From positions 2,080,001 to 2,144,000 of the forward strand of contig OY761158.1 of NCBI GenBank assembly GCA_963664405.1: DNA of 64,000 bases, written 5' to 3'. The translations under genes and the position numbers were made by a program. This stretch comes from Thermoanaerobaculia bacterium (GTDB lineage Bacteria > Acidobacteriota > Thermoanaerobaculia > Multivoradales > Multivoraceae). Shown in pieces: positions 1-64,000 of the stretch (positions are counted from its first letter, which is position 1; every line of letters begins with the position of its first letter). Under the pieces are notes generated by a model. That model had not been told where the DNA came from and ran no database searches. It saw only the letters and a list, made by a program, of their open reading frames with translations.

Positions 1-128
1 AACTGCCCCGATGGGGCTTAACTTGGTGTCCACGAAACCGTGACCGCTCAGAACCCCTGCCGAAGTCTTCGATGAGTTTGTACACTCTGCTCACCAAGGC
101 AACGTTGCGACGACCCCTTGAACCCAAG
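1..128 (+). mobile_element. Terminal 128 bp of a second, inverted copy of the IS30/IS3 chimeric element (rest lies upstream of the window)
   Basis: Exact reverse complement of 28948-29075. It ends precisely at the IS30 IR tip (...GTTGCGACGACCCCTTGAACCCAAG), followed by a different flank (CTC...). Confidence 0.9.
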
Positions 129-292
129 CTCTACCCGTAGTTCGTTGTGCAAATCGCGCCGTCATTTTGGGTGCTGCCAAGGCGCACCGACGAAGTCATA
201 TCGGGAATATTTCGAGGAGGTGGAACGACGGCAGCGCGCAAAAGGGCCAGCGAGTTGCGTAACGTACTGCGGGTAGAGGACACTAGCTTCTC

Positions 293-1915
293 ATGACGGT
301 GGACAAGTCCAAGTGGGTCGTCGGCAAGGTGCTGGCCGAACAGGCTCGGGTGCGGGGTGACCGCCCCTTCATACAGTTCGAAGACGGTGAGCCGGTTACC
401 TACGCCGAGGCGCACGAGCTCACCAATCGCGTCGGCAACGCACTCGCCAAAGAGGGCGTGAGCTTTGGCGAGAACGTGGCGGTGATGCTTCACAATCGCC
501 TGGAGCATCTGTGGTCGTGGTTCGGCTTGAATCGCATCGGCGCGGTCCATGTCGCTATCAATACCGCCTACAAGGGCAGTTTCCTGACCCATGTACTTGC
601 CAATGCCGGATCCCGCTTCGGCATCATGGAGCGCGAGTTTCTGCCCTGGCTCGCCGACATCGAAGACACGGTACCCGCCATGCAGACGGTCTTCGTGCCG
701 GGGCCGCCGCTCGAAGCGGAGGACACTCCGCCCTTCCGGCACATCGAGGTTCGCCACTTCGACGAGCTCCTAGAGGGCGCGCCCAACGACATCGAGGTAG
801 AGGTCAGCTACCGGGATACCGGAATGATCATGTACACCTCCGGCACCACCGGACCATCAAAGGGTGTGGTGATGCCCCACGGCCATCTCTATCTCTTCGG
901 CTTGGGCATGAAGAAATTCACCGACCTCGGGCCCGAGGACCGTTACTACATCTGTATGCCGCTCTTTCATGCCCAAGGTAGCCTGATGCAGACCTACGGA
1001 ACCCTCCTGGCAGGCGCCAGCGCTGTCATGGTGAAGCAGTTCAGCGCCACCAAGTGGATCGACGACATCCGGAAGTACGAGGCTACGATCACCAACTCAC
1101 TCGGCGTGATGAACGACTTCATCTTGCGACAGCCCCCCAAACCCACCGATCGAGACAACAAACTACGCATGATGTCCGCCCTCCCGGTGACGGAGGAAAC
1201 TCTCGAGCAGTTGCGCGAGCGTTTCGCGATCCCCAAATTCAACGAGCTCTTCGGAATGACCGAGGTGAACCTCCCGATCTGGCGCCCACTCGACGCCCCC
1301 GATGAAGCCGGCTGCTCCGGCAAGGTATGGGACGAGTACTTCGAGGTCATCATCGCCGACCCCGATACGGACGAAGAGCTCCCCGTCGGCACAGTGGGCG
1401 AGATCCTGGTGCGGCCGAAAGAGCCCTATTGCTTCATGCAGGGCTACAACGGAATGCCGGATCGAACTGTTACGACCTGGCGCAACTTCTGGTTTCACAC
1501 CGGTGACGCCGCACGCTTCGATGAGCGCGGCTTCCTCTGGTACATCGACCGCATCAAGGACACCATCCGGCGACGCGGCGAGAACATCTCCTCCTACGAA
1601 GTGGAAGCGGTCCTCCTCGAGCATCCCGCGGTGGAAGAGGTCGCCGCGGTAGCGGTAAGAGCCGAAGAGGGAGGCGAGGACGAGGTCCTGGCCTGCCTCG
1701 TCTTAGCCCAGGGAGTGGAAAGACCCGCGCCGGAAGCGATCCTCGACTTCTGTCTACCGCGAATGCCCTACTTCGCCGTGCCACGTTACGTCGAATATCT
1801 GGACGAGATCCCCAAGACCCCGACTCAGAAGATCCAAAAGAACAAGCTCCGCGAGCGCGGGCTGAGCGCCACCACCTGGGACCGCGAGGCAGTGGGCTAC
1901 AAGGTACGTCGCTGA
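293..1915 (+). CDS. ATP-dependent acyl-CoA ligase (CaiC/crotonobetaine-CoA ligase-like, AMP-binding)
   Basis: Motifs YTSGTTGPSKG, FGMTE, WFHTGD, RRRGENISSYEVE, PKTPTQKIQK. Confidence 0.92.
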   Translation: MTVDKSKWVVGKVLAEQARVRGDRPFIQFEDGEPVTYAEAHELTNRVGNALAKEGVSFGENVAVMLHNRLEHLWSWFGLNRIGAVHVAINTAYKGSFLTHVLANAGSRFGIMEREFLPWLADIEDTVPAMQTVFVPGPPLEAEDTPPFRHIEVRHFDELLEGAPNDIEVEVSYRDTGMIMYTSGTTGPSKGVVMPHGHLYLFGLGMKKFTDLGPEDRYYICMPLFHAQGSLMQTYGTLLAGASAVMVKQFSATKWIDDIRKYEATITNSLGVMNDFILRQPPKPTDRDNKLRMMSALPVTEETLEQLRERFAIPKFNELFGMTEVNLPIWRPLDAPDEAGCSGKVWDEYFEVIIADPDTDEELPVGTVGEILVRPKEPYCFMQGYNGMPDRTVTTWRNFWFHTGDAARFDERGFLWYIDRIKDTIRRRGENISSYEVEAVLLEHPAVEEVAAVAVRAEEGGEDEVLACLVLAQGVERPAPEAILDFCLPRMPYFAVPRYVEYLDEIPKTPTQKIQKNKLRERGLSATTWDREAVGYKVRR

Positions 1916-1956
1916 ATCGCAAGATTCAGCCCGAAAGGGTGCTCGGACTTGGCCGT

Positions 1957-2211
1957 CTACCGATACACCTCTTTGCGATGTCCGATGCGGACGACCAAGA
2001 TCGTGAGCTCCTGGTGGATGGCTTCGTAGATGATTCGGTAGCGTCCCACGCGAAGCCGCCGAAGACCTCCGAACTCTCCTTTGAGGGCCGCCCCAGCAGA
2101 CGGCTCGTCGGCCAGTCGATCGATCGCTTCGACCAACCGGATCCGCTCTGGGACGTCGATCTTCCGAAGGGCCTTCGCGGCGCTACTCCTGATCTTGATC
2201 GAGTAGCTCAC
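1957..2211 (-). CDS. relE: Type II toxin, RelE/ParE family
   Basis: 84 aa, basic, with RRLRVGRYRIIY and IGHRKEVYR. Overlaps the upstream antitoxin. Confidence 0.88.
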   Translation of the reverse strand: MSYSIKIRSSAAKALRKIDVPERIRLVEAIDRLADEPSAGAALKGEFGGLRRLRVGRYRIIYEAIHQELTILVVRIGHRKEVYR

Positions 2212-2410
2212 GCTTGACTTCTTCCCAGTCGAGCACGGGGTCGGCCGGGTCGTTGAGCCTGTCCAGGGCCAGTCGGAGATCCTCGAAGTCGTCGAGGTAG
2301 TACTCGAGGGCTTGCCTGAGTAGCTGCGCTCTCGAGCGATTCAACTGACTAGCCGCACGATCCGCCTTCTCGACGAGCTCATCGGGGAGTCTTGCTGTTA
2401 CTTGCCTCAT
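2183..2410 (-). CDS. Ribbon-helix-helix (CopG/RelB-like) antitoxin
   Basis: N-terminal VTARLPDEL...SRAQLLRQAL RHH pattern, acidic C-terminus, GGAGG RBS, directly upstream of relE. Confidence 0.85.
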   Translation of the reverse strand: MRQVTARLPDELVEKADRAASQLNRSRAQLLRQALEYYLDDFEDLRLALDRLNDPADPVLDWEEVKRELLDQDQE

Positions 2411-2430
2411 GGTTGCGCCTCCGACTCAAC

Positions 2431-2459
2431 ATGATGTCTTTGACTTCGATCGAAGTCAA
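2431..2459 (-). promoter_or_regulatory. TA promoter with overlapping operator palindrome
   Basis: Perfect 20-bp palindrome TTGACTTCGATCGAAGTCAA (2440-2459). On the minus strand it reads TTGACT-N17-CATCAT ahead of the antitoxin RBS. Confidence 0.65.
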
Positions 2460-2524
2460 GTTAGTTCGCTCTTCTTCCAGAGCCACGATGGCCGTGGGCG
2501 CGCTCTGTCTGAACGATCTACTCT

Positions 2525-2715
2525 TCAGCTGGCTCGCCGCAGGCCACTGGGGGTGTACCCGAAGGCGTTCTTGAACGCCCGGGTCAGGATCTGGGCAGAG
2601 GAAAAACCTACCTGGCCGGCGATCTGTTCGATCGAAACGGCGGTGTACCGGGCCAGCTGGTGGGCTTTCAGCAGGCGCCAGCGGTTGAGGTATTCGATCG
2701 CGGGCCTTCGCCCAA
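2525..2715 (-). pseudogene. AraC-family regulator, C-terminal HTH remnant
   Basis: EYLNRWRLLKAHQL...SIEQIAGQVGFSSAQILTRAFKNAFGYTPSGLR, with no N-terminal part. Confidence 0.75.
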
Positions 2716-2723
2716 CGCCGGCT

Positions 2724-2950
2724 CTCCCCGCGTATGCAGCGGCCAAGGCCGGCGTGATCCATCTCACCGGTACGCTGGCGCTCGAGCTCGCCCCCAAGAA
2801 GATCCGCGTCAACGCGATCTGCCCTGGCCTGGTATGGACGCGAAGATAGGGCGGCTCGCCGCGTTCCTGGCGAGCACCGATGCGGCGACCATCACCGGCC
2901 AGGCGATCAGCGTCGACGGCGGCATCCTCCTCGCCGGGCGTGCTCTGTGA
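2724..2950 (+). pseudogene. Short-chain dehydrogenase/reductase C-terminal remnant with internal deletion
   Basis: YAAAKAG (YxxxK) and IRVNAICPG, then a frame change to IGRLAAFLASTDAATITGQAISVDGG. No Rossmann N-terminus. Confidence 0.75.
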
Positions 2951-2959
2951 CGGCACCCA

Positions 2960-4101
2960 GCACCGACGAACGGCCGATCCCTCCTCGCACGCACCGACCG
3001 CGGAGATCCTCTCGAGCTCACGCACGACGATGCCCTCCGAGATCTCGGCATGGATCTTGGTCGCCAGGTCTCCGGCGGCGGCAGCGAAGTCCGGCTCGGC
3101 GAGAACGCGCGTGAGCGCCGCCTCGATCTCTGCGGAGGAAGCCTCGCGATCGAGTACCAGCCCGGCACCATGCCAGCTGGCTCGAGCTCCGTTCTCGGCC
3201 TGATCGCGCCCGAGAGGGAGGCACACGACCGGAACGCCTGCGGCCAGGGCTTTGAGCACGCTGCCGTGCCCCCCATGGGTCACCATGGCGGCGGCACGCT
3301 GCAGGATCGGAGCGTGAGGAGCCGTGGCGACGATCTCCACGTTCTCGGCCGCCTCGAAGTCAGATGGCTCAAACATCCCTCCCAGCGTCACGATCGCCTG
3401 GACGTCGAGCTCTCCAAGAGCTGCGATCGACCGGCGGTAGACGTCGAGCTGATCCTGAAACGAGGATCCGAGGGACACCAGCACGAGAGGTCGGTCGCCG
3501 CCCGAGGACGACCACGATGTCGTTTCGGACCACACCGGGTCGTCGAGCACCGGTCCGGCGAAGAGGGTGCGCTCCGGCAGCGCGTAGGGATAGTCGAAGT
3601 GTCGACTGGTCAGCAGTAGGACGAGGGATGCCCGGTCCCATTCCTCCCACGGATGGCTGGTCGCAGGCAGCCCGAGCTCCTGCCGCGCGGGGTCGAGAGC
3701 CGGCTGTCCGGCCGCGAAGGCCAGTCGCGCGGCCTCCCAGATCTCGGCATCGCGGGCCTCACCTTCCTCGCCCTCCAGAGGAAGCAGGCCGGGGCCGAAG
3801 CCCGGCCGACCGGGAGCCCACCGCAGGTCCACGTTCGGGAAGAGGACGACCGACGGCAGCCCACACCTCTCGGCTCCGAGCAGGGCACCGAACACCAACG
3901 CACAGCCGACCACGACGTCGACTGGATCGCGAGCGTGGCACGCCATGACATCCCGCGCCACACCGTGAGCGGGGCCGCACATGAAGCCGCGCACCCCGGC
4001 ACTGATGCACTCTAGGGGATCGGCGATCGTCCAGTCCTTGACCGGATCGTCCTCCGGGCCGCGAGTCGCCCGATTCGGCGCCTCCTGGTAGCCGACGAAG
4101 G
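2960..4101 (-). pseudogene. GT1/MGT-family UDP-glycosyltransferase, 5'-truncated
   Basis: LVSLGS and THGGHGSVLKALAAGVPVVCLPLGRDQAENG signature. The frame stays open upstream to about 4100 but lacks the usual N-terminal motif and start. Boundaries are approximate. Confidence 0.72.
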
Positions 4102-4609
4102 TCGATCAGGCCTAGGATCCGCGCATCCCGACCGACCGATCCGCCTTTCGACACCGACTACTGATCGTGACGCTCGCGATCGTGCTGTCGAGCCCCGCTC
4201 TCGCCCAGTACGGGACCCGCGGCGGGGAGTTCCGTCCTGATTGCGCTAGGGCGCCCTGACTGTAGGTGACGACAATCTACTCGGGCGTCTCTCCCGTCGT
4301 GACCCAGCGGTCATCACGACTCCTGGCTGGCCGGCTCTTCCGGCTGCGCACCGCGATCGCCGCCCCCGCCAACCACCGTCGGGGTAGCGCTCCGTCCACT
4401 CCACCAGCTTGTCGACCGCCGTCCAGCATCAGCGGCGTGCCTCGAAAGTGCCCCGGCTCGATCGGACTCGCACCCTCAGGCAGGCGCTCGTCGGCGGACA
4501 GCTCTGAACGACATGAGGTGCCGGAGTCTACGAGAAGGGCCGGTGTGTGCAGAACGTCTCGAAAAGGCTCTCGAGAAACTCGCGCCTTCCGTGCGGCTCT
4601 GACCTCTTG

Positions 4610-5395
4610 CTAGGCGGAAGCTCCGGAATAGTGCCGCAGGCCGAGCTTCCAGAAGCGCCGTGAGACAAAGAGGAAGGCTGCGGCCAGCGCCACCGCGACG
4701 CTCAGGGTCAGCGGCGAAAGACGACCGGTGAGCGCCTGGGCGGGGACGCTCACGGCAAAGACGATAGGAACCAGCGCCGTCAGGCTCCATCGCAGCCAGG
4801 GAGGGTAGATACCGATCGGCCAGCGCCCCGCGACATACATGCTCCAGAAGATCATCATCACGTTCTCGATGCGGATGAACCAGAAGCAGAGGGTCGCCAG
4901 AATGATCCAGAAGCTGTAGACGATCGCCGCTCCGCATCCGAACGCCAGCAGGAACTGGAGCGCCTCGACGACCGACACCGTCTCGGCCAAGCGATACAGC
5001 GATACGGCCAGCAGGACTCCGCCGAGGAAGACCTCCCCGATCTTCCAGATCTGGAACTCCGAGATGCTGACCAAGAGCTGAGCGTCCGCGGGTTTGGTGA
5101 TCGTGAAGTCGAGCTGGCCCATCCTCACCTCGCCCATGAAGCGGGTCAGCGAAGGCGCGATCACCATGTTGATGGCACCGAGCATCATGAAGTAGATCCC
5201 GAGCAGTGCGAGCAGCTCCCAGGGGCCCCATCCGGCGAGGCTCTCGGTCTGGCGAAAGACCAGAAAGACAGCTATCAGCGCGGTCGACATATTGAGCAGC
5301 GTCTCGAAAGTCTGGATCCAGAAGTTGGACCGATAGGCCATCTCGTTCATCGCCCCGATACGGAAGAAGACGAGGATGAGACGCAGCACGTTCAT
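4610..5395 (-). CDS. ABC-2 type transporter permease (DUF990-like)
   Basis: Multiple TM segments, GQLDFTITKP motif, overlaps the partner permease. Confidence 0.88.
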   Translation of the reverse strand: MNVLRLILVFFRIGAMNEMAYRSNFWIQTFETLLNMSTALIAVFLVFRQTESLAGWGPWELLALLGIYFMMLGAINMVIAPSLTRFMGEVRMGQLDFTITKPADAQLLVSISEFQIWKIGEVFLGGVLLAVSLYRLAETVSVVEALQFLLAFGCGAAIVYSFWIILATLCFWFIRIENVMMIFWSMYVAGRWPIGIYPPWLRWSLTALVPIVFAVSVPAQALTGRLSPLTLSVAVALAAAFLFVSRRFWKLGLRHYSGASA

Positions 5396-6186
5396 CCGCC
5401 CACCGCCGAGAATCTACGCACCGCAAAGCGCCAGCCACCGGCGAGAACCGCCAGAACCAGGAGTGTCCACACCAGCTGCATGCCGAGGCCATGGATAACC
5501 TCCTGCGGCGAGAGACGGCCGATGATCACCTCGACCGGAAATGCCGCCACCCAATAGAAGGGCAGGCCCTCGCCGACTCTCTGCAGCCAGGGCGGCAGCA
5601 GGTCGACCGGAGCGACCCGGCCCGAGAAGACCAGCAGCAAGGCGAAGTACATCTGATTGATGGCGGTGGTTCGAGTGGTCCAGAAGGCGGCAAGCGCCAG
5701 GGTCCAACCAAGGAAGAAGCGCAAAAAGATCGCCAGGATCAGCGCCGGCAGCGCGGCCACCACAGCCCAGGGCTCGGTCTCGAAGGTGGGTCGGAACCAC
5801 AAGGCCAAGATCGCCACCGCCGGCACCATCACCACCATCATCACCAATTTGTAGGCGAAGTTGTCGGCCAGGTCGCCGTGGATCGGATGCACAGGGCGCA
5901 ACAACAAGAAGGAGAACTGCCCTTCCTGGATACGCCACTGAAACTCGTGCATGATCCAGGTGAAGGTGAGGTGGTTCACCAGCATCAGAGTGAGGTAGTA
6001 ACCGGCGAACTGAGAAACAGAGTAACCGGCGACTTCCCCACCCTGCGCGTTGGCAACCGTCGACCAAACGATGAGAAAGATGACCGGATCGAGCACGCCT
6101 CCGATCATCCAGATGATGCCGGAGGCTCGATATTGAACCTGGACCGCGACGCCGATCCTGAACAGGGTGCGGTAGAGGCCGAACAC
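5392..6186 (-). CDS. ABC-2 type transporter permease
   Basis: Hydrophobic, IQEGQFSFLLLRP motif, in operon with the ATPase. Confidence 0.88.
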   Translation of the reverse strand: MFGLYRTLFRIGVAVQVQYRASGIIWMIGGVLDPVIFLIVWSTVANAQGGEVAGYSVSQFAGYYLTLMLVNHLTFTWIMHEFQWRIQEGQFSFLLLRPVHPIHGDLADNFAYKLVMMVVMVPAVAILALWFRPTFETEPWAVVAALPALILAIFLRFFLGWTLALAAFWTTRTTAINQMYFALLLVFSGRVAPVDLLPPWLQRVGEGLPFYWVAAFPVEVIIGRLSPQEVIHGLGMQLVWTLLVLAVLAGGWRFAVRRFSAVGG

Positions 6187-6191
6187 GAGGA

Positions 6192-7205
6192 CTACTCCGA
6201 GCGCTGGGCGAAAACCCGCTCGATGATCAACTCGATTGGCGGGTCCTCCACCGATAGATCGACCACCGGCAGGTCCTCGAGCAATCTGGCAGTTACCTTC
6301 GGCGTCTCCGCCTTCGCTACCTGCAGCGAGTAGCGCCCCCCCTCCTGGGCAATGACGTTCCCGTACTCCGAAAGATCGTGGGTCCCATCACCGAGGTCCA
6401 CAATGATCGTCTTCTGCGCAGTGAAGCGACGCACCAGGACGTCGAGGTCACCATCGAAAAGAGCCGCGCCGTCGTTGATCACGATCACTCGTTTGCACAG
6501 AGCTTCGACATCGGCCATGTAGTGACTGGTGAGAATGATGGTCGCCTCGTACTTCGTCCGATACGCCTCGACAAACGATCGAATTCGGCGCTGCATCGTG
6601 ACGTCCAAACCCAGCGTAGGCTCATCGAGAAAAAGGATACGCGGCCGGTGAAGTAGGGCCGCGGCCACCTCACACTTCATGCGCTCGCCCAGAGAGAGGT
6701 TGCGCACCGGCTTCTGCAACAGATCGGAGAGGTCGAGAAGCTCGACCAACTCGTCGCGGCTGTCGCTGAACTCGTTCGCCGACAGCCGGTAGATGGCACG
6801 GTTGCGCTCCAGAGAATCGGCTACCGGAATGTCCCAGATAAGCTGATTGCGCTGCCCCATCACCAAGGTCATCTGACGCAAGAACTCCTTTCGGCGTTCG
6901 AAAGGCTCGAAGCCCAGAACCCGCACGCGGCCCGAGGTCGGGTAGAGGAGGCCCGAGAGCATCTTGAGCGTCGTTGTCTTACCGGCGCCGTTGGGCCCGA
7001 TGAAGCCGACAATCTCGCCCGGCGCAATGGAGAAGGTAACCGCCTTCACCGCCTCGACGCGCCGGGTCTCGCGCCGAAAGAGGCTACGAACCGCAGCACC
7101 AAGGCCGGTCTCCCGCACCGGGACCAGATAGGTCTTGGTGAGCTCGACGACGTCGATGGCGGAGCCTGTCGTCGCCGGAAGCGGCGCTTCAGTACCCGTC
7201 AGCAC
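6192..7205 (-). CDS. ABC transporter ATP-binding protein (NatA-like)
   Basis: Walker A GPNGAGKTT, LSLGERM signature, Walker B LFLDEPT, TSH switch. Confidence 0.93.
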   Translation of the reverse strand: MLTGTEAPLPATTGSAIDVVELTKTYLVPVRETGLGAAVRSLFRRETRRVEAVKAVTFSIAPGEIVGFIGPNGAGKTTTLKMLSGLLYPTSGRVRVLGFEPFERRKEFLRQMTLVMGQRNQLIWDIPVADSLERNRAIYRLSANEFSDSRDELVELLDLSDLLQKPVRNLSLGERMKCEVAAALLHRPRILFLDEPTLGLDVTMQRRIRSFVEAYRTKYEATIILTSHYMADVEALCKRVIVINDGAALFDGDLDVLVRRFTAQKTIIVDLGDGTHDLSEYGNVIAQEGGRYSLQVAKAETPKVTARLLEDLPVVDLSVEDPPIELIIERVFAQRSE

Positions 7206-7294
7206 TTACTCGTGAAGCTCTCATGCCCGTCTCGACTCTTCCTGCCGGCATCATACCTGGGTCGCGAGGGCGAGCCGAAGTAGAATCCACCCAC

Positions 7295-8674
7295 ATGCAA
7301 CCGCGAAGAAAGCCTTCCAAAGGGGTCGGCCTCAGCCTCCTTCTACTACTTCTGATCCCCGCCTGGGTCGGTACCGCCAAGGCACAGCTCAGCGATTGGC
7401 CGAACTGGCGGGGTCCCCTTCACAACGGAACGAGTCCCGACGCCAACCCGCCCATTCACTGGAGCGAGACCAACAACGTCCGCTTCAAAGTGCCGATCCC
7501 CGGCGAGAGCCTCGCCTCTCCCATCGTCCATGGCGATCGGGTCTATGTGGTCACCGCCGTAGCGCTCGACGAGGCCGCCTACGCCACCAACAAAGAGGCC
7601 GCCCAAGGGGTCATCGATCGCGGTGAGTGGCCACCGAAGGTAACCGCGGTTCGCCACCACTTCCGTGTCTATGCCTTCAATCGAGAGGACGGCAGCCTGG
7701 TGTGGGAACGATTGGCGACCGAGCGCGTGCCCCACGAGAGTCACTATCTCGACTCCTCTTATGCCTGCGCCTCACCGTTGACCGACGGCGAGCGTCTTTT
7801 CGTCCATTTCGGTTCCAACGGCACCTACGCTTACACCCTCGACGGCGAGCTCATCTGGGAAACCGACCTCGGCGACATGACCGCTCGGCGCGGTTTCGGC
7901 GAGGCGAGCTCACCGGCGATCTCCGGCGATCTTCTGGTAGTCAACTGGGACCATGAGGGAGACTCGTTCATCGTCGCGCTCGACAAGAAGACGGGCCGGG
8001 AGGTCTGGCGAACAGAGCGACCCGGAGAGGTCACATCGTGGTCGACGCCTCTGATCGTCGAACATCAAGGTCGGAACCAAGTCGTGGTCTCGGCCACGGG
8101 CCGAAGCCGAGGCTATGACCTCTTGACCGGCAAGGAGCTCTGGAGCCTCGGCGGTATGACCGTCAACCAGATCCCCACCCCCATTCACAACCAGGGCGTC
8201 GTATACCTTGCCAGCGGCTATCGCGGCAACATGCTCCAGGCCGTCGACCTGGCCACAGCGAAGGGCGAGCTCGAAGGTACCGAGGCGGTGCTTTGGAGCT
8301 ACGAGCGTGACACTCCCTACGTCGCCACACCTCTTCTATACGGCCACAACTTCTATTTCATCAAACACTTCCGAAACATCCTCACGGTCCTCGACGCGAG
8401 CACGGGAGAGGTCCGTTACAACGAGGTGCGGCTCCCCGACCTCCGCCAGATCTATTCTTCGCCGGTCGGCGCGGCCGGGCGGGTCTATATCTTCGGCCGC
8501 GACGGCAACGCCCTCGTCCTCGAGGACGGCCCGAGCTTCAAGATCCTCGCCCACAACGTGCTCGACGACGACGTCGATGCCACCCCGGCTCTGGTCGGCG
8601 ATCGTATGTACGTCAGGGGGCGTCACTCCCTCTACTGCTTAGAAGCCGAGGCCCCGCCGTCTGCGGATCGCTAG
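7295..8674 (+). CDS. Secreted PQQ-binding-like beta-propeller protein
   Basis: Signal peptide, DWPNWRGP, repeated SSP/ALDKKTGREVW propeller motifs. Start taken at ATG 7295, downstream of a TAGAAT at 7281. Confidence 0.85.
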   Translation: MQPRRKPSKGVGLSLLLLLLIPAWVGTAKAQLSDWPNWRGPLHNGTSPDANPPIHWSETNNVRFKVPIPGESLASPIVHGDRVYVVTAVALDEAAYATNKEAAQGVIDRGEWPPKVTAVRHHFRVYAFNREDGSLVWERLATERVPHESHYLDSSYACASPLTDGERLFVHFGSNGTYAYTLDGELIWETDLGDMTARRGFGEASSPAISGDLLVVNWDHEGDSFIVALDKKTGREVWRTERPGEVTSWSTPLIVEHQGRNQVVVSATGRSRGYDLLTGKELWSLGGMTVNQIPTPIHNQGVVYLASGYRGNMLQAVDLATAKGELEGTEAVLWSYERDTPYVATPLLYGHNFYFIKHFRNILTVLDASTGEVRYNEVRLPDLRQIYSSPVGAAGRVYIFGRDGNALVLEDGPSFKILAHNVLDDDVDATPALVGDRMYVRGRHSLYCLEAEAPPSADR

Positions 8675-8679
8675 ACCCA

Positions 8680-9615
8680 ATGCCGCTCGTCTCCGGAACC
8701 AAGCTCAAGTCCCTGATGCGAGAGCCGCTGCTGCATTTTCTGCTGATCGGCGGCGCCGCTTTCGTCGTTTTCGACGACGTGGCGCTCGTCGACGCCTCAG
8801 CCGATAGCAAGAGGATCATTGTCGACCGCGAGAGCCTCCTCACCTTCATGCAGCAACGCGCCAGAGTTCTTTTGCCGGAGGGGTTCGCAGCTCAGCTCGA
8901 CGCGCTGTCCGGCGAGCGACGCGCACAGCTGGTCGAGGATTACGTGCGCGAAGAGGCGCTCTATAGAGAAGCCAAGGCGATGCAGCTGGATGACGCCGAC
9001 TACGGCGCACGCCAGCGGCTCATCGGGCAGCTGCGCTTCATCAACGAAGGCTTCGTTGCCGCATCGATCGAGGTCTCGGAGCAGGAGCTGCTCGATTACC
9101 TGCGAGCTCACTCGGACCGCTACAGCGTCGTGCCGACGATCACCTTTACCCACGTCTTCTTCAGTGCCGAAAGACACGGCGACGAATCAGCGCGCGACCT
9201 CGCCGAGGCCAAGCTAGGGGTATTGAACTCGGAGCAGGTGCCGTTCCACCAGGCTGTGGGCCATGGCGATCGTTTTCTCTACCACACAAACTACGTACGC
9301 AAGGGAGCCGGCGACATCGACAGCCACTTTGGGCGCGAAATGCAACGACCGCTGTTCGCCGCTGAGCCCGACGAGAAGACCTGGATCGGCCCCTTCCGCT
9401 CCGAGTACGGCTACCATCTCGTTCTGCTCACGACCAAGTCGGCCGGCTACCTACCGAGTCTCGACCAGGTGCGCGCGCGCGTCGAATCTGATGCGATACA
9501 AGCTCGCCTGGAGAATGCCTTCGAGGAGATGACGGACTCGATCGTGGAGAGCTACGAGGTCGAGCTCGACGCTGTCCTCAGAGAAGAGGCCGACCTCGCG
9601 GCGAGCTCGCGATGA
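8680..9615 (+). CDS. PpiC-type peptidyl-prolyl isomerase (Rotamase_2)
   Basis: REPLLHFLLIG N-terminal anchor, YVREEALYREA, ITFTHVFFS, WIGPFRSEYGYHLV. Confidence 0.85.
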   Translation: MPLVSGTKLKSLMREPLLHFLLIGGAAFVVFDDVALVDASADSKRIIVDRESLLTFMQQRARVLLPEGFAAQLDALSGERRAQLVEDYVREEALYREAKAMQLDDADYGARQRLIGQLRFINEGFVAASIEVSEQELLDYLRAHSDRYSVVPTITFTHVFFSAERHGDESARDLAEAKLGVLNSEQVPFHQAVGHGDRFLYHTNYVRKGAGDIDSHFGREMQRPLFAAEPDEKTWIGPFRSEYGYHLVLLTTKSAGYLPSLDQVRARVESDAIQARLENAFEEMTDSIVESYEVELDAVLREEADLAASSR

Positions 9616-10625
9616 AGCGCCGGATCGCTAACGCTGCGCTGCCGGCACTGGTTCTCAGCCTGTGCGCCGCTGTCGAGGCCGACGACAGCCGGCCGCTCCT
9701 CATCGAAGTCACCGAGACCTACCAAGATACCTTCCGGGTCCAATTGACAGCGCCTCCTCGGGTGGCGATGTTCGGTACGCCCGTTGTTGTCATGCCCGAG
9801 CACTGCCAGGGAGCGGTAGGAGCGGCAGGCGAAGCTCCCCGGGGGCAAGGCCGGCGTTACTATCACTGCGTCGACGGCCTCTCGGGTCAGACTCTGGAGA
9901 TCGAGTTTCCGGGAGCTCGGTCCGCGGCGGCCACCGTCATCCGATTCAGTCGCGAGAACGGCGAAACGCTGACGGCGGTGCTCGATCCGGACGAAACGCA
10001 ATGGATCGTCCCGGACGCCCAAACACCAATGCGCGTTGCCGGCAGCTACGTGCGTTTCGGCATCGCCCACATCTGGGTCGGCTACGACCACCTCCTCTTT
10101 CTGCTCTGTCTACTCTGGATCGCGGGTCGTTGGCGGCGGATCGTCGCTACGGTTACCGGCTTCACCCTGGCGCACTCGCTGACCTTGGCTCTGGCCGCCC
10201 TGGATGTGGTCCGACTGCCGGTGCCGGTGGTAGAAGCTGTGATCGCCCTCAGCGTTCTCTTTCTCGCCATCGAGGTCGCCAAGGGGCGCCGCGCGAACCT
10301 GACCTGGCGCTACCCGATCGCGGTGTCGAGCTCGTTCGGGCTCCTTCACGGACTGGGCTTTGCGGCCGTCTTGATGGAGATAGGCCTGCCCCAAACGCAG
10401 GTGGTGACCGGCCTCCTTTTCTTCAATGTCGGCGTCGAGATCGGGCAGCTGGCCTTCGCCGCGCTGGTCCTAGCCGGCCTGTGGATGCTGAGACGGTTTG
10501 CTACCCAATGGATGACGGCATCCCACTTCGACGATCGGATGCAGACCGCCATGGGCTACAGCGTCGGCTGCGTCGCCGCCTACTGGCTGTTCCAGCGCGC
10601 GATGCCGCTGATCGGCGCGGCGTGA
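9612..10625 (+). CDS. HupE/UreJ family membrane protein
   Basis: GIAHIWVGYDHLLFL, GFTLAHSLTL, FGLLHGLGFA, FNVGVEIGQ. ATGA overlap with the PPIase gene. Confidence 0.88.
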   Translation: MKRRIANAALPALVLSLCAAVEADDSRPLLIEVTETYQDTFRVQLTAPPRVAMFGTPVVVMPEHCQGAVGAAGEAPRGQGRRYYHCVDGLSGQTLEIEFPGARSAAATVIRFSRENGETLTAVLDPDETQWIVPDAQTPMRVAGSYVRFGIAHIWVGYDHLLFLLCLLWIAGRWRRIVATVTGFTLAHSLTLALAALDVVRLPVPVVEAVIALSVLFLAIEVAKGRRANLTWRYPIAVSSSFGLLHGLGFAAVLMEIGLPQTQVVTGLLFFNVGVEIGQLAFAALVLAGLWMLRRFATQWMTASHFDDRMQTAMGYSVGCVAAYWLFQRAMPLIGAA

Positions 10626-10628
10626 CGA

Positions 10629-12503
10629 CTATTCGGGCGTGTACCAGATCGGCGAGCTGTATGCCCGCTCCTGGGTGATCATCGGAATACCGTCGGGAAT
10701 GTCGGTGACCCCGTAGAACTTGGCGTCGTAGGCGGTCCAGCGCGGGGTCGGGATCTCGAGAACGCGCAGGTAGTAGAAGGCGTGCTCCTCCGGCTTGAAG
10801 TCGGGGTCCCGCCAAACGACGGCGAGCTCCGGATCACCGATACTGTTCAAGTAGGTCGCTTCGGCAACGTCGACCGTGTTGCCGACAGGCTCCACCTTGC
10901 CGTCGCGAGCGACCGCGCGCCCGTCCGAAAGGGCGACGTCGAAGATCTTCTCGTGCAGCTCGCCGCCGCCCGAGCGCCACCCCTTGATCACCTGGACCCG
11001 GTCGAGGTGTGCCCCATCCGGATCCTTCACCGCACGGATCAGAAAACTGGGGCTCTGCCCCCGCGGCGCCTGCGCCAGATCGCCGCCCATCGGCACGCCC
11101 TTCTCGTAGCCCACGCTCGCCGGGTCTCGCCGGTCGGCGTCCGCGGGCACGAAGTCCCAGCCGCCGAAAAAGCGTACCGTCATGCGGGGTCCCGTCGTTG
11201 CGTACGCTTCTCGACGCCGCATCGCATCGAAGATAGCCTCGCGGGTGTTCTCGGTCGCCCACACCGCCGCATAGCCGGATGCAGCCATCTCCCAATTGGT
11301 CGTCGGCCTCGAATTGGATAGCCGCCGCGCGCTCGGTTCACCGGGTGCCACCTTGCCGAAGAAATTGTCTTCGTCGACCGCGGCCAGCGAGGTGTGCGAG
11401 TCCGAGCTGCCGATCATGCCGTACTTGAACGGATTCGCGCCCTTTTCCGCCTGCTCCGCGAGACCGAGCTTGAGTGCCGAGCGAGCATACTCGTACTGGA
11501 TCTTCTCGTTCGCCCGCGCGGGTGGCCGGACACCGTCAGCACCCAGCCTGTTGCCTCTCGTCCCGCCCCAGCCATTCCAGGTCTCGTAGTCGGCAAACTC
11601 GTCGGTGGGTGATAAGTAGGGATGGGTCTCGCTGTCACCTTTGATCTGAGTCGCTTCGAGTAGGGGCTCCCACCGCGAGCGTAGCCGTGAATAGGCAGCG
11701 GTCAGCGGCTGACCGTAGGAGTCCTCCAATCGGAACATATTGCCGCTGGTCAGATTGCCGTTGTGGGGAATCGCAAGAATCGACCCCTTGGTCTCGGCCT
11801 CATACTTCACCAGGTAGGCCCAGAGCTCTTCTTCTCTTCTGCTGTCGAAAGAGCTGAAAGGCAGCACTCGATTCGCTGTCGCGGCATCGTCGCGAAAGAT
11901 GACGACCCGGTGGTCGGAATCGCCGAGAGGCGTCCACTCGTAGCCGATGAAGGCGGTGAAAACACCGGGCTCGTTGTAGCGGTCGGCGTTACCGGTGATC
12001 TGATGCCAAACCGATCGGCGGAAAGCTTCGTCTCGAACCGAGATCTGCCAGGGTCGATGGGCCGGAAGCAGCGAGCCACTCTCGAGAGCCTGTTGATCGA
12101 TATCGTCACGCTGCTCGAGATCGGCGAGTGCTCGCTGCCACGACCGCCCGATCTCGGTCTCTCGGAATGCCGGGTCTTCCAGGTAGAAGTGACGCGAATA
12201 GGCAGCGCCGACGTTATTGGCATGGTCCGCGACAACGATGAAATCGAGCGGCCGGCGCAGCTTCGCTGGCAGCCCGGTGTTGCTCGTGACCTCTTCACCA
12301 CGGGCAAAGCGGTAAGCCTCGTCAGGACCCAGACGCGTACCTCCGGCCATCGCATCCCCGGAGAGAGCGGTATGCAGATGGGTGTCGCCCCAGTAGACGC
12401 GGTCGGGGTAGGTGCGCGAGACCTCGGGTGAATAGGACTCCTGCGCCTCACTCGGGCTCTGCCACGACATCCCAAGAATGCAGACCACCATCAATCGCAA
12501 CAT
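10629..12503 (-). CDS. DUF3604 domain protein (PHP-like secreted metallohydrolase)
   Basis: YWGDTHLHT, VADHA, IGYEWT, IPHNGN, KGDSETHP, GSSDSH, YATTGPR, QERAYSSPIWY. AGAGGAG RBS precedes ATG 12503. Confidence 0.88.
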   Translation of the reverse strand: MLRLMVVCILGMSWQSPSEAQESYSPEVSRTYPDRVYWGDTHLHTALSGDAMAGGTRLGPDEAYRFARGEEVTSNTGLPAKLRRPLDFIVVADHANNVGAAYSRHFYLEDPAFRETEIGRSWQRALADLEQRDDIDQQALESGSLLPAHRPWQISVRDEAFRRSVWHQITGNADRYNEPGVFTAFIGYEWTPLGDSDHRVVIFRDDAATANRVLPFSSFDSRREEELWAYLVKYEAETKGSILAIPHNGNLTSGNMFRLEDSYGQPLTAAYSRLRSRWEPLLEATQIKGDSETHPYLSPTDEFADYETWNGWGGTRGNRLGADGVRPPARANEKIQYEYARSALKLGLAEQAEKGANPFKYGMIGSSDSHTSLAAVDEDNFFGKVAPGEPSARRLSNSRPTTNWEMAASGYAAVWATENTREAIFDAMRRREAYATTGPRMTVRFFGGWDFVPADADRRDPASVGYEKGVPMGGDLAQAPRGQSPSFLIRAVKDPDGAHLDRVQVIKGWRSGGGELHEKIFDVALSDGRAVARDGKVEPVGNTVDVAEATYLNSIGDPELAVVWRDPDFKPEEHAFYYLRVLEIPTPRWTAYDAKFYGVTDIPDGIPMITQERAYSSPIWYTPE

Positions 12504-12637
12504 CACCAAAAGACTCCTCTCCCAACCGCCGGGGAAGCTTACATGAAGAGGCCGCCTCTTCGAGCGGTTGACTGTCGCCTCGGCGATGAGCCAGCATGGC
12601 GCTCCGAACCAAGACAAACCGAGAAAGGAAGCAGCGA

Positions 12638-13024
12638 ATGGGATTCACCGGTGTAGATCATATTGTCGTCCGTGTCCGCGATTTCGACGAGGGCGTCGCC
12701 ACCTACCGCGATGGATTGGGACTGGAGCTCGACCATACCGACGAGCACGAGGCGCTCGGCATCAAGCAGGCGTTCTTCAACCTCTCCGACGGCTCCTTTA
12801 TCGAGGTGGTCGCACCGCTCGGCCCCGAGTCCGCGGTCGGGCGCGCCGTGGAAAGCCGCGGCGAGGGGATTCACACAGTGGCGTTGGCCGTGGACAACCT
12901 CGACGAAACTGTCGAACGGCTAAAGGCCGGAGGGGCGCGCCTGATCGGAGAGGGCGGTCCCCAGGTCTTCGTTCATCCCAAATCCGCCCACGGCGTGCTC
13001 CTGCAGCTGAGCCCGAAGAAGTAG
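12638..13024 (+). CDS. VOC/glyoxalase family protein (methylmalonyl-CoA epimerase-like)
   Basis: VDHIVV, IEVVAP, GEGIHTVAL, FVHPKSAHGVLLQL. GAAAGGA RBS. Confidence 0.82.
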   Translation: MGFTGVDHIVVRVRDFDEGVATYRDGLGLELDHTDEHEALGIKQAFFNLSDGSFIEVVAPLGPESAVGRAVESRGEGIHTVALAVDNLDETVERLKAGGARLIGEGGPQVFVHPKSAHGVLLQLSPKK

Positions 13025-13049
13025 AGACGCTCGGCAGCGAGGGCTCGGC

Positions 13050-13529
13050 GTGAAGGCGAACAACGCACGATCCTGGAAGGCCGCCGCGGTGGGCCTAGGC
13101 TTGATCTGCGCGCTCCTAGCGAGCCGCGCGATGTGGGCCTGGTGGCTGTATCTCAACTCGGCGACGACCTCATCTGGGGAGCAGCGCTGGCCTTTCCCAG
13201 GGCTCTATCTGGTCGAGGTCGCGGCACTGGCAGTGGCGGTCCCGCTACTACTCGCGATGGAGGGGCCTCAGCCGGATCGTAAAGGCACCGGCGCTTGGGC
13301 CGCGATCGGCGCTCTTGCGTCGATGGTTCTTATCGGCGGCTTCTCGATCGGGCCGTCACTGCAACTGTCGCTGGCGATCGGAGCACTGGCTGTAGCCGTC
13401 GGCAGCGTTGGCGTGCGGCGGTCCCCGATGAAGTGCCTTCTACCTCTGCTAGGGGGGCTCCTGGCTCAAGCGGCACTGATGCTGCTCGTCCTCTTCACCC
13501 TGCTGGCCACAGGAAGAGCGAGCCGGTAG
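13050..13529 (+). CDS. Hypothetical membrane protein
   Basis: About five hydrophobic segments. Fills the gap downstream of the VOC gene. Confidence 0.55.
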   Translation: MKANNARSWKAAAVGLGLICALLASRAMWAWWLYLNSATTSSGEQRWPFPGLYLVEVAALAVAVPLLLAMEGPQPDRKGTGAWAAIGALASMVLIGGFSIGPSLQLSLAIGALAVAVGSVGVRRSPMKCLLPLLGGLLAQAALMLLVLFTLLATGRASR

Positions 13530-13623
13530 CGCAACCTCGCAGGCTGCTAGAAGGGGGGGCTGGCCTCTGCGATAACGACCGCCGAAGCGACTCGACGCGG
13601 CTCAGTTCCTGCCGCGCAGACTC

Positions 13624-14367
13624 CTAGCCCCGTAGGCCGCTCAGGTGGTCGACTTCGTTGAAGTTCTGCAGCGACCAGACGTGACCGTGCGGGCCCATGG
13701 GCCTGGCGCCGCTGACTGAGAAGGATGCAAGCTCGCTCTCGAAGCGGATCCACTCCCACGGCACCGGCCGAATGTCGAGCAGGTGCGTGAGGGCAACGGC
13801 ATTGCTCCCTCCATGCGCAACGATGAGGATCGTGGGGCTCTCCTCTCCTAGATCCCACAGTTTGAAGTCGTCGCTGCGACGCCCGCGAATGCCGTGACGT
13901 CCGAGAATGTCGGCAATCGAGCCGGTGATTCGCGCGTGAAAGTCCATGAAGGGCTCGGCTCCGGGCCAGCCCGCCCAATGTTCTTCGAGAGGACGTTGTG
14001 CCGCCTCCACAAAGTAGCGGTCCACGTCCTCCTGACTCAGACCTCCGAGCGCCACCGCGATCTCCGCCAGCCCATCGATGGTGACGGGCTCGATCCCGGT
14101 CTGCTCGGCGATCGGGATCGCCGTCTCCTGGCATCGACACAAGGGACTCACATAGATCGCGTCGACGCCCTCTGCTGCCAGGCGGGTCGCGGCGGCTTCC
14201 GCCTGGCGCTGGCCGTAGACCGTCAGGCCTGGATCATCGATCGAGAGACCGTCCGCCGCTGTCCAGGCAGGATCTCCATGCCGGAGGAGAATAAGCCGCG
14301 GCTGCGAGGCGGCCCGACCGGCTGCCTCGCGCAGCGCTGCGGGTCCTGGTCCAGGTACTCGTGACAC
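13624..14367 (-). CDS. Histidine phosphatase (phosphoglycerate mutase) family protein
   Basis: LLRHGD, SPLCRCQETA, IVAHGG. Confidence 0.88.
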   Translation of the reverse strand: MSRVPGPGPAALREAAGRAASQPRLILLRHGDPAWTAADGLSIDDPGLTVYGQRQAEAAATRLAAEGVDAIYVSPLCRCQETAIPIAEQTGIEPVTIDGLAEIAVALGGLSQEDVDRYFVEAAQRPLEEHWAGWPGAEPFMDFHARITGSIADILGRHGIRGRRSDDFKLWDLGEESPTILIVAHGGSNAVALTHLLDIRPVPWEWIRFESELASFSVSGARPMGPHGHVWSLQNFNEVDHLSGLRG

Positions 14368-14382
14368 GAGGCGAGAGTCTGC

Positions 14383-14452
14383 CAGCTATCGGAAATGATA
14401 GCTATCATTTCCGATAGCTGAACAACATGGCGCCGAGGACGGCGCATCCGGA
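14383..14452 (-). repeat. Two-hairpin intergenic repeat, copy 1 (contains a perfect 38-bp palindrome at 14383-14420)
   Basis: Minus strand reads GCGCCGTCCTCGGCGCCA...GGAAATGATAGCTATCATTTCC. Shared with the copies at 21370 and 34704. Confidence 0.8.
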
Positions 14453-14490
14453 AGGAGTGATCGCGCCCTCCTAGCACGCTGCGCGTCGCG

Positions 14491-15453
14491 CTAGTAGCTC
14501 AAACGCAGACCCGGCCTGGACCACTCGGTCGATACCAGACGACCGGTTCCCGAGAGCGTGATGTAGGCGGTGCGAAAGTCCGCGCCGCCGAAACAGATGT
14601 TGGTGGTCAGAGGGTCCGGCGCTCGCACATGCTCGACGATGTCGCCCTCGGGGGAGATGACGGTGATGCCCCCGGTGAGCAGGGTGGCGACGCAGATATT
14701 GCCGCCCGCCTCCACCGCCAGCGAGTCAAAAAGATGCTTGCCCGGCGGATCGGCCACCAGCTCGCCGCTGTAGGGAAGGATGGTCTCGTCTTGAATCACC
14801 TCTCCCGGCGACGGGATCGCCCACTTCCACAGCCGCGTGGGATAGGTCTCGGCAACGTAGAGAGCCTTTCCATCCGGCGACAGCCCGATGCCGTTGGGCC
14901 CGTCGAGCGGAAAGATGACCTCACGAATCTCGGAACCGTCGGCCTTGGCGTAGAAAACACCGGTGCGATCGCGGTCTCGCTCTCGGGTCTGCCCGTGATC
15001 GGTGAACCAGAAGCCGCCGTGGGCGTCGAAAACGAGATCGTTGGGTGCCCGCAACGGGCGACCGTCGCACTCGGTGTAGAGATCCTCTACACGGCCGGTG
15101 TCGAGATCCACCCGCTGGATGCGACCCCCGATGTAGTCCTCGGCCTGCAGCCCAGGCACCTCGAGAAGCCCGCCAGGGAACTGGGCGATCGGTAGCTCGC
15201 CCACCTCTATCTTCTCGTAGTGAAAGCCGCCGTTATTACACACGTAGACGCCGCCGTCCGGGCCCAGAGCAGCCCCATTCGGACCTCCTCCACACTCCCC
15301 CACGACCTCGATCCGTCCGTCGGGGGTCACTCGAGAGAGGGTCCCGCGGGCGATCTCGACCAGCAGCACGCTGCCGTCTTCGAGGGCGATAGGTCCCTCC
15401 GGAAAGCCCAGCCCCGAAGTGACCTCATGCAGATCCGCATTCCTAGACAACAA
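14491..15453 (-). CDS. SMP-30/gluconolactonase/LRE family protein
   Basis: FPEGP, GPNGAA, APNDLVFD, GPNGIGLSPDG, FDSLAVE, TTNICFGG. Confidence 0.9.
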   Translation of the reverse strand: MLSRNADLHEVTSGLGFPEGPIALEDGSVLLVEIARGTLSRVTPDGRIEVVGECGGGPNGAALGPDGGVYVCNNGGFHYEKIEVGELPIAQFPGGLLEVPGLQAEDYIGGRIQRVDLDTGRVEDLYTECDGRPLRAPNDLVFDAHGGFWFTDHGQTRERDRDRTGVFYAKADGSEIREVIFPLDGPNGIGLSPDGKALYVAETYPTRLWKWAIPSPGEVIQDETILPYSGELVADPPGKHLFDSLAVEAGGNICVATLLTGGITVISPEGDIVEHVRAPDPLTTNICFGGADFRTAYITLSGTGRLVSTEWSRPGLRLSY

Positions 15454-16951
15454 GTTCGAATACCTCGGTGATGCCGAGCCAAGGCAGCCAGAGCTCGACC
15501 GGCCCCCGATTCACCGGTGTCCACAACGGCTCGCGCATTTCCGACTCCCAGTTTCGATACTCCTCGAGGAGCGCATCGACACGATCCTGATGTTCAACCG
15601 CCACGTCTTCGGCGTCCGCCTCTCCCTTCGACAAGTCGAAGAGATAGGGGGCTCGCTCGTTCACACTCACCAGCTTCCAGGATCCACTGCGAACAGCGAA
15701 GTTCTCGGCGTTACGCCAGAACAGAGAGCGCGAAGGAATGTTCTCCTCGCCGGTGAGCAGAGGCACCAGATCGATGCCGTCGAGGGTGCGATCGCTCGGC
15801 GCCTCCGCGCCGGCCAGCGCCAAAGCCGTAGGAAGAATGTCGAGCGAGCTTACCGGCGTCCGCTCGACCCTACCGGGGCTGATGCGGCCCTGCCAGGAAG
15901 CGAGAAAAGGCACCCGCACTCCGCCCTCGAAGTGGGAGAGCTTTCCACCGGTCAGCGGATCGTTGTAGCAAGCTTTGACGTAGCTCGCACAGCCGTTGTC
16001 GGAGAGGAAGAGCACCAGCGTCCTTTCCTCGAGGCCGGCGCTGCGCAGCTTGCTCATGATCGCGCCGACGCCGTCGTCGAGGGCACTGACCATGGCGGCG
16101 AAGATACGATGGGGATCGTCGGCGATGTCGGGGAACCTGTCGTAATACTCCTGGGTCACTTGTAGGGGCGTATGGGGAGCGTTGTAAGCGACGTAGAGAA
16201 AGAAAGGCTCCTGCTTATGGCGATCGATGAAGTCGACGGCCTCACGAGTGAAGGCATCGGTCAGGTACTCCTCTTCGGCCACCGGCTCCGCACCACGTTG
16301 GATCGGGTTGATCGGGGGACGATGCCGATACTCGTCCGGCCGACGGCCGCCGGCGACCGTGTGTGCCGCCACGGTGTGCACTCCCGGTTGGTCCGCGGGG
16401 TCCATGTAAAGGTTGCCGCCGTGCAAGAAGCCGAAGAACTCGTCGAAGCCGCGGTGCTGGGGTTGAAACTGCGGTTGCGAGCCCAGGTGCCACTTGCCGA
16501 CCATGCCGGTCGCATACCCCGCCTCTCCAAGCAGTGCCGGCAACATGATCTCTTCGGTCGGCGTGCCGAGGCCCGCCTCCTCGGTCCGCTCCATGTCGCC
16601 GGCACCGAACTCGTGCCCGAAGCGCTGCTGGTAACGCCCGGTCAACAACCCGGCCCGTGTCGGGGAGCACAGCGGGGCGCTGACGTAGCCGTCGGTGAAG
16701 CGGATGCCGGAAGCTGCGAGGGTGTCGATGTTCGGCGTTCTCCCACCCTCGCAACTGTAGGCACACACATCGCCGTAACCGAGATCGTCGGCAACGATGA
16801 CGACGATATTGGGCGGTGACTCGGGCTCGGGCAGGGGCTCAGGGGTCGTCTCGCCCGAAGGCGGACCACAACCGGCGAGCAAGGCAAGCGCTACACCGGT
16901 GAGAATGTAGTGAGGGCGGCGATTCCGGAAGTAAGAAAAAATCCTAGTCAT
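15443..16951 (-). CDS. Cys-type (formylglycine) sulfatase, predicted lipoprotein
   Basis: LLAGC lipobox, ADDLGYGD, CSPTRAGLLTGR, GKWHLG, SDNG, EGGVRVP. Confidence 0.92.
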   Translation of the reverse strand: MTRIFSYFRNRRPHYILTGVALALLAGCGPPSGETTPEPLPEPESPPNIVVIVADDLGYGDVCAYSCEGGRTPNIDTLAASGIRFTDGYVSAPLCSPTRAGLLTGRYQQRFGHEFGAGDMERTEEAGLGTPTEEIMLPALLGEAGYATGMVGKWHLGSQPQFQPQHRGFDEFFGFLHGGNLYMDPADQPGVHTVAAHTVAGGRRPDEYRHRPPINPIQRGAEPVAEEEYLTDAFTREAVDFIDRHKQEPFFLYVAYNAPHTPLQVTQEYYDRFPDIADDPHRIFAAMVSALDDGVGAIMSKLRSAGLEERTLVLFLSDNGCASYVKACYNDPLTGGKLSHFEGGVRVPFLASWQGRISPGRVERTPVSSLDILPTALALAGAEAPSDRTLDGIDLVPLLTGEENIPSRSLFWRNAENFAVRSGSWKLVSVNERAPYLFDLSKGEADAEDVAVEHQDRVDALLEEYRNWESEMREPLWTPVNRGPVELWLPWLGITEVFELVV

Positions 16952-18708
16952 GACTGATCCCCATTTCTTCGACTAAGCCCTGGCGCAGGCGATACTTCTC
17001 GACTTTGTTCGTCGGCGTGCGCGGCAGGTCGTCGACAACGCGAACAAATTCGGGCCACATATGACGCGGTAGCTCTTTGTGCGTCCACTCGAGAAAGGAT
17101 GCCGCATCCAAGCTCCGGCCAGGCTTGGCGACCACGAAGGCCGCAACATCTTCTTCGTCTCCCTCTCGCGCGGACACGCCAACTACCGCGCTCATCGCCA
17201 CATCGTCGTGCTCACCGAGGAGAGCCTCGACTTCGTAGGACGAGATGTTCTCGCCCTTTCTACGGATGAAGGAGCCCATGCGATCGACGAAGTAGTAGAG
17301 GCCCTCCGCGTCTCGGATCGCCGCATCTCCAGTGTGGAACCACGAGCGGCGGAAGGCTTCCCGTGTCGCCTCCGGCTGAGCGAAGTACTCCTCCATCAAG
17401 AGATGAGGCAGGCGACCACGGAAGGCGAGCTGACCATACTCCTCGCTGCCGAGCTCCTCGTCGTCCGGCCCGAGAATGGCCGCCTCTACGAAAACGGAGG
17501 GACGCCCCATCAGCCCACGGCGGATCTCTTCCGCTCCGCGGAGCACTGGATAGCCGTGACTGCGAGCGAATCGCCACACCTCTTCTTTCGCCAGCCCCTT
17601 GTACAGACTCGCCGGTGTGCCCTCTTGGTCGCCCATCTCGTCGATGAAGGCGAAGGCCCCGGCTCCCGTCTCGGTCTGTCCATAGGAAGTGGCACAGATA
17701 TCAAAGCCGAAGCGGCGAGCGATGGCATTGTGCCCCTCCGGCAGCGGCACCATATTGACCAGGTGCAAGGTGTTGCAGTGGTCATCGGCTCGCGGTGGCG
17801 CGTTGAGCAAGCGCGGAATCATCACATCGAGGAGCACAGCACCCGTCGCCCCGCGAGAGGCGATACGACGCCAGAAGGCACTCGAGCTGAAGCGGTCCCA
17901 CAGGGCGACCTCGCACCCCACCCAGGCTGCGCGGGCCATGTTCACGATCGCCCCGGCAGCGTGGTAGAGAGGCAAATCGTTGTAGATCACATCTTCCTGG
18001 TTGATCAGGCGTCGCGGGGTATAGATGAATTGATTCATCCAGCGGTGCGACTGCACAACGCCTTTGCTTGGCCCGGTCGTCCCCGAGGTGTAGATGATGT
18101 TGGCGATCGAGCCCGAGTCCAGAGTGCTGGGCGGTGCATCGGCCTCCGCGGCGACTAGATCGGCGAAACTCGCCACCTCCCGACCCCGGGGTGCCAGGGG
18201 CACCCGCTGAGCCGGAATCGAAGTCGTGATCGCTCTGCCGTGGCCGATGCACGACCAAGGACAGCTGGCCCACATCGTCGAGGACATCACCCAGGATCGC
18301 CAACAAGGACTCCTCGGTGATCAACAGCTTGGCCTGAAGGTCACCGAGCTGGTGGGCGAGAAGGCTCCCGCGAAGGTTGAAATTGATCGGGCAATAGGCG
18401 GCTCCGATCCGCCACAGGCCGAACATCGCAATTGAGGTGACGAGCGGATTACGGAGGAAGAGACCAACGCGGTCGCCCTTCCCAACGCCGAGAGAGCGAA
18501 GAGCCCCAGCGATACGGCGGCTGAGCTGATGAAACTCGGCAAAGGAGAGCGACCGATCCTCTTCGCCATAGAAAACGAAGGTTTGCTGCGGACGCGTCGC
18601 CGCCCACCTGTCGAGCCGGTCCACCACCAGCTCACCTTCGCTCAGCAGCTCTCGCTCGAGCGCGGCGAGGTCGCTTCGATCGAGCTCAGGCAAAGACGAC
18701 GTGACCAT
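16944..18708 (-). pseudogene. CaiC-like acyl-CoA ligase split by a single +1 frameshift near 18204
   Basis: N-terminal half (GVGKGDRVGL) lies in ORF 17782-18708 and C-terminal half (YTSGTTGPSKG, YGQTE, WFHTGD) in ORF 16944-18290. Removing one G joins them. Confidence 0.82.
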
Positions 18709-19519
18709 GGCTGAGCACCGAACCGCTGTCGGTCGACACCTGGAATAGATAGCTCTTCTCGCTCTCGGCCCAGGCTTCGACCGTAAGCGTGTCCCCAGGA
18801 TAAATCGTGGCTGCGTATCTGGTTTCGATCTCGCTCAGACGGCTCGGTTCCCCATTACATAGATCTTGAACGAGGATCCGAGTGGCGTAGCCCAGAGTGC
18901 AGGGGCCATGCAAGATGGGCCGATCGAAGCCGCGACTGCGCGCAAAGGCGGGGTCGATGTGCACAGGGTCGTCGACTCCGTTGAGCTGATAGAGGGCCGC
19001 CTGGTTTTCGGGAATGGGACAAGAAACGCGCAGCTCCGGAGCGCGATCCGGCGGCCGCCGGCCGGGGGACCGCGGCCCGCTTGCCCCGCCGTACCCCCCC
19101 GAGCCGAGCATGGCCGAAGAGCTATTGAGATCGAAAACCAGCCGCCCCTCCTCGTCATGGCCCTGCACGTGCGTCACCATCAGCGCGAAGCTACCCTTGT
19201 CGAAGATGTCCGCGATCTCAGCCGATACCAGAAGACGGCCGGGCACTTGGAGAGGGCGATGAAGAACGAGCCTCTCACCGGCCGCGACACGGTGGTAGTC
19301 CTCGACGAGGTCGGTGAACTGGTCGCCGAGTGCATTCATCGCCACGAAACAGAAACTGGGAAGGACGCGCAACCCTCCTGGCGCCTTCTCCCACACCAGC
19401 GCCAGGTCGCCGGATTCGGCTCCGACACTCAAGGCATAGAGAGCAACCTCACGCGGTCCGTACTCGAAGGAGACGGGCTCCGCTTTGCGGCCGATGAGTG
19501 CCAGGTCGGCTTTGGGCAC
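18686..19519 (-). CDS. Double-hotdog MaoC / hydratase-2-like protein with atypical active-site motif
   Basis: LYALSVGA, DIFDKG, LYQLNGVDDPVHIDP, FDRPILHGPCT. GTG start assumed at 19519. Confidence 0.82.
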   Translation of the reverse strand: MPKADLALIGRKAEPVSFEYGPREVALYALSVGAESGDLALVWEKAPGGLRVLPSFCFVAMNALGDQFTDLVEDYHRVAAGERLVLHRPLQVPGRLLVSAEIADIFDKGSFALMVTHVQGHDEEGRLVFDLNSSSAMLGSGGYGGASGPRSPGRRPPDRAPELRVSCPIPENQAALYQLNGVDDPVHIDPAFARSRGFDRPILHGPCTLGYATRILVQDLCNGEPSRLSEIETRYAATIYPGDTLTVEAWAESEKSYLFQVSTDSGSVLSHGHVVFA

Positions 19520-19563
19520 CTGGCGCCCGGGCTCACTCGAGCCCCCCGCAGGCGTCGTCAAGC

Positions 19564-20409
19564 TCAGGCTCCGTCTACGATGGCATAGGCGCTGGAGATG
19601 ACCACGCCCCGCTCGGTCGAGACTTGAATGAGGTAGCGAGAGTCGCTCTCCCGCCATCCACGGGTGGTGAGAGTCTCACCCGGGTAGACGACGTCGGAGA
19701 AACGAGCCTTGAATTCGCGCAGCGCCGCGGCCCGACCCTCGCAGGCACCCTCGAGAATCGCTCGGGTGGCGTAGCCATAGGTGCAGAGACCGTGCAGGAT
19801 CGGGCGATCGAAACCGCCGAGTTTGGCAAATTCCGGGTCGATATGGAGCGGATTGTAGTCACCGTTGAGGCGATAGAGGGCGGCCTGGTCGATGGGAATC
19901 GTGTAGGCGACGCTGAAGCTGGGCTCGACGCCTTCAGGCGGATCCGACCTCTCCGTCTTCGGACCCGGATCTCCTCCAAAGCCACCGCCGCCACGATAGA
20001 AGCCCACCTTGAGCGTCTCGAAGACCTTCTCTCCGTCTTCGGTTCGCCCGGTCACGCTGGAATGGATTACAGCCGCCTTGAGCTTGTCGAAGATGTTCTT
20101 GACTTCGCCCTGGAGGATGAGCTTCCCCCCAGGAGGTATCGGTCTGAAGAGCCGGATCAGCTGCTCGCCGTGGAGCATGCGGGTCTTGTCGAAGCTGTCC
20201 TCGAGATCGCCCATGGCGCCCATCTCGGGGATGACACAGTAGCTCGGCAGCACTTCGAGACCACCCGGCGCTCCTTCGTAGATGTTGGAGATTTGGTCGG
20301 CGCGTGCCCCCACGCCGAGAGCGTAGAGAACGACGTCCTTCCACGAGTACTCGAAGACCTGAGGCTCGGTCTTGCGACCGATGAGATCCGGAAGCGAGAG
20401 CTCGGACAC
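19564..20409 (-). CDS. Double-hotdog MaoC / (R)-specific enoyl-CoA hydratase 2
   Basis: LYALGVGA, MLHGEQ, LYRLNGDYNPLHIDP, FDRPILHGLCTYG. GTG 20409 follows AAGGGGG. Confidence 0.88.
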   Translation of the reverse strand: MSELSLPDLIGRKTEPQVFEYSWKDVVLYALGVGARADQISNIYEGAPGGLEVLPSYCVIPEMGAMGDLEDSFDKTRMLHGEQLIRLFRPIPPGGKLILQGEVKNIFDKLKAAVIHSSVTGRTEDGEKVFETLKVGFYRGGGGFGGDPGPKTERSDPPEGVEPSFSVAYTIPIDQAALYRLNGDYNPLHIDPEFAKLGGFDRPILHGLCTYGYATRAILEGACEGRAAALREFKARFSDVVYPGETLTTRGWRESDSRYLIQVSTERGVVISSAYAIVDGA

Positions 20410-20506
20410 TTGAGTTTTCCCCCTTGTTGTGCGGCCTTGTTGCGGCCGTCTGGGCTTGCCAGCTACGATAGCGAGGCTAGATAGACCAGTCAATCTTCTT
20501 AATCGG

Positions 20507-21316
20507 ATGTCGTACAGAAACAGCCAGCTCAGAGAGCGAATCCGACGACCGGCCTCCGCGGTTCTCGCGACAGCGCTTTTGCTGGCGGCGCACGGAGTCT
20601 CCGCCCAGGTTGAGGTCGACGACTTCGAGGCACGCAGCTTCACCGATTCGCGGGACGGTACTCTGGTCTTCCGCCTCTTCGTTCCGCGCGACTACGACGC
20701 GGCGAAGAGCTATCCCATCGTCACCTTCCTTCACGGCAGTAGTCGTCGCGGCGAAGACAATCGCCGCCAGATCATTCTCGGCGCCAAGGTCTGGGCGGAG
20801 CCCGCCAGCCAGGCCAAGAACCCGGCTTTCGTGCTGGCCCCACAATGCCCCAGCGACGACGGCTGGGGCCGGCCAGAGGGCATGACCGGCTACGGGCCGA
20901 GTACGCCGGTACGGACGGTGAGCGAGATCCTCGATGCGCTGGAGGAGGAGTTCTCCATCGACCCGGATCGCATGTACATCACCGGCCAGTCCGGTGGTGG
21001 ATGGGGGACGCTCCGAGTTCTCGGATTACAGCCACATCGCTTCGCTGCCGGCATTCTGGTCTGTCCGGCCGGCGCCGGATCCTCAGGTGAAGGTCTCGAC
21101 CTCGTCGCCCCTCTCACCCATCTCCCCCTCTGGTTCTTCCACGGCACTGCGGACAGAATCGTGCCCTTCGACCTCACCGTCCGCCGTGTCGACGCACTGC
21201 GTCAAGCCGGCGCCAAGCCTCTCTTTACCGAGTACCCGGGAGTGAAGCACGACGCATGGACGCTGGCGTATCGTGAAAAGGGACTGGTCGACTGGCTCTT
21301 CGCCCAGCAGCGTTGA
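20507..21316 (+). CDS. Secreted alpha/beta hydrolase (predicted peptidase/esterase)
   Basis: Signal peptide, YPIVTFLHG, APQCP, GQSGGG nucleophile elbow, FHGTAD, KHDAW. Confidence 0.85.
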   Translation: MSYRNSQLRERIRRPASAVLATALLLAAHGVSAQVEVDDFEARSFTDSRDGTLVFRLFVPRDYDAAKSYPIVTFLHGSSRRGEDNRRQIILGAKVWAEPASQAKNPAFVLAPQCPSDDGWGRPEGMTGYGPSTPVRTVSEILDALEEEFSIDPDRMYITGQSGGGWGTLRVLGLQPHRFAAGILVCPAGAGSSGEGLDLVAPLTHLPLWFFHGTADRIVPFDLTVRRVDALRQAGAKPLFTEYPGVKHDAWTLAYREKGLVDWLFAQQR

Positions 21317-21369
21317 CCGAGTAGCAGGCGATAGTCGATAGTATCGCCCCGGAGTCTGTGCGGCAGGGC

Positions 21370-21442
21370 TCCGGACGCGCCGTCCTCGGCGCCAACAGCA
21401 ACTCGCCGCAGGAAGTGATAGCCATCACTTCCGGAGGCTAGG
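21370..21442 (+). repeat. Two-hairpin intergenic repeat, copy 2
   Basis: TCCGGACGCGCCGTCCTCGGCGCCA...GGAAGTGATAGCCATCACTTCCGGAGGCTAGG. Confidence 0.8.
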
Positions 21443-21451
21443 GAGGAACAT

Positions 21452-22969
21452 ATGAACGGCGGAATCGGCCTTTGGCTTTCTCGGCGCGCCGAGACGACAC
21501 CTCATCGACCGGCGCTCATCTTCGGTGATCGCTCCTGGACCTACGGCAGCTGGAACGCCGAAGTGCAGAGAGTTCGCCACGCCTTGCGTGCCGGCGGCGT
21601 GAGCGCCGGTGATCGAGTCACGGTGCTCACCCTCAACGAGCCCGAGTTTCTCACCACCGCCTTCGCCTGCTGGCAGTCGGGGGTCCTCTTCGTACCTCTG
21701 AACACTCGCCTCACCGGGCGCGAGCTCTCCTACATCATCGGCGACGCAGGCGCCCACACCCTCATCGTCGGTCCGGAGTTCGTCGACACCATCGACGAGG
21801 TCCGTGACGAGCTTCCGGTTCGCCGGTACATATCTCTGCAGCCCCGAGAAGGCTGGACCCACTGGGAGGAGCTGATCGCCGATCATTCTGAAGAGGGCTG
21901 GTCTCAGCAGATCCACGACGACGACGTCGCGATCATCATGTACACCTCGGGGACAACAGGTCTGCCCAAGGGAGCGATGCTGAGCCACGGCAATCTGCTC
22001 TGGAACAACATCAACGCACTCCACGTCATGGAGACCTCGGCCGACGACCGAACGCTGGTGTGCGCGCCGCTTTTTCATATCGGGGGTTTGAACGTAAACA
22101 CTCTCATCACCTTGCAGGTCGGCGGCCTGATCGTACTGATGAGGAGCTTCGACCCCGAGGCCGTGCTCGACAACATCGAGCGCCACCGCATCACCGGCAT
22201 GTTCGGAGTGCCTGCCATGTTTCTTTTCATGAGTCAGTTTCCCGATTTCGCCGATCGCGATCTCTCGACCGTGCGCTACTTCTTGTGTGGCGGAGCGCCG
22301 GTACCTGAAGCGACCATCAAGCTCTACGGGGCTCGCGGTATCTCTTTTCTCCAGGGCTACGGCCTGACCGAGACCTCTCCTTTCGCGACCCTCCTGCCCA
22401 AAGACGACTGCGAGCGCAAGGTCGGCTCCGCCGGTGTGGCGCCGATGTATACCGAAGTCCGAGTGGTCGACCTCGACAACAAGCCGGTCGCCGCCAACGT
22501 CCAGGGCGAGATCACAATCCGCGGCCCCAATGTGATGAAGGGGTACTGGAACCGTCCCGAGGCGACCGAAGAAGTGATGGACGCAGAAGGCTGGTTCCAC
22601 TCCGGCGACATCGGCATCATGGACGAAGAGGGCTATTTCTATGTCGTCGACCGCAAGAAAGACATGGTCATCAGCGGCGGCGAGAATGTCTACCCAGCAG
22701 AGGTGGAGACCGTCATCCATGAGATGCCGGAAGTCGCGGACGTCGGCGTCATCGGACTCGAAGACGAGAAGTGGGGCGAGCGAGTGGTCGCGATCGTTGT
22801 GCCGAGCCCTGGCGTAGAGCTTCGGCCCGAAGACGTCATCGCCTACACCGACGGCAAACTGGCGCGCTTCAAGATGCCGAGGCAGGTGGAGATGGTCGAA
22901 GAGCTTCCTCGTAATCCCCAGGGGAAGATCCTGAAACGAGTGCTTAGAGAGCAGTTCGCGGAGGGCTAG
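21452..22969 (+). CDS. Long-chain fatty acid--CoA ligase (FadD/MenE-like)
   Basis: YTSGTTGLPKG, QGYGLTET, WFHSGD, SGGENVYPAEVE. GGAGG RBS. Confidence 0.93.
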   Translation: MNGGIGLWLSRRAETTPHRPALIFGDRSWTYGSWNAEVQRVRHALRAGGVSAGDRVTVLTLNEPEFLTTAFACWQSGVLFVPLNTRLTGRELSYIIGDAGAHTLIVGPEFVDTIDEVRDELPVRRYISLQPREGWTHWEELIADHSEEGWSQQIHDDDVAIIMYTSGTTGLPKGAMLSHGNLLWNNINALHVMETSADDRTLVCAPLFHIGGLNVNTLITLQVGGLIVLMRSFDPEAVLDNIERHRITGMFGVPAMFLFMSQFPDFADRDLSTVRYFLCGGAPVPEATIKLYGARGISFLQGYGLTETSPFATLLPKDDCERKVGSAGVAPMYTEVRVVDLDNKPVAANVQGEITIRGPNVMKGYWNRPEATEEVMDAEGWFHSGDIGIMDEEGYFYVVDRKKDMVISGGENVYPAEVETVIHEMPEVADVGVIGLEDEKWGERVVAIVVPSPGVELRPEDVIAYTDGKLARFKMPRQVEMVEELPRNPQGKILKRVLREQFAEG

Positions 22970-22974
22970 GAATC

Positions 22975-22992
22975 CGCCCGAGTATTCGGGCG
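22975..22992 (+). terminator. Possible terminator hairpin
   Basis: CGCCCGA-GTAT-TCGGGCG just after the stop codon. No U-tract. Confidence 0.3.
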
Positions 22993-23299
22993 AGCGAGTA
23001 GTTCTCAGGCGGGGATGGGCGAGAGAACGCGCCGCAGGCGCGTCTTCACGAGGAGGCGCTCCTCAGATGAGGGTTAGCGCAGGCCGATGTCGTCTTTCTT
23101 CTATAGAGGACCCTTCATCGAAGCCCGACGGCCGGCCGTCTCGAGACCACCAGACTCAGGGTCCGTTTTTCGGGTGAATTATGCCAACCATGGAGAAGCC
23201 TACCGGGAACCCAACCTACCTCGGCGATCTCCCCCGTCCGGGCCTTGGCCAGAGTGCCAGGCGGCTCGGCCGACTTGGCGCGCTCGGTGCCACCTCGCC

Positions 23300-26200
23300 A
23301 TGGCAATCGCTGGCCCGGTCGTGGCGGGCCATCAGTTCCTCAGGTGGCCCGACGGCGACGCGTTCACGACCTTTGGTCCAAACGAGCTGATCCTGATCGA
23401 CATCGGAGCGATCGAGTTCGTGACGAGCTGTCCCGAGATGGCGATCGAGGACTTCATCTGGCCCTTTGCCGACATCTACGTCATTCCCTCCGGGAGCGGT
23501 CAGTCGGGAGCAGCACTGAGCGATGTGACAGGCTCAAAGAACACGGCCTGGGGCGCCTCAGGGGGTGGTGTCTTCGTGTCCCAGATTCTCGGCGTCACAG
23601 CACCCTCCGGATCGCTGGGCCCGGGAACTTACGCCGTGGTCTTCGACGAGTGCCAGAACGGGATCTTCGACGGGCCCGACTTCGTAGCCGACCCGGCGTT
23701 CCGGGTGGTCATCCCCGCCGATCTACCAGCGCCCCCTATTTCCCTTGATTTCAAAGATCGTGCGCGAACACAGGCGTTCCGGCTCAGATCGATGCACGCC
23801 TTCACCAAGGCCCTCTTTTTTGTCGCCCAGCTTGCCGGCAAAGCCAAGGCACCGGGCGCGAGCCGCCCCTCCAACGAGTCCCTCGGCAGGATGATCAGCC
23901 TCGCCGGCGACGCCATCAAGAAGACCGGTCTGCGCCTCGTCGACATAAAGGCGGGGGCCCTGAGCACCATTCTCCAGGTGTTCCGCTACCACGATGCCCT
24001 GGCGAAGGATCCTCCCGATCCCGACTTCGATCAGGTCACGACCCTGGGGCCAAGGCCGGCGTTCCCGAGCCACGACCCGGACCCGCTGGTCCGGCAGGGA
24101 ATTGCCGCCAGCGCCGAGGCCAGCATCGACGAAGCCCTTCTCCTCGCGCTGCTGCAATCTCTAGAGCGCTACCAGGGGGCTCAGGCCGAAGGCGACGGCT
24201 CCTGGGGCCTCGCCCAAGCCCGCTCGGCGCTCGAATACGCCGGCCTGCTCGCCGACCACGCCGACGATAGCGCCCTCGCCTTTGCCGCTCTCGGAACCGA
24301 GGTGGCGGGGGCCGACGTCACGCTCGACGACTTCACCCTCAAGTGGGCCACTTTCTTGTCGACCGTCGAGAGCTCGGGCCTCCCCGCTGAGGAGTCCGTT
24401 ATCGCTGCGAACTTCGGCATTCCCCCAACCGTGATCGACGACGAGCTCGAAGAGCTTCTCGGCGTCGACTTTGCGTCCTTCTCCCGCGCCGCCATGGCGA
24501 CCGCCGCGGCGGACGTCGCGACTTCAACCTCCGACTTTGGCACTGGGCTCGTCACCTTCATCGGCGACATGGCAGTCCTGGTCGCCGCGATCGAAGCCGA
24601 CCCCGTGGTGCTGGACTTCTTCCCTGTCGCCGACGCGGGGGGGCCGTACGACGGCACCGTCGGCATTCCCCTCTCTCTGGACGGGTCGACCTCGAGCGGC
24701 GACATCGTCGCTTTCGCGTGGGATCTCGACGGCGACGGCGACTTCGACGACGACGCCACTGCTACGCCCACCTACGTACCCGACCGTCCCCGCCATGATC
24801 TGGTGGGCCTCGAAGTGATCACCGCCACAGGCGACAAGGACGTGGGCTACGCGTGGCTCACGGTGGCCGCGGTCAACCGGCTGCCCGAGGTTCAGGCCTC
24901 GAGTCCCGGGTTCCTCTTCGGAGACATCGAGATCGGCAGCTCGCGGACCTTCTCGGTCGTGCCCTCGGACCCGGATAGCGACCCGGTCACAGTGGAGTGG
25001 TTCTACGCAGGAGCCTTGGTTGCGAGCGGAGTCTCCGCAATCCTGACCCCACTCGCTGCGGATGCCGGCACAGCGCTTCTCGAAGCGGTCCTCGACGATG
25101 GCAAGGGTGGGCTGAGCGAGGTCGCCTGGCCCATTGCCGTTTTCTTCCCCGACCCCGACGGCGACGGCTGGTCCTCGAACCTCGACTGCGACGAGACGGA
25201 CGCGGCGGTGAATCCCGGCGCCACGGACGTCCTCAACGGCATCGACGACGACTGCAACCCGTCGACGCCAGACGGTGGGCTCCCGCCGGAGATCGTCGTC
25301 GGGTCGGCACCTTCGGGGACGGAGGGTGAGGCGGCGACCCTCGATGCGACCTTCACCCATGCGGAGCTGGCCACTGAGACCTTCACCGCCGAGGTCTCCT
25401 GGGGCGACGGCCAGAGCGAGACTGTCGGCGTCACGGCTGGCGCCGTCCATCTGCCCCACACTTGGGTCGAAGACGGCTCCTACCCGGTGGAGCTCTGCAT
25501 CCGCACCGGCGCCGGAGCCCGCGGCTGCGTGGAGAGCCGGGCCGGCATCGCCAACGCGCCGCCCACCTCGGCGCTTCAGGTCGACCTCACTCTCTGGACT
25601 CCGGAAGTCGTGCCAGGCACTTTCGCAACGACAGGATCGCAGTGGGTCGTCAGCGCCGAGCGCGACACCGTTGTGCAGGTGGTCAACGGGTCTCCGACGT
25701 TCTTCATCAGCGACTTCGAGCTCGACCCCGCGGATCAGCTCTCACTCGCCCTGAGCGTGCTGTCTGGGAGCGGGGACGACGACTTCATCGGCTTCGCCTT
25801 CGGAATGTCTACTGGAGATACCACCAATCCGACGTCCGACTACCTGCTCTTTAGCTGGAAGCGCTCAGCGCAGCGGATCGCAGGTGAGATTGCTCCCCGC
25901 GGTCTGCGCTTGGTGCGGGTCCAGGGAACCCCGACGCCGCGAAACTTCTGGTCCCACGAGGGAGCCATTCAGTTCCTACAAGACGCAGCGACTCTAGGGG
26001 ACGCGCGTTGGAACTTTGGGGTCGAGTATGCCTTCTCCTTCCGCATTCTTCCGGGCCGACTCCAGGTATTCGTGGATGGTGGGCTCGAGTTCGACGTCAA
26101 CGTCGACGTCCCTCCCGGCGGCGTCGCTTTCTACAACTATTCTCAGGGAGGCGTGCGCTACAGCGGCGTCCGGCGCGGCGCTCTTGGGGGCGACGAGGGC

Positions 26201-27436
26201 AGCTTGCTGAGCCTCGACTTACCGTTCTCAGACCCCGGCATTCTCGACGTCCATACCGCGACTGCCAACTGGGGCGACGGATCTCCGCTGAACGCTCTCG
26301 ATATCGTGGAGTCAAGTGGAGCCGGGGCGGTGTCCGGTAAGCACGCCTATCGCGACAACGGCTCCTACGACGTCGAGGTCTGCGTGCGCGACGACGAGGG
26401 TGCGGAGGTCTGTGGCACCCTCTTCGCCAGCGTCGGCAACGTTGCGCCGGTGGTCGACGCCGGCCCGGACACCGAGGCGGGACCCGTGCTCCATTTGGCG
26501 GCCTCATTCTCCGACGCTGGGGCGGACGACACCCACACGGCGACCGTGGACTGGGGGGATCTGGGCCCGGTCGAGCCGGTGCCCGTGGAGGGCGGTCCAG
26601 GGGGCGGCACTCTCGCTGCTCCACACCTCTATGCGAGCGACGGTCTCTTCGACGTCGAGGTCTGCGTCACCGACGACGACGGCGACCAAGGCTGCGACAC
26701 TCGCCAAGTGACCATGAGCGCTCTGAACCAGCCTCCGATTCTCACCCTCGACACGCCTCCGCAGGCGGACGAGGGCAGCACGATCCTCTACTCCCTCTCC
26801 TTCGTGGACGCAAACCCCAGCGACGTTCATCAAGCGAGCGTCGATTGGGGAGACGGGACATTTCCCGAAGCGCTCTCTCCGTTCAATGATGGCGGCAGCG
26901 TGGGCTTCGGTACCGGTAGCCATATCTACCTTGATGACGGCCTCTTCCCGATCGTGATGGAGATCTGCGACCCTGAACCGGCGTGTGCATCAGGGAACAG
27001 CGAGGCGACCATCCACAACGTTCCTCCAAGCGTTCTCGGCGGGATCGCGGTCGACGGCGACCTGGTGACCCTTACCGGGACGTTCACCGATCCAGGCATC
27101 CTCGACACTCACTTCGGCATGATCGATTGGGGGGACGGCAGCTCGTCGCCGGCAGTCCTGGGCCCATTCGGGAGCTCCGGGGCAACTCTCGCTGGTACCC
27201 ACACCTACAGCGCCTCCGGCGCTTATCCGATCTTGGTCTGTGTGAGCGACGACGACGGTGGCGAGGGCTGTGTGAACTTGGAGGCGACTCTCAGCGCGGA
27301 CCGAGAAGCCGTCCCGATCCCCACTCTGGAGGGCCTTGGCCTAATGCTGCTGGCCCTGCTGCTGGTCGTCGCGTCGCTGACGATCCAGCGTTGGTCCCGC
27401 CGCCGGCCAAGACACAGCTCGAGGTCGCGCTCCTAG
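23300..27436 (+). CDS. Large PKD-repeat surface protein with putative metal-binding motif, lectin/TSP-C-like domain and IPTL-CTERM sorting signal
   Basis: ADAGGPY PKD, DGDGW..DCDE..NGIDDDCN motif, DDDFIGFAFG, five F.D.G..D.H.A..xWGD repeats, C-terminal VPIPTL-TM-RRR. The true start is probably about 23190 via a frameshift. Confidence 0.82.
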   Translation: MAIAGPVVAGHQFLRWPDGDAFTTFGPNELILIDIGAIEFVTSCPEMAIEDFIWPFADIYVIPSGSGQSGAALSDVTGSKNTAWGASGGGVFVSQILGVTAPSGSLGPGTYAVVFDECQNGIFDGPDFVADPAFRVVIPADLPAPPISLDFKDRARTQAFRLRSMHAFTKALFFVAQLAGKAKAPGASRPSNESLGRMISLAGDAIKKTGLRLVDIKAGALSTILQVFRYHDALAKDPPDPDFDQVTTLGPRPAFPSHDPDPLVRQGIAASAEASIDEALLLALLQSLERYQGAQAEGDGSWGLAQARSALEYAGLLADHADDSALAFAALGTEVAGADVTLDDFTLKWATFLSTVESSGLPAEESVIAANFGIPPTVIDDELEELLGVDFASFSRAAMATAAADVATSTSDFGTGLVTFIGDMAVLVAAIEADPVVLDFFPVADAGGPYDGTVGIPLSLDGSTSSGDIVAFAWDLDGDGDFDDDATATPTYVPDRPRHDLVGLEVITATGDKDVGYAWLTVAAVNRLPEVQASSPGFLFGDIEIGSSRTFSVVPSDPDSDPVTVEWFYAGALVASGVSAILTPLAADAGTALLEAVLDDGKGGLSEVAWPIAVFFPDPDGDGWSSNLDCDETDAAVNPGATDVLNGIDDDCNPSTPDGGLPPEIVVGSAPSGTEGEAATLDATFTHAELATETFTAEVSWGDGQSETVGVTAGAVHLPHTWVEDGSYPVELCIRTGAGARGCVESRAGIANAPPTSALQVDLTLWTPEVVPGTFATTGSQWVVSAERDTVVQVVNGSPTFFISDFELDPADQLSLALSVLSGSGDDDFIGFAFGMSTGDTTNPTSDYLLFSWKRSAQRIAGEIAPRGLRLVRVQGTPTPRNFWSHEGAIQFLQDAATLGDARWNFGVEYAFSFRILPGRLQVFVDGGLEFDVNVDVPPGGVAFYNYSQGGVRYSGVRRGALGGDEGSLLSLDLPFSDPGILDVHTATANWGDGSPLNALDIVESSGAGAVSGKHAYRDNGSYDVEVCVRDDEGAEVCGTLFASVGNVAPVVDAGPDTEAGPVLHLAASFSDAGADDTHTATVDWGDLGPVEPVPVEGGPGGGTLAAPHLYASDGLFDVEVCVTDDDGDQGCDTRQVTMSALNQPPILTLDTPPQADEGSTILYSLSFVDANPSDVHQASVDWGDGTFPEALSPFNDGGSVGFGTGSHIYLDDGLFPIVMEICDPEPACASGNSEATIHNVPPSVLGGIAVDGDLVTLTGTFTDPGILDTHFGMIDWGDGSSSPAVLGPFGSSGATLAGTHTYSASGAYPILVCVSDDDGGEGCVNLEATLSADREAVPIPTLEGLGLMLLALLLVVASLTIQRWSRRRPRHSSRSRS

Positions 27437-27518
27437 GCCCGCCTCCTCCCCTCACCCGCCGGCTCTCTGCCCCCTGTCCAGGAATGCTAGTCTGGTTCTT
27501 TCCCCTGGGGGAGAGGAG

Positions 27519-28091
27519 ATGGGGCAGGCGGGCGAGATCACCCGGCTCTTCGAGGCCGCTGCGGCCGGCGACGAGTCGGCCTTTGATGCCATCGTAGCCC
27601 GGGTCTACGGCGAGCTCGAAGACCTGGCGGGGCGGCAGATGAGGCACCGCTTCGGCGGCCTGTCCGGTCTGACCCTTGAGCCTGCGGCTCTGGTCAACGA
27701 AACTCTTCTCCGGGTCCTTCGCGAGCCCCGGTCCTTCGCCAACCGCCGGCACTTCTTCGCCTTTTGTTCCAGGGTCATGCGCCGTGTCCTGGTCGACTAT
27801 CAGCGCTCCCGGGGTCGCCAGAAGCGCGGCGGTGGAATGCTCAAGGTCACCCTGACCGAGCTATCGGCCACACTCTCCGACCCCGTGGCCGCGAATGCCG
27901 GAGAGGTTGTGGAGGCCCTCGAGCGCCTGGAGCATCTCGACCCACGCAAGAGCGAGGTCGTCCAGCTGCGGGTCTTCTGGGGGCTCGAGATGAAAGAGAT
28001 CGCAGCCACCCTGGATCTGTCCCTGGCGACAGTCGAGCGGGACTGGCGCTTCAGCCGATCCTGGTTGGCAAAAGAGCTGCGCGTTGCCTGA
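27519..28091 (+). CDS. ECF sigma factor, kinase-associated type (TIGR02999-like)
   Basis: EITRL..GD, LTLEPAALVNE, RRHFFA, QKRGG, EIAATLDLSLATVERDWRFSRSWL. Overlaps the kinase start. Confidence 0.9.
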   Translation: MGQAGEITRLFEAAAAGDESAFDAIVARVYGELEDLAGRQMRHRFGGLSGLTLEPAALVNETLLRVLREPRSFANRRHFFAFCSRVMRRVLVDYQRSRGRQKRGGGMLKVTLTELSATLSDPVAANAGEVVEALERLEHLDPRKSEVVQLRVFWGLEMKEIAATLDLSLATVERDWRFSRSWLAKELRVA

Positions 28092-29025
28092 GTCTCCACC
28101 CGAGGCAGTCCCTCTCTCAAGCGGTAGCCGGAGCACTTCACCGACCGCTCAGCGCTTTGTCCGCCTCGAAGAACTGTTCCAGCAAGTCGTCGACCTGGAC
28201 TCTGCCTCGCGCGCCGAAAGGTTGGCGCGGCTCTGTCCCGAGAGCTCGAGCCTACGAGAGTCGGTCGAGCGCCTGGTCGATCTCGACCGGATGACTGGAT
28301 TCGGCACCTTCGCCGGGGCGGGTGTCGCCAGCTCACAGGACCCCCTCGCCTCCCCCGACGCTGTCATCGGCAGCTACAAGGTTATCGGTCAGATCGGGAC
28401 GGGAGGCATGGGCATCGTCCTGGAGGCTGAGCAGTCGGCGCCTCTGCGACGCAGAGTGGCGATCAAGCTCGTGCGCCGGGGCCTCGCTAGCGACTCGATC
28501 GTCGAACGCTTCGAAGCCGAATGCCAGACCCTCGCGGTTCTCGACCATCCCTACGTAGCGAGGGTGTTCGAGGCAGGGTCGAGCGAGGACGGTCGGCCCT
28601 ACTTCGTCATGGAACTGGTGAAGGGAGTGCCGATCTCGCGCTTCTGCGATGCTCGCGAGCTGTCGACGAGGCAACGCTTGGAGCTCTTTCTACGAGTCTG
28701 CGATGGAGTGCAGCACGCCCATCAGAAAGCAATCCTCCATCGCGACCTAAAACCCACCAACGTTCTGGTGGTCGAGACCGAAGACGGCCCGAGCCCGAAG
28801 ATCATCGACTTCGGCATCGCCAGGACTCTCGACGAGGGGGCAGAGCTCGGCCGCACCCGGGTTGGGCAGGTGATTGGCACGCCAGCCTACATGAGCCCGG
28901 AGCAGGCCAGCGGGTCGGGAAGTGTGGCTTTGGACGTACGCAGCGACCTTGGGTTCAAGGGGTCGTCGCAACGTTGCCTTGGTGAGCAGAGTGTACAAAC
29001 TCATCGAAGACTTCGGCAGGGGTTC

Positions 29026-29439
29026 TGAGCGGTCACGGTTTCGTGGACACCAAGTTAAGCCCCATCGGGGCAGTTCCTATTCTGCATCAGTTCGGGTAGT
29101 CAGCTTCGGACGAGGCTGTGCGAGGTTCGGGGAGCGCAGCCTCCCTTCGGATCCGACCGCCGGTCGCGCGTGAGTTCACGCTGCCCCTTCGAAGGCCTCG
29201 GGGCTCAGGAATCCGAGCGTCGAATGCTGGCGTCTCAGGTTGTAGAACACTTCGAGGTAAGAAACCGCTTCGTCGTGAGCTCGCTGACGAGTCTCGAAGG
29301 GTCGGTCCCAGACCTCGGTCTTGAGACTGTCGAAGAAGCTCTCCAAGACCGCATTGTCATAACAATTTCCGACGCCGGACATGCTGCAGCGAAACCGCAG
29401 CTCAGCCAGCCGATCCTGGTAAGCCTTCGAGGCGTACTG
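29026..29439 (-). mobile_element. IS3-family remnant (transposase C-terminus 29176-29439 plus terminal IR)
   Basis: QYASKAY..SMSGVGNCYDNAVLESFFDSLKTE..FYNLRRQHSTLGFLSP. TG-starting end TGAGCGGTCACGGTTTCGTGGACACC at 29026. Confidence 0.85.
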
Positions 29440-29446
29440 CTTGGGT

Positions 29447-30844
29447 TCAAGGAGTCGTCGCAGCGTTGCCTTGGTGAGCAGAGTGTACAAGCTCATCGAA
29501 GACTTCGGCAGGGGTTCTCCAGCCGAGGGTCTTGCGGGGTCGGCCGTTGAGTGCGAGCGCGACCGCGGCGAGGTCGTCGCAGGAGTATCTGACAAGGTCG
29601 GTGCCCTTCGGGAAGTACTGGCGTAGTAGTCCGTTGGTGTTCTCGTTGGTGCCCCGCTGCCAGGGGCTGTGCGGGTCGCAGAAGTAGATCGCGAGGCCGG
29701 TATCGACGCGGAGTTGAGCGTGTTGAGCCATCTCGGCGCCCTGGTCCCAGGTCAAGGACCGGCGGAGCTGCTCGGGCAGCGTGGTGATTGACACCGCGAT
29801 CGCGTCACGGACGGCTTCGGCGCCGTGCCCGGCGAGGGCCGGCCCGTTCTTCACCCTCGATTCGGTCCCGTGCCCTTCCATGCGGGGCAGGTGCAGCAGC
29901 ATCGTGAACCGCGTAGTGCGTTCGACGAGGGTCCCGATCGCTGAGCTCTCGAGCCCGACGATCAGGTCGCCTTCCCAGTGACCCGGCACGGCCCTGTCGC
30001 CGGCTTCGGCGGGGCGTTCGCTGATCATGATCTCCGGAGTTACAAATTTCTTGCCTCTCCCCCGGGTTCGCGCATGCGGCACTCGTAGCGCTCGCCCGGT
30101 TCGCAGGCACGCGACGAGCTCGCGTTTGAGGGCTCCTCGACCTTGGATGTAGAGCGCTTGGTAGATCGCCTCGTGAGAGATCCGCATCGACTCATTATGG
30201 GGGAAATCAATCCGAAGCCGGTTCGAGATCTGCTCCGGACTCCAGGATTTCGCCCAACGCCGATCCTGGCGACGGCCGTGCCGACGGCCGATCCAACGCA
30301 CATCCGGACCCGGCACCAGCTCCCCGTCAGGCCTTGCGATCACGCCGGCGAGGCGGTTCTGCACGTACTCACGCAAGGCATCGTTCGCGGCAAGCTTGGA
30401 GACCTTCGGACGGCTGGCGCGCCGCTCCGCGTGCCACTGCGCAGTCGTGGCCCGATAAGTTACGGCACGGCTGCGAGTCGCCGCGTTGCGGCGCAGCTCC
30501 CGCGAAATCGTCGACGGTGAACGACCCAGGCGGCGAGCGATCTCACGTACCCCAACATGCTGAGCGTGAAGGATGGCGATCTCTTCACGCTCGGCGAACG
30601 ACAGATAACGCCCCGACACCGGAGCCAACGAGATAGGTCGCATTCCACCAGCTTGCCTGAACCATCTCGACCCGACAGCCGGCGACACCCCAGCCTCTGT
30701 TGCGGCGTCCTCGCTGGACGCCCCACGAGCGATCGTCTCCCAGAACCGGATCCGGTCCTCGCGCCGCGCTGTCGAGGGCCGGCCAGGTGACCGCATCTGG
30801 CCACGCATCGCTCGAATCGCACCCTGACACTTGCCAACTCCCAT
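29447..30844 (-). CDS. IS30-family transposase
   Basis: RYLSFAEREEI, WSPEQI, SHEAIYQ, GHWEGDL, TWDQG, PWQRGTNENTNGLLRQYFPKG, RPRKTLGW. Confidence 0.95.
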   Translation of the reverse strand: MGVGKCQGAIRAMRGQMRSPGRPSTARREDRIRFWETIARGASSEDAATEAGVSPAVGSRWFRQAGGMRPISLAPVSGRYLSFAEREEIAILHAQHVGVREIARRLGRSPSTISRELRRNAATRSRAVTYRATTAQWHAERRASRPKVSKLAANDALREYVQNRLAGVIARPDGELVPGPDVRWIGRRHGRRQDRRWAKSWSPEQISNRLRIDFPHNESMRISHEAIYQALYIQGRGALKRELVACLRTGRALRVPHARTRGRGKKFVTPEIMISERPAEAGDRAVPGHWEGDLIVGLESSAIGTLVERTTRFTMLLHLPRMEGHGTESRVKNGPALAGHGAEAVRDAIAVSITTLPEQLRRSLTWDQGAEMAQHAQLRVDTGLAIYFCDPHSPWQRGTNENTNGLLRQYFPKGTDLVRYSCDDLAAVALALNGRPRKTLGWRTPAEVFDELVHSAHQGNAATTP

Positions 30845-32964
30845 CGAAACACCTCCATCACGAGATGTTGCGACGACCAGTTGAATCCGCCGACGTCTAC
30901 TCGCTCGGAGTGATGCTCTACGAGCTCCTCGTCGGGAGCCATCCCTTTTTCGAGGGGCCGGACGACGAACCGTCCTTCGACGAGCTCAGCCGCCGGTTGC
31001 GCGAGCAGGAGCCCCCAAGGCCTTCCTCCAAAGTGATGGGCTCGGGGGACGCCGAGCTTCTGGCAGCTCGGGTGCGGGGCACCGTCCCGGCCGCCTTGAG
31101 CCGGACTCTGCGGGAGGAGCTCGACTGGATTGTCCTACGAGCACTGGAGCGTGAACCGGATCGACGCTATGGATCGGTATTGGAGCTTGCCGGCGACCTC
31201 CGCCGGCATCTGCAACACCTGCCGGTCCTCGCCGGCCCTCCCGACTCGATCTACCGCCTGCGCAAATTCGTGCGTCGCAACCGCTGGCCGGTGACCGGCG
31301 CTGCGGCTCTGGCTCTGGCCCTCGTGGCTGCCGTCGCCGGCACCTCGGTCGGCATGGTGCGCGCGCGCAGGGCAGAAACTGCGGCCCAGGCCGAGGCCGA
31401 AGTCGCCGAGGAAGTGACTCGGCTGCTCACGGATCTCTTTGCAGCTGACAACCCCTACCAGTACGGCAGCGAGCGACCCACCGTGGAGGAGATCCTCGAG
31501 GCGGCCTCACAGCGGCTCGAAGAGGGGAAGGTCCGGGACCCGCGAGTTCGCCGCAGGCTCTCTCGGGCGCTCGCAGATCTGGCTCTGGCTCACGGTCACT
31601 TCGACCAGGCCAGGGACCTTCTCGAGAGGGCCGCAGGAGACCTCTCGAGTCGTGCCGCCGACTCGAACGACTCGCTAGAGATCCGTCTCAAGCTGGCTAC
31701 CGTCGATCGCCAATCAGGCCGACTGCAAGAAGCCAGCGACCGTCTCGAGGAGCTTCTACCTGAAGCCCGCTCGCGTCTGGGCGAGAAGGACCCTCGCCTC
31801 GGGCTCGTTCTCCTGGAACTAGGGCTGGTCCAGGCCGACCTGCAGCGCCCACGCCAAAGCGAGACCTGGTTTCGACAGGCTCTCTCGGTATTTCGAAGCT
31901 CGGATGCAGCTCCCGCAGAGCTCGCCACGTCCCTCTCACAACTGGCGCTGGTGAGCGATGAGCCGGAGGAGTGTCTGGAGCTCGCCGAAGAGGCTTTGGA
32001 GCTACGGCGGCAGGTTCTAGCTCCCGACCACCCGAACATTGCCCACAGCCTCGGCACCGTCGCTCGCTGCGCGCTGCGCCGGGGGGACTACCTCACCGCG
32101 TACGGCTTCCACAAGGAAGCAGCCGAGACCTACGAGCGTGCCCTGGGGCCAGACAACCCGCGGACGGCGGTCGAGAAGTCCTGGCTGGCCAACGCCGCGG
32201 CAGCCTTGGGCCGTTTTGTCGAGGCCCGCGCACTGGTGGAGGCCGCGATCGAAGCAAAGGATGCCCGCTACGGGGCCGAGCATGTCCAGACAGCGGTCTC
32301 AGTCAACGATACGTGGCTGTACTTCCCAGGCGTGGTCGACCGCACCGGCGTTCGGGAGCGCCTGGAACAAGCAGTCGCCGTACTGATGGGCGAGCTCGGT
32401 GTCGAACATACTTGGCTCTGGTGGGTGCGTCACACCCTGGCCAACGTTCAGGAAGACGTGGGCATGGTCGTTGAAGCCCGCCAGGGCTACGAGAGTGTCC
32501 TGCGCTGGCGCGAAGAGGCGGGGTCCCCCGAGTACTCCATTCTCGCCCTGCTGCTGCTGGACCTAGCCAACCTCGAGCGTCGCTCCGGCCGCCTCGATCG
32601 AGCCGAAGAGTACTTGGCGCGGGCCCTTATCCTCTACGACGAAGGCGGTCAGGATCCTCGAGAGCACGGGCGAGCTCAGGTTGCGCACGCGACCCTTCTC
32701 GCCGCGCACGGTCGAGTGGACGAAGCCGACCAGGTCTTCGCCACGGCCCAAGACTTCTACCAGCGGAGAACCCGCGGACCGCGAACCTATCTGGACATGC
32801 GTTACGACGCCGCGTGGTGGGCAGTCCGGGGCGATCGCACCAGGGCCGCCGAGGCCGTCCGAGACCTTTTGGAGATGGGCGTTCACTCCGACTTCCTCAG
32901 TCGGCTCCCTGAGCTGCGCGCGCTGTTCAGAGAGCAGGCGCCCAGCCCTGTATGATGAAAAACC

Positions 32965-34581
32965 ATGGCGCAGTGCAATGGCTGGGGGGCAGCGGGAGGT
33001 CCGCGGGTCCGGCGGCAAAACTCGGTCGCATCGCAGCTGGCGGCCGCCTTCGCGCTCCTCGCCGTCGCGAGTGCCCAGGGCGAGGATCCCCGGCCTCTCC
33101 TCGACCGGCGACTCACGGCTCAGGGCGCTCTGGTCGGCCAACTGAGGACGGCGGGACAGCTTGCGAGGACGGCTCCAGGGCTTGACGATCAGACTCGCAG
33201 CGAGATCGAGCGGCTGGTCGATGAGGGCACGACATCGATCAAGGCCGGCAGGGACGGAGAGGCCGCTCAGAGCTTCTATCGCGCGCTCGCTCTCGGGCTC
33301 CAACGTCCTTGGAGCGCTCGCGACGACTATGCCCGCTCTCTGGTGCTGCGGCCTCGCGCGACCGTCGCGGACCCTGAAGCCCCGGTCATCGTCGAGCTCG
33401 GCCAGATCTATGACGCGGGCTACCGCACCGAGGGTCTACTCACCGCCCGCGCGAAACTGCGCCGCGACAGCGACCCACCGACCCTGTGGGCGGCGGCCTT
33501 CGAAGGCATCGCCTCCGATCTCACTTACCGGCCCTGGGCCTTCGCCATTCCTGCAGGGGAGCTGGAAGAGGGTAGCTACACCCTCGCTGTAGAGGTCGGG
33601 GACGGCGGCGGAGCGCTACGTACGGTCAAGGCTCCGCTCCACCTCGTGCGCGGCCTGGAGCAGGTGCGTGCGGACTTCGAGCACCGTTTATCGGCGTTCA
33701 ATCCACCCGAGAACGCGCGAGCGAGCGTGCTTCATCCCTTCGATCATGCTGCCCGCATCAATCTCGGCAACGTCCGGCCACGCGGCTTCGACTTCCAGCG
33801 CGCCATCAGCGACAGCGAAGCACTGCTGGAGAGCGTCGAGCGCGACAAGGACCCGCTCACCGGCGTCACCGGCGACCTGCTGCGTCACTACGACTTCACC
33901 GAGGCCGGGGTCATCCTCCCCTACCGTCTGATCGTGCCGGAGAGCTACGACGGCAGTCGGGAGCTGCCGCTGATCATCGCCCTGCACGGCGGCGGCGGCA
34001 ACGAGAACAGCCTGATGATGCGTCCGAGCGGCCTGATGACGTCGCTTGCCAGGCGCCACGGCTATATCGTCGCCTCGCCAAACGGCTACCGTTCCGACGC
34101 CGGCTTCGGCACCATCACCGACGCGCTGCCCTTCGCCGGCCCAGCCCGGGTATTTGCCTCGACCCTCAGCGAGCGCGACGTCTTCAATGTGCTCGAGCGC
34201 GTCGTCGCCGAGTACCGCATCGACCAGGACCGCATCTACGTCATGGGGCACTCGGGAGGCGGAGGTGCCGCCTACCGCTTCGCCTCCGTCTACCCCGACC
34301 GCTGGGCGGCGGTTGCCGCGATCGCGACCCTGAACACACTCGAGGTCCACGAGCTCGAGCCCATGCGTGACGTCCCGGTGCACGTGAGCCACGGCGATGC
34401 GGATCCGGTGGCGCCGGTCGAGACTGCGCGCATGATGGTCGAGCGCATGCGCTCGGTGGGCATCGAATGCGAGTATCGGGAGATCGCTGGCGGCACCCAT
34501 GACCTCGTCGATGCTGGCCTCCCCGAGGTCTTCGAATTCTTCAACATCATCGGCGCCCGCGCCGGCCGTGCCCGGCGCTAG
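32965..34581 (+). CDS. Secreted alpha/beta hydrolase (PHB-depolymerase/esterase-like) with N-terminal extension
   Basis: PLIIALHGGGG, RIYVMGHSGGG, HGDADP, GGTH. Start codon uncertain. Confidence 0.8.
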   Translation: MAQCNGWGAAGGPRVRRQNSVASQLAAAFALLAVASAQGEDPRPLLDRRLTAQGALVGQLRTAGQLARTAPGLDDQTRSEIERLVDEGTTSIKAGRDGEAAQSFYRALALGLQRPWSARDDYARSLVLRPRATVADPEAPVIVELGQIYDAGYRTEGLLTARAKLRRDSDPPTLWAAAFEGIASDLTYRPWAFAIPAGELEEGSYTLAVEVGDGGGALRTVKAPLHLVRGLEQVRADFEHRLSAFNPPENARASVLHPFDHAARINLGNVRPRGFDFQRAISDSEALLESVERDKDPLTGVTGDLLRHYDFTEAGVILPYRLIVPESYDGSRELPLIIALHGGGGNENSLMMRPSGLMTSLARRHGYIVASPNGYRSDAGFGTITDALPFAGPARVFASTLSERDVFNVLERVVAEYRIDQDRIYVMGHSGGGGAAYRFASVYPDRWAAVAAIATLNTLEVHELEPMRDVPVHVSHGDADPVAPVETARMMVERMRSVGIECEYREIAGGTHDLVDAGLPEVFEFFNIIGARAGRARR

Positions 34582-34703
34582 GAGCGTGCGCAGCAGGAAA
34601 CGAAGCTGGGGACTCAGGTGTCTTGGTTCTTGGCGACGACGGCGAGGAAACTCTCTCGTCTGAGGGAGGGGCTCCCGGAGCGAATAGGAAGCTAAGCCCT
34701 AGT

Positions 34704-34780
34704 GCGCCGTCCTCGGCGCCAGAAAGCAACGAGCCGGGGCGCGCCTAGCGTAGGAAGTGATAGCAATCACTTCCGGAGGC
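34704..34780 (+). repeat. Two-hairpin intergenic repeat, copy 3
   Basis: GCGCCGTCCTCGGCGCCA...GGAAGTGATAGCAATCACTTCCGGAGGC. Supplies the TGA of the convergent gene. Confidence 0.8.
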
Positions 34781-35885
34781 GAGCGCAGACCACGACCCTG
34801 TCGTGGAAGGCGTTGCCCATGATGAACGCCCTTTCGCCCCCGGCGGCTACAAAGGGGGCTGACACCGTGATGGCAGAGATCTCTTCGCCGCCGTTGACGT
34901 AGATCTCGCTCAAGCCGCTGTCTCCCGGCAAGGCGGGATCAACCTCGAGCACCTGGCTCGGTGCGGGTCGGGGCGGACGTCTGCTTCGGGCTATCAACAT
35001 CTTGAAAATCGAGGGCTTGGCGGCAATCAGCAACTTGCCGTCGGGAGCAACCGACAGATTGTCGGGAGAGGAGCCGAGAGCGATCGTCTCCTTCAAGTGC
35101 AGCGTGTTTCTCGAATCGCGCTCATAGATCCGCAGCTTCTTCCCCAGCGCCTCACTGATGTAGATCTCGCTTCCATCCGCACTGGCGGCAATGCCGTTCG
35201 CACCGTCGAGCCTCTCGGCGGCAATGGAGATCCCTTCGCCGCTCGAGAACACCACGGTGGTCAGGCTCCTGGGGAGCAGAATGAAGAGTATCTGCCCCCA
35301 GAAAGTGCGACTGCGCGACGCATAGGGGATATCGCGGTCATTGGTCACGTAAAAGGCCTTGGCGTCCACCGAGACAAGGTCGTTCGGAGAGACGATCAGC
35401 GGATCGCGGATGGTCTCGAGGTGCACGAGGCGACCGTCATCCAGATCGAAAATCTCAACGCTGTCGCCGGCGGCGTTGTGGTTGACGGCGAATAGCCGCG
35501 CGCCGCCATCGTCTAAACGCCGGACATGGATGCCGTGGGGATGAAAATCGGTGAGCCCGACTACCGGCAGACGATCAAAGGCGGCGTCGGCGTCGAAGGC
35601 CTCGGCCAGCCTCAGCAGGTAAATACCGTCAGACGATTCGGCGCCGGTCGACCCCGAGGACATCGCACGGCGATCCGTCGCGCTGACATAGGCAATGCCG
35701 GCTTCATGATCGATCTCGACGTCCTCGGCACCGGTTACGCCGCTGAGCGTTACGCAGCTGCCGGCGAAATGCGGATTGATCTCGCGGAAGGCATTGAGCT
35801 CGAGAAGAACAGCGACAACGCGTACACCCGATAAGATCAGGACAGCGCCAAGGAGAATACCGATGACCTTCGTTGGCTTACGCAT
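34767..35885 (-). CDS. Arylesterase/paraoxonase (PON-like) beta-propeller
   Basis: N-terminal anchor, GAEDVE, FHPHGI, VNH, PNDLV, YVTND, ANGI, PDNL. Confidence 0.85.
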   Translation of the reverse strand: MRKPTKVIGILLGAVLILSGVRVVAVLLELNAFREINPHFAGSCVTLSGVTGAEDVEIDHEAGIAYVSATDRRAMSSGSTGAESSDGIYLLRLAEAFDADAAFDRLPVVGLTDFHPHGIHVRRLDDGGARLFAVNHNAAGDSVEIFDLDDGRLVHLETIRDPLIVSPNDLVSVDAKAFYVTNDRDIPYASRSRTFWGQILFILLPRSLTTVVFSSGEGISIAAERLDGANGIAASADGSEIYISEALGKKLRIYERDSRNTLHLKETIALGSSPDNLSVAPDGKLLIAAKPSIFKMLIARSRRPPRPAPSQVLEVDPALPGDSGLSEIYVNGGEEISAITVSAPFVAAGGERAFIMGNAFHDRVVVCARLRK

Positions 35886-35959
35886 CTCGGCCCGGAAATC
35901 CTTGGCTGCACGATACAACACCCATCCACTAGACCAGTGTTTCGAAGGCCGGAGGAACC

Positions 35960-37060
35960 ATGAAGATCGCGAATGTTGAAGCCATCGAGCTCCAGATACC
36001 GTTCAGTCGCGGCGTCGAAGAGAAGAAGACCCCAAGCTTCCTGAATTGGAGCAAACTCGACTTCTGTCTGCTCAAGGTCGAGACCGACACCGGCCTGACC
36101 GGGTGGGGCGATACCTTCTGCTTTCAGGGCCGCCGCGCGGTCGCCGAGGCGGTCAACCACATGATCGCTCCGCGAGTCGTCGGTCGCGACGCCAGAGACG
36201 TGGCACGGATCAACCACGAGCTCCAACAGGGGTTGCATCTCTTCGGGCGCTACGGCCTCACCATGTTCGCGATCTCGGGGCTCGACATCGCACTGTGGGA
36301 CATTGCCGGCAAAGCCGCCGGTCTTCCGCTCTACCAACTGCTCGGCGGGTCGGGGGTAACCCCGGTGCCGGGCTATGCAAGCCTCGTCCGCTACGAAGAT
36401 CCTGATCTTGTCGCCGAACGAGTGCGCCACGCCACGAATCTCGGCTATACCCACATCAAGCTGCACGAGATCGCCGTGCCGGAGATCAGAGCCGGCCGGG
36501 CGACAGCGGGCGACGGCGTACCGATCATGGTCGACACCAACTGCCCCTGGACATTCGAGAAGGCCAAGGAGATGGCGATCGCCTTCTCCGAATACAACCT
36601 CCACTGGCTCGAGGAGCCGATCTTTCCACCGGAGGACTACAGCTCGCTGGCGAGACTCCGACGCGAGACAGGCGTCGCCCTGGCGTCCGGCGAGAACGCG
36701 TGCACCGCCTTCGACTTCAAGCACATGCTGGAGGCCGGAGCCGTCGACTACGCGCAGCCGAGCGTGGCCAAGGTGGGCGGCATCACCGAGTTTCGCAAGG
36801 TCGCCACTCTGTGCGAGACGCACGGTGTACAGATCATGCCGCACTCCCCGTATTTCGGGCCGGGCTTTCTGGCCACTCTTCATCTGGCTCAGGCGCTGCC
36901 GAATCCAGGGCTGATCGAGCGGCTGTTCATCGATCTGGAGGCCGACCTCTACCCCGGCGGGATCTATGACCCGGAGGACGGCCTCTTCGGCGCACCGTCG
37001 GGGCCAGGCCTGGGCGTCGAGCCGGACCCCGACGTCATCAAGACCTACAGAGTCGGCTGA
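35960..37060 (+). CDS. Mandelate racemase/muconate lactonizing enzyme family
   Basis: GLDIALWDIAGK, IKLH, VDTN, WLEEP, SGEN, MPH. GGAGG RBS. Confidence 0.9.
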   Translation: MKIANVEAIELQIPFSRGVEEKKTPSFLNWSKLDFCLLKVETDTGLTGWGDTFCFQGRRAVAEAVNHMIAPRVVGRDARDVARINHELQQGLHLFGRYGLTMFAISGLDIALWDIAGKAAGLPLYQLLGGSGVTPVPGYASLVRYEDPDLVAERVRHATNLGYTHIKLHEIAVPEIRAGRATAGDGVPIMVDTNCPWTFEKAKEMAIAFSEYNLHWLEEPIFPPEDYSSLARLRRETGVALASGENACTAFDFKHMLEAGAVDYAQPSVAKVGGITEFRKVATLCETHGVQIMPHSPYFGPGFLATLHLAQALPNPGLIERLFIDLEADLYPGGIYDPEDGLFGAPSGPGLGVEPDPDVIKTYRVG

Positions 37061-37069
37061 GAGACGGGC

Positions 37070-37948
37070 TCACACCGGCATTTTTCGACCGGAGTGCGCA
37101 CGCCCCACCTCCGCCGTCTCCGGTCGGCCACCGGAGATAACGCGGACACCTTCGTCGATCTTCCACCCCACATTTTCGGGCGTCGCCCCCTCGAGATACG
37201 CGACCCCGTTCGCCCTGCAAGCGCTGAGGACCCGATCACGTATCTCGAGCAGCTGGTCGGGCCAGGGCTCCGGCAGCCACGGGTAACCCAGCGAAAGGCT
37301 CATATCCGCCGGCCCCATCTCGGCCAAGCCGATACCCGGCACCGCCAGGATCTCCTCGATGTGGGGAATGGCAGCCTTCGATTCGATCTTGACCCCCAAC
37401 AAGAGCTCCCCCTCGGGGTTGAGTGGCCAGGGGTCGGCTTTGGCCAGGTACTGGTCTCGGTCTACGCCCCAAATAGCCGTCGTCACCGGCTCCGAGCCCA
37501 CGCCACGCGTACCTTCGCGAAGCACTCCGACTCCGATGCGGTTGATCGGATAGCGACACGACTCGACGAAGGCGGCGACCGCAGCAGCAGACGCGACCTG
37601 GCAGAGCATGATCCCGTGTACACCGCGACCGAGAATCTGGCGAAACTGCCAGGCGTTGTAGCGCACCATCTCCGCGCTCGCACCCTCTACAGGCGCTTCG
37701 ACCATGACCGTTGGCGTGTAGTGACCACTGCGAGTGAGCCCACCCTCGACCAGCCCGCGCATGTAGCCTTCGAGGCCCGCCAAGTCGAAGGCACCATGCT
37801 CCATGCCTACATTGATGTAGTCGGCCCAGGTGGCGGCGTCCTCGACGCCCTGCTCGTGGGTGAGCGTGGCGCCGGCGTGGGCGCCGGTGTAGTACACCGC
37901 TTGGCCCTGGGATAGAAGCTCGATGGTACGGTTGACTCTTCCTCCCAT
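37070..37948 (-). CDS. HpcH/HpaI aldolase family protein
   Basis: MEHGAFD, KIES, GPADMSLSLG. Confidence 0.82.
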   Translation of the reverse strand: MGGRVNRTIELLSQGQAVYYTGAHAGATLTHEQGVEDAATWADYINVGMEHGAFDLAGLEGYMRGLVEGGLTRSGHYTPTVMVEAPVEGASAEMVRYNAWQFRQILGRGVHGIMLCQVASAAAVAAFVESCRYPINRIGVGVLREGTRGVGSEPVTTAIWGVDRDQYLAKADPWPLNPEGELLLGVKIESKAAIPHIEEILAVPGIGLAEMGPADMSLSLGYPWLPEPWPDQLLEIRDRVLSACRANGVAYLEGATPENVGWKIDEGVRVISGGRPETAEVGRAHSGRKMPV

Positions 37949-37993
37949 GCCTCAAGCATACGATGCCCCCGACTCGGAAAGGCGGGATTGCCC

Positions 37994-39823
37994 ATGAGAC
38001 TCCACCCACTCCGGCCTCTCGCAAGCGCGCTGCTCGCGCTCGCGGCGAGCGTCGCTTTCGCCGCGCAGCGGCCCAACGTCATCATCGTCATGACCGACGA
38101 TCAGGGCTACCCCGAGCTCTCGGCCCACGGCAATCCGATCCTCGAGACCCCGAGCCTCGACCGATTGCACAACGAGAGCGTGCGCTTCCACGACTTTCAT
38201 GTCGCGCCGATGTGCACACCCACACGCGGCCAACTTCTCACCGGCGTCGATGCGGCGCGAAACGGGGCCATCAACGTGAGCAGTGGCCGCACCCTGCTCC
38301 GTCAAGGCTTTCCCACCATGGCCGATTTTTTCCGCGACAACGGTTACCGGACGGGGATCTTCGGTAAATGGCATCTCGGTGACAACACCCCCTCCCGTCC
38401 GGAGCAGCGCGGCTTCGAGGAGACACTGTGGTTCCCCTCGTCGCACATCAACTCGGTGCCGGACTTCTGGAACAACGACTACTTCGACGACACCTATACC
38501 CGCAACGGAGAGCGGGTGGCCTACAAGGGGTATTGCACCGATGTCTTCTTTCGCGAGGCGATGGCGTGGATGAAAGAACGCGCCGCGGCGAGCGAGCCCT
38601 TCTTTGCCTACATACCGACGAATGCGCCTCACGGACCGTTCTGGGCGCCCGACAACGAGCTGCGGCAAGCGAAACAAGCTCTAGCCGGCGTCGACCTACC
38701 GCAGATGGACTCGACGAATACGAAGCCGGGGTCGTTCGCCGGGTATCTGGCGATGATTCTCAACATCGATAACAATGTCGGCCGGCTGACCGAGTTTCTC
38801 GATGAAACAGGTCTCGCCGAGAACACCATCCTCGTCTTCCTCACCGACAACGGCAGCACCTTCGGACACCTCTACTTCAATGCCGGGATGCGTGGCAAAA
38901 AGACCGAGCTATGGGAGGGGGGCCACCGCGTGCCTCTGTTCATTCGCTGGCCGGGAGGCGGCTTCGGCCAGCCTCGTGATGTCGAGGGGCTGACCCAGGT
39001 CCAGGATCTCCTGCCGACTCTCATCGACCTCGCCGGGCTGGTCACGCCCGCTGCCCCGAAGTTCGACGGCATCAGTCTCGCTCCGGTCCTGCGCGGCCAC
39101 GCCACCGTGCCCGAGGATCGGATGTTGGTGATCAACTACAGTCGCATGCCCTTCGGCTTCGACTATCCATCGCCGGACAGCCCCTCGATCATGCGCAGAG
39201 AAGGCGCCGCGGTGCTATGGAAGCGCTGGCGCTTCGTGGAAGGCCGAGAGTTGTATGACCTCGCCGCCGATCCGATGCAGGAGAGAAACGTCGTAACAGA
39301 GCATCCGCGGGTGGCTGCCCGGATGCGCTCTCATCTCGACTCGTGGTGGTCTCGTGTCGGCGAAGGCGCGAATGAGCCGCAAGCGACAACCATCGGCAGC
39401 GACGCAGAGAATCCGATGATGCTGACCGCTTGCGAATGGTTGGACGTGTTTGTCGATCAGCAGGGCCAGATCCGGCGAGGTGTGCGCAAGAACGGCTACT
39501 GGCACCTCGATGTTGCCGCAGCCGGCACCTACGAGTTAGAGCTGCGCCGGTGGCCTCGCGAGGCAGACACGCCTCTTAGGGCAGGCCTGCCGCCAGTGAC
39601 GCTGACAGCGGGTAGCCGAAACGCAGGGGCCGCACTTCCGATCGCGGCGGCGCGCATCTTGGTCGGCGGCAGCAGCATGGCAAAAGAAGTGAGCCCAGAG
39701 GACCGGTCCGTGACTTTCGAGGTCGAGCTCGAGCCAGGCCCCACCCTGCTGCACACATGGTTCGACGACGAGCATAACGAGCCCATCACGGGCGCATACT
39801 ACGTTTACATCCGGCGGAAATGA
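37994..39823 (+). CDS. Secreted arylsulfatase (Cys-type) with C-terminal extension
   Basis: Signal peptide, PNVIIVMTDDQG, CTPTRGQLLTG, GKWHLG, TDNG, EGGHRVP. Confidence 0.92.
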   Translation: MRLHPLRPLASALLALAASVAFAAQRPNVIIVMTDDQGYPELSAHGNPILETPSLDRLHNESVRFHDFHVAPMCTPTRGQLLTGVDAARNGAINVSSGRTLLRQGFPTMADFFRDNGYRTGIFGKWHLGDNTPSRPEQRGFEETLWFPSSHINSVPDFWNNDYFDDTYTRNGERVAYKGYCTDVFFREAMAWMKERAAASEPFFAYIPTNAPHGPFWAPDNELRQAKQALAGVDLPQMDSTNTKPGSFAGYLAMILNIDNNVGRLTEFLDETGLAENTILVFLTDNGSTFGHLYFNAGMRGKKTELWEGGHRVPLFIRWPGGGFGQPRDVEGLTQVQDLLPTLIDLAGLVTPAAPKFDGISLAPVLRGHATVPEDRMLVINYSRMPFGFDYPSPDSPSIMRREGAAVLWKRWRFVEGRELYDLAADPMQERNVVTEHPRVAARMRSHLDSWWSRVGEGANEPQATTIGSDAENPMMLTACEWLDVFVDQQGQIRRGVRKNGYWHLDVAAAGTYELELRRWPREADTPLRAGLPPVTLTAGSRNAGAALPIAAARILVGGSSMAKEVSPEDRSVTFEVELEPGPTLLHTWFDDEHNEPITGAYYVYIRRK

Positions 39824-39842
39824 CCGTCTCACTCCCGCTTGA

Positions 39843-41423
39843 GTGGCGCGCCCCAGCAAGATGAGCATCCGCAGCCTGGCCGGGTTGATCCGGCACCAAG
39901 CCGAGCAGCGAGCGGACGAGAAGGCCCTCACCTTCGAAGATCAAACCAGGACCTACCGCGAGCTCGACGAACGCTCGAGTCGCCTGGCACAGGCCCTCGA
40001 CGCTCTGGGGGTGGGAGAGCAAGATCGAATCGGCGTCTTGGCGAAGAACACGCCGGAGTACTTCGAGATCCTGTTCGCTGCGGCGAAGCTCAACGCCGTC
40101 ACGGTGGCCATCAACTGGCGGCTGGCACCAGGTGAGATACGCCAGATCCTCGACGACTCTAAGGCGGTGAGCCTGTTCGTCGGCGAGAACTTCACAAAGC
40201 TCGTGGAACCCTTCCGAGACGACCTCTCGCACCTCCGGCAGGTCGTGGTCTTGGACGCCGATCGCCCTGTCGATGACGGCTTCCAGAACCTTCTCGAGCG
40301 CTTCCCTCCACTGGACCCGGGGGTGGAGCCCCGACCAGGGGACGTCTGCTGCCAGATCTACACTTCCGGCACCACGGGTCTTCCCAAGGGCGTGATGCTC
40401 ACCCATGCCGGCGTACTCTCCCAGATCTCCTCCGCCACCCCGGTCACACGATTCACCCCCGAATCGGTCAACCTGGTGGCGATGCCGCTGTTTCACGTAT
40501 CGGGTTGTGGCTGGGGTCTCATGGGCTTCTACAGCGGGTGCCACAACGTGCTTCTCGCGGGTGCGAATCCGGGCGAGATCGTCCGGGCGATCGAGCGCCA
40601 TCGGATCACGCACGCCTTTTTCGTCGTTCCCCTCCTCGAAACTCTGCGACAGGCTGTCGAGAAGGGCAGGGCGGACCTGTCCAGCCTGCGCAGTGTTGCC
40701 TACGGCGCCTCTGCCATCTCCCCAGAGGTCTTGCAACGGGCCCTCGACACCTTCGGGTGCGCCTTCACCCAGGGCTACGGTCTGACCGAGACCAGCGGCG
40801 CCGTCATCTACCTATCTCCCGAAGATCACACTGCCCACGGTTGTCATCCCGAGCGCCTGCGCTCCGCAGGCAAGCCGGCTTCGGGAGTGGAAGTTCGTGT
40901 TGTCGACCCCGGCAGCGGTTCCGACGTAGCCGAGGGGGCGGTAGGAGAGATATGGATCCGCGGACCCCAGAACATGAAGGGCTACTGGAACCAGGCAGAG
41001 GAGACATCCAAGACCCTGACCGAGGACGGGTGGGTACGCAGCGGCGACGCCGGCTACAGCTGCGATGACTACCTTTACCTTCAGGATCGTTTGAAGGACA
41101 TGGTGATCTCCGGCGGCGAGAACATCTACCCGGCAGAGGTGGAGAGGGTGTTGGCGGACCACCCCGCGGTGGGCGAGGTGGCGGTGATCGGCGTGCCCGA
41201 CGAGAAATGGGGCGAGACCATCAAAGCGATGGTCGTAGGCAAGGCCGGCCTCTCTTCCACCGCCACAGAGCTCATTGCCTACTGCCGCGAGAATCTGGCC
41301 CACTACAAGTGTCCAACCTCGGTCGAGCTGGTGGAGAATCTCCCCCGCAATGAGATGGGAAAGATCCTCAAGTCGGAGCTGCGTGAGCGCTTCTGGAAGG
41401 ACCATGAGCGTCGCGTTAACTGA
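39843..41423 (+). CDS. Long-chain fatty acid--CoA ligase
   Basis: YTSGTTGLPKG, QGYGLTET, RSGD, SGGENIYPAEVE. Confidence 0.92.
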   Translation: MARPSKMSIRSLAGLIRHQAEQRADEKALTFEDQTRTYRELDERSSRLAQALDALGVGEQDRIGVLAKNTPEYFEILFAAAKLNAVTVAINWRLAPGEIRQILDDSKAVSLFVGENFTKLVEPFRDDLSHLRQVVVLDADRPVDDGFQNLLERFPPLDPGVEPRPGDVCCQIYTSGTTGLPKGVMLTHAGVLSQISSATPVTRFTPESVNLVAMPLFHVSGCGWGLMGFYSGCHNVLLAGANPGEIVRAIERHRITHAFFVVPLLETLRQAVEKGRADLSSLRSVAYGASAISPEVLQRALDTFGCAFTQGYGLTETSGAVIYLSPEDHTAHGCHPERLRSAGKPASGVEVRVVDPGSGSDVAEGAVGEIWIRGPQNMKGYWNQAEETSKTLTEDGWVRSGDAGYSCDDYLYLQDRLKDMVISGGENIYPAEVERVLADHPAVGEVAVIGVPDEKWGETIKAMVVGKAGLSSTATELIAYCRENLAHYKCPTSVELVENLPRNEMGKILKSELRERFWKDHERRVN

Positions 41424-41453
41424 AACAGCGCCGGTGAGCCAACGGAGACAAAT

Positions 41454-42242
41454 ATGAGCCCGGACGAACCCACCCTGCTGACCCGCACCGTTGACGGCGT
41501 TCTGACGCTGAGCCTAAACCGTCCGAAGAAGCTCAACGCCCTGACTTACGAGATGATCGGCCTGCTGCTCGAGAATCTCGACCGCGCAGCCAACGACGAC
41601 GACATTCGCGCTGTCGTCCTGATCGGGGTGGGCCGAGCTTTCAGCTCTGGCGACGACATCGTCGCCAAGGGTGAGCCGCCGTTCGGAGTGCCGCCGGGCT
41701 CCCATCCGGTGCGCGAGCTGCCTCAACGCCTGGTCAAGACCTGGTACTGGCTGCGAAAGCCCTGCGTAGCCGGCATCCGCGGACACTGTCACGGCCTGGC
41801 TCACGATCTCGCGCTCGCCGCGGACTTCCGAGTGGTTTCCAAAACCACGGTATTCGGCGACCTGCGAGCCCGGATCGCCGCCCCCGTGGCAACTGGGGGC
41901 TCGTATCTGCTGCCCCGTCTGATCGGACTGCCGGCCGCCACCAATCTGCTGCTCACCGGAGACACTCTCGACGCCGAGGCCATGGACCGGTTCGGGCTGG
42001 TGACGCGCCTGGTCGAGGACGAGCGGCTGGAGGAAGAGACCCAAGACCTGGCGGCGAGCCTGGCCCAAGGCCCGACCAAGGCCCTGGGGTTGACGAAGTA
42101 TCAGATGCGCCGCAACCTGGAAACGACTTTCGCCGAAGCGATGGAGCTCGAGTTGGAGCTCCACGACGTGCCGCTGGAAGATCGCGTCGAGGGGGTGCGC
42201 TCCTTCGTCGAGAAGCGCGCGCCCCGCTACACCGGGCGCTGA
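41454..42242 (+). CDS. Enoyl-CoA hydratase/isomerase (crotonase) family
   Basis: LNRPKKLNAL, RAFSSGDD, LPRLIG, EGVRSFVEKRAPRYTGR. Confidence 0.88.
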   Translation: MSPDEPTLLTRTVDGVLTLSLNRPKKLNALTYEMIGLLLENLDRAANDDDIRAVVLIGVGRAFSSGDDIVAKGEPPFGVPPGSHPVRELPQRLVKTWYWLRKPCVAGIRGHCHGLAHDLALAADFRVVSKTTVFGDLRARIAAPVATGGSYLLPRLIGLPAATNLLLTGDTLDAEAMDRFGLVTRLVEDERLEEETQDLAASLAQGPTKALGLTKYQMRRNLETTFAEAMELELELHDVPLEDRVEGVRSFVEKRAPRYTGR

Positions 42243-42270
42243 ACGGAGCCGAGACGAAGCCTCTCTGAGA

Positions 42271-43836
42271 TCACTGCGTCTCTTCCCCGAACAGCCGCTC
42301 GAGATGCTCCGGGGGAAGCGGGCTGCTGACGAGTGAGACGATGACGGTGATGACCACAGAGACGATCTGACCAAGGGCGGCGCAAGAAAAGGGGTTCGGA
42401 GCTTCGCCTCGCAGCCAAACCAGGACGCCCGCCACGCCTGTGCCGTCGAGCCAGGCCGGATCCAGGATCCCGGAGTGGAGCACCGAAAAGGTCACAACAC
42501 CGCCGACGAGCCCTGCTACGGCTCCAGCACGGGTTACGCCCTGCCACACCGAGCCAAGCACGAGCGGGCCCGCAAACCCCGCCATCATCCCGCCGAGACC
42601 GATCCACACCAGCAGCGTCACGTTCATTTCCATCAACAACCAGGCCAGAGCGGCACAGAGAAGCAGAAAGCCCACGGTACTCCAGCGACTGATCTCGAGT
42701 GCTCGACGATCCACCTCGTGGCTTGACAGCTGACGGCCCCAGCGCGGAATGAAGCTGCGACGATAGAGGTCGTTGGCGATGATCTGGGAGGAAGACACCA
42801 CCAGGCCATCCGCCGTGGACATGACGGCCGAGAGGATTCCGATCCCGAGAAGAGCGGCCAACCAGGGAGGAAATAGGTGGATGAAAAGCATGGGAAGGGA
42901 TTCGTTGGGAGTCGATCCCGGTGCTAGGAGGGCGTCGCCAAAGACCGCCCTGGCGAGGAGCCCGCCGAGGCCCAGAGACGACAGCAGGAGGAAGATACCC
43001 ATGGTCAGCCAGACGAAGCGTCGGCGCATCCGAGTTTCCCGGAGCGCCCAGAGTTTGTTGCCGATGTGGGGGAGGAGGCCCAGCGGGACGTGAGCCAAGA
43101 CGAGGGCAACGAGGGACCACCAGGAGTGGAAGAGCGGGGTATCGGGATTGAGCAGCCGAAGCGCGTTGGCGTCGAGCTCTTCCACGGCCTTCAGCACCCC
43201 TCCTGCCCCTCCGCCTACGCCGGCGCCGAAGGCGAACAGGACGATCACGAGGATGGCGATGAGAAGCATGAGAAAGCCTTGCACGCCGTCGGTGAGGATG
43301 TCCGCGTGCGCGCCTCCCAGGGACACATAGACACCCAGGACCGTCGTGGTCAGAGCAAGACCCCAGAAGGGGGAGATGCCCAACATGACTTCGAACATGA
43401 CCAGGCCGGCCACGATCTGGCCGGTGAGGTAGAGGAGTAGGAGCAGCGAGAAGAGCGCCACTGCGATGCGCAGACCGTCGGACTGGTAGCGGTCACCCAG
43501 GAACTCGGGAATCGACCGGTTGCCGAAGCGATGGCCGGCGATGGTGATGAGCCTCATGGAGAGGCTCAGACCCAGGAAGGCCCCCACCGGCGCGAGCACG
43601 GCCGCCCACAGAGAGGAGATTCCTACTTCGTAGGCGATGCCCGGCGAGCCGAGGAAAGTAGCTCCGCTCGAGATCGTCGACGCCGTCGCCAGGGCGAGAA
43701 AGACTGGTCCGTAGCTACCGCGGGCGGTGGCGAAGTCATCGGCGCCCCGGACGCGGGTGCGGCCGACGAGGCCAAGTACGACCATCATGCCGACGAAGAG
43801 GGCGAGGAATAGCCACGACCAGGTGGTCAGATCCAT
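42271..43836 (-). CDS. Sodium:solute symporter (PutP/PanF-like)
   Basis: SGATFLGSPG, SIPEFLGDRY, TDGVQG, SAVMSTAD, many TM segments. Confidence 0.9.
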   Translation of the reverse strand: MDLTTWSWLFLALFVGMMVVLGLVGRTRVRGADDFATARGSYGPVFLALATASTISSGATFLGSPGIAYEVGISSLWAAVLAPVGAFLGLSLSMRLITIAGHRFGNRSIPEFLGDRYQSDGLRIAVALFSLLLLLYLTGQIVAGLVMFEVMLGISPFWGLALTTTVLGVYVSLGGAHADILTDGVQGFLMLLIAILVIVLFAFGAGVGGGAGGVLKAVEELDANALRLLNPDTPLFHSWWSLVALVLAHVPLGLLPHIGNKLWALRETRMRRRFVWLTMGIFLLLSSLGLGGLLARAVFGDALLAPGSTPNESLPMLFIHLFPPWLAALLGIGILSAVMSTADGLVVSSSQIIANDLYRRSFIPRWGRQLSSHEVDRRALEISRWSTVGFLLLCAALAWLLMEMNVTLLVWIGLGGMMAGFAGPLVLGSVWQGVTRAGAVAGLVGGVVTFSVLHSGILDPAWLDGTGVAGVLVWLRGEAPNPFSCAALGQIVSVVITVIVSLVSSPLPPEHLERLFGEETQ

Positions 43837-43891
43837 AAGCTACGAGCCTACGATAGGAGAGGAGATTCCCTAGGATATCCTGTCAACCTGC

Positions 43892-45778
43892 ATGCACCTT
43901 CTATGGGCTCTCGTCCTCCTGTGTATCTGCGCCTGCGGCGTCGAAAGCGGGCCGCGCGACGAGGTTGCTGGCAGTGCTGAGCTGGAACCGGCCACGGAGG
44001 CGAACCGGCTGCGCAACGCCTATTTCGGCGACCTCCACGTCCACACCAAGTACTCCCTCGACAGTTACACCTTCGGCAATCAGCTGAGCCCTCGGGACGC
44101 CTACCTCTTTGCCCGCGGTGGTGTAGTAACCGTGAGCGACGGCGCGAGTCAGCAACTGGCGGAGCCTCTCGACTTCGCGGCGGTCACCGACCACGTCGAG
44201 ACGCTGGTGGAGTACGCCAGGTGCGTGGAAGGAAGCGGCGAAGTCCATGACTCTCCTTTCTGTGCCGCCGTCCGTACTCGCGACTCCAATATGATGACGC
44301 GCCTCCGCGCCCAGGTCGCCGACCGCCCCCAACACCATCCGGAAGTCTGCCCCGAGGGGCCATCGTGCAGTGAGGCGGTTGCAGGACCCTGGCGCGAGAT
44401 CCGCCGTGCCGCCGAAGAGTTTTACGAGCCGGGCCGCTTCACCACTTTCATCGCCTACGAGTATTCCCCTCCGCTCGAGGACGGTGGCATGTTGCACCGT
44501 AACGAGATCTTCCGCGGCTCCGAAGTGCCCGAGGTGCCGCTCGGCTTCTTCGAGCTGCCCACAGCACAGGACCTGTGGCGCTGGCTGGACATGACTTGCA
44601 CAGGCCCTTGCAAGGTTCTCTCCATTCCTCACAACACCAACTTCTCGTGGGGCCTCGCTTTCACCGCCAATTCCGAGAACGGAGGCCCTCTTTCGCGGCG
44701 CATGCTGCAGACCCGGGCCGAGCTCGAAAGGCTGGTCGAGATCATCCAACACAAGGGCTCATCCGAATGCGCGGTAGGTGTCGGCACCACCGACGAAGAG
44801 TGCGCTTTCGAGCAGATCTTCGAGCCCTGCACCGGCGACCGGGAGACCGCCTGCGCCCGCGAAGGCTCGTACGCACGGGACGCGCTCGCCTCCGGCCTCG
44901 CGCACCAGCGCGAGATCGGTTTCAATCCGTTCAAGCTCGGCTTCATCGGCAGCACCGATACCCACGAGGCGATCCCGGGGGCGGTCGAGGAGGATCGCTA
45001 TCTGGGCCACTTCGGAACGGTCGACGACTCCACCGCCAAGCGGCTCACCGGCAACACCCTTCCGGCCGGAACGCACGCCCTCCTTGGTGAGCGGGCCGGC
45101 AACGCTCTTTACAACCCAGGGGGGCTCGCCGGCGTGTGGGCGGAGTCGAACACCCGAGAGTCGATCTACGACGCCCTGCGCCGTCGCGAGACCTTCGCCA
45201 CCAGCGGCCCTCGCATTCGCGTCCGACTCTTCGGCGGCTGGGATTACGCCTCGGATCTCCACCTGAAGGCGAAGGCGGTAGCCCTCGCCTACGAGGAAGG
45301 GGTGCCCATGGGCGGGGACCTGCCGCTCACATCCGACGACAGAGCTCCCCGCTTTCTAGTTCTCGCCAGCAAGGACCCGGAAGGCGCGGACCTCGACCGC
45401 ATCGAGCTGATCAAGGTCTGGGTCGTCGAGGGTGAGAAGCGGGAGCGCATCTACGACGTGGCGTGCTCTGACGGTCGCGAGGCCGATTCCGGGAGCGGGC
45501 GCTGTGCCAGGAGTGGCGCAGGTGTGGACCTTTCAGACTGCAGCGTCGCCGGCGGCCGAGGAGCAGCGGAGCTTGGGACGGTGTGGATCGACCCCGACTT
45601 CGATCCGCGCACGCCGGCTCTCTACTACGTACGGGTGCTAGAGAACCCGACCTGCCGGTGGACGACTTTGGAGTCCTTGCGCACCGGACTCCCGCCTCCA
45701 GCTCAAGTACCGGCAACGATCCAAGAGCGCTCCTGGAGCTCTCCGATCTGGTATTCCCCGCCTAGTCTACGGAAGTGA
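43892..45778 (+). CDS. DUF3604 domain lipoprotein (PHP-like metallohydrolase)
   Basis: Lipobox-like CAC, YFGDLHVHT, VTDH, IAYEYS, IPHN, HKGSSEC, GSTDTH, FATSGPR, QERSWSSPIWY. Confidence 0.88.
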   Translation: MHLLWALVLLCICACGVESGPRDEVAGSAELEPATEANRLRNAYFGDLHVHTKYSLDSYTFGNQLSPRDAYLFARGGVVTVSDGASQQLAEPLDFAAVTDHVETLVEYARCVEGSGEVHDSPFCAAVRTRDSNMMTRLRAQVADRPQHHPEVCPEGPSCSEAVAGPWREIRRAAEEFYEPGRFTTFIAYEYSPPLEDGGMLHRNEIFRGSEVPEVPLGFFELPTAQDLWRWLDMTCTGPCKVLSIPHNTNFSWGLAFTANSENGGPLSRRMLQTRAELERLVEIIQHKGSSECAVGVGTTDEECAFEQIFEPCTGDRETACAREGSYARDALASGLAHQREIGFNPFKLGFIGSTDTHEAIPGAVEEDRYLGHFGTVDDSTAKRLTGNTLPAGTHALLGERAGNALYNPGGLAGVWAESNTRESIYDALRRRETFATSGPRIRVRLFGGWDYASDLHLKAKAVALAYEEGVPMGGDLPLTSDDRAPRFLVLASKDPEGADLDRIELIKVWVVEGEKRERIYDVACSDGREADSGSGRCARSGAGVDLSDCSVAGGRGAAELGTVWIDPDFDPRTPALYYVRVLENPTCRWTTLESLRTGLPPPAQVPATIQERSWSSPIWYSPPSLRK

Positions 45779-45781
45779 TGG
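45761..45781 (-). repeat. Partial copy (distal arm) of the two-hairpin repeat
   Basis: CCTAGTCTACGGAAGTGATGG matches the reverse complement of copy 2 (CCTAGCCTCCGGAAGTGATGG) at 19/21 positions. Confidence 0.45.
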
Positions 45782-45794
45782 AGGAGGAGCGAAG

Positions 45795-46178
45795 ATGGCA
45801 CATGAGTTTCACCACGGACACATCAAGTCGAAAGATCCCAGCAAGACTGCCCGCTGGTGGGCCGAGACATTCGGTGCGAAGGTCCTCGAGGAAAGAAACA
45901 TTCACGGGGCTCTCTTTGCTCCTGTAGAGATCAGTGGTGTCGTCATCAACATCTCCACTCCTATAGAAGAGGAAAGAGACAAGATGAGCGATGGTGATGC
46001 GGGTCTCCGCTATGGCTTCGAGCACATCGGTTTGCTTACGGACGATCTCGAAGCCGATCTTGCCCGGATTGCGGAACAGGGATTGGAGATATTCGACGTG
46101 CGCGACTCACCGCAGGCCAAAATCGCTTTCGTGGAAACCCCCGACAAAGTGCGGGTCGAGCTCATCCAACGCCGCTAG
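45795..46178 (+). CDS. VOC/glyoxalase family protein
   Basis: FHHGH, GFEHIGL, AFVETPDKVRVELIQ. GGAGGAGG RBS. Confidence 0.85.
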   Translation: MAHEFHHGHIKSKDPSKTARWWAETFGAKVLEERNIHGALFAPVEISGVVINISTPIEEERDKMSDGDAGLRYGFEHIGLLTDDLEADLARIAEQGLEIFDVRDSPQAKIAFVETPDKVRVELIQRR

Positions 46179-46466
46179 CTCCGCTTGGGTAAGCGGCTGG
46201 TGCCGTAGAGCTCCGCCACTTGGGGCCCCACCGCCCTCTTCAGCACCCCCTCGTTGCCGCTGCCCAAGACCGGGAGCGAGCGGTCGAAGGCACCCGAGAT
46301 GTCGAGAGCTCCCGGTACGGCGGAAATGCCGCGACCTCGCATAGCCGTGGTCTGGTCCCAGAGACATGATCTCCGTTGGCTACCACCGCATCGGGCGCAA
46401 AAGAGAGACCACGAGCGAGAAGCTACCCACGGAATCAGTGGGTCGACCCGTAAAGGTTCGCCGGCC

Positions 46467-46799
46467 AGCGGCAGCTGGAAGTTGATCCACTTCGGAGAAT
46501 CGGTGGCGCTCGACGAGCATCCGACAGGTAAGATCGAGCTCTACAAGCTCGCCTCCGAGGCCGGAGAGACGAAGGACCTTGTGGAGCGGCATCCCCAAAT
46601 CGTCAAGGAGCTCTTTGCAAAAATGCACAAATTCCGCCTGATGGCGCCGAGCGCCGCAACCGCCGACTTCTACGACGGCGCCCCGCAAGAAACGCGGGAC
46701 TTCCACGCCCTGTTTCGTCAGGGGGAAGCACCTGACGACCTCAACCATGCGATCCCCGGCGTCGTGGCCCCGGTTCAGTGGCGCATTCCTTCCCTATGA
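46467..46799 (+). pseudogene. Sulfatase C-terminal remnant
   Basis: GSWKLI...IELYKLASEAGETKDLVERHPQIVKEL. Its stop overlaps the next start (ATGA). Confidence 0.65.
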
Positions 46800-49462
46800 T
46801 GCCCGCACGCGCCAAATCGATCGCCGCTTGGATGGCCGTCGCAATGCTCGTCGGCGGCGGCTGCGCCGATCGCGCCCAGCGCACCGAGCCGACGTCCACG
46901 GATGACTACCTCTCCACGGAGCTACGGCGGGAGGTCGAGAAGCTCAAGCGCGACGTTGCCCAGTCGCCAACGACCGCGGCGACCCTGCCGGAGCGGGTAG
47001 ACGTTCTGTGGCCGTGGGCCAACGCCTACGCGCTGACCGGCGGCCCGATGCCGGTCAACTTCCCGCTCGAGGTGACCGTCGTGCGCTGGGGAGCCGCCGA
47101 CGATCGAGGGCCCGACGACACTATCGTCGAGGACATGGACTTCTTCACCCTCACCCGCCTGTCGTCGGTGATGGACGGCTACGTTCGCGAGTTCACGCTC
47201 AAAGATGAGACCCCCGATGCCCTCGGCGAGCTCCGCCTCGATCCCGGCACCCCTCTCGCGGCCGGGAGCTGGACGACACTGCAGGTGATCTGGACGGTGG
47301 GGTCGGTGCCGATGCAGCCTGGTGGCGCTCTTCTCATGGGGACCCAGTACATGGGCGACCAGGGCCGTGAACAGACCGGCGATCCGGCCGGCGACCACTT
47401 CGTCTCGATCGCGTCGTCGAATCCGGAGGCCCGCTTCGAGCCGACGGAGGTGCCGCTCTCGGGGCTCCACGGCGGCTTCGTAGTCGAAAGACCGACGCCC
47501 GCGTACCGCCTGCTCGGCCCTCAGCTCGAGCCCGGTGACACTGTCACTCTCACCTACGGCGACCGCTCGGGCGGATCTCGTGGGCTGAAGGTACAGAGCT
47601 TCACCACCGATGCTCTGATCCTCCCGGTCTATCTCGATCTCGACGGCCAGGGCCGCTTCGTCACGCCGAGCTGGCCCAGTGTTCCCATCCTCGGCGGCGA
47701 GATCCGGTCGATCTGGCCGCTCGCACCGTCGGTGGTCGACCCCGGCGAGACCTTCAGCCTCGGAATCCGTAGTCAGGACGGTCTCTACAACCGCGCCACC
47801 GGCGCCATCCCCGGCTACAGGGTGCACCTCGATGGCGAGCTGGTCGCCGAGGTCGCCGCCGGGACCGCACCGGTCGTTTCGGTCCCGAACCTCGCGATCG
47901 ACGAGCCGGGGGTCCACCGCCTCGAAGTCGCCTCGGCCGACGGCAAGCTCCGAGCTACGAGTAATCCAATCTGGGTCCGCGACAGCGCTCAGACCCCTCG
48001 CATTCTCTGGGGCGAGACGCACGGCCATAGCGGCTTCGCCGAGGGCCAGGGCACGGCGGAGGGCTACTTTCTCTACGCCAGAGAGGACTCCCGCCTCGAC
48101 TTCGTCACTCTCTCGGAGCACGACTTCTGGATGGACGATTTCGAGTGGAAAAGGCTGCAGGACCTCTCGCGAGAAGCGACAGCGAGTGGGCTGGTAGCGT
48201 TCCTCGGCTACGAGTGGACGGCCATCCGTTCGCGCGGCGGACACCACAACGTTCTCTTCCGCACCCCCGACCACAACCGCGTGCCCCTCCAGGAGGCCGG
48301 GCGGCTATCTGCTCTCTATGAAGGCCTGCGCCGAGAGGTGGACCCCGACGATGTCGTCGTCATTCCACACGCCCATATGGCCGGGGACTGGACCCAGAGC
48401 GATGCCGATCTCGAGCGCCTCACCGAGATCTATTCGATGCACGGCACCTTCGAGTGGTTCGGCAATATGTATCTGCGTAACGGCTGGGAGATCGGCTTCG
48501 TCGCTGCGTCGGACGACCACCGTGCTCAACCGGGGGCGCCCCACGGCCTCTATCGCCTGACCCTGGCCGGTAGCGGGGGACTGGCCGCGGTGCTGGCGCC
48601 GGAGCGCACCCCCGACGCCATCTTCGACGCCATGCGCTCGCGCTCGGTCTACGCGACGTCCGGCCCGAGGATTCTCCTCGATGCCAAGCTCAACGGGCAC
48701 CCGATGGGGACTCGTCAACCCGACGCCACGGAGCGGAAGATCGAGTGCCGAGTTTTCGGAACCTCCCCGATCGATCGTATCGACGTGGTGAAAAACGGCG
48801 AGATCGTCATGACCAGGCGCTACCTCGGGACCGCGCTCGACGGCGACCCTTGGGTGCTGGTCGGCTTCGAGTCGGAGTCCGAGGTCTTCACTCTGGACAC
48901 CACCGACAACCCGCGCCCGTACCGGCGCTGGAAAGGCACGATCGAGGTGGAGGGGGCAGACGTCACTGGCGTCTCGGGGCCGGGGCTCGACAACATCATC
49001 GTCGATGCCTTCGAGGTCGACCCGGAGAGCCCGAACAAGATCCATTTCAACGTCCTGACCCGAGGTCGGCGCGACGCTCTACTGGTCAAGCTGGCTGACG
49101 CCTCGACCACCACCACCTTCAGCATCCACCTCGAAGAGACCACGGAAGAGGGCCTCGGTCGGCCTGAGACCATCCGTCCCGCCCAGGACCTGCCGGGGGA
49201 CGATCTCACTCTGCCCTTCACCGACCTTGTGGGCGGCCGACTCGAGCGCGAGCTAAGGGTCGGTGAGCACACCGATCGCGTCTCCATCGAGATCGTCGAT
49301 CCCGAGGCGGCGCTGGACCGCGACTTCGAATTCACCGACCTCGAGAGCCCACGGCCCGGGGACTACTACTACGTCAGGGTCACCCAGCTCGACAGCGGCC
49401 GGGCCTGGTCGAGTCCGTTCTGGGTTGGCGAGAAGGACACCGAGCCATCAGGAGAACGCTGA
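46796..49462 (+). CDS. Long DUF3604/CehA-McbA-like PHP metallohydrolase lipoprotein
   Basis: VGGGC lipobox-like, WGETHGHS, SEHD, GYEWT, GGHHNV, IPHAH, ASDDH, YATSG, YYYVRVTQ..AWSSPFW. Confidence 0.8.
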   Translation: MMPARAKSIAAWMAVAMLVGGGCADRAQRTEPTSTDDYLSTELRREVEKLKRDVAQSPTTAATLPERVDVLWPWANAYALTGGPMPVNFPLEVTVVRWGAADDRGPDDTIVEDMDFFTLTRLSSVMDGYVREFTLKDETPDALGELRLDPGTPLAAGSWTTLQVIWTVGSVPMQPGGALLMGTQYMGDQGREQTGDPAGDHFVSIASSNPEARFEPTEVPLSGLHGGFVVERPTPAYRLLGPQLEPGDTVTLTYGDRSGGSRGLKVQSFTTDALILPVYLDLDGQGRFVTPSWPSVPILGGEIRSIWPLAPSVVDPGETFSLGIRSQDGLYNRATGAIPGYRVHLDGELVAEVAAGTAPVVSVPNLAIDEPGVHRLEVASADGKLRATSNPIWVRDSAQTPRILWGETHGHSGFAEGQGTAEGYFLYAREDSRLDFVTLSEHDFWMDDFEWKRLQDLSREATASGLVAFLGYEWTAIRSRGGHHNVLFRTPDHNRVPLQEAGRLSALYEGLRREVDPDDVVVIPHAHMAGDWTQSDADLERLTEIYSMHGTFEWFGNMYLRNGWEIGFVAASDDHRAQPGAPHGLYRLTLAGSGGLAAVLAPERTPDAIFDAMRSRSVYATSGPRILLDAKLNGHPMGTRQPDATERKIECRVFGTSPIDRIDVVKNGEIVMTRRYLGTALDGDPWVLVGFESESEVFTLDTTDNPRPYRRWKGTIEVEGADVTGVSGPGLDNIIVDAFEVDPESPNKIHFNVLTRGRRDALLVKLADASTTTTFSIHLEETTEEGLGRPETIRPAQDLPGDDLTLPFTDLVGGRLERELRVGEHTDRVSIEIVDPEAALDRDFEFTDLESPRPGDYYYVRVTQLDSGRAWSSPFWVGEKDTEPSGER

Positions 49463-50691
49463 TGGCGGCTCTCTCCTGTCTGTATCCCGTGCTCACCGTC
49501 GCCCTCGTCTTGGGGGTCGCGCTCCCAGGCTGGGCGGCGGAGCCGGAGCTCACCAACCAGATCCTCTTCCCCGAGGAGCCGCACGCCTGGTACCGCATCC
49601 CCTCGCTGGCCATCTCCAAGAGTGGCGTCGTCCTCGCCTTCGCCGAACGGCGCATCGGCACCGCTCACGACTACGGCCACGACAGCGAGAGCGTGCTGCG
49701 CCGGAGCTTCGACTCCGGCAAGACCTGGGCGCCGATCCAGACCATTATCAGCGAGAAGCATCTCGATCCCGACAGTGGGCCTGTGGTCGTCGACTACCAG
49801 ACGGGCCGCATCTTCCGGTTCTTCAAGTGGGTATCCTCGAGCGTGCGCTCGGCTCAGTGGGACACCGAGCACCCCGAGGAGATGAAGAAGCTCGGCTACG
49901 CATCGTACGAGATCCACAGCGACGATGATGGCGTAAGCTGGTCGCTGCCAAGGAACATCGGCCTCCACCACCCCGAGGCGAAGAGCCGGTTGAGCGTCGG
50001 CAACGGCAGCCACGGGATCCAGCTCGCGGACGGGCGGCTTGTGATCCAGGGCGGCTGGATGGCGGAGCCGAACTGGGTCAGCGCCGGCAAGTACATGCGG
50101 GGCTGCTTCATCGTCAGCGACGACCATGGGGAGACCTGGAGGATCGCGGGCTACTACAAGCCGACCGAGGAGGACCTCCGGACCAAGCCAACGACCGCGC
50201 CCGGAGGCATGCAGGTCGAGTACAACCTCTTGGAGCTCAACGATGGCTCGATCTACGTCAACGCGAGAGCCGCCCGCAATGCCGTCGGCATCGACGCCGA
50301 CCATCCCTGGCGCACCATCCTCTGGAGCAAGGACCGCGGCGAGACCATGGAAGGGTGGCACTATCAGGAAGGGCAGATCAGCGGCACCCACGCCGGGCTC
50401 CAACGCTACGACCACGACCGCATCCTGATGTCGTTCGCCACCAAGTCGGGACGCCGCGAGATGTCGATCACGATGAGCCCCGACGAGGGCAAGAGCTGGC
50501 CGACCACCAAGGTCATCGATCCGGGACCGGGGAGCTACTCGGACATCGCCGTCACCGCGGACAAGGACATTCTGGTCCTCTACGAGGCAGGTCACCAGGA
50601 CCGGACCGTGACCTCAGGGACGCAGCCCGGAGGGTGGGCCGACTGGCTCTCGCTGGCGCGCTTCAACAAGACCTGGCTCGAGACGAAGTAG
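49462..50691 (+). CDS. Sialidase family (BNR/Asp-box) protein
   Basis: YRIP motif, Asp-boxes SFDSGKTW, SDDDGVSW, SDDHGETW and SPDEGKSW, GSYS, LYE. Signal peptide. Confidence 0.88.
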   Translation: MAALSCLYPVLTVALVLGVALPGWAAEPELTNQILFPEEPHAWYRIPSLAISKSGVVLAFAERRIGTAHDYGHDSESVLRRSFDSGKTWAPIQTIISEKHLDPDSGPVVVDYQTGRIFRFFKWVSSSVRSAQWDTEHPEEMKKLGYASYEIHSDDDGVSWSLPRNIGLHHPEAKSRLSVGNGSHGIQLADGRLVIQGGWMAEPNWVSAGKYMRGCFIVSDDHGETWRIAGYYKPTEEDLRTKPTTAPGGMQVEYNLLELNDGSIYVNARAARNAVGIDADHPWRTILWSKDRGETMEGWHYQEGQISGTHAGLQRYDHDRILMSFATKSGRREMSITMSPDEGKSWPTTKVIDPGPGSYSDIAVTADKDILVLYEAGHQDRTVTSGTQPGGWADWLSLARFNKTWLETK

Positions 50692-50700
50692 GCTATCGAG

Positions 50701-52113
50701 ATGGCTTGTCGATCTGAACTAGGAGAGCGCGTTCGTGCCCCAGGGCGGCACACGACGTACTTTCTTCTCGCGCTCGGCCTGTCGTTCGCCGGCGTCGCCA
50801 CTGGCCAGACGGCTTCGGCCTCGCCCAAGCCCAACGTGCTCTTCATCGTCGTCGATGACCTCAACGACTGGGTGGGCTACCTCGGAGGCAACGCGCAATC
50901 CCCGACGCCGAACCTCGATCGGCTGGCCCGTCGAGGAGTCCGCTTCACCCACGCCTACGCCCCCGTCTCGGTCTGCAATCCCTCTCGCGCCGCGGTCCTC
51001 TCCGGCATGCGGGCGTCGACCACCGGCGTCTACGACAACCACACCGACTGGCGCCCGCTCGTCCCCGAGCCCCAGATGATCACCGCCCAGTTCCGCAACG
51101 CCGGCTACTGGGTCGCCGGCGCAGGGAAGGTTCATCACTATCTTCGTGCAAGCGACTGGAACGAGTTCATCAGGAGCAAAGACGGCTTCAGGCGCCGGCC
51201 CGGCGACACGATGCACCGCTCGAGCGTCAACGACGTGCCCGACGACGCGATGGCGGACCACCGCAACGTGACCTGGCTCGTCGAGCAGCTCCAGAAGGAG
51301 CGCGATCAGCCCTTGTTCCTCGCCGCCGGGCTGATGAAGCCTCACCTACCGTGGAACGTGCCGCGCAAGTACTACGACCGCTTCCCGGTCGAGATCATCG
51401 AGCTGCCGCCGTACCTGGAAACCGACCTCGGCGATCTGCCACCGATCGGCGTGAAGCAGGCCCGTGAAGTGGGGCGCGGGCCGATGGCCGAGAGCGACCA
51501 CGAGAAGATCCTCCGGACCGGGCGGTGGAAGGACACCATCCAGGGCTATCTGGCGGCGATCGCGTTCATGGACGGGCAGCTCGGCCGGCTCATCGACGCG
51601 CTCGATCACAGTCCCATGCGCGACAACACCATCGTGGTGCTGTGGAGCGACCACGGCTGGCATCTCGGAGAGAAGCATCACTGGCGCAAGATGACCTTAT
51701 GGGAGGAAGCCACCCGCGTGCCCTTCCTCTGGGTCGTTCCCGGCGTGACCAAGCCGGATACCGTCTGTAACCGAACGGTCGATCTCATGAGCATCTATCC
51801 GACGCTGATGGAGCTCGTCGGTCTGCCGATCCCGGAGCACGTCGATGGCGTCAGCATTCACCAGCTGCTCGCCGACCCGACTTCGGAGTGGAAGCGTCCG
51901 GCGCTCTCCACCTATCTCTTCGAGAACCATGCCATCCGGTCGGACAATTGGCGCTACATCCGCTACTCCGACGGCGGCGAAGAGCTCTACAACGAGGAGA
52001 AAGATCCCAACGAGTGGACCAATCTGGCGGGGAAACCAGAGCTCTCCTCGGTGAAGGCGAAGCTGGCGAATTTCCTCCCAAAGGTCAACGCCCAGCCGGG
52101 GCCCCGGATGTAA
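50701..52113 (+). CDS. Sulfatase (iduronate-2-sulfatase/choline-sulfatase-like)
   Basis: PNVLFIVVDDL, CNPSRAAVLSG, GKVHH, KPHLPW, SDHGWHLGEK. Confidence 0.92.
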   Translation: MACRSELGERVRAPGRHTTYFLLALGLSFAGVATGQTASASPKPNVLFIVVDDLNDWVGYLGGNAQSPTPNLDRLARRGVRFTHAYAPVSVCNPSRAAVLSGMRASTTGVYDNHTDWRPLVPEPQMITAQFRNAGYWVAGAGKVHHYLRASDWNEFIRSKDGFRRRPGDTMHRSSVNDVPDDAMADHRNVTWLVEQLQKERDQPLFLAAGLMKPHLPWNVPRKYYDRFPVEIIELPPYLETDLGDLPPIGVKQAREVGRGPMAESDHEKILRTGRWKDTIQGYLAAIAFMDGQLGRLIDALDHSPMRDNTIVVLWSDHGWHLGEKHHWRKMTLWEEATRVPFLWVVPGVTKPDTVCNRTVDLMSIYPTLMELVGLPIPEHVDGVSIHQLLADPTSEWKRPALSTYLFENHAIRSDNWRYIRYSDGGEELYNEEKDPNEWTNLAGKPELSSVKAKLANFLPKVNAQPGPRM

Positions 52114-52196
52114 GGGGGACCGCCTGGCGGCGAGGACCGAAACCCTGAGCTTTGTCAGATCGATGCGGCCCCTCCCACCTTCCGTCCGCGGGCGGC

Positions 52197-52940
52197 TCAG
52201 GCGTTCGAGAGGGGTCGATCCAGAATGGATCGCCTAGGTGCCACACCCGTCTTCTTGTCTAGGGCGATCATGAAGGACTCGCTTCCGCCCTCCATATCGG
52301 CCTGCACGATGAGCAGGTCCCGCCACAAGATGGGCGAGGTGCCCACGCTCATGCCGAAGCTTCCGATGTCGCCGATGTCGCGTTTCCACAGTGGCCGGCC
52401 TTCGATGTCGAAGGCGTATACCCCTTGTGATCCGAAGTAGGCATAGATCGCATCGGCGTCGAGGACAGGAGTGGGCGATGCGTAGGAGCCGTTCCGATGG
52501 CGATTGTCGTAGACCCTGCTGTCGCTGGCTGTGCGTCTCCAGCGGACCGCTCCGGTCCGAACGTCGACGGCGATCACCTCGAGCCGATGCCGCCGGTCGG
52601 CACCGACGCTCTCGGGATGGAGGAACTCGCCGCCCTTCCGAAAGTGAAAGGGCGCCTTGGCGCCGGGGATCTTCTCGCCTTCAATGGCAGTGGTGACGAA
52701 CACGAGATCGTCCCAGATGACCGGCGAAGAGTGGCCGCGCCCTTCGATCTCGATCTTCCAGAGGACGTTCTCGGTCGCGCTCCAGTGCAAGGGAACGCTC
52801 GACTGTGCGATGCCGCGACCTCCGGGCCCGCGGAACTGCGGCCAGCGGTCTGCTTCCGCGTCGCTCTCGGACGCAGCCGTGAGCGACGTCGCAAGAGAGG
52901 CGACGATCAGCGTGCAACCCCAGCGCCAGCCGGCAATCAC
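52197..52940 (-). pseudogene. PQQ-like beta-propeller, 3'-truncated
   Basis: DRWPQFRGP, GHSSP, YASPTP. Homology to the 7295 paralog ends after ALDKKTG, at about half length. GTGA overlap with the upstream gene. Confidence 0.72.
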
Positions 52941-53914
52941 TCCGAGGATGCGCTCACAAAGTGTCCGGCGTGGAGCTGAAGGCCTTCCAAGCCGGCGTGG
53001 TCGTAGAGCTTGTAGATGTTGTGGGCCACACCCTGCACCAGCTCGAACTCGAAAGCGATCCCGAGCTCCTGGAGCCGGTCGCGCGAGACCTTGGCGCCGG
53101 GGAGCGAACGGAAGTCCTCGGTGCCGATCACGATGCGGATGGGCAGCCGGCCGGCGATACGATCGCGGTTGCGCTCGAGCAGGTACCAAGCGCCGGTCTC
53201 CCGCCAGTGATCGAGGTCCTCGCCCATCAGGATCTTCTTGGTACGAAGCGTCTCCTCGGCGCGCTCGGCGTTGTTGAGATCGGCCGCCATGATCATGGTT
53301 TTGAACTCGCGCACGCCACCGCTGCCGTAGACAACGACCGAGCTGAACAGGTCCGGGTGCATGGCGGCGATCCGCAGCGCCCCGCCGCCGCCCATCGAGA
53401 AGCCCTGAACCGCCCGCCCCTCGCGCCGGCCGATCGTGCGATAAGTGGCGTCGATGTGGGGAATGAGCTCGTCGACGATCATTGTCTCGGGGCGGACTGT
53501 GCCGTCGATCGAGTCGATATACCCGCTGTTGCGCCCACCGTTGGCGAACACCATGAGCATCGGCGGCACATCCTCAGCCTCGATGGCAGCGTGCAGGTAG
53601 GTGGCCAGGCGGATCGTGCGCGACTCGTTGCCGGCACTACCGTGCAGGAAGTACACGACCGGGAAGCGCCAGCCGGGCTCGGCGTCGTAGGCTGGTGGTA
53701 GGTAGACGTTGTAGCCCACCGCCGTATCCATGCACGTCGAGTGAAAGGTACCGTGTCGCACTCCGGCCGGAGCCTTCTCCGGCGGATTGACCCAGCTGAT
53801 TCGCAGCACCTCCGCGGCGGTGGGCGAGTCCCCCGCGAACAGGGCCAGCGGCCAGAGGCAGATCGCCCACACCAAGGCCAGGCAGATGGCAATCCGATTG
53901 ATTCGATGGCTCAC
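52937..53914 (-). CDS. Secreted esterase (alpha/beta hydrolase, Fes/XynZ-like)
   Basis: VYLPPAY, FPVVYFLHG, ELIPHID, GFSMGG, GTED, GVAH. Confidence 0.87.
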   Translation of the reverse strand: MSHRINRIAICLALVWAICLWPLALFAGDSPTAAEVLRISWVNPPEKAPAGVRHGTFHSTCMDTAVGYNVYLPPAYDAEPGWRFPVVYFLHGSAGNESRTIRLATYLHAAIEAEDVPPMLMVFANGGRNSGYIDSIDGTVRPETMIVDELIPHIDATYRTIGRREGRAVQGFSMGGGGALRIAAMHPDLFSSVVVYGSGGVREFKTMIMAADLNNAERAEETLRTKKILMGEDLDHWRETGAWYLLERNRDRIAGRLPIRIVIGTEDFRSLPGAKVSRDRLQELGIAFEFELVQGVAHNIYKLYDHAGLEGLQLHAGHFVSASSE

Positions 53915-53959
53915 GCGGTGCTCAGCGCGGCTCGGTCGCTTGGCACGCAGCCCGTGCCG

Positions 53960-54700
53960 CTATTTCTTTTCCTGCAAGTAGTGCTCGATCGAGCGATCCA
54001 TGGTCTCGCCGTCGAACCAAGGGTGCTTGACCTCGACGGTGCCATCGGGGTTGACCAGGAGACCGACATTCGGCCCTCCACCCAGTTGCTCCCAGGCTTC
54101 ATTGTTCATCTGATCGACCAGGATCGGCACCTGGACATCGAGCAGCTCACGGAACTCTCCCGCCAACTCGATCCGACCCTCGAGATCGGTCGGCTGACGT
54201 CGCGCCAGCCCGACCTTCTCGTTTCCGCCAGGCCTCTCACCGGGGCGCTCGGGGTTCTCGAGCTCCGGCGAGTACTTGGCGTAGGGCGAAGGGTCGATCG
54301 TAGGATGAGCCTCCTGAGTGTAGATCACCGCCACATTGAGCTGGTCTTTGTACTTCTCGGCCAGCTCTTCGACCCAGGGCTGCCGCTCCCGCGAGCGGCC
54401 GCAGGTGAGGGAGGCCCCTACTACCAATGTGGGCTTGTCGTCTTGCCACAGGCTCGACAGGCTCGTCTCCTCCCCGTCCATGGTGAGAACGGGGAGGTCC
54501 GGTACCTGCTTGCCCGGCACCACTCCTCGAGTGTCGAAGTCCTCGACGGTCTTGGCTCGGCGCGCCTCCCGCTGCGCGATCTGCAGCGGAGACAGGTTCT
54601 TGTCTCGGTCGGAGTGCTTGTCAGCCGCCGCTAGAGGCAAAGCAAGACCCACAGCCAAGAGCAGAGGGACGAGGGTTCGGAATCCGATTCGCGATCGCAT
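53960..54700 (-). CDS. Secreted iodothyronine-deiodinase-like thioredoxin-fold protein
   Basis: Signal peptide, KPTLVVGASLTC, IYTQEAHP, PILVDQMNN..GGGPN. Confidence 0.72.
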   Translation of the reverse strand: MRSRIGFRTLVPLLLAVGLALPLAAADKHSDRDKNLSPLQIAQREARRAKTVEDFDTRGVVPGKQVPDLPVLTMDGEETSLSSLWQDDKPTLVVGASLTCGRSRERQPWVEELAEKYKDQLNVAVIYTQEAHPTIDPSPYAKYSPELENPERPGERPGGNEKVGLARRQPTDLEGRIELAGEFRELLDVQVPILVDQMNNEAWEQLGGGPNVGLLVNPDGTVEVKHPWFDGETMDRSIEHYLQEKK

Positions 54701-54746
54701 GCTCTGTCTCCTAACTAGTCGCTCAGCCGAAACTACGAGTCACTCC

Positions 54747-57455
54747 CTAGAAAACGAAACCAATCTGCAGCCTGTACTCGCGCGGGATCTGGTACGCCGC
54801 CACTCCGGGGAAAGGCCGGCCGTTGGCGCGGTTGATGCCGATCAGCTCCTGCTCGTCGGTAACGTTGGCGGCCTCGAGCCCGATCCGGCCCTGCACCGGG
54901 CCGCGGATGGGGAAGTTCCACTGCGCGGTGAGGTTCAGGTTGAAGGTGTCCTCCATCTGCTGGGCGTCTCGTGGCTCGGAGTAGCTGCTGGTCCGAATCC
55001 TCTGCCTCGAGACCGGATGTTGGACAAAGGTGTTTCGGCGCAGCCCCCAATACTCACCGCCGCGGAAGCCGAAGTAGCCGCCGAGGGAGATGTTGTGGGA
55101 GCCGATCGGAATCCGCTTGACGCCGACAATATTGAGATTGTGGTCACGGTGAGAAAAGCCATGGCCATAACGGTTGACGATGGTGGCGTCGGTAGCTCCG
55201 GTGCCGACTTGCGCGCCGCCAAGGGCCTCGAAGAGAGCGTCATCCCAGGTCACTGTGTTGTCGCCGGCGCCGAAATTGTTGCCCTCGCCGTTGGACCAAG
55301 TGTAGTTGACACTCGCCATCCAGTTGTTGCGCATCGATCGTTTGAGTCCGAGACGTACACCTTCATACTTCCGTTCCGCCTTGAAGGGCGAGGTGCCCCA
55401 GGTGCGGACGTCAATGACTTCGAAGCCGTCGTCATCGAACTGTGAGGTCGCCATCCAGAGGTCGTCGAGCTCCCACAGGATACCCGTGGTCTCGAACACC
55501 CAGAGGTCGGAGAACTGCCATGCAAAGCCGAGGGTGATCTCGTCCTTGTAGTTGGGATCGATCTGCTGTACCGAATTGGCATCGGCAGGGGTGATCCGCG
55601 TCTGGAAGATGTCGTAGAGCTGGGTTGCGGGATTCCACCCGAACCTGTCGAAGAGATTTCTCCCGTTGGGAAGCGAGCCGTACAGGCGAGGCGAGAAGTC
55701 GGCGGTGTGACCGTTGTAGTAGCGGCCCAGAGTAGCCCTGATCAGGAAACTGCCATCGGCCTTGGTGTCGTAGCTCATGGCCACACGCGGCGCCACCTCG
55801 GTCCAGTCAACGGTCTGGATCCCGATGTCCTGGAACTGCTCCTGCTGATCGAGACGCAACCCCAGGTTGAATACCCATTTGTCACCCACGCTGAGGCGGT
55901 CCTGGGCGTAGAGCGACAAGATCTCGCCGTTCGTGGTGGTCGCGGCAGCGGGATCGTAGACCTCCAGGAGGTCGGGCTGCGCAAAACCGCCAGCAGCATT
56001 CTCGTCGTAGCCGCGACCGAAGAAGCGGTGACCGATGATGTTCAAGCGCTCATCCTCGAGATCCTGATAGTCGACGCCGAACTTGAGCTCGTTGTTGCCC
56101 CGGTACAAGCTCAAAGCTACGTTCGCCTGGTCGCGGAGACCAGTGATGAAGCCCTCTCCGGCAGCCTGTCCGATGGTGTTGTAACCGATATTCCCCCGAC
56201 GATCCTGATACGAGAGGTTGTTGCCGAGCGGGCTGTGCGGAGAGGCGTTCGGATCGATCACGCGGGCCCTCGCGGCGGATCGATTCACAGTGTTTTCCTG
56301 GGAAGCGATCTTGAGCTCGAGAAAGGCCGAAGAGTTGATGGTAAAGGCCCAACTGGCGGTCATGACCTCACCCGGCAGGTTGCAGGCGCAGAGGGCGAAA
56401 CGATCGCCGGTCCGAGCATTGGCATGAAACTTCTCGATCGGACTGTCGATATAGAGCCCCGTGAAAGCGTTCCGATCGTTGGGCTGAAGGTTGATCTTTA
56501 CGACCGGGATCTCAACCTTGAAGCTTACCTCCTCGACCGAGCCGTCAGCGGTGAAGTCGACTTGATTGGTGTTCTGGTCGGCGTAGGAGACAAAGAACCA
56601 TGCCTTGTCCTGGACGATCGAGCCACCGAGGTTGGCCTCGAAGCTGTCGATGATCTCGTCCTTCCGCGGAATGTCGGTGTACTCGTAAGGTGCCCGCCAA
56701 TCCTGATTCTGCGGGATATACAAGAACTGGCCGTGAAAGGTGTTGGTCCCCGACTTGACCACCGCGTTGGTGACCCCGGCGGACACGCGACCGTACTCGA
56801 CACCGAATCCGGCATCCTGGAGAGAGACTTCTTCCAGCGACGTGGTCGGCAGCATCGTCCGTGGGCTGCCGCCGTGCCGCGCGAAACTGGTGTCGACACC
56901 ATCAATGAAGCCGGCAGTCTCCCCTTGCTCGCCGCCGTTCAGCATGAATCCGAAGTCGCCCTGGAATCGAGATCGGAAGTCGTGCACGACCCCCGGCAGG
57001 GCCTCGATCGAGGCCTGGTAGTTGCGACCTTTGAAGCTCAACTGCTCAGCAACATCGGCCTCCAACGCCGAAACTGCACCGACCTGGTACTTGTCGACCA
57101 AGGCGGACTCGGCCGTAACGATGATGGATTCGGAGGTGGCGCCGAGACTGAGGTCGTAAGTTTGCCTCTGACCGGTAGTCAAACCCACCACTCCCTCTGA
57201 AGACCCCATGCCTTCGAGGGTGGCGGTAATCTTGTAGGACGATGCCTGGAGGAGCGTGAAGCGGTAGGCCCCGTCGGCGTCGGTCCCGGTCGACTGCTCA
57301 CCGCGATCACTGCTGAGCGTAACGGTGACTCCGGGCAGACCATCGCCCTGAGCATCGACCACCCGGCCGTCGATCGTCCCGACCGAAGGTCCGTCAGCTG
57401 CGAGAGGACCTACTAAAAGCGTCAGTATTCCGAGAGCCAAGATCCATCTATGCAT
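54747..57455 (-). CDS. TonB-dependent receptor with carboxypeptidase-regulatory-like N-terminal domain
   Basis: Signal peptide, GTIDGRVVD..LPGVTVTL, EYGR..GVTNAVVKSGTN, APRV, terminal F. CAGGAG RBS. Confidence 0.9.
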   Translation of the reverse strand: MHRWILALGILTLLVGPLAADGPSVGTIDGRVVDAQGDGLPGVTVTLSSDRGEQSTGTDADGAYRFTLLQASSYKITATLEGMGSSEGVVGLTTGQRQTYDLSLGATSESIIVTAESALVDKYQVGAVSALEADVAEQLSFKGRNYQASIEALPGVVHDFRSRFQGDFGFMLNGGEQGETAGFIDGVDTSFARHGGSPRTMLPTTSLEEVSLQDAGFGVEYGRVSAGVTNAVVKSGTNTFHGQFLYIPQNQDWRAPYEYTDIPRKDEIIDSFEANLGGSIVQDKAWFFVSYADQNTNQVDFTADGSVEEVSFKVEIPVVKINLQPNDRNAFTGLYIDSPIEKFHANARTGDRFALCACNLPGEVMTASWAFTINSSAFLELKIASQENTVNRSAARARVIDPNASPHSPLGNNLSYQDRRGNIGYNTIGQAAGEGFITGLRDQANVALSLYRGNNELKFGVDYQDLEDERLNIIGHRFFGRGYDENAAGGFAQPDLLEVYDPAAATTTNGEILSLYAQDRLSVGDKWVFNLGLRLDQQEQFQDIGIQTVDWTEVAPRVAMSYDTKADGSFLIRATLGRYYNGHTADFSPRLYGSLPNGRNLFDRFGWNPATQLYDIFQTRITPADANSVQQIDPNYKDEITLGFAWQFSDLWVFETTGILWELDDLWMATSQFDDDGFEVIDVRTWGTSPFKAERKYEGVRLGLKRSMRNNWMASVNYTWSNGEGNNFGAGDNTVTWDDALFEALGGAQVGTGATDATIVNRYGHGFSHRDHNLNIVGVKRIPIGSHNISLGGYFGFRGGEYWGLRRNTFVQHPVSRQRIRTSSYSEPRDAQQMEDTFNLNLTAQWNFPIRGPVQGRIGLEAANVTDEQELIGINRANGRPFPGVAAYQIPREYRLQIGFVF

Positions 57456-57553
57456 CACGTTCTCCTGGGTTAAATCACAAACAAGGGGCAACCGGATGAA
57501 ATTCGACCTTCTCCGAGCGGTCGCCTTTTGGTGCAAGTTACGCGCAGCCTAGC

Positions 57554-57605
57554 CTAGACAGATCGGTCTAGTCAACAATTCTCAACCGATTGACAACAAG
57601 TCAAT
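57554..57605. promoter_or_regulatory. Candidate TetR operators in the divergent promoter region
   Basis: CTAGAC-AGATCG-GTCTAG (57554-57571) and ATTGAC-AACAA-GTCAAT (57589-57605). Confidence 0.55.
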
Positions 57606-57658
57606 ATTCTGGATCGAGTCCACAAAAATGAACCGCCCGTTTCGCCAGATCGTTTGAC

Positions 57659-58531
57659 TTGCTCACGGCGATCAAATACCGTTTCGACGCCTTGTCAAAA
57701 CACAGTCAAGCTGTTCCCGGCCCGGACAGCAATCCCCGCCTTGCCCGCAAGGCTCGGGAGCAGCTCCGCCGGCAGCAGGACATCCTGTCTGTGGCACGGG
57801 ATGTTTTGCAGCAAGAAGGCGTCGCCGGTTTCTCGATGGAGCGCATCGCAGAGGAGGCTGGCTATTCGCGCACCGCCGTCTACCACTACTTCCCGTCGAA
57901 GGAAGATGTGATCATGGCTCTGGCGATCGAGACCACGGAGCTGCGCCTCCAGCTGCAGGATCGGGTCAGGCACTTCGATGCCCGACCCCGCGAGCGCATG
58001 GTCGCCCTCGGCGAGGTGACGGCGGTCCTCTACCCGGTGCATGTCGTCGCCGAGGTCATCGCCTACGCCAACGCCGTGCGCATCAAAACCTCCGACGAGC
58101 TGCAGCAGCACCTCCGCAACCTCGACCAGCAGGAGGACGCGGTCGCCGCGGAAGTAATCGCAGAGGCTGTCCAATGCGGAGATCTCAGCCTACCGCAAGG
58201 TATACGGTTGCACGAGCTCCGCTACGCTCTCGACACCTTTGGTCGTGGCATTTTCAGCTCCATCGCCACCGCCACGCCGTTCGAAGAGCTCGACATCCCC
58301 GACCCCCGAGTTCTGCTGCGCAAAGTCGGAGTCCACTTTCTCGACGGTCTGCAATGGCAACCCCTGAGCACCGAATGGGACTACAGCAGAACCATGAGGC
58401 GGATCTACAGCGAGGTGTTTCCGCCGGCCTTCCTCTTCTCTCTTGGTCTGGCATCGGACCAACCTCGGGTCCGTAAGAGCTCGGCTCGCGGCGCCGTTCC
58501 CGCCGAGGAAACCGCCGACACGAGCTCTTGA
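57659..58531 (+). CDS. TetR/AcrR family transcriptional regulator
   Basis: FSMERIAEEAGYSRTAVYHYFPSKEDVI HTH. Start uncertain. Confidence 0.9.
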   Translation: MLTAIKYRFDALSKHSQAVPGPDSNPRLARKAREQLRRQQDILSVARDVLQQEGVAGFSMERIAEEAGYSRTAVYHYFPSKEDVIMALAIETTELRLQLQDRVRHFDARPRERMVALGEVTAVLYPVHVVAEVIAYANAVRIKTSDELQQHLRNLDQQEDAVAAEVIAEAVQCGDLSLPQGIRLHELRYALDTFGRGIFSSIATATPFEELDIPDPRVLLRKVGVHFLDGLQWQPLSTEWDYSRTMRRIYSEVFPPAFLFSLGLASDQPRVRKSSARGAVPAEETADTSS

Positions 58532-58556
58532 AGCGCGGCGGCGCTCTGCCGCTATC

Positions 58557-61256
58557 ATGGTAATAACCGCTGGAGACTTCGGTTTGTCTATTCTCGAGAT
58601 CAGGAGCTTGGGCCTGACCGCCCTTCTCGGAGCGTCCCTCGGTTGCGGACCCACGCCGACAACGGGACCGGCTGCATCCGACGACTACCTGTCTCCTCAG
58701 CTGCGCGAGCGGGTCGAAGAGGTCAAACGAGAGCGCGCCGAGGAGCCCACCAGCCCCGACAATATCTACGAGCGGGTGGATGTGCTGTGGGATTGGGCCA
58801 ATGCCTACGCAATGACCGGCGGGCCACTCCCGGTCAATTTCGCTCTCGACATCGCGGTGATGCGGTGGGCCGAGGCCGACGGTTCCGCCGCCGACGTACG
58901 TCTGGTCAACGACGTGGAACTGGCCACCGTCAATGACTACGTGCCCTACATCGACAGCTACCTGCGCGAGCTCCAGATCAAGGACGAGCAACCGGGCGCT
59001 ATCGGCACCCTCCACTTCGTCTCCGACGAGCCGCTGACGGTGGATACCTACACCACTGTGGAGATGGTCTATACCGTCGGTACCATGCCGATGGCGGTGG
59101 GCGGCGGGGCGATAGCTGGGCGCCAATGGCTGGCCGATGTCAACGACTATCAGAACACCGATCCCACCGCGCCCAACTATGTGACCGCGCGGGTGTCACG
59201 GTCCGAAGCCCGCATCGATGCGGTCATGGTCCCCCTGGTCGGACCGCACGGCTCGCAGCGCTTCCCCAAGCCGACCCCTGCCTTCCTCCTCGAGGGGGCG
59301 GCTCTCCAGCCCGGCGACACTCTCACCGTGACCTACGGCGATCGCTCGGGAGGCTCGCCAGGGATACGAGTGCAAGGCTTCACCACCGATGCCCTCCTCT
59401 TCCCGCTCTATCTCGACCTGGAAGGGAAAGACCACTGGCTGACGCCGGTGTGGCCACCGCTGGAGGTGGTCGGCGCAGAAGTCGCCGGCGTGCGCGTTCT
59501 GGCGCCGTCGGTGGTCGCCGCTGGAGAACCTTTCGATCTCACGGTGCGAAGCGAGGACGCAGCAACGAATCGCGCGACCGGCTCCATCCCGACCTACGAA
59601 GTACTTCTGGACGCCAAGGTCGTTGCCGAGGTCGAAGCCTCCGAGGATGCCCTGGTGCTGGTCGACGAGCTCACAATCGAAGAACCAGGGACCTACCGCT
59701 TCGTGGTGCGCTCCAAGGGCGGGGACCTCGACGCCGTTGCCATCAGCAACCCGGTGTGGGTCGAGGCAAACCCCGAGCGGCTGGTGCTCTGGGGTGAGAC
59801 CCACGGCCACACCGATTTCGCCGAAGGGCAAGGAACGCCCCAGGCCTACTTTCGCTACGGCGTCGAGGACTCACGCCTCGACTTCTTCACTCTCTCCGAG
59901 CACGACTTCTGGCTCGACGACTACGAGTGGACCGTGCTCCAGGAGCTCAGTCGAACCACCACCGCGGAGGGCCGAGCGATCGCTTTCCTCGGCTACGAGT
60001 GGACTCCGACGAGAAAGCGCGGCGGCCACCACAACGTGCTCTTTCGCACCCCCGACAACCGAGAGCGCGTGCCGGTCCAGGAGGCCCATCGCCTGCCTCT
60101 CCTCTGGCAGGGACTGCGGGCCGCAAACGAGGAAGAAGACCTGCTGATCATCCCCCACGCTCACTCCGCCGGCGACTGGACCCAGAGCGACGGCGGGCTC
60201 GAACGAGTGGTCGAGATCCACTCGGTGCACGGAAGCTTCGAGTGGTACGGCAACATGTTCCTGCGCAATGGCTTCGAGGTCGGATTTCTCGCCGCTTCGG
60301 ACGATCATCGAGCGAAGCCGGGAGCGCCAAGGGGACTCACCCAGTCCTCCCTCATCGGCCGACCAGGTCTCGCCGCTGTAAGAGCGCCGGAGAAGAGCCC
60401 CGACGCGGTCTTCGACTCGCTCCGCAGTCGCTCGGTCTACGCGACCTCCGGACAACGTATCCTCCTCGACGCCACCTTGAACGGCCACGAGATGGGAACC
60501 CGCCAGCCGATGGCGGACGAGCGCCAGATTCTGTGCCGTGTGTCGGGGACCTCGCCGATCGATCACATCGATGTGGTCAAGAACAGCGAAGTGGTCTTCT
60601 CTCGCAGCTACCTGTCAACGCCGCTCTCCTCTCGCTCCTGGCTCCAGGTCGGATTCGAATCTTCATCCGAAGTCTTCACTCTCGACTCTGTCGACAACCC
60701 GAGGCCCTACCGGATCTGGCAGGGCACCTTGCGCATCTCGGGCGCAACCGCGATCGGCTTCGAGGCCATCGGTTTCGACACCCCGGCCCTGGACACGATC
60801 GAAGAGGTAGAGCCTGGCCTCTACCTCTTCCGCATCTACACTCGCGGCCGGCGGGAGACAGTGCTCTTCGAGCTCGAAGGAGCCACCTCGTCGACCACCC
60901 TCGACTTCGAGCTCGAGCCCACTCGCGAGTACGGTCTGGGCCAGGGCCACGAGCGCCTCGCCCTCGACATTCCAGGCACCGAAGTCCGCCTGAGCCTTGC
61001 CGATCTCGAGAACGATCGCCTCGAGCGCGAGGTTCCGTTCTTGGAGCACACCGATCGGCTGAGTCTCCAGGTGGTGCAGCCGAATAGCCCCCTGGACCAG
61101 GAGTTCGAGTACTCCGATATGGAGCCAACGTCGCCGGGCGACTACTACTATGTCCGGGTGACTCAGCTCGATGGTGGTCGTGCATGGTCCAGCCCCTTCT
61201 GGGTAGGCTCGAAACCACAGCCATCATCGGCCGCTGCGGCAGGGGGAGGCTTCTAG
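58557..61256 (+). CDS. Long DUF3604/CehA-McbA-like PHP metallohydrolase lipoprotein (paralog of 46796)
   Basis: SLGC lipobox-like, WGETHGHT, SEHD, GYEWT, IPHAH, ASDDH, AWSSPFW. Collinear with 46796. Start uncertain. Confidence 0.8.
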   Translation: MVITAGDFGLSILEIRSLGLTALLGASLGCGPTPTTGPAASDDYLSPQLRERVEEVKRERAEEPTSPDNIYERVDVLWDWANAYAMTGGPLPVNFALDIAVMRWAEADGSAADVRLVNDVELATVNDYVPYIDSYLRELQIKDEQPGAIGTLHFVSDEPLTVDTYTTVEMVYTVGTMPMAVGGGAIAGRQWLADVNDYQNTDPTAPNYVTARVSRSEARIDAVMVPLVGPHGSQRFPKPTPAFLLEGAALQPGDTLTVTYGDRSGGSPGIRVQGFTTDALLFPLYLDLEGKDHWLTPVWPPLEVVGAEVAGVRVLAPSVVAAGEPFDLTVRSEDAATNRATGSIPTYEVLLDAKVVAEVEASEDALVLVDELTIEEPGTYRFVVRSKGGDLDAVAISNPVWVEANPERLVLWGETHGHTDFAEGQGTPQAYFRYGVEDSRLDFFTLSEHDFWLDDYEWTVLQELSRTTTAEGRAIAFLGYEWTPTRKRGGHHNVLFRTPDNRERVPVQEAHRLPLLWQGLRAANEEEDLLIIPHAHSAGDWTQSDGGLERVVEIHSVHGSFEWYGNMFLRNGFEVGFLAASDDHRAKPGAPRGLTQSSLIGRPGLAAVRAPEKSPDAVFDSLRSRSVYATSGQRILLDATLNGHEMGTRQPMADERQILCRVSGTSPIDHIDVVKNSEVVFSRSYLSTPLSSRSWLQVGFESSSEVFTLDSVDNPRPYRIWQGTLRISGATAIGFEAIGFDTPALDTIEEVEPGLYLFRIYTRGRRETVLFELEGATSSTTLDFELEPTREYGLGQGHERLALDIPGTEVRLSLADLENDRLEREVPFLEHTDRLSLQVVQPNSPLDQEFEYSDMEPTSPGDYYYVRVTQLDGGRAWSSPFWVGSKPQPSSAAAAGGGF

Positions 61257-61735
61257 TGAAGACAATCCGATTCGACGATATCGACACCCTCCGCCAGCAG
61301 GTGTCGAACGAATTCGGACCCTGGAGTGAGCCGATCGACGTGAGCCAGGAACTGATCGACGGGTTCGCCGCTCTCACCGGCGACGACGAGTGGATTCACG
61401 TCGACGTCGAGCGTGCGCGGCGCGAGAGCCCCTTCGGCGGACCGATCGCGCACGGCCTCTTGACTCTGAGTCTGTTCTCGAAACTTCCGGGCGACGGCTC
61501 TTTCGAAATCGTCGGCCATGGCAACCCGGCGAACTATGGGCTCGATCGCGTCCGCTTTCTCAGCCCGGTACCGGCCGGCGCGCAGCTTCACGCCCGCGCG
61601 CGCGTCGCCGAGGTCGAGGCAAAGCCCACAGGCACCCTTCTCGCCAGGGAAATCGAAGTGGGAGTCGTCGGAAGCGAGCGGCCGGCCATGATCTGCCGCC
61701 CCCTGACGCTTTTCCAGAAGGCTGTCGAGGCCTAG
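61256..61735 (+). CDS. MaoC family dehydratase (single hotdog)
   Basis: FAALTGDDEWIHVD, PIAHGLLTLS, NYGLDRVRFLSPV. GTG overlaps the upstream TAG. Confidence 0.88.
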   Translation: MKTIRFDDIDTLRQQVSNEFGPWSEPIDVSQELIDGFAALTGDDEWIHVDVERARRESPFGGPIAHGLLTLSLFSKLPGDGSFEIVGHGNPANYGLDRVRFLSPVPAGAQLHARARVAEVEAKPTGTLLAREIEVGVVGSERPAMICRPLTLFQKAVEA

Positions 61736-61747
61736 AGCATTAGCGTC

Positions 61748-62938
61748 ATGTCTGCACTCGAAGGTCTCGTGGTCCTCGACTTCTGCCACGATCGCCCGGG
61801 CTCCTACACCACGATGTTCCTGAGCGACTTCGGGGCCGAGGTGATCAGCGTCGATGCCCCGCCAGGGGTGGTCGAAGACATCGACAATCTCGAGGCCGGT
61901 GGCGGCGTCAGCCCAGAGTTGCTCGCGGCCCACTCGATCGTCGAACGCAACAAGAAGAGCATCCAGGTCAACCTGAAGACCGCAGAGGGGCAGGAGGTCG
62001 TTCAGCGCCTGGCGAAGAAGGCGGACGTCTTGGTGGAAGGCTTCAGCCCCGGCGTCATGGCCCGCCTGAAGGTGGATTGGCCCACCCTGCAAAAGATCAA
62101 TCCACGGCTGATCTACTGCTCGCTGAGTGGCTTCGGCGCCGACGGGCCCTACGCCGACCTGCCCGGCCACGACTGGAACTACACCGGCATCGGGGGAGCG
62201 TTGAGCCTGATCGGGGCACGCGACGGCCCTCCCTACCTTCCGGCCAGCTTCATCGCCGACATGGCGGGGGCGGGGCTGCACGGGGTCATCGGCATTCTTC
62301 TCGCGGTCGCCGCCAGAGAGCGAACGGGACTCGGACAGTTCGTCGACGTGACCTATCTGGACGGTGTGATCTCGCTCCTCGCCGCCGAGTCTTCGAGCTA
62401 CTTCCTCACCGGCAAGGTACCTCGCCGCGGCCGGACCAATCACACCGGCGGCGCGCCCTGGGCCAACGTCTACCGATGCCAGGACGGCGAGTACCTCACA
62501 GTGGGCTGCGCCGAGACCCACTTCTGGGTCAATCTATGCACGGCCATCGACCGTGAAGATCTCATTGCCCGCAAGGACCCCCCGCCAGAGGAGCTTGACG
62601 AGGTGGTGGCGGAGCTGGCGAAGGTCTTTGTGACCCGGACCCGCGACGACTGGGTCGACTTCTTCCGCGACAAGCGGGTCTGCGTCGGTCCGGTCAACAA
62701 CATCGACGAGACCTTCGCGGATCCTCATGTAAAACATCGCAATATGGTGATCGAGATCGACCACCCAGAGCTCGGTACAGTGCGGCAGGCGGGTATACCC
62801 ATCAAGCTGTCGGCGACTCCTGGCGAGGTTCGTAGCGTCGGTACTCCCAGTGGCACCGAGAGCGACCAGGTGCTTCGCGAGCTCGGATACAGCGACCAAG
62901 AGATCGAGAAGCTGCGCAGCGCTCATGCGGTCGGCTAG
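61748..62938 (+). CDS. CaiB/BaiF class III CoA-transferase (alpha-methylacyl-CoA racemase-like)
   Basis: DFGAEVI, RNKKSI, ADVLVEGFSPG, GHDWNY, IADMAG, TGLGQFVD. Confidence 0.9.
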   Translation: MSALEGLVVLDFCHDRPGSYTTMFLSDFGAEVISVDAPPGVVEDIDNLEAGGGVSPELLAAHSIVERNKKSIQVNLKTAEGQEVVQRLAKKADVLVEGFSPGVMARLKVDWPTLQKINPRLIYCSLSGFGADGPYADLPGHDWNYTGIGGALSLIGARDGPPYLPASFIADMAGAGLHGVIGILLAVAARERTGLGQFVDVTYLDGVISLLAAESSSYFLTGKVPRRGRTNHTGGAPWANVYRCQDGEYLTVGCAETHFWVNLCTAIDREDLIARKDPPPEELDEVVAELAKVFVTRTRDDWVDFFRDKRVCVGPVNNIDETFADPHVKHRNMVIEIDHPELGTVRQAGIPIKLSATPGEVRSVGTPSGTESDQVLRELGYSDQEIEKLRSAHAVG

Positions 62939-62968
62939 AAGAGTGAACGCACTGTCGGAGGGTTGAAG

Positions 62969-64000
62969 ATGAGATTGCCAAAGAACCGATCCGTTGCCGC
63001 GCCACTCCTGGTCGCGCTTGCCGCGTGCTCTCCCGCTCCGGCGCCGGACCCCGAGCCGCCCGAGCAAGCACCACCGCTAAACGTGGTGCTGATCATCGCC
63101 GACGATCTCGGCTACGGAGATGTCTGCGCCTACAGCTGTGAAGGAGGCCTGACACCGAACCTCGACGCCCTGGCCGCCGGCGGTGCCCGCTTCGACAGGG
63201 GCTATGTCGCGGCCCCGGTGTGCAGTCCCTCTCGCGCCGCGCTGCTCACCGGGCGCTATCAGCAACGCTTCGGTCACGAGTTCACCGTCGGGCCGCTGGC
63301 AAGAGCCGAAGAAGACGGACTCGGCACTCCCACCACCGAGATCCTGCTCCCTCGCGTGTTACAACAGAACGGCTACACGACAGGAATGGTCGGGAAGTGG
63401 CACTTGGGCTCGAACCCCGAGTTCCTGCCGCAGGCACGCGGCTTCGACGAGTTCTTCGGCTTTCTCCACGGCTCCAACCTCTACACCCCGACCCTGGAAG
63501 GCCCGGGAATGCACTTCATCGATGCCGATCCGAGCCCGCCGCGCACCAGCAGGCGAGAGAGCGATGCGATCTTCCGCGGGACGGAAGTGGTCGAGGAGCC
63601 GGAGTACCTCACCGATGCCTTCACTCGAGAGGCCATCGATTTCCTTGCCCGACGCGGCCAGGATCCGTTCTTTCTCTATGTCGCCTACAACGCGCCGCAC
63701 ACGCCGCTTCAGGCCACCGACCGCTACTACGATCGCTTCCCCCACATCGAGGACGAAGCCAGCCGCATCTTCGCCGCGATGGTCAACGGGGTCGACGAAG
63801 GGATCGGGGAGATCCGCTCCACTCTCCGCGAGATCGGAGTCGACGATCGCACCCTGATCATCTTTCTCTCCGACAACGGCTGTGCCAAATACACGGCGGC
63901 CTGCTCCAACGGACCGTTTCAGGGCGGCAAGCTCATCCACTTCGAGGGCGGCGTCCGTGTGCCCTTCATTCTCAACTGGCCCGCCGCCATCCGCCCCGGT
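62969..64000 (+). CDS. Cys-type sulfatase lipoprotein, runs off the window end (paralog of 15443-16951)
   Basis: Translated by hand: LAAC lipobox, ADDLGYGDVCAYSCEGG, CSPSRAALLTGRYQQRFGHEF, GKWHLG, SDNG, EGGVRVP. Confidence 0.9.
   Translation, partial: MRLPKNRSVAAPLLVALAACSPAPAPDPEPPEQAPPLNVVLIIADDLGYGDVCAYSCEGGLTPNLDALAAGGARFDRGYVAAPVCSPSRAALLTGRYQQRFGHEFTVGPLARAEEDGLGTPTTEILLPRVLQQNGYTTGMVGKWHLGSNPEFLPQARGFDEFFGFLHGSNLYTPTLEGPGMHFIDADPSPPRTSRRESDAIFRGTEVVEEPEYLTDAFTREAIDFLARRGQDPFFLYVAYNAPHTPLQATDRYYDRFPHIEDEASRIFAAMVNGVDEGIGEIRSTLREIGVDDRTLIIFLSDNGCAKYTAACSNGPFQGGKLIHFEGGVRVPFILNWPAAIRPG

Follow-up and report, generated by a model that had tools for sequence, protein, structure and literature searches.

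Structure of the locus

In the window, by which is meant the whole stretch of 64,000 nucleotides that was analysed, a Ser/Thr kinase-TPR gene is split by a segment of 1944 bp. This segment consists, in order, of the 78-bp right end of a second IS30, a 414-bp IS3 tail and a complete IS30. The features are as follows, in window positions:

1..128, + strand: second copy of the outer end, with 50 bp of IS3 end and the 78-bp stub (51-128), cut by the window edge
28084..28947, + strand: Ser/Thr kinase-TPR target gene, 5′ part (Pkinase E 1.3e-31)
28945..28947, + strand: 3-bp target repeat GAC, first copy
28948..29025, - strand: 78-bp stub from the right end of the second IS30; the right inverted repeat in use lies at its tip (~28948-28973)
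29026..29439, - strand: IS3 3′ fragment, the cargo, with 87 orfB codons and the non-coding end
29026..29051, - strand: IS3-family terminal inverted repeat, starting with TG; it resembles the ends of IS3 in L005 and L009 but is shorter by one base
29176..29439, - strand: orfB tail of 87 codons, from the Q of HxDxGxQ-Y to the stop
29440..30891, - strand: complete IS30
29440..29465, - strand: inner IS30 right inverted repeat, with two base changes, not seen in use
29447..30844, - strand: IS30-family transposase, an open frame of 465 aa with HTH and integrase core
30866..30891, - strand: left inverted repeat of the 1944-bp unit, of the end type described for ISLxc3 (PMC2516522)
30892..30894, + strand: 3-bp target repeat GAC, second copy
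30895..32955, + strand: Ser/Thr kinase-TPR target gene, 3′ part
30895..30915, - strand: kinase gene, antisense strand, with a likeness to the IS3 target (HHSERVD, vs HHSDRGS in IS3)

The coordinates and the order of stub, IS3 tail and complete IS30 that were given in the sequence-only reading all hold, as does its observation that GAC surrounds the whole unit and that CTG is the inner left flank. When the unit and one GAC are excised, a kinase-TPR frame of 974 codons that is free of internal stops is recovered. An independent uninterrupted allele, P0122, runs through the insertion site, where it reads DVRSD-VYSLG, and is 96-99 % identical to the kinase gene (123/128 in the 5′ part and 331/335 over the common stretch of the 3′ part). 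By itself, the 3-base GAC match is weak (p ~0.02). The split gene adjoins an ECF sigma factor gene.

The stub (28948-29025) matches the inner right end (29440-29518) at 76 of 79 bases, the differences lying at positions 14, 24 and 52 from the tip, and its junction with the IS3 tail falls exactly at the IS3 tip. The left end and the outer right end are complementary at 19 of 22 bases and agree with the ends of 41 relatives. The transposase matches NF033563 with 246.9 bits (cut-off 80) and HTH_38 with an E value of 1.4e-20; the motifs WEGD (290), LTWDQG (364) and NENTN (400) were located in it, which we take to be the catalytic DDE triad. The single transposase, the inverted repeats of ~26 bp and a target duplication within the range of 2-3 bp place the unit in the IS30 family. 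In length it departs from a compact IS30: it measures 1944 bp and has two right ends, whereas 29 measured plasmid relatives span 1449-1505 bp, and none of the 29 testable plasmid relatives has a second right end within 745-913 bases. Neither is it a classical composite transposon, since its second IS copy is only 78 bp long and not complete. Its make-up is that of a single-ended composite, with a full IS, a cargo, a stub with an intact right repeat and duplications around the whole unit at several sites.

The IS3 tail matches NF033516 over positions 286-369 (E 3.5e-27, under the full-length cut-off), and rve_2 and rve_3 also match. It retains a single end and no more than the final 84 of the 369 model positions; it falls short of a complete IS3 and is a passive passenger, not an IS3 element. 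Relative to copy L002, the cargo carries 1 synonymous and 4 non-synonymous changes and the transposase 15 and 9 (pN/pS 0.21), a difference in selection that is not significant (Fisher p 0.14). The cargo changes lend no support to the idea that the 139-aa frame at 29176-29595, in which the IS30 end is fused to the IS3 tail, has a function.

No plasmid or phage record covered 80 % of the 1944-bp query, and no match to it was found in E. coli genomes. The 573-bp junction region gave no match in plasmids and only seven short partial matches in phages. Rfam found nothing in the window, the promoter scan gave 0 sites, and the terminator scan gave 3 vs 1.5 expected.

Movement of the 1944-bp unit

A second outer end, overlooked in the sequence-only reading, lies at the beginning of the window: positions 1-128 are identical to 28948-29075 at 128 of 128 bases in the opposite orientation, and are flanked by CTC (129-131) in an intergenic region. 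A GTDB scan revealed four more full copies, with 98.2-100 % identity, in two other assemblies; they differ from the window unit by 0, 1, 2 and 36 bases. The scan covered one genome per species, other than the window's own, and required an exact pattern match. Inner-type ends matched this pattern as well. The scan missed the two right ends of L002, and plain 1452-bp copies could go unseen. In the window and the scan copies together, the 78-bp stub adjoins different flanks in six places. A 91.9 % relative, L006, was also noted, in which the match stops at position 1237.

Three of the five full copies are clean, each with its own 3-bp repeat in an otherwise intact gene: the window copy in the kinase gene (GTC/GTC, the GAC repeat read on the other strand), L003/4 in an IS3 orfA frame (HTH_Tnp_1; CAG/CAG) and L007/8 in a glyoxalase-family frame (GTG/GTG). 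The chance of three such duplication matches is ~9e-6. The transposase of L003 is frameshifted. L002 is not clean, its flanks being AAC/CAA and its terminal base changed. In L001 both flanking triplets are CAA, but the left flank belongs to an IS3 gene and the right flank to a GST-like gene; it was rejected as a clean insertion because its flanks derive from two genes.

An assembly artefact, made from collapsed IS30 and IS3 repeats, is another reading, and L001, on a contig of 2,754 bp with mismatched flanks, may itself be such a hybrid. For the unit as a whole the chance of this is close to negligible: a 1.61-Mb contig contains both internal junctions three times, with copy-specific differences, and a second assembly contains them once, the flanks of the window unit rejoin into one gene, and the kinase fragment of the window is recorded on a 6.78-Mb contig. 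Misassembly, named in advance as a finding that would count against the unit, is thus rejected. The same anatomy, including GAC around the whole, would also result if a plain IS30 in the kinase gene had been hit by IS3 and a second IS30 and the middle had recombined out, the product never being mobile as a unit. Such formation in place may have been the step that first made the unit; as the whole story it is very improbable and is refuted by the multiple clean sites, as other assemblies contain near-identical full copies, each at a site unrelated to the others and with a different duplication, and the window itself has a second outer end.

The 1944-bp segment is thus best read as an IS30-family element with an extended right side that moved as one unit (probability about 0.87), since copies at several sites are each bounded by the left and the outer right repeats, three of them with their own duplication. 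The earlier proposal that the unit transposes whole through its outer end, with the IS3 piece as cargo, is supported by these copies.

Use of the two right ends

Copies that stop at the inner repeat and have their own flank there, which would have spoken against the earlier proposal, were not seen: each of the five full copies continues into the IS3 tail. The inner repeat carries G>A at position 14 (29453) and A>G at position 24 (29463). The latter base is A in all 61 ends of relatives (41/41 and 20/20) and is retained as A in the outer stub, while all five inner ends have G. The position-14 change occurs in 4 of the 61 ends, of which two belong to copies with a clean insertion (L011 and L024), and its interpretation as decay was rejected, as it is a natural variant of working ends. 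Two core changes had been noted before and taken together as decay; both are present, and only that at position 24 looks damaging.

Both right ends might nevertheless work, the element moving as 1452 or 1944 bp with the short form unsampled. This is consistent with the position-14 change being tolerated, with the scope of the scan and with L010, where a plain IS30 right end adjoins sequence other than IS3. The repeat of L010 is, however, of the intact outer type and not of the inner type, and together with the invariant position 24 and the lack of full copies terminating at the inner end this makes two working ends quite unlikely.

Targeting of IS3 by the IS30 clade

The clade comprises 143 plasmid records at E<=1e-120. 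Of 30 plasmid relatives fetched, 24 are clean with a 3-bp duplication, and 20 of these 24 lie at one codon of IS3 orfB, HxDxGxQ^Y, 12 in the same and 8 in the opposite orientation. Among relatives chosen from rows without an IS3 annotation, 7 of 9 are at this codon; for comparison, the count at random window positions was 0 of 123,196. These insertion points show that the clade uses the Q codon of HxDxGxQ-Y in IS3 orfB as its target, entering it in both orientations, and that its other insertions are at sequence look-alikes. The inner junction is explained by this targeting, and the inner nesting of IS30 in IS3 is consequently not due to chance.

On its antisense strand the kinase site is, by its sequence, a mimic of the IS3 target; with a matrix from 15 IS3 sites, in which target preference is mingled with coding conservation, it ranks among the best 0.36 % of 61,607 window positions. 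None of the three clean sites of the unit is at the orfB codon itself (two half-sites are), and the unit therefore looks less strictly IS3-bound than the plasmid relatives. Searches of the literature brought up no report of the IS3 targeting, and the available portions of PMC2770080 and PMC4133298 contain nothing on it.

Origin and meaning

Of the successive nested insertions proposed earlier, the entry of IS30 into IS3 agrees with the target codon of the clade; the order of events is reconstructed. One IS30 copy would first have entered an IS3 at the Q codon of HxDxGxQ-Y. The right end of that IS3, at its exact tip, would then have been joined to a second IS30 copy in direct orientation, at a point 78 bp inside the right end of the latter, either by IS3 insertion or by an IS3-made adjacent deletion. 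Next, the IS30 transposase may have paired the inner left with the outer right end, or recombination between copies may have deleted the middle; IS30 is described as joining the ends of two direct copies (PMC9333248). Finally, A>G at the invariant base would have disabled the inner right end, as a result of which only the long form spreads. Decay may have come before or after capture, and the outer junction may have been made by IS3 insertion or by an IS3-made deletion. Mobility would be by copy-out-paste-in, via a circle with a left-repeat/outer-repeat junction.

Alternatively, the same mobile unit could descend from an IS30-(IS3 tail)-IS30 composite that lost most of its downstream copy by deletion. 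The end product is identical, and the same family offers a precedent in the Tn6330 derivatives, in which 42 or 90 bp of ISApl1 are left (PMC5821093). This origin is unlikely: the joint coincides with the terminal TG...CA of IS3, which suggests that the IS3 transposase made the cut, and a composite would otherwise need a second IS30 exactly adjoining the IS3 tip.

With stepwise capture as the preferred origin, the unit would represent the birth of a new insertion sequence with readable steps, namely nesting at a preferred target, acquisition of a spare end, disabling of the inner one and spread to new sites. Copy L002 carries a second IS3 tail. It is tentatively suggested, at somewhat less than even odds, that this widespread IS30 clade is an undescribed parasite of IS3 that reads the DNA of a catalytic-core motif and knocks out the host transposase, so that nested stacks are routine and longer elements arise by a repeatable end capture, growing in 492-bp modules. 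The clade-wide targeting may outweigh the single unit in importance: if true, an IS30 group landing specifically in IS3 transposase genes would naturally hold in check one of the largest IS families, and many IS3 annotations that appear split would be explained by it. In addition, the clade provides a DDE transposase whose target can be defined.

Comparison with known systems

Targeting of one element by another, as seen in the present clade, is known for IS4321/IS5075, which target Tn21 repeats, and for IS231, which targets Tn4430; these belong to other families, and their targets are terminal repeats, not a transposase coding motif. ISEcp1 (IS1380 family) captures flanking DNA through a right end further out, as the present unit does, but uses chance look-alike ends, whereas the unit has a true second end.

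Within the IS30 family, ISLxc3/ISLxx5 share ends beginning with GGC and CTT, a GTCGTYGCAAC core, a 3-bp duplication and an HTH + DDE transposase, and an NTG duplication is reported for two ISLxc3 copies. ISLxc3 is a plain element of 1,511 bp, while the present unit has a 492-bp extension, and no conserved target was found according to the portion of the ISLxc3 paper available, in contrast to the IS3 target of the present clade (PMC2516522). E. coli IS30 joins direct-copy ends into circles and has sequence-specific hot spots; these are near-palindromic or its own repeats, with a 2-bp duplication, whereas the present clade prefers a coding motif in another IS family (PMC9333248, in the text available).

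The architecture of the unit has a precedent in the single-ended Tn6330 derivatives keeping a short right end. In these a full ISApl1 with mcr-1 is followed by 42 or 90 bp of downstream ISApl1: a full IS30-family copy, a cargo and a short stub with an intact right repeat, the whole being surrounded by a duplication. For both, mobility is deduced from several sites. The derivatives carry a selected gene, while the present cargo is a dead IS3 fragment; moreover, the present unit has its stub joined at the IS3 tip, an inner end that appears disabled, and a duplication of 3 bp where the derivatives have 2 (PMC5821093).

Structure of the unit and its surroundings

The nested layout proposed by the sequence-only reading, in which an IS30 element is followed by a piece of IS3 and a second IS30 end, was borne out in its part order and bounds. 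The 1944-bp unit (28948-30891) is composed as follows, in the direction of the transposase gene:

at 30891, minus strand: left repeat of the unit, its first part
30844-29447, minus strand: IS30 transposase, 465 aa (NF033563, 246.9 bits; cut-off 80)
ends at 29440, minus strand: inner right repeat, between the transposase and the IS3 fragment
downstream of the inner repeat, minus strand: IS3 3' end of 414 bp, with 87 codons resembling NF033516 positions 286-369 and then the terminal repeat
finishes at 28948, minus strand: second IS30 right end, 78 bp, the last part

GAC is present on both outer flanks and thus surrounds the entire unit, as had been claimed. A 139-codon frame (29176-29595, minus strand) joins the IS30 end, read in an alternate frame, to the IS3 tail; its IS3-tail part showed no sign of selection.

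Deletion of 1944 + 3 bp from the window restores a 974-codon kinase-TPR frame. The database protein P0122, an uninterrupted kinase-TPR allele, is identical to the two kinase halves at 123/128 and 331/335 positions and reads unbroken across the insertion site, so an empty allele exists. An ECF sigma factor gene (TIGR02999, 27519-28091) overlaps the start of the interrupted gene, and the insertion probably leaves a sigma-kinase pair non-functional.

Self-comparison of the window revealed that positions 1-128 are identical to 28948-29075 in opposite orientation and hold a second copy of the outer end. The flank of this copy is intergenic, unlike that of the main unit, and reads CTC and then TAC, in agreement with the target consensus on that side; the copy lies upstream of a gene for an AMP-binding enzyme (293-1915). 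As the kinase fragment of the window is recorded on a 6.78-Mb contig, this copy is presumably cut by the window edge. The same comparison yielded a perfect 38-bp palindrome (14383-14420) and two paralogous pairs of about 68% DNA identity each (47525-48939 with 59304-60727, and 15906-16847 with 63047-63966). A repetitive 1449-codon frame (23087-27436) ends C-terminally in IPTL and a hydrophobic stretch; its product is a putative surface protein that would carry a sorting signal at the C-terminus.

Copies in other genomes

GTDB was scanned once with a pattern that fits the left, inner and outer ends; the 10 loci obtained correspond to 8 distinct places in 4 records. Except for a few bases bordering the element, no locus matches the flanks seen in the window; the window's genome is therefore absent from the scan and the counts refer to other genomes only. 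The full unit is present at 4 of the 8 places:

L001, Bryobacterales MAG, 2,754-bp contig: 0 differences from the unit
L003/4, 1.61-Mb Acidobacteriota contig: 1 difference, a frameshift
L007/8, same 1.61-Mb contig: 2 differences
L002 (CAXWPL010000005.1), same 1.61-Mb contig: 36 differences

With the window copy included, 3 of the 5 full copies are clean insertions. L003/4, whose transposase carries a 1-bp deletion, is flanked by CAG/CAG within the orfA frame of an IS3; the site reads DQEVQ-H and resembles the orfB motif. L007/8 is flanked by GTG/GTG in a glyoxalase-family frame. L001 has CAA on both sides, yet its left flank is IS3 orfB and its right flank a GST-like gene. Because the left flank runs on in frame into the cargo tail, L001 may be the nested precursor itself, or else a hybrid of two copies. 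The distribution hints at transfer of the unit between species, although the L001 bin rests on one short contig.

L002 has the flanks AAC/CAA, a changed terminal base in the element, and a second IS3 tail (95.9%; 4545-5240) that starts CAA TAC after the unit and may reflect a second round of end capture. Just ahead of its terminal repeat this tail is interrupted by another element-like sequence, presumably IS5-like, for which no Pfam match was found.

The remaining 4 places hold a remnant and three relatives of 91-92% (L005, L009, L006). The remnant (L010, 2601-2725) consists of 125 bp from the right end of a plain IS30, its repeat intact, lies near an IS6-type transposase, and probably resembles the ancestral short form closely. 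The L005/L009 relative (OZ251997.1; 90.6%, 1767 bp) carries a different, non-coding insert of about 330 bp ahead of the right repeat; extension on the right side may be a recurrent feature of this lineage.

Target of the IS30 clade

At the inner junction the right repeat is followed by CAG TAC, which encodes Q-Y in the IS3 motif HxDxGxQ-Y. Thirty plasmid relatives were fetched, 20 hand-picked for genus spread among 60 matches listed of 1,736 records and 10 chosen from entries without IS3 annotation among 60 matches listed of 143. A clean 3-bp repeat was found in 24/30, and 20 of these 24 insertions (13/15 and 7/9 by set) lie at the IS3 Q codon, counts to be read in the light of IS3-rich plasmids and of the hand-picking of both sets. 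Twelve of the 20 are in the same orientation and eight in the opposite one; at least one flank of IS3-codon type occurs in 26/30. In the genome of L005 and L009, insertions of both orientations are seen at this codon, one in each of two IS3 copies. Irregular flanks (mismatched, missing or rearranged; for instance, the same half of IS3 to the left and right of the element, or 3-bp repeats that are imperfect) occur in L018, L021, L023, L026, L030 and L039, and suggest recombination between copies or imperfect repair.

None of 123,196 window positions fits the IS3 target pattern. A matrix built from 15 IS3 sites, which also reflects coding conservation, was ranked over 61,607 positions. The clean sites of the unit fall in the top 0.36% (window), 0.039% (L003) and 0.032% (L008); for two plasmid sites outside IS3 the ranks are within the top 0.005% and 0.66%. 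These high ranks point to recognition of the DNA sequence at the target; the antisense strand of the kinase gene mimics an IS3 site. A second right end nearby was found in 0 of 29 testable plasmid relatives, which places the composite locally in the unit's lineage.

No report of an IS30 group targeting IS3 genes was found in the open-access literature searched; isolated instances may be mentioned in the entries of databases or in tables of supplements. IS3 targeting by the clade is a more surprising result than the composite unit, and directly testable.

Inner end, selection and origin

Decay of the inner end had been proposed from two changes, of which only that at position 24 from the tip appears damaging. 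Ends were located by a pattern allowing 3-4 mismatches, which badly decayed ends could escape. Position 24 is A in 41/41 ends of relatives (20 left and 21 right; L009, identical to L005, was dropped, and the left end of L023 was not found) and in 20/20 further ends, versus G in 5/5 inner ends of full copies; this change would disable the inner end. The change at position 14 occurs in 3/41 and 1/20 ends of relatives, two cleanly inserted copies among them, and is therefore probably harmless. As every full copy has the position-24 change, it cannot be dated relative to the capture.

Between the window and L002 the transposase differs by 15 synonymous and 9 non-synonymous changes (p 0.0002) and is under purifying selection. 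In the cargo, with 1 and 4 changes, no such selection is seen. The second L002 tail (9 and 5) looks like a recently working IS3; the contrasts among the three are not significant (Fisher p 0.14).

Boundaries, several sites, duplications and the clade target are established directly from sequence. The proposal that the unit transposes as one piece using its outer end is matched by its presence at several sites with their own duplications, and no copy stopping at the inner repeat, the form that had been named as speaking against it, occurs among the 5 full copies. The nested unit is real and, on this comparative evidence, very probably mobile as one piece (probability 0.87).

According to PMC9333248, IS30 forms circles by linking the two ends of a single copy, or ends belonging to two copies in direct orientation. 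The unit could have arisen by entry of IS30 into IS3 at the favoured codon, after which the tip of the IS3 right end would have been joined, through either an insertion or an adjacent deletion, to a second IS30 at 78 bp from its end. The inner left end and the outer right end would then form a pair, or else the middle would be lost by recombination; the position-24 change would leave the long form alone mobile.

Relation to known elements

By its transposase, ends and duplication, the unit is classified as an IS30-family element. Its ends are of the ISLxc3/ISLxx5 type, for which PMC2516522 describes duplications of NTG but no target that is conserved. Its architecture is that of the Tn6330 derivatives, in which, according to PMC5821093, 42 or 90 bp remain of the downstream ISApl1 copy and which are regarded there as mobile. 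It is not a plain IS, nor is it an IS3 element or a composite of the classical kind.
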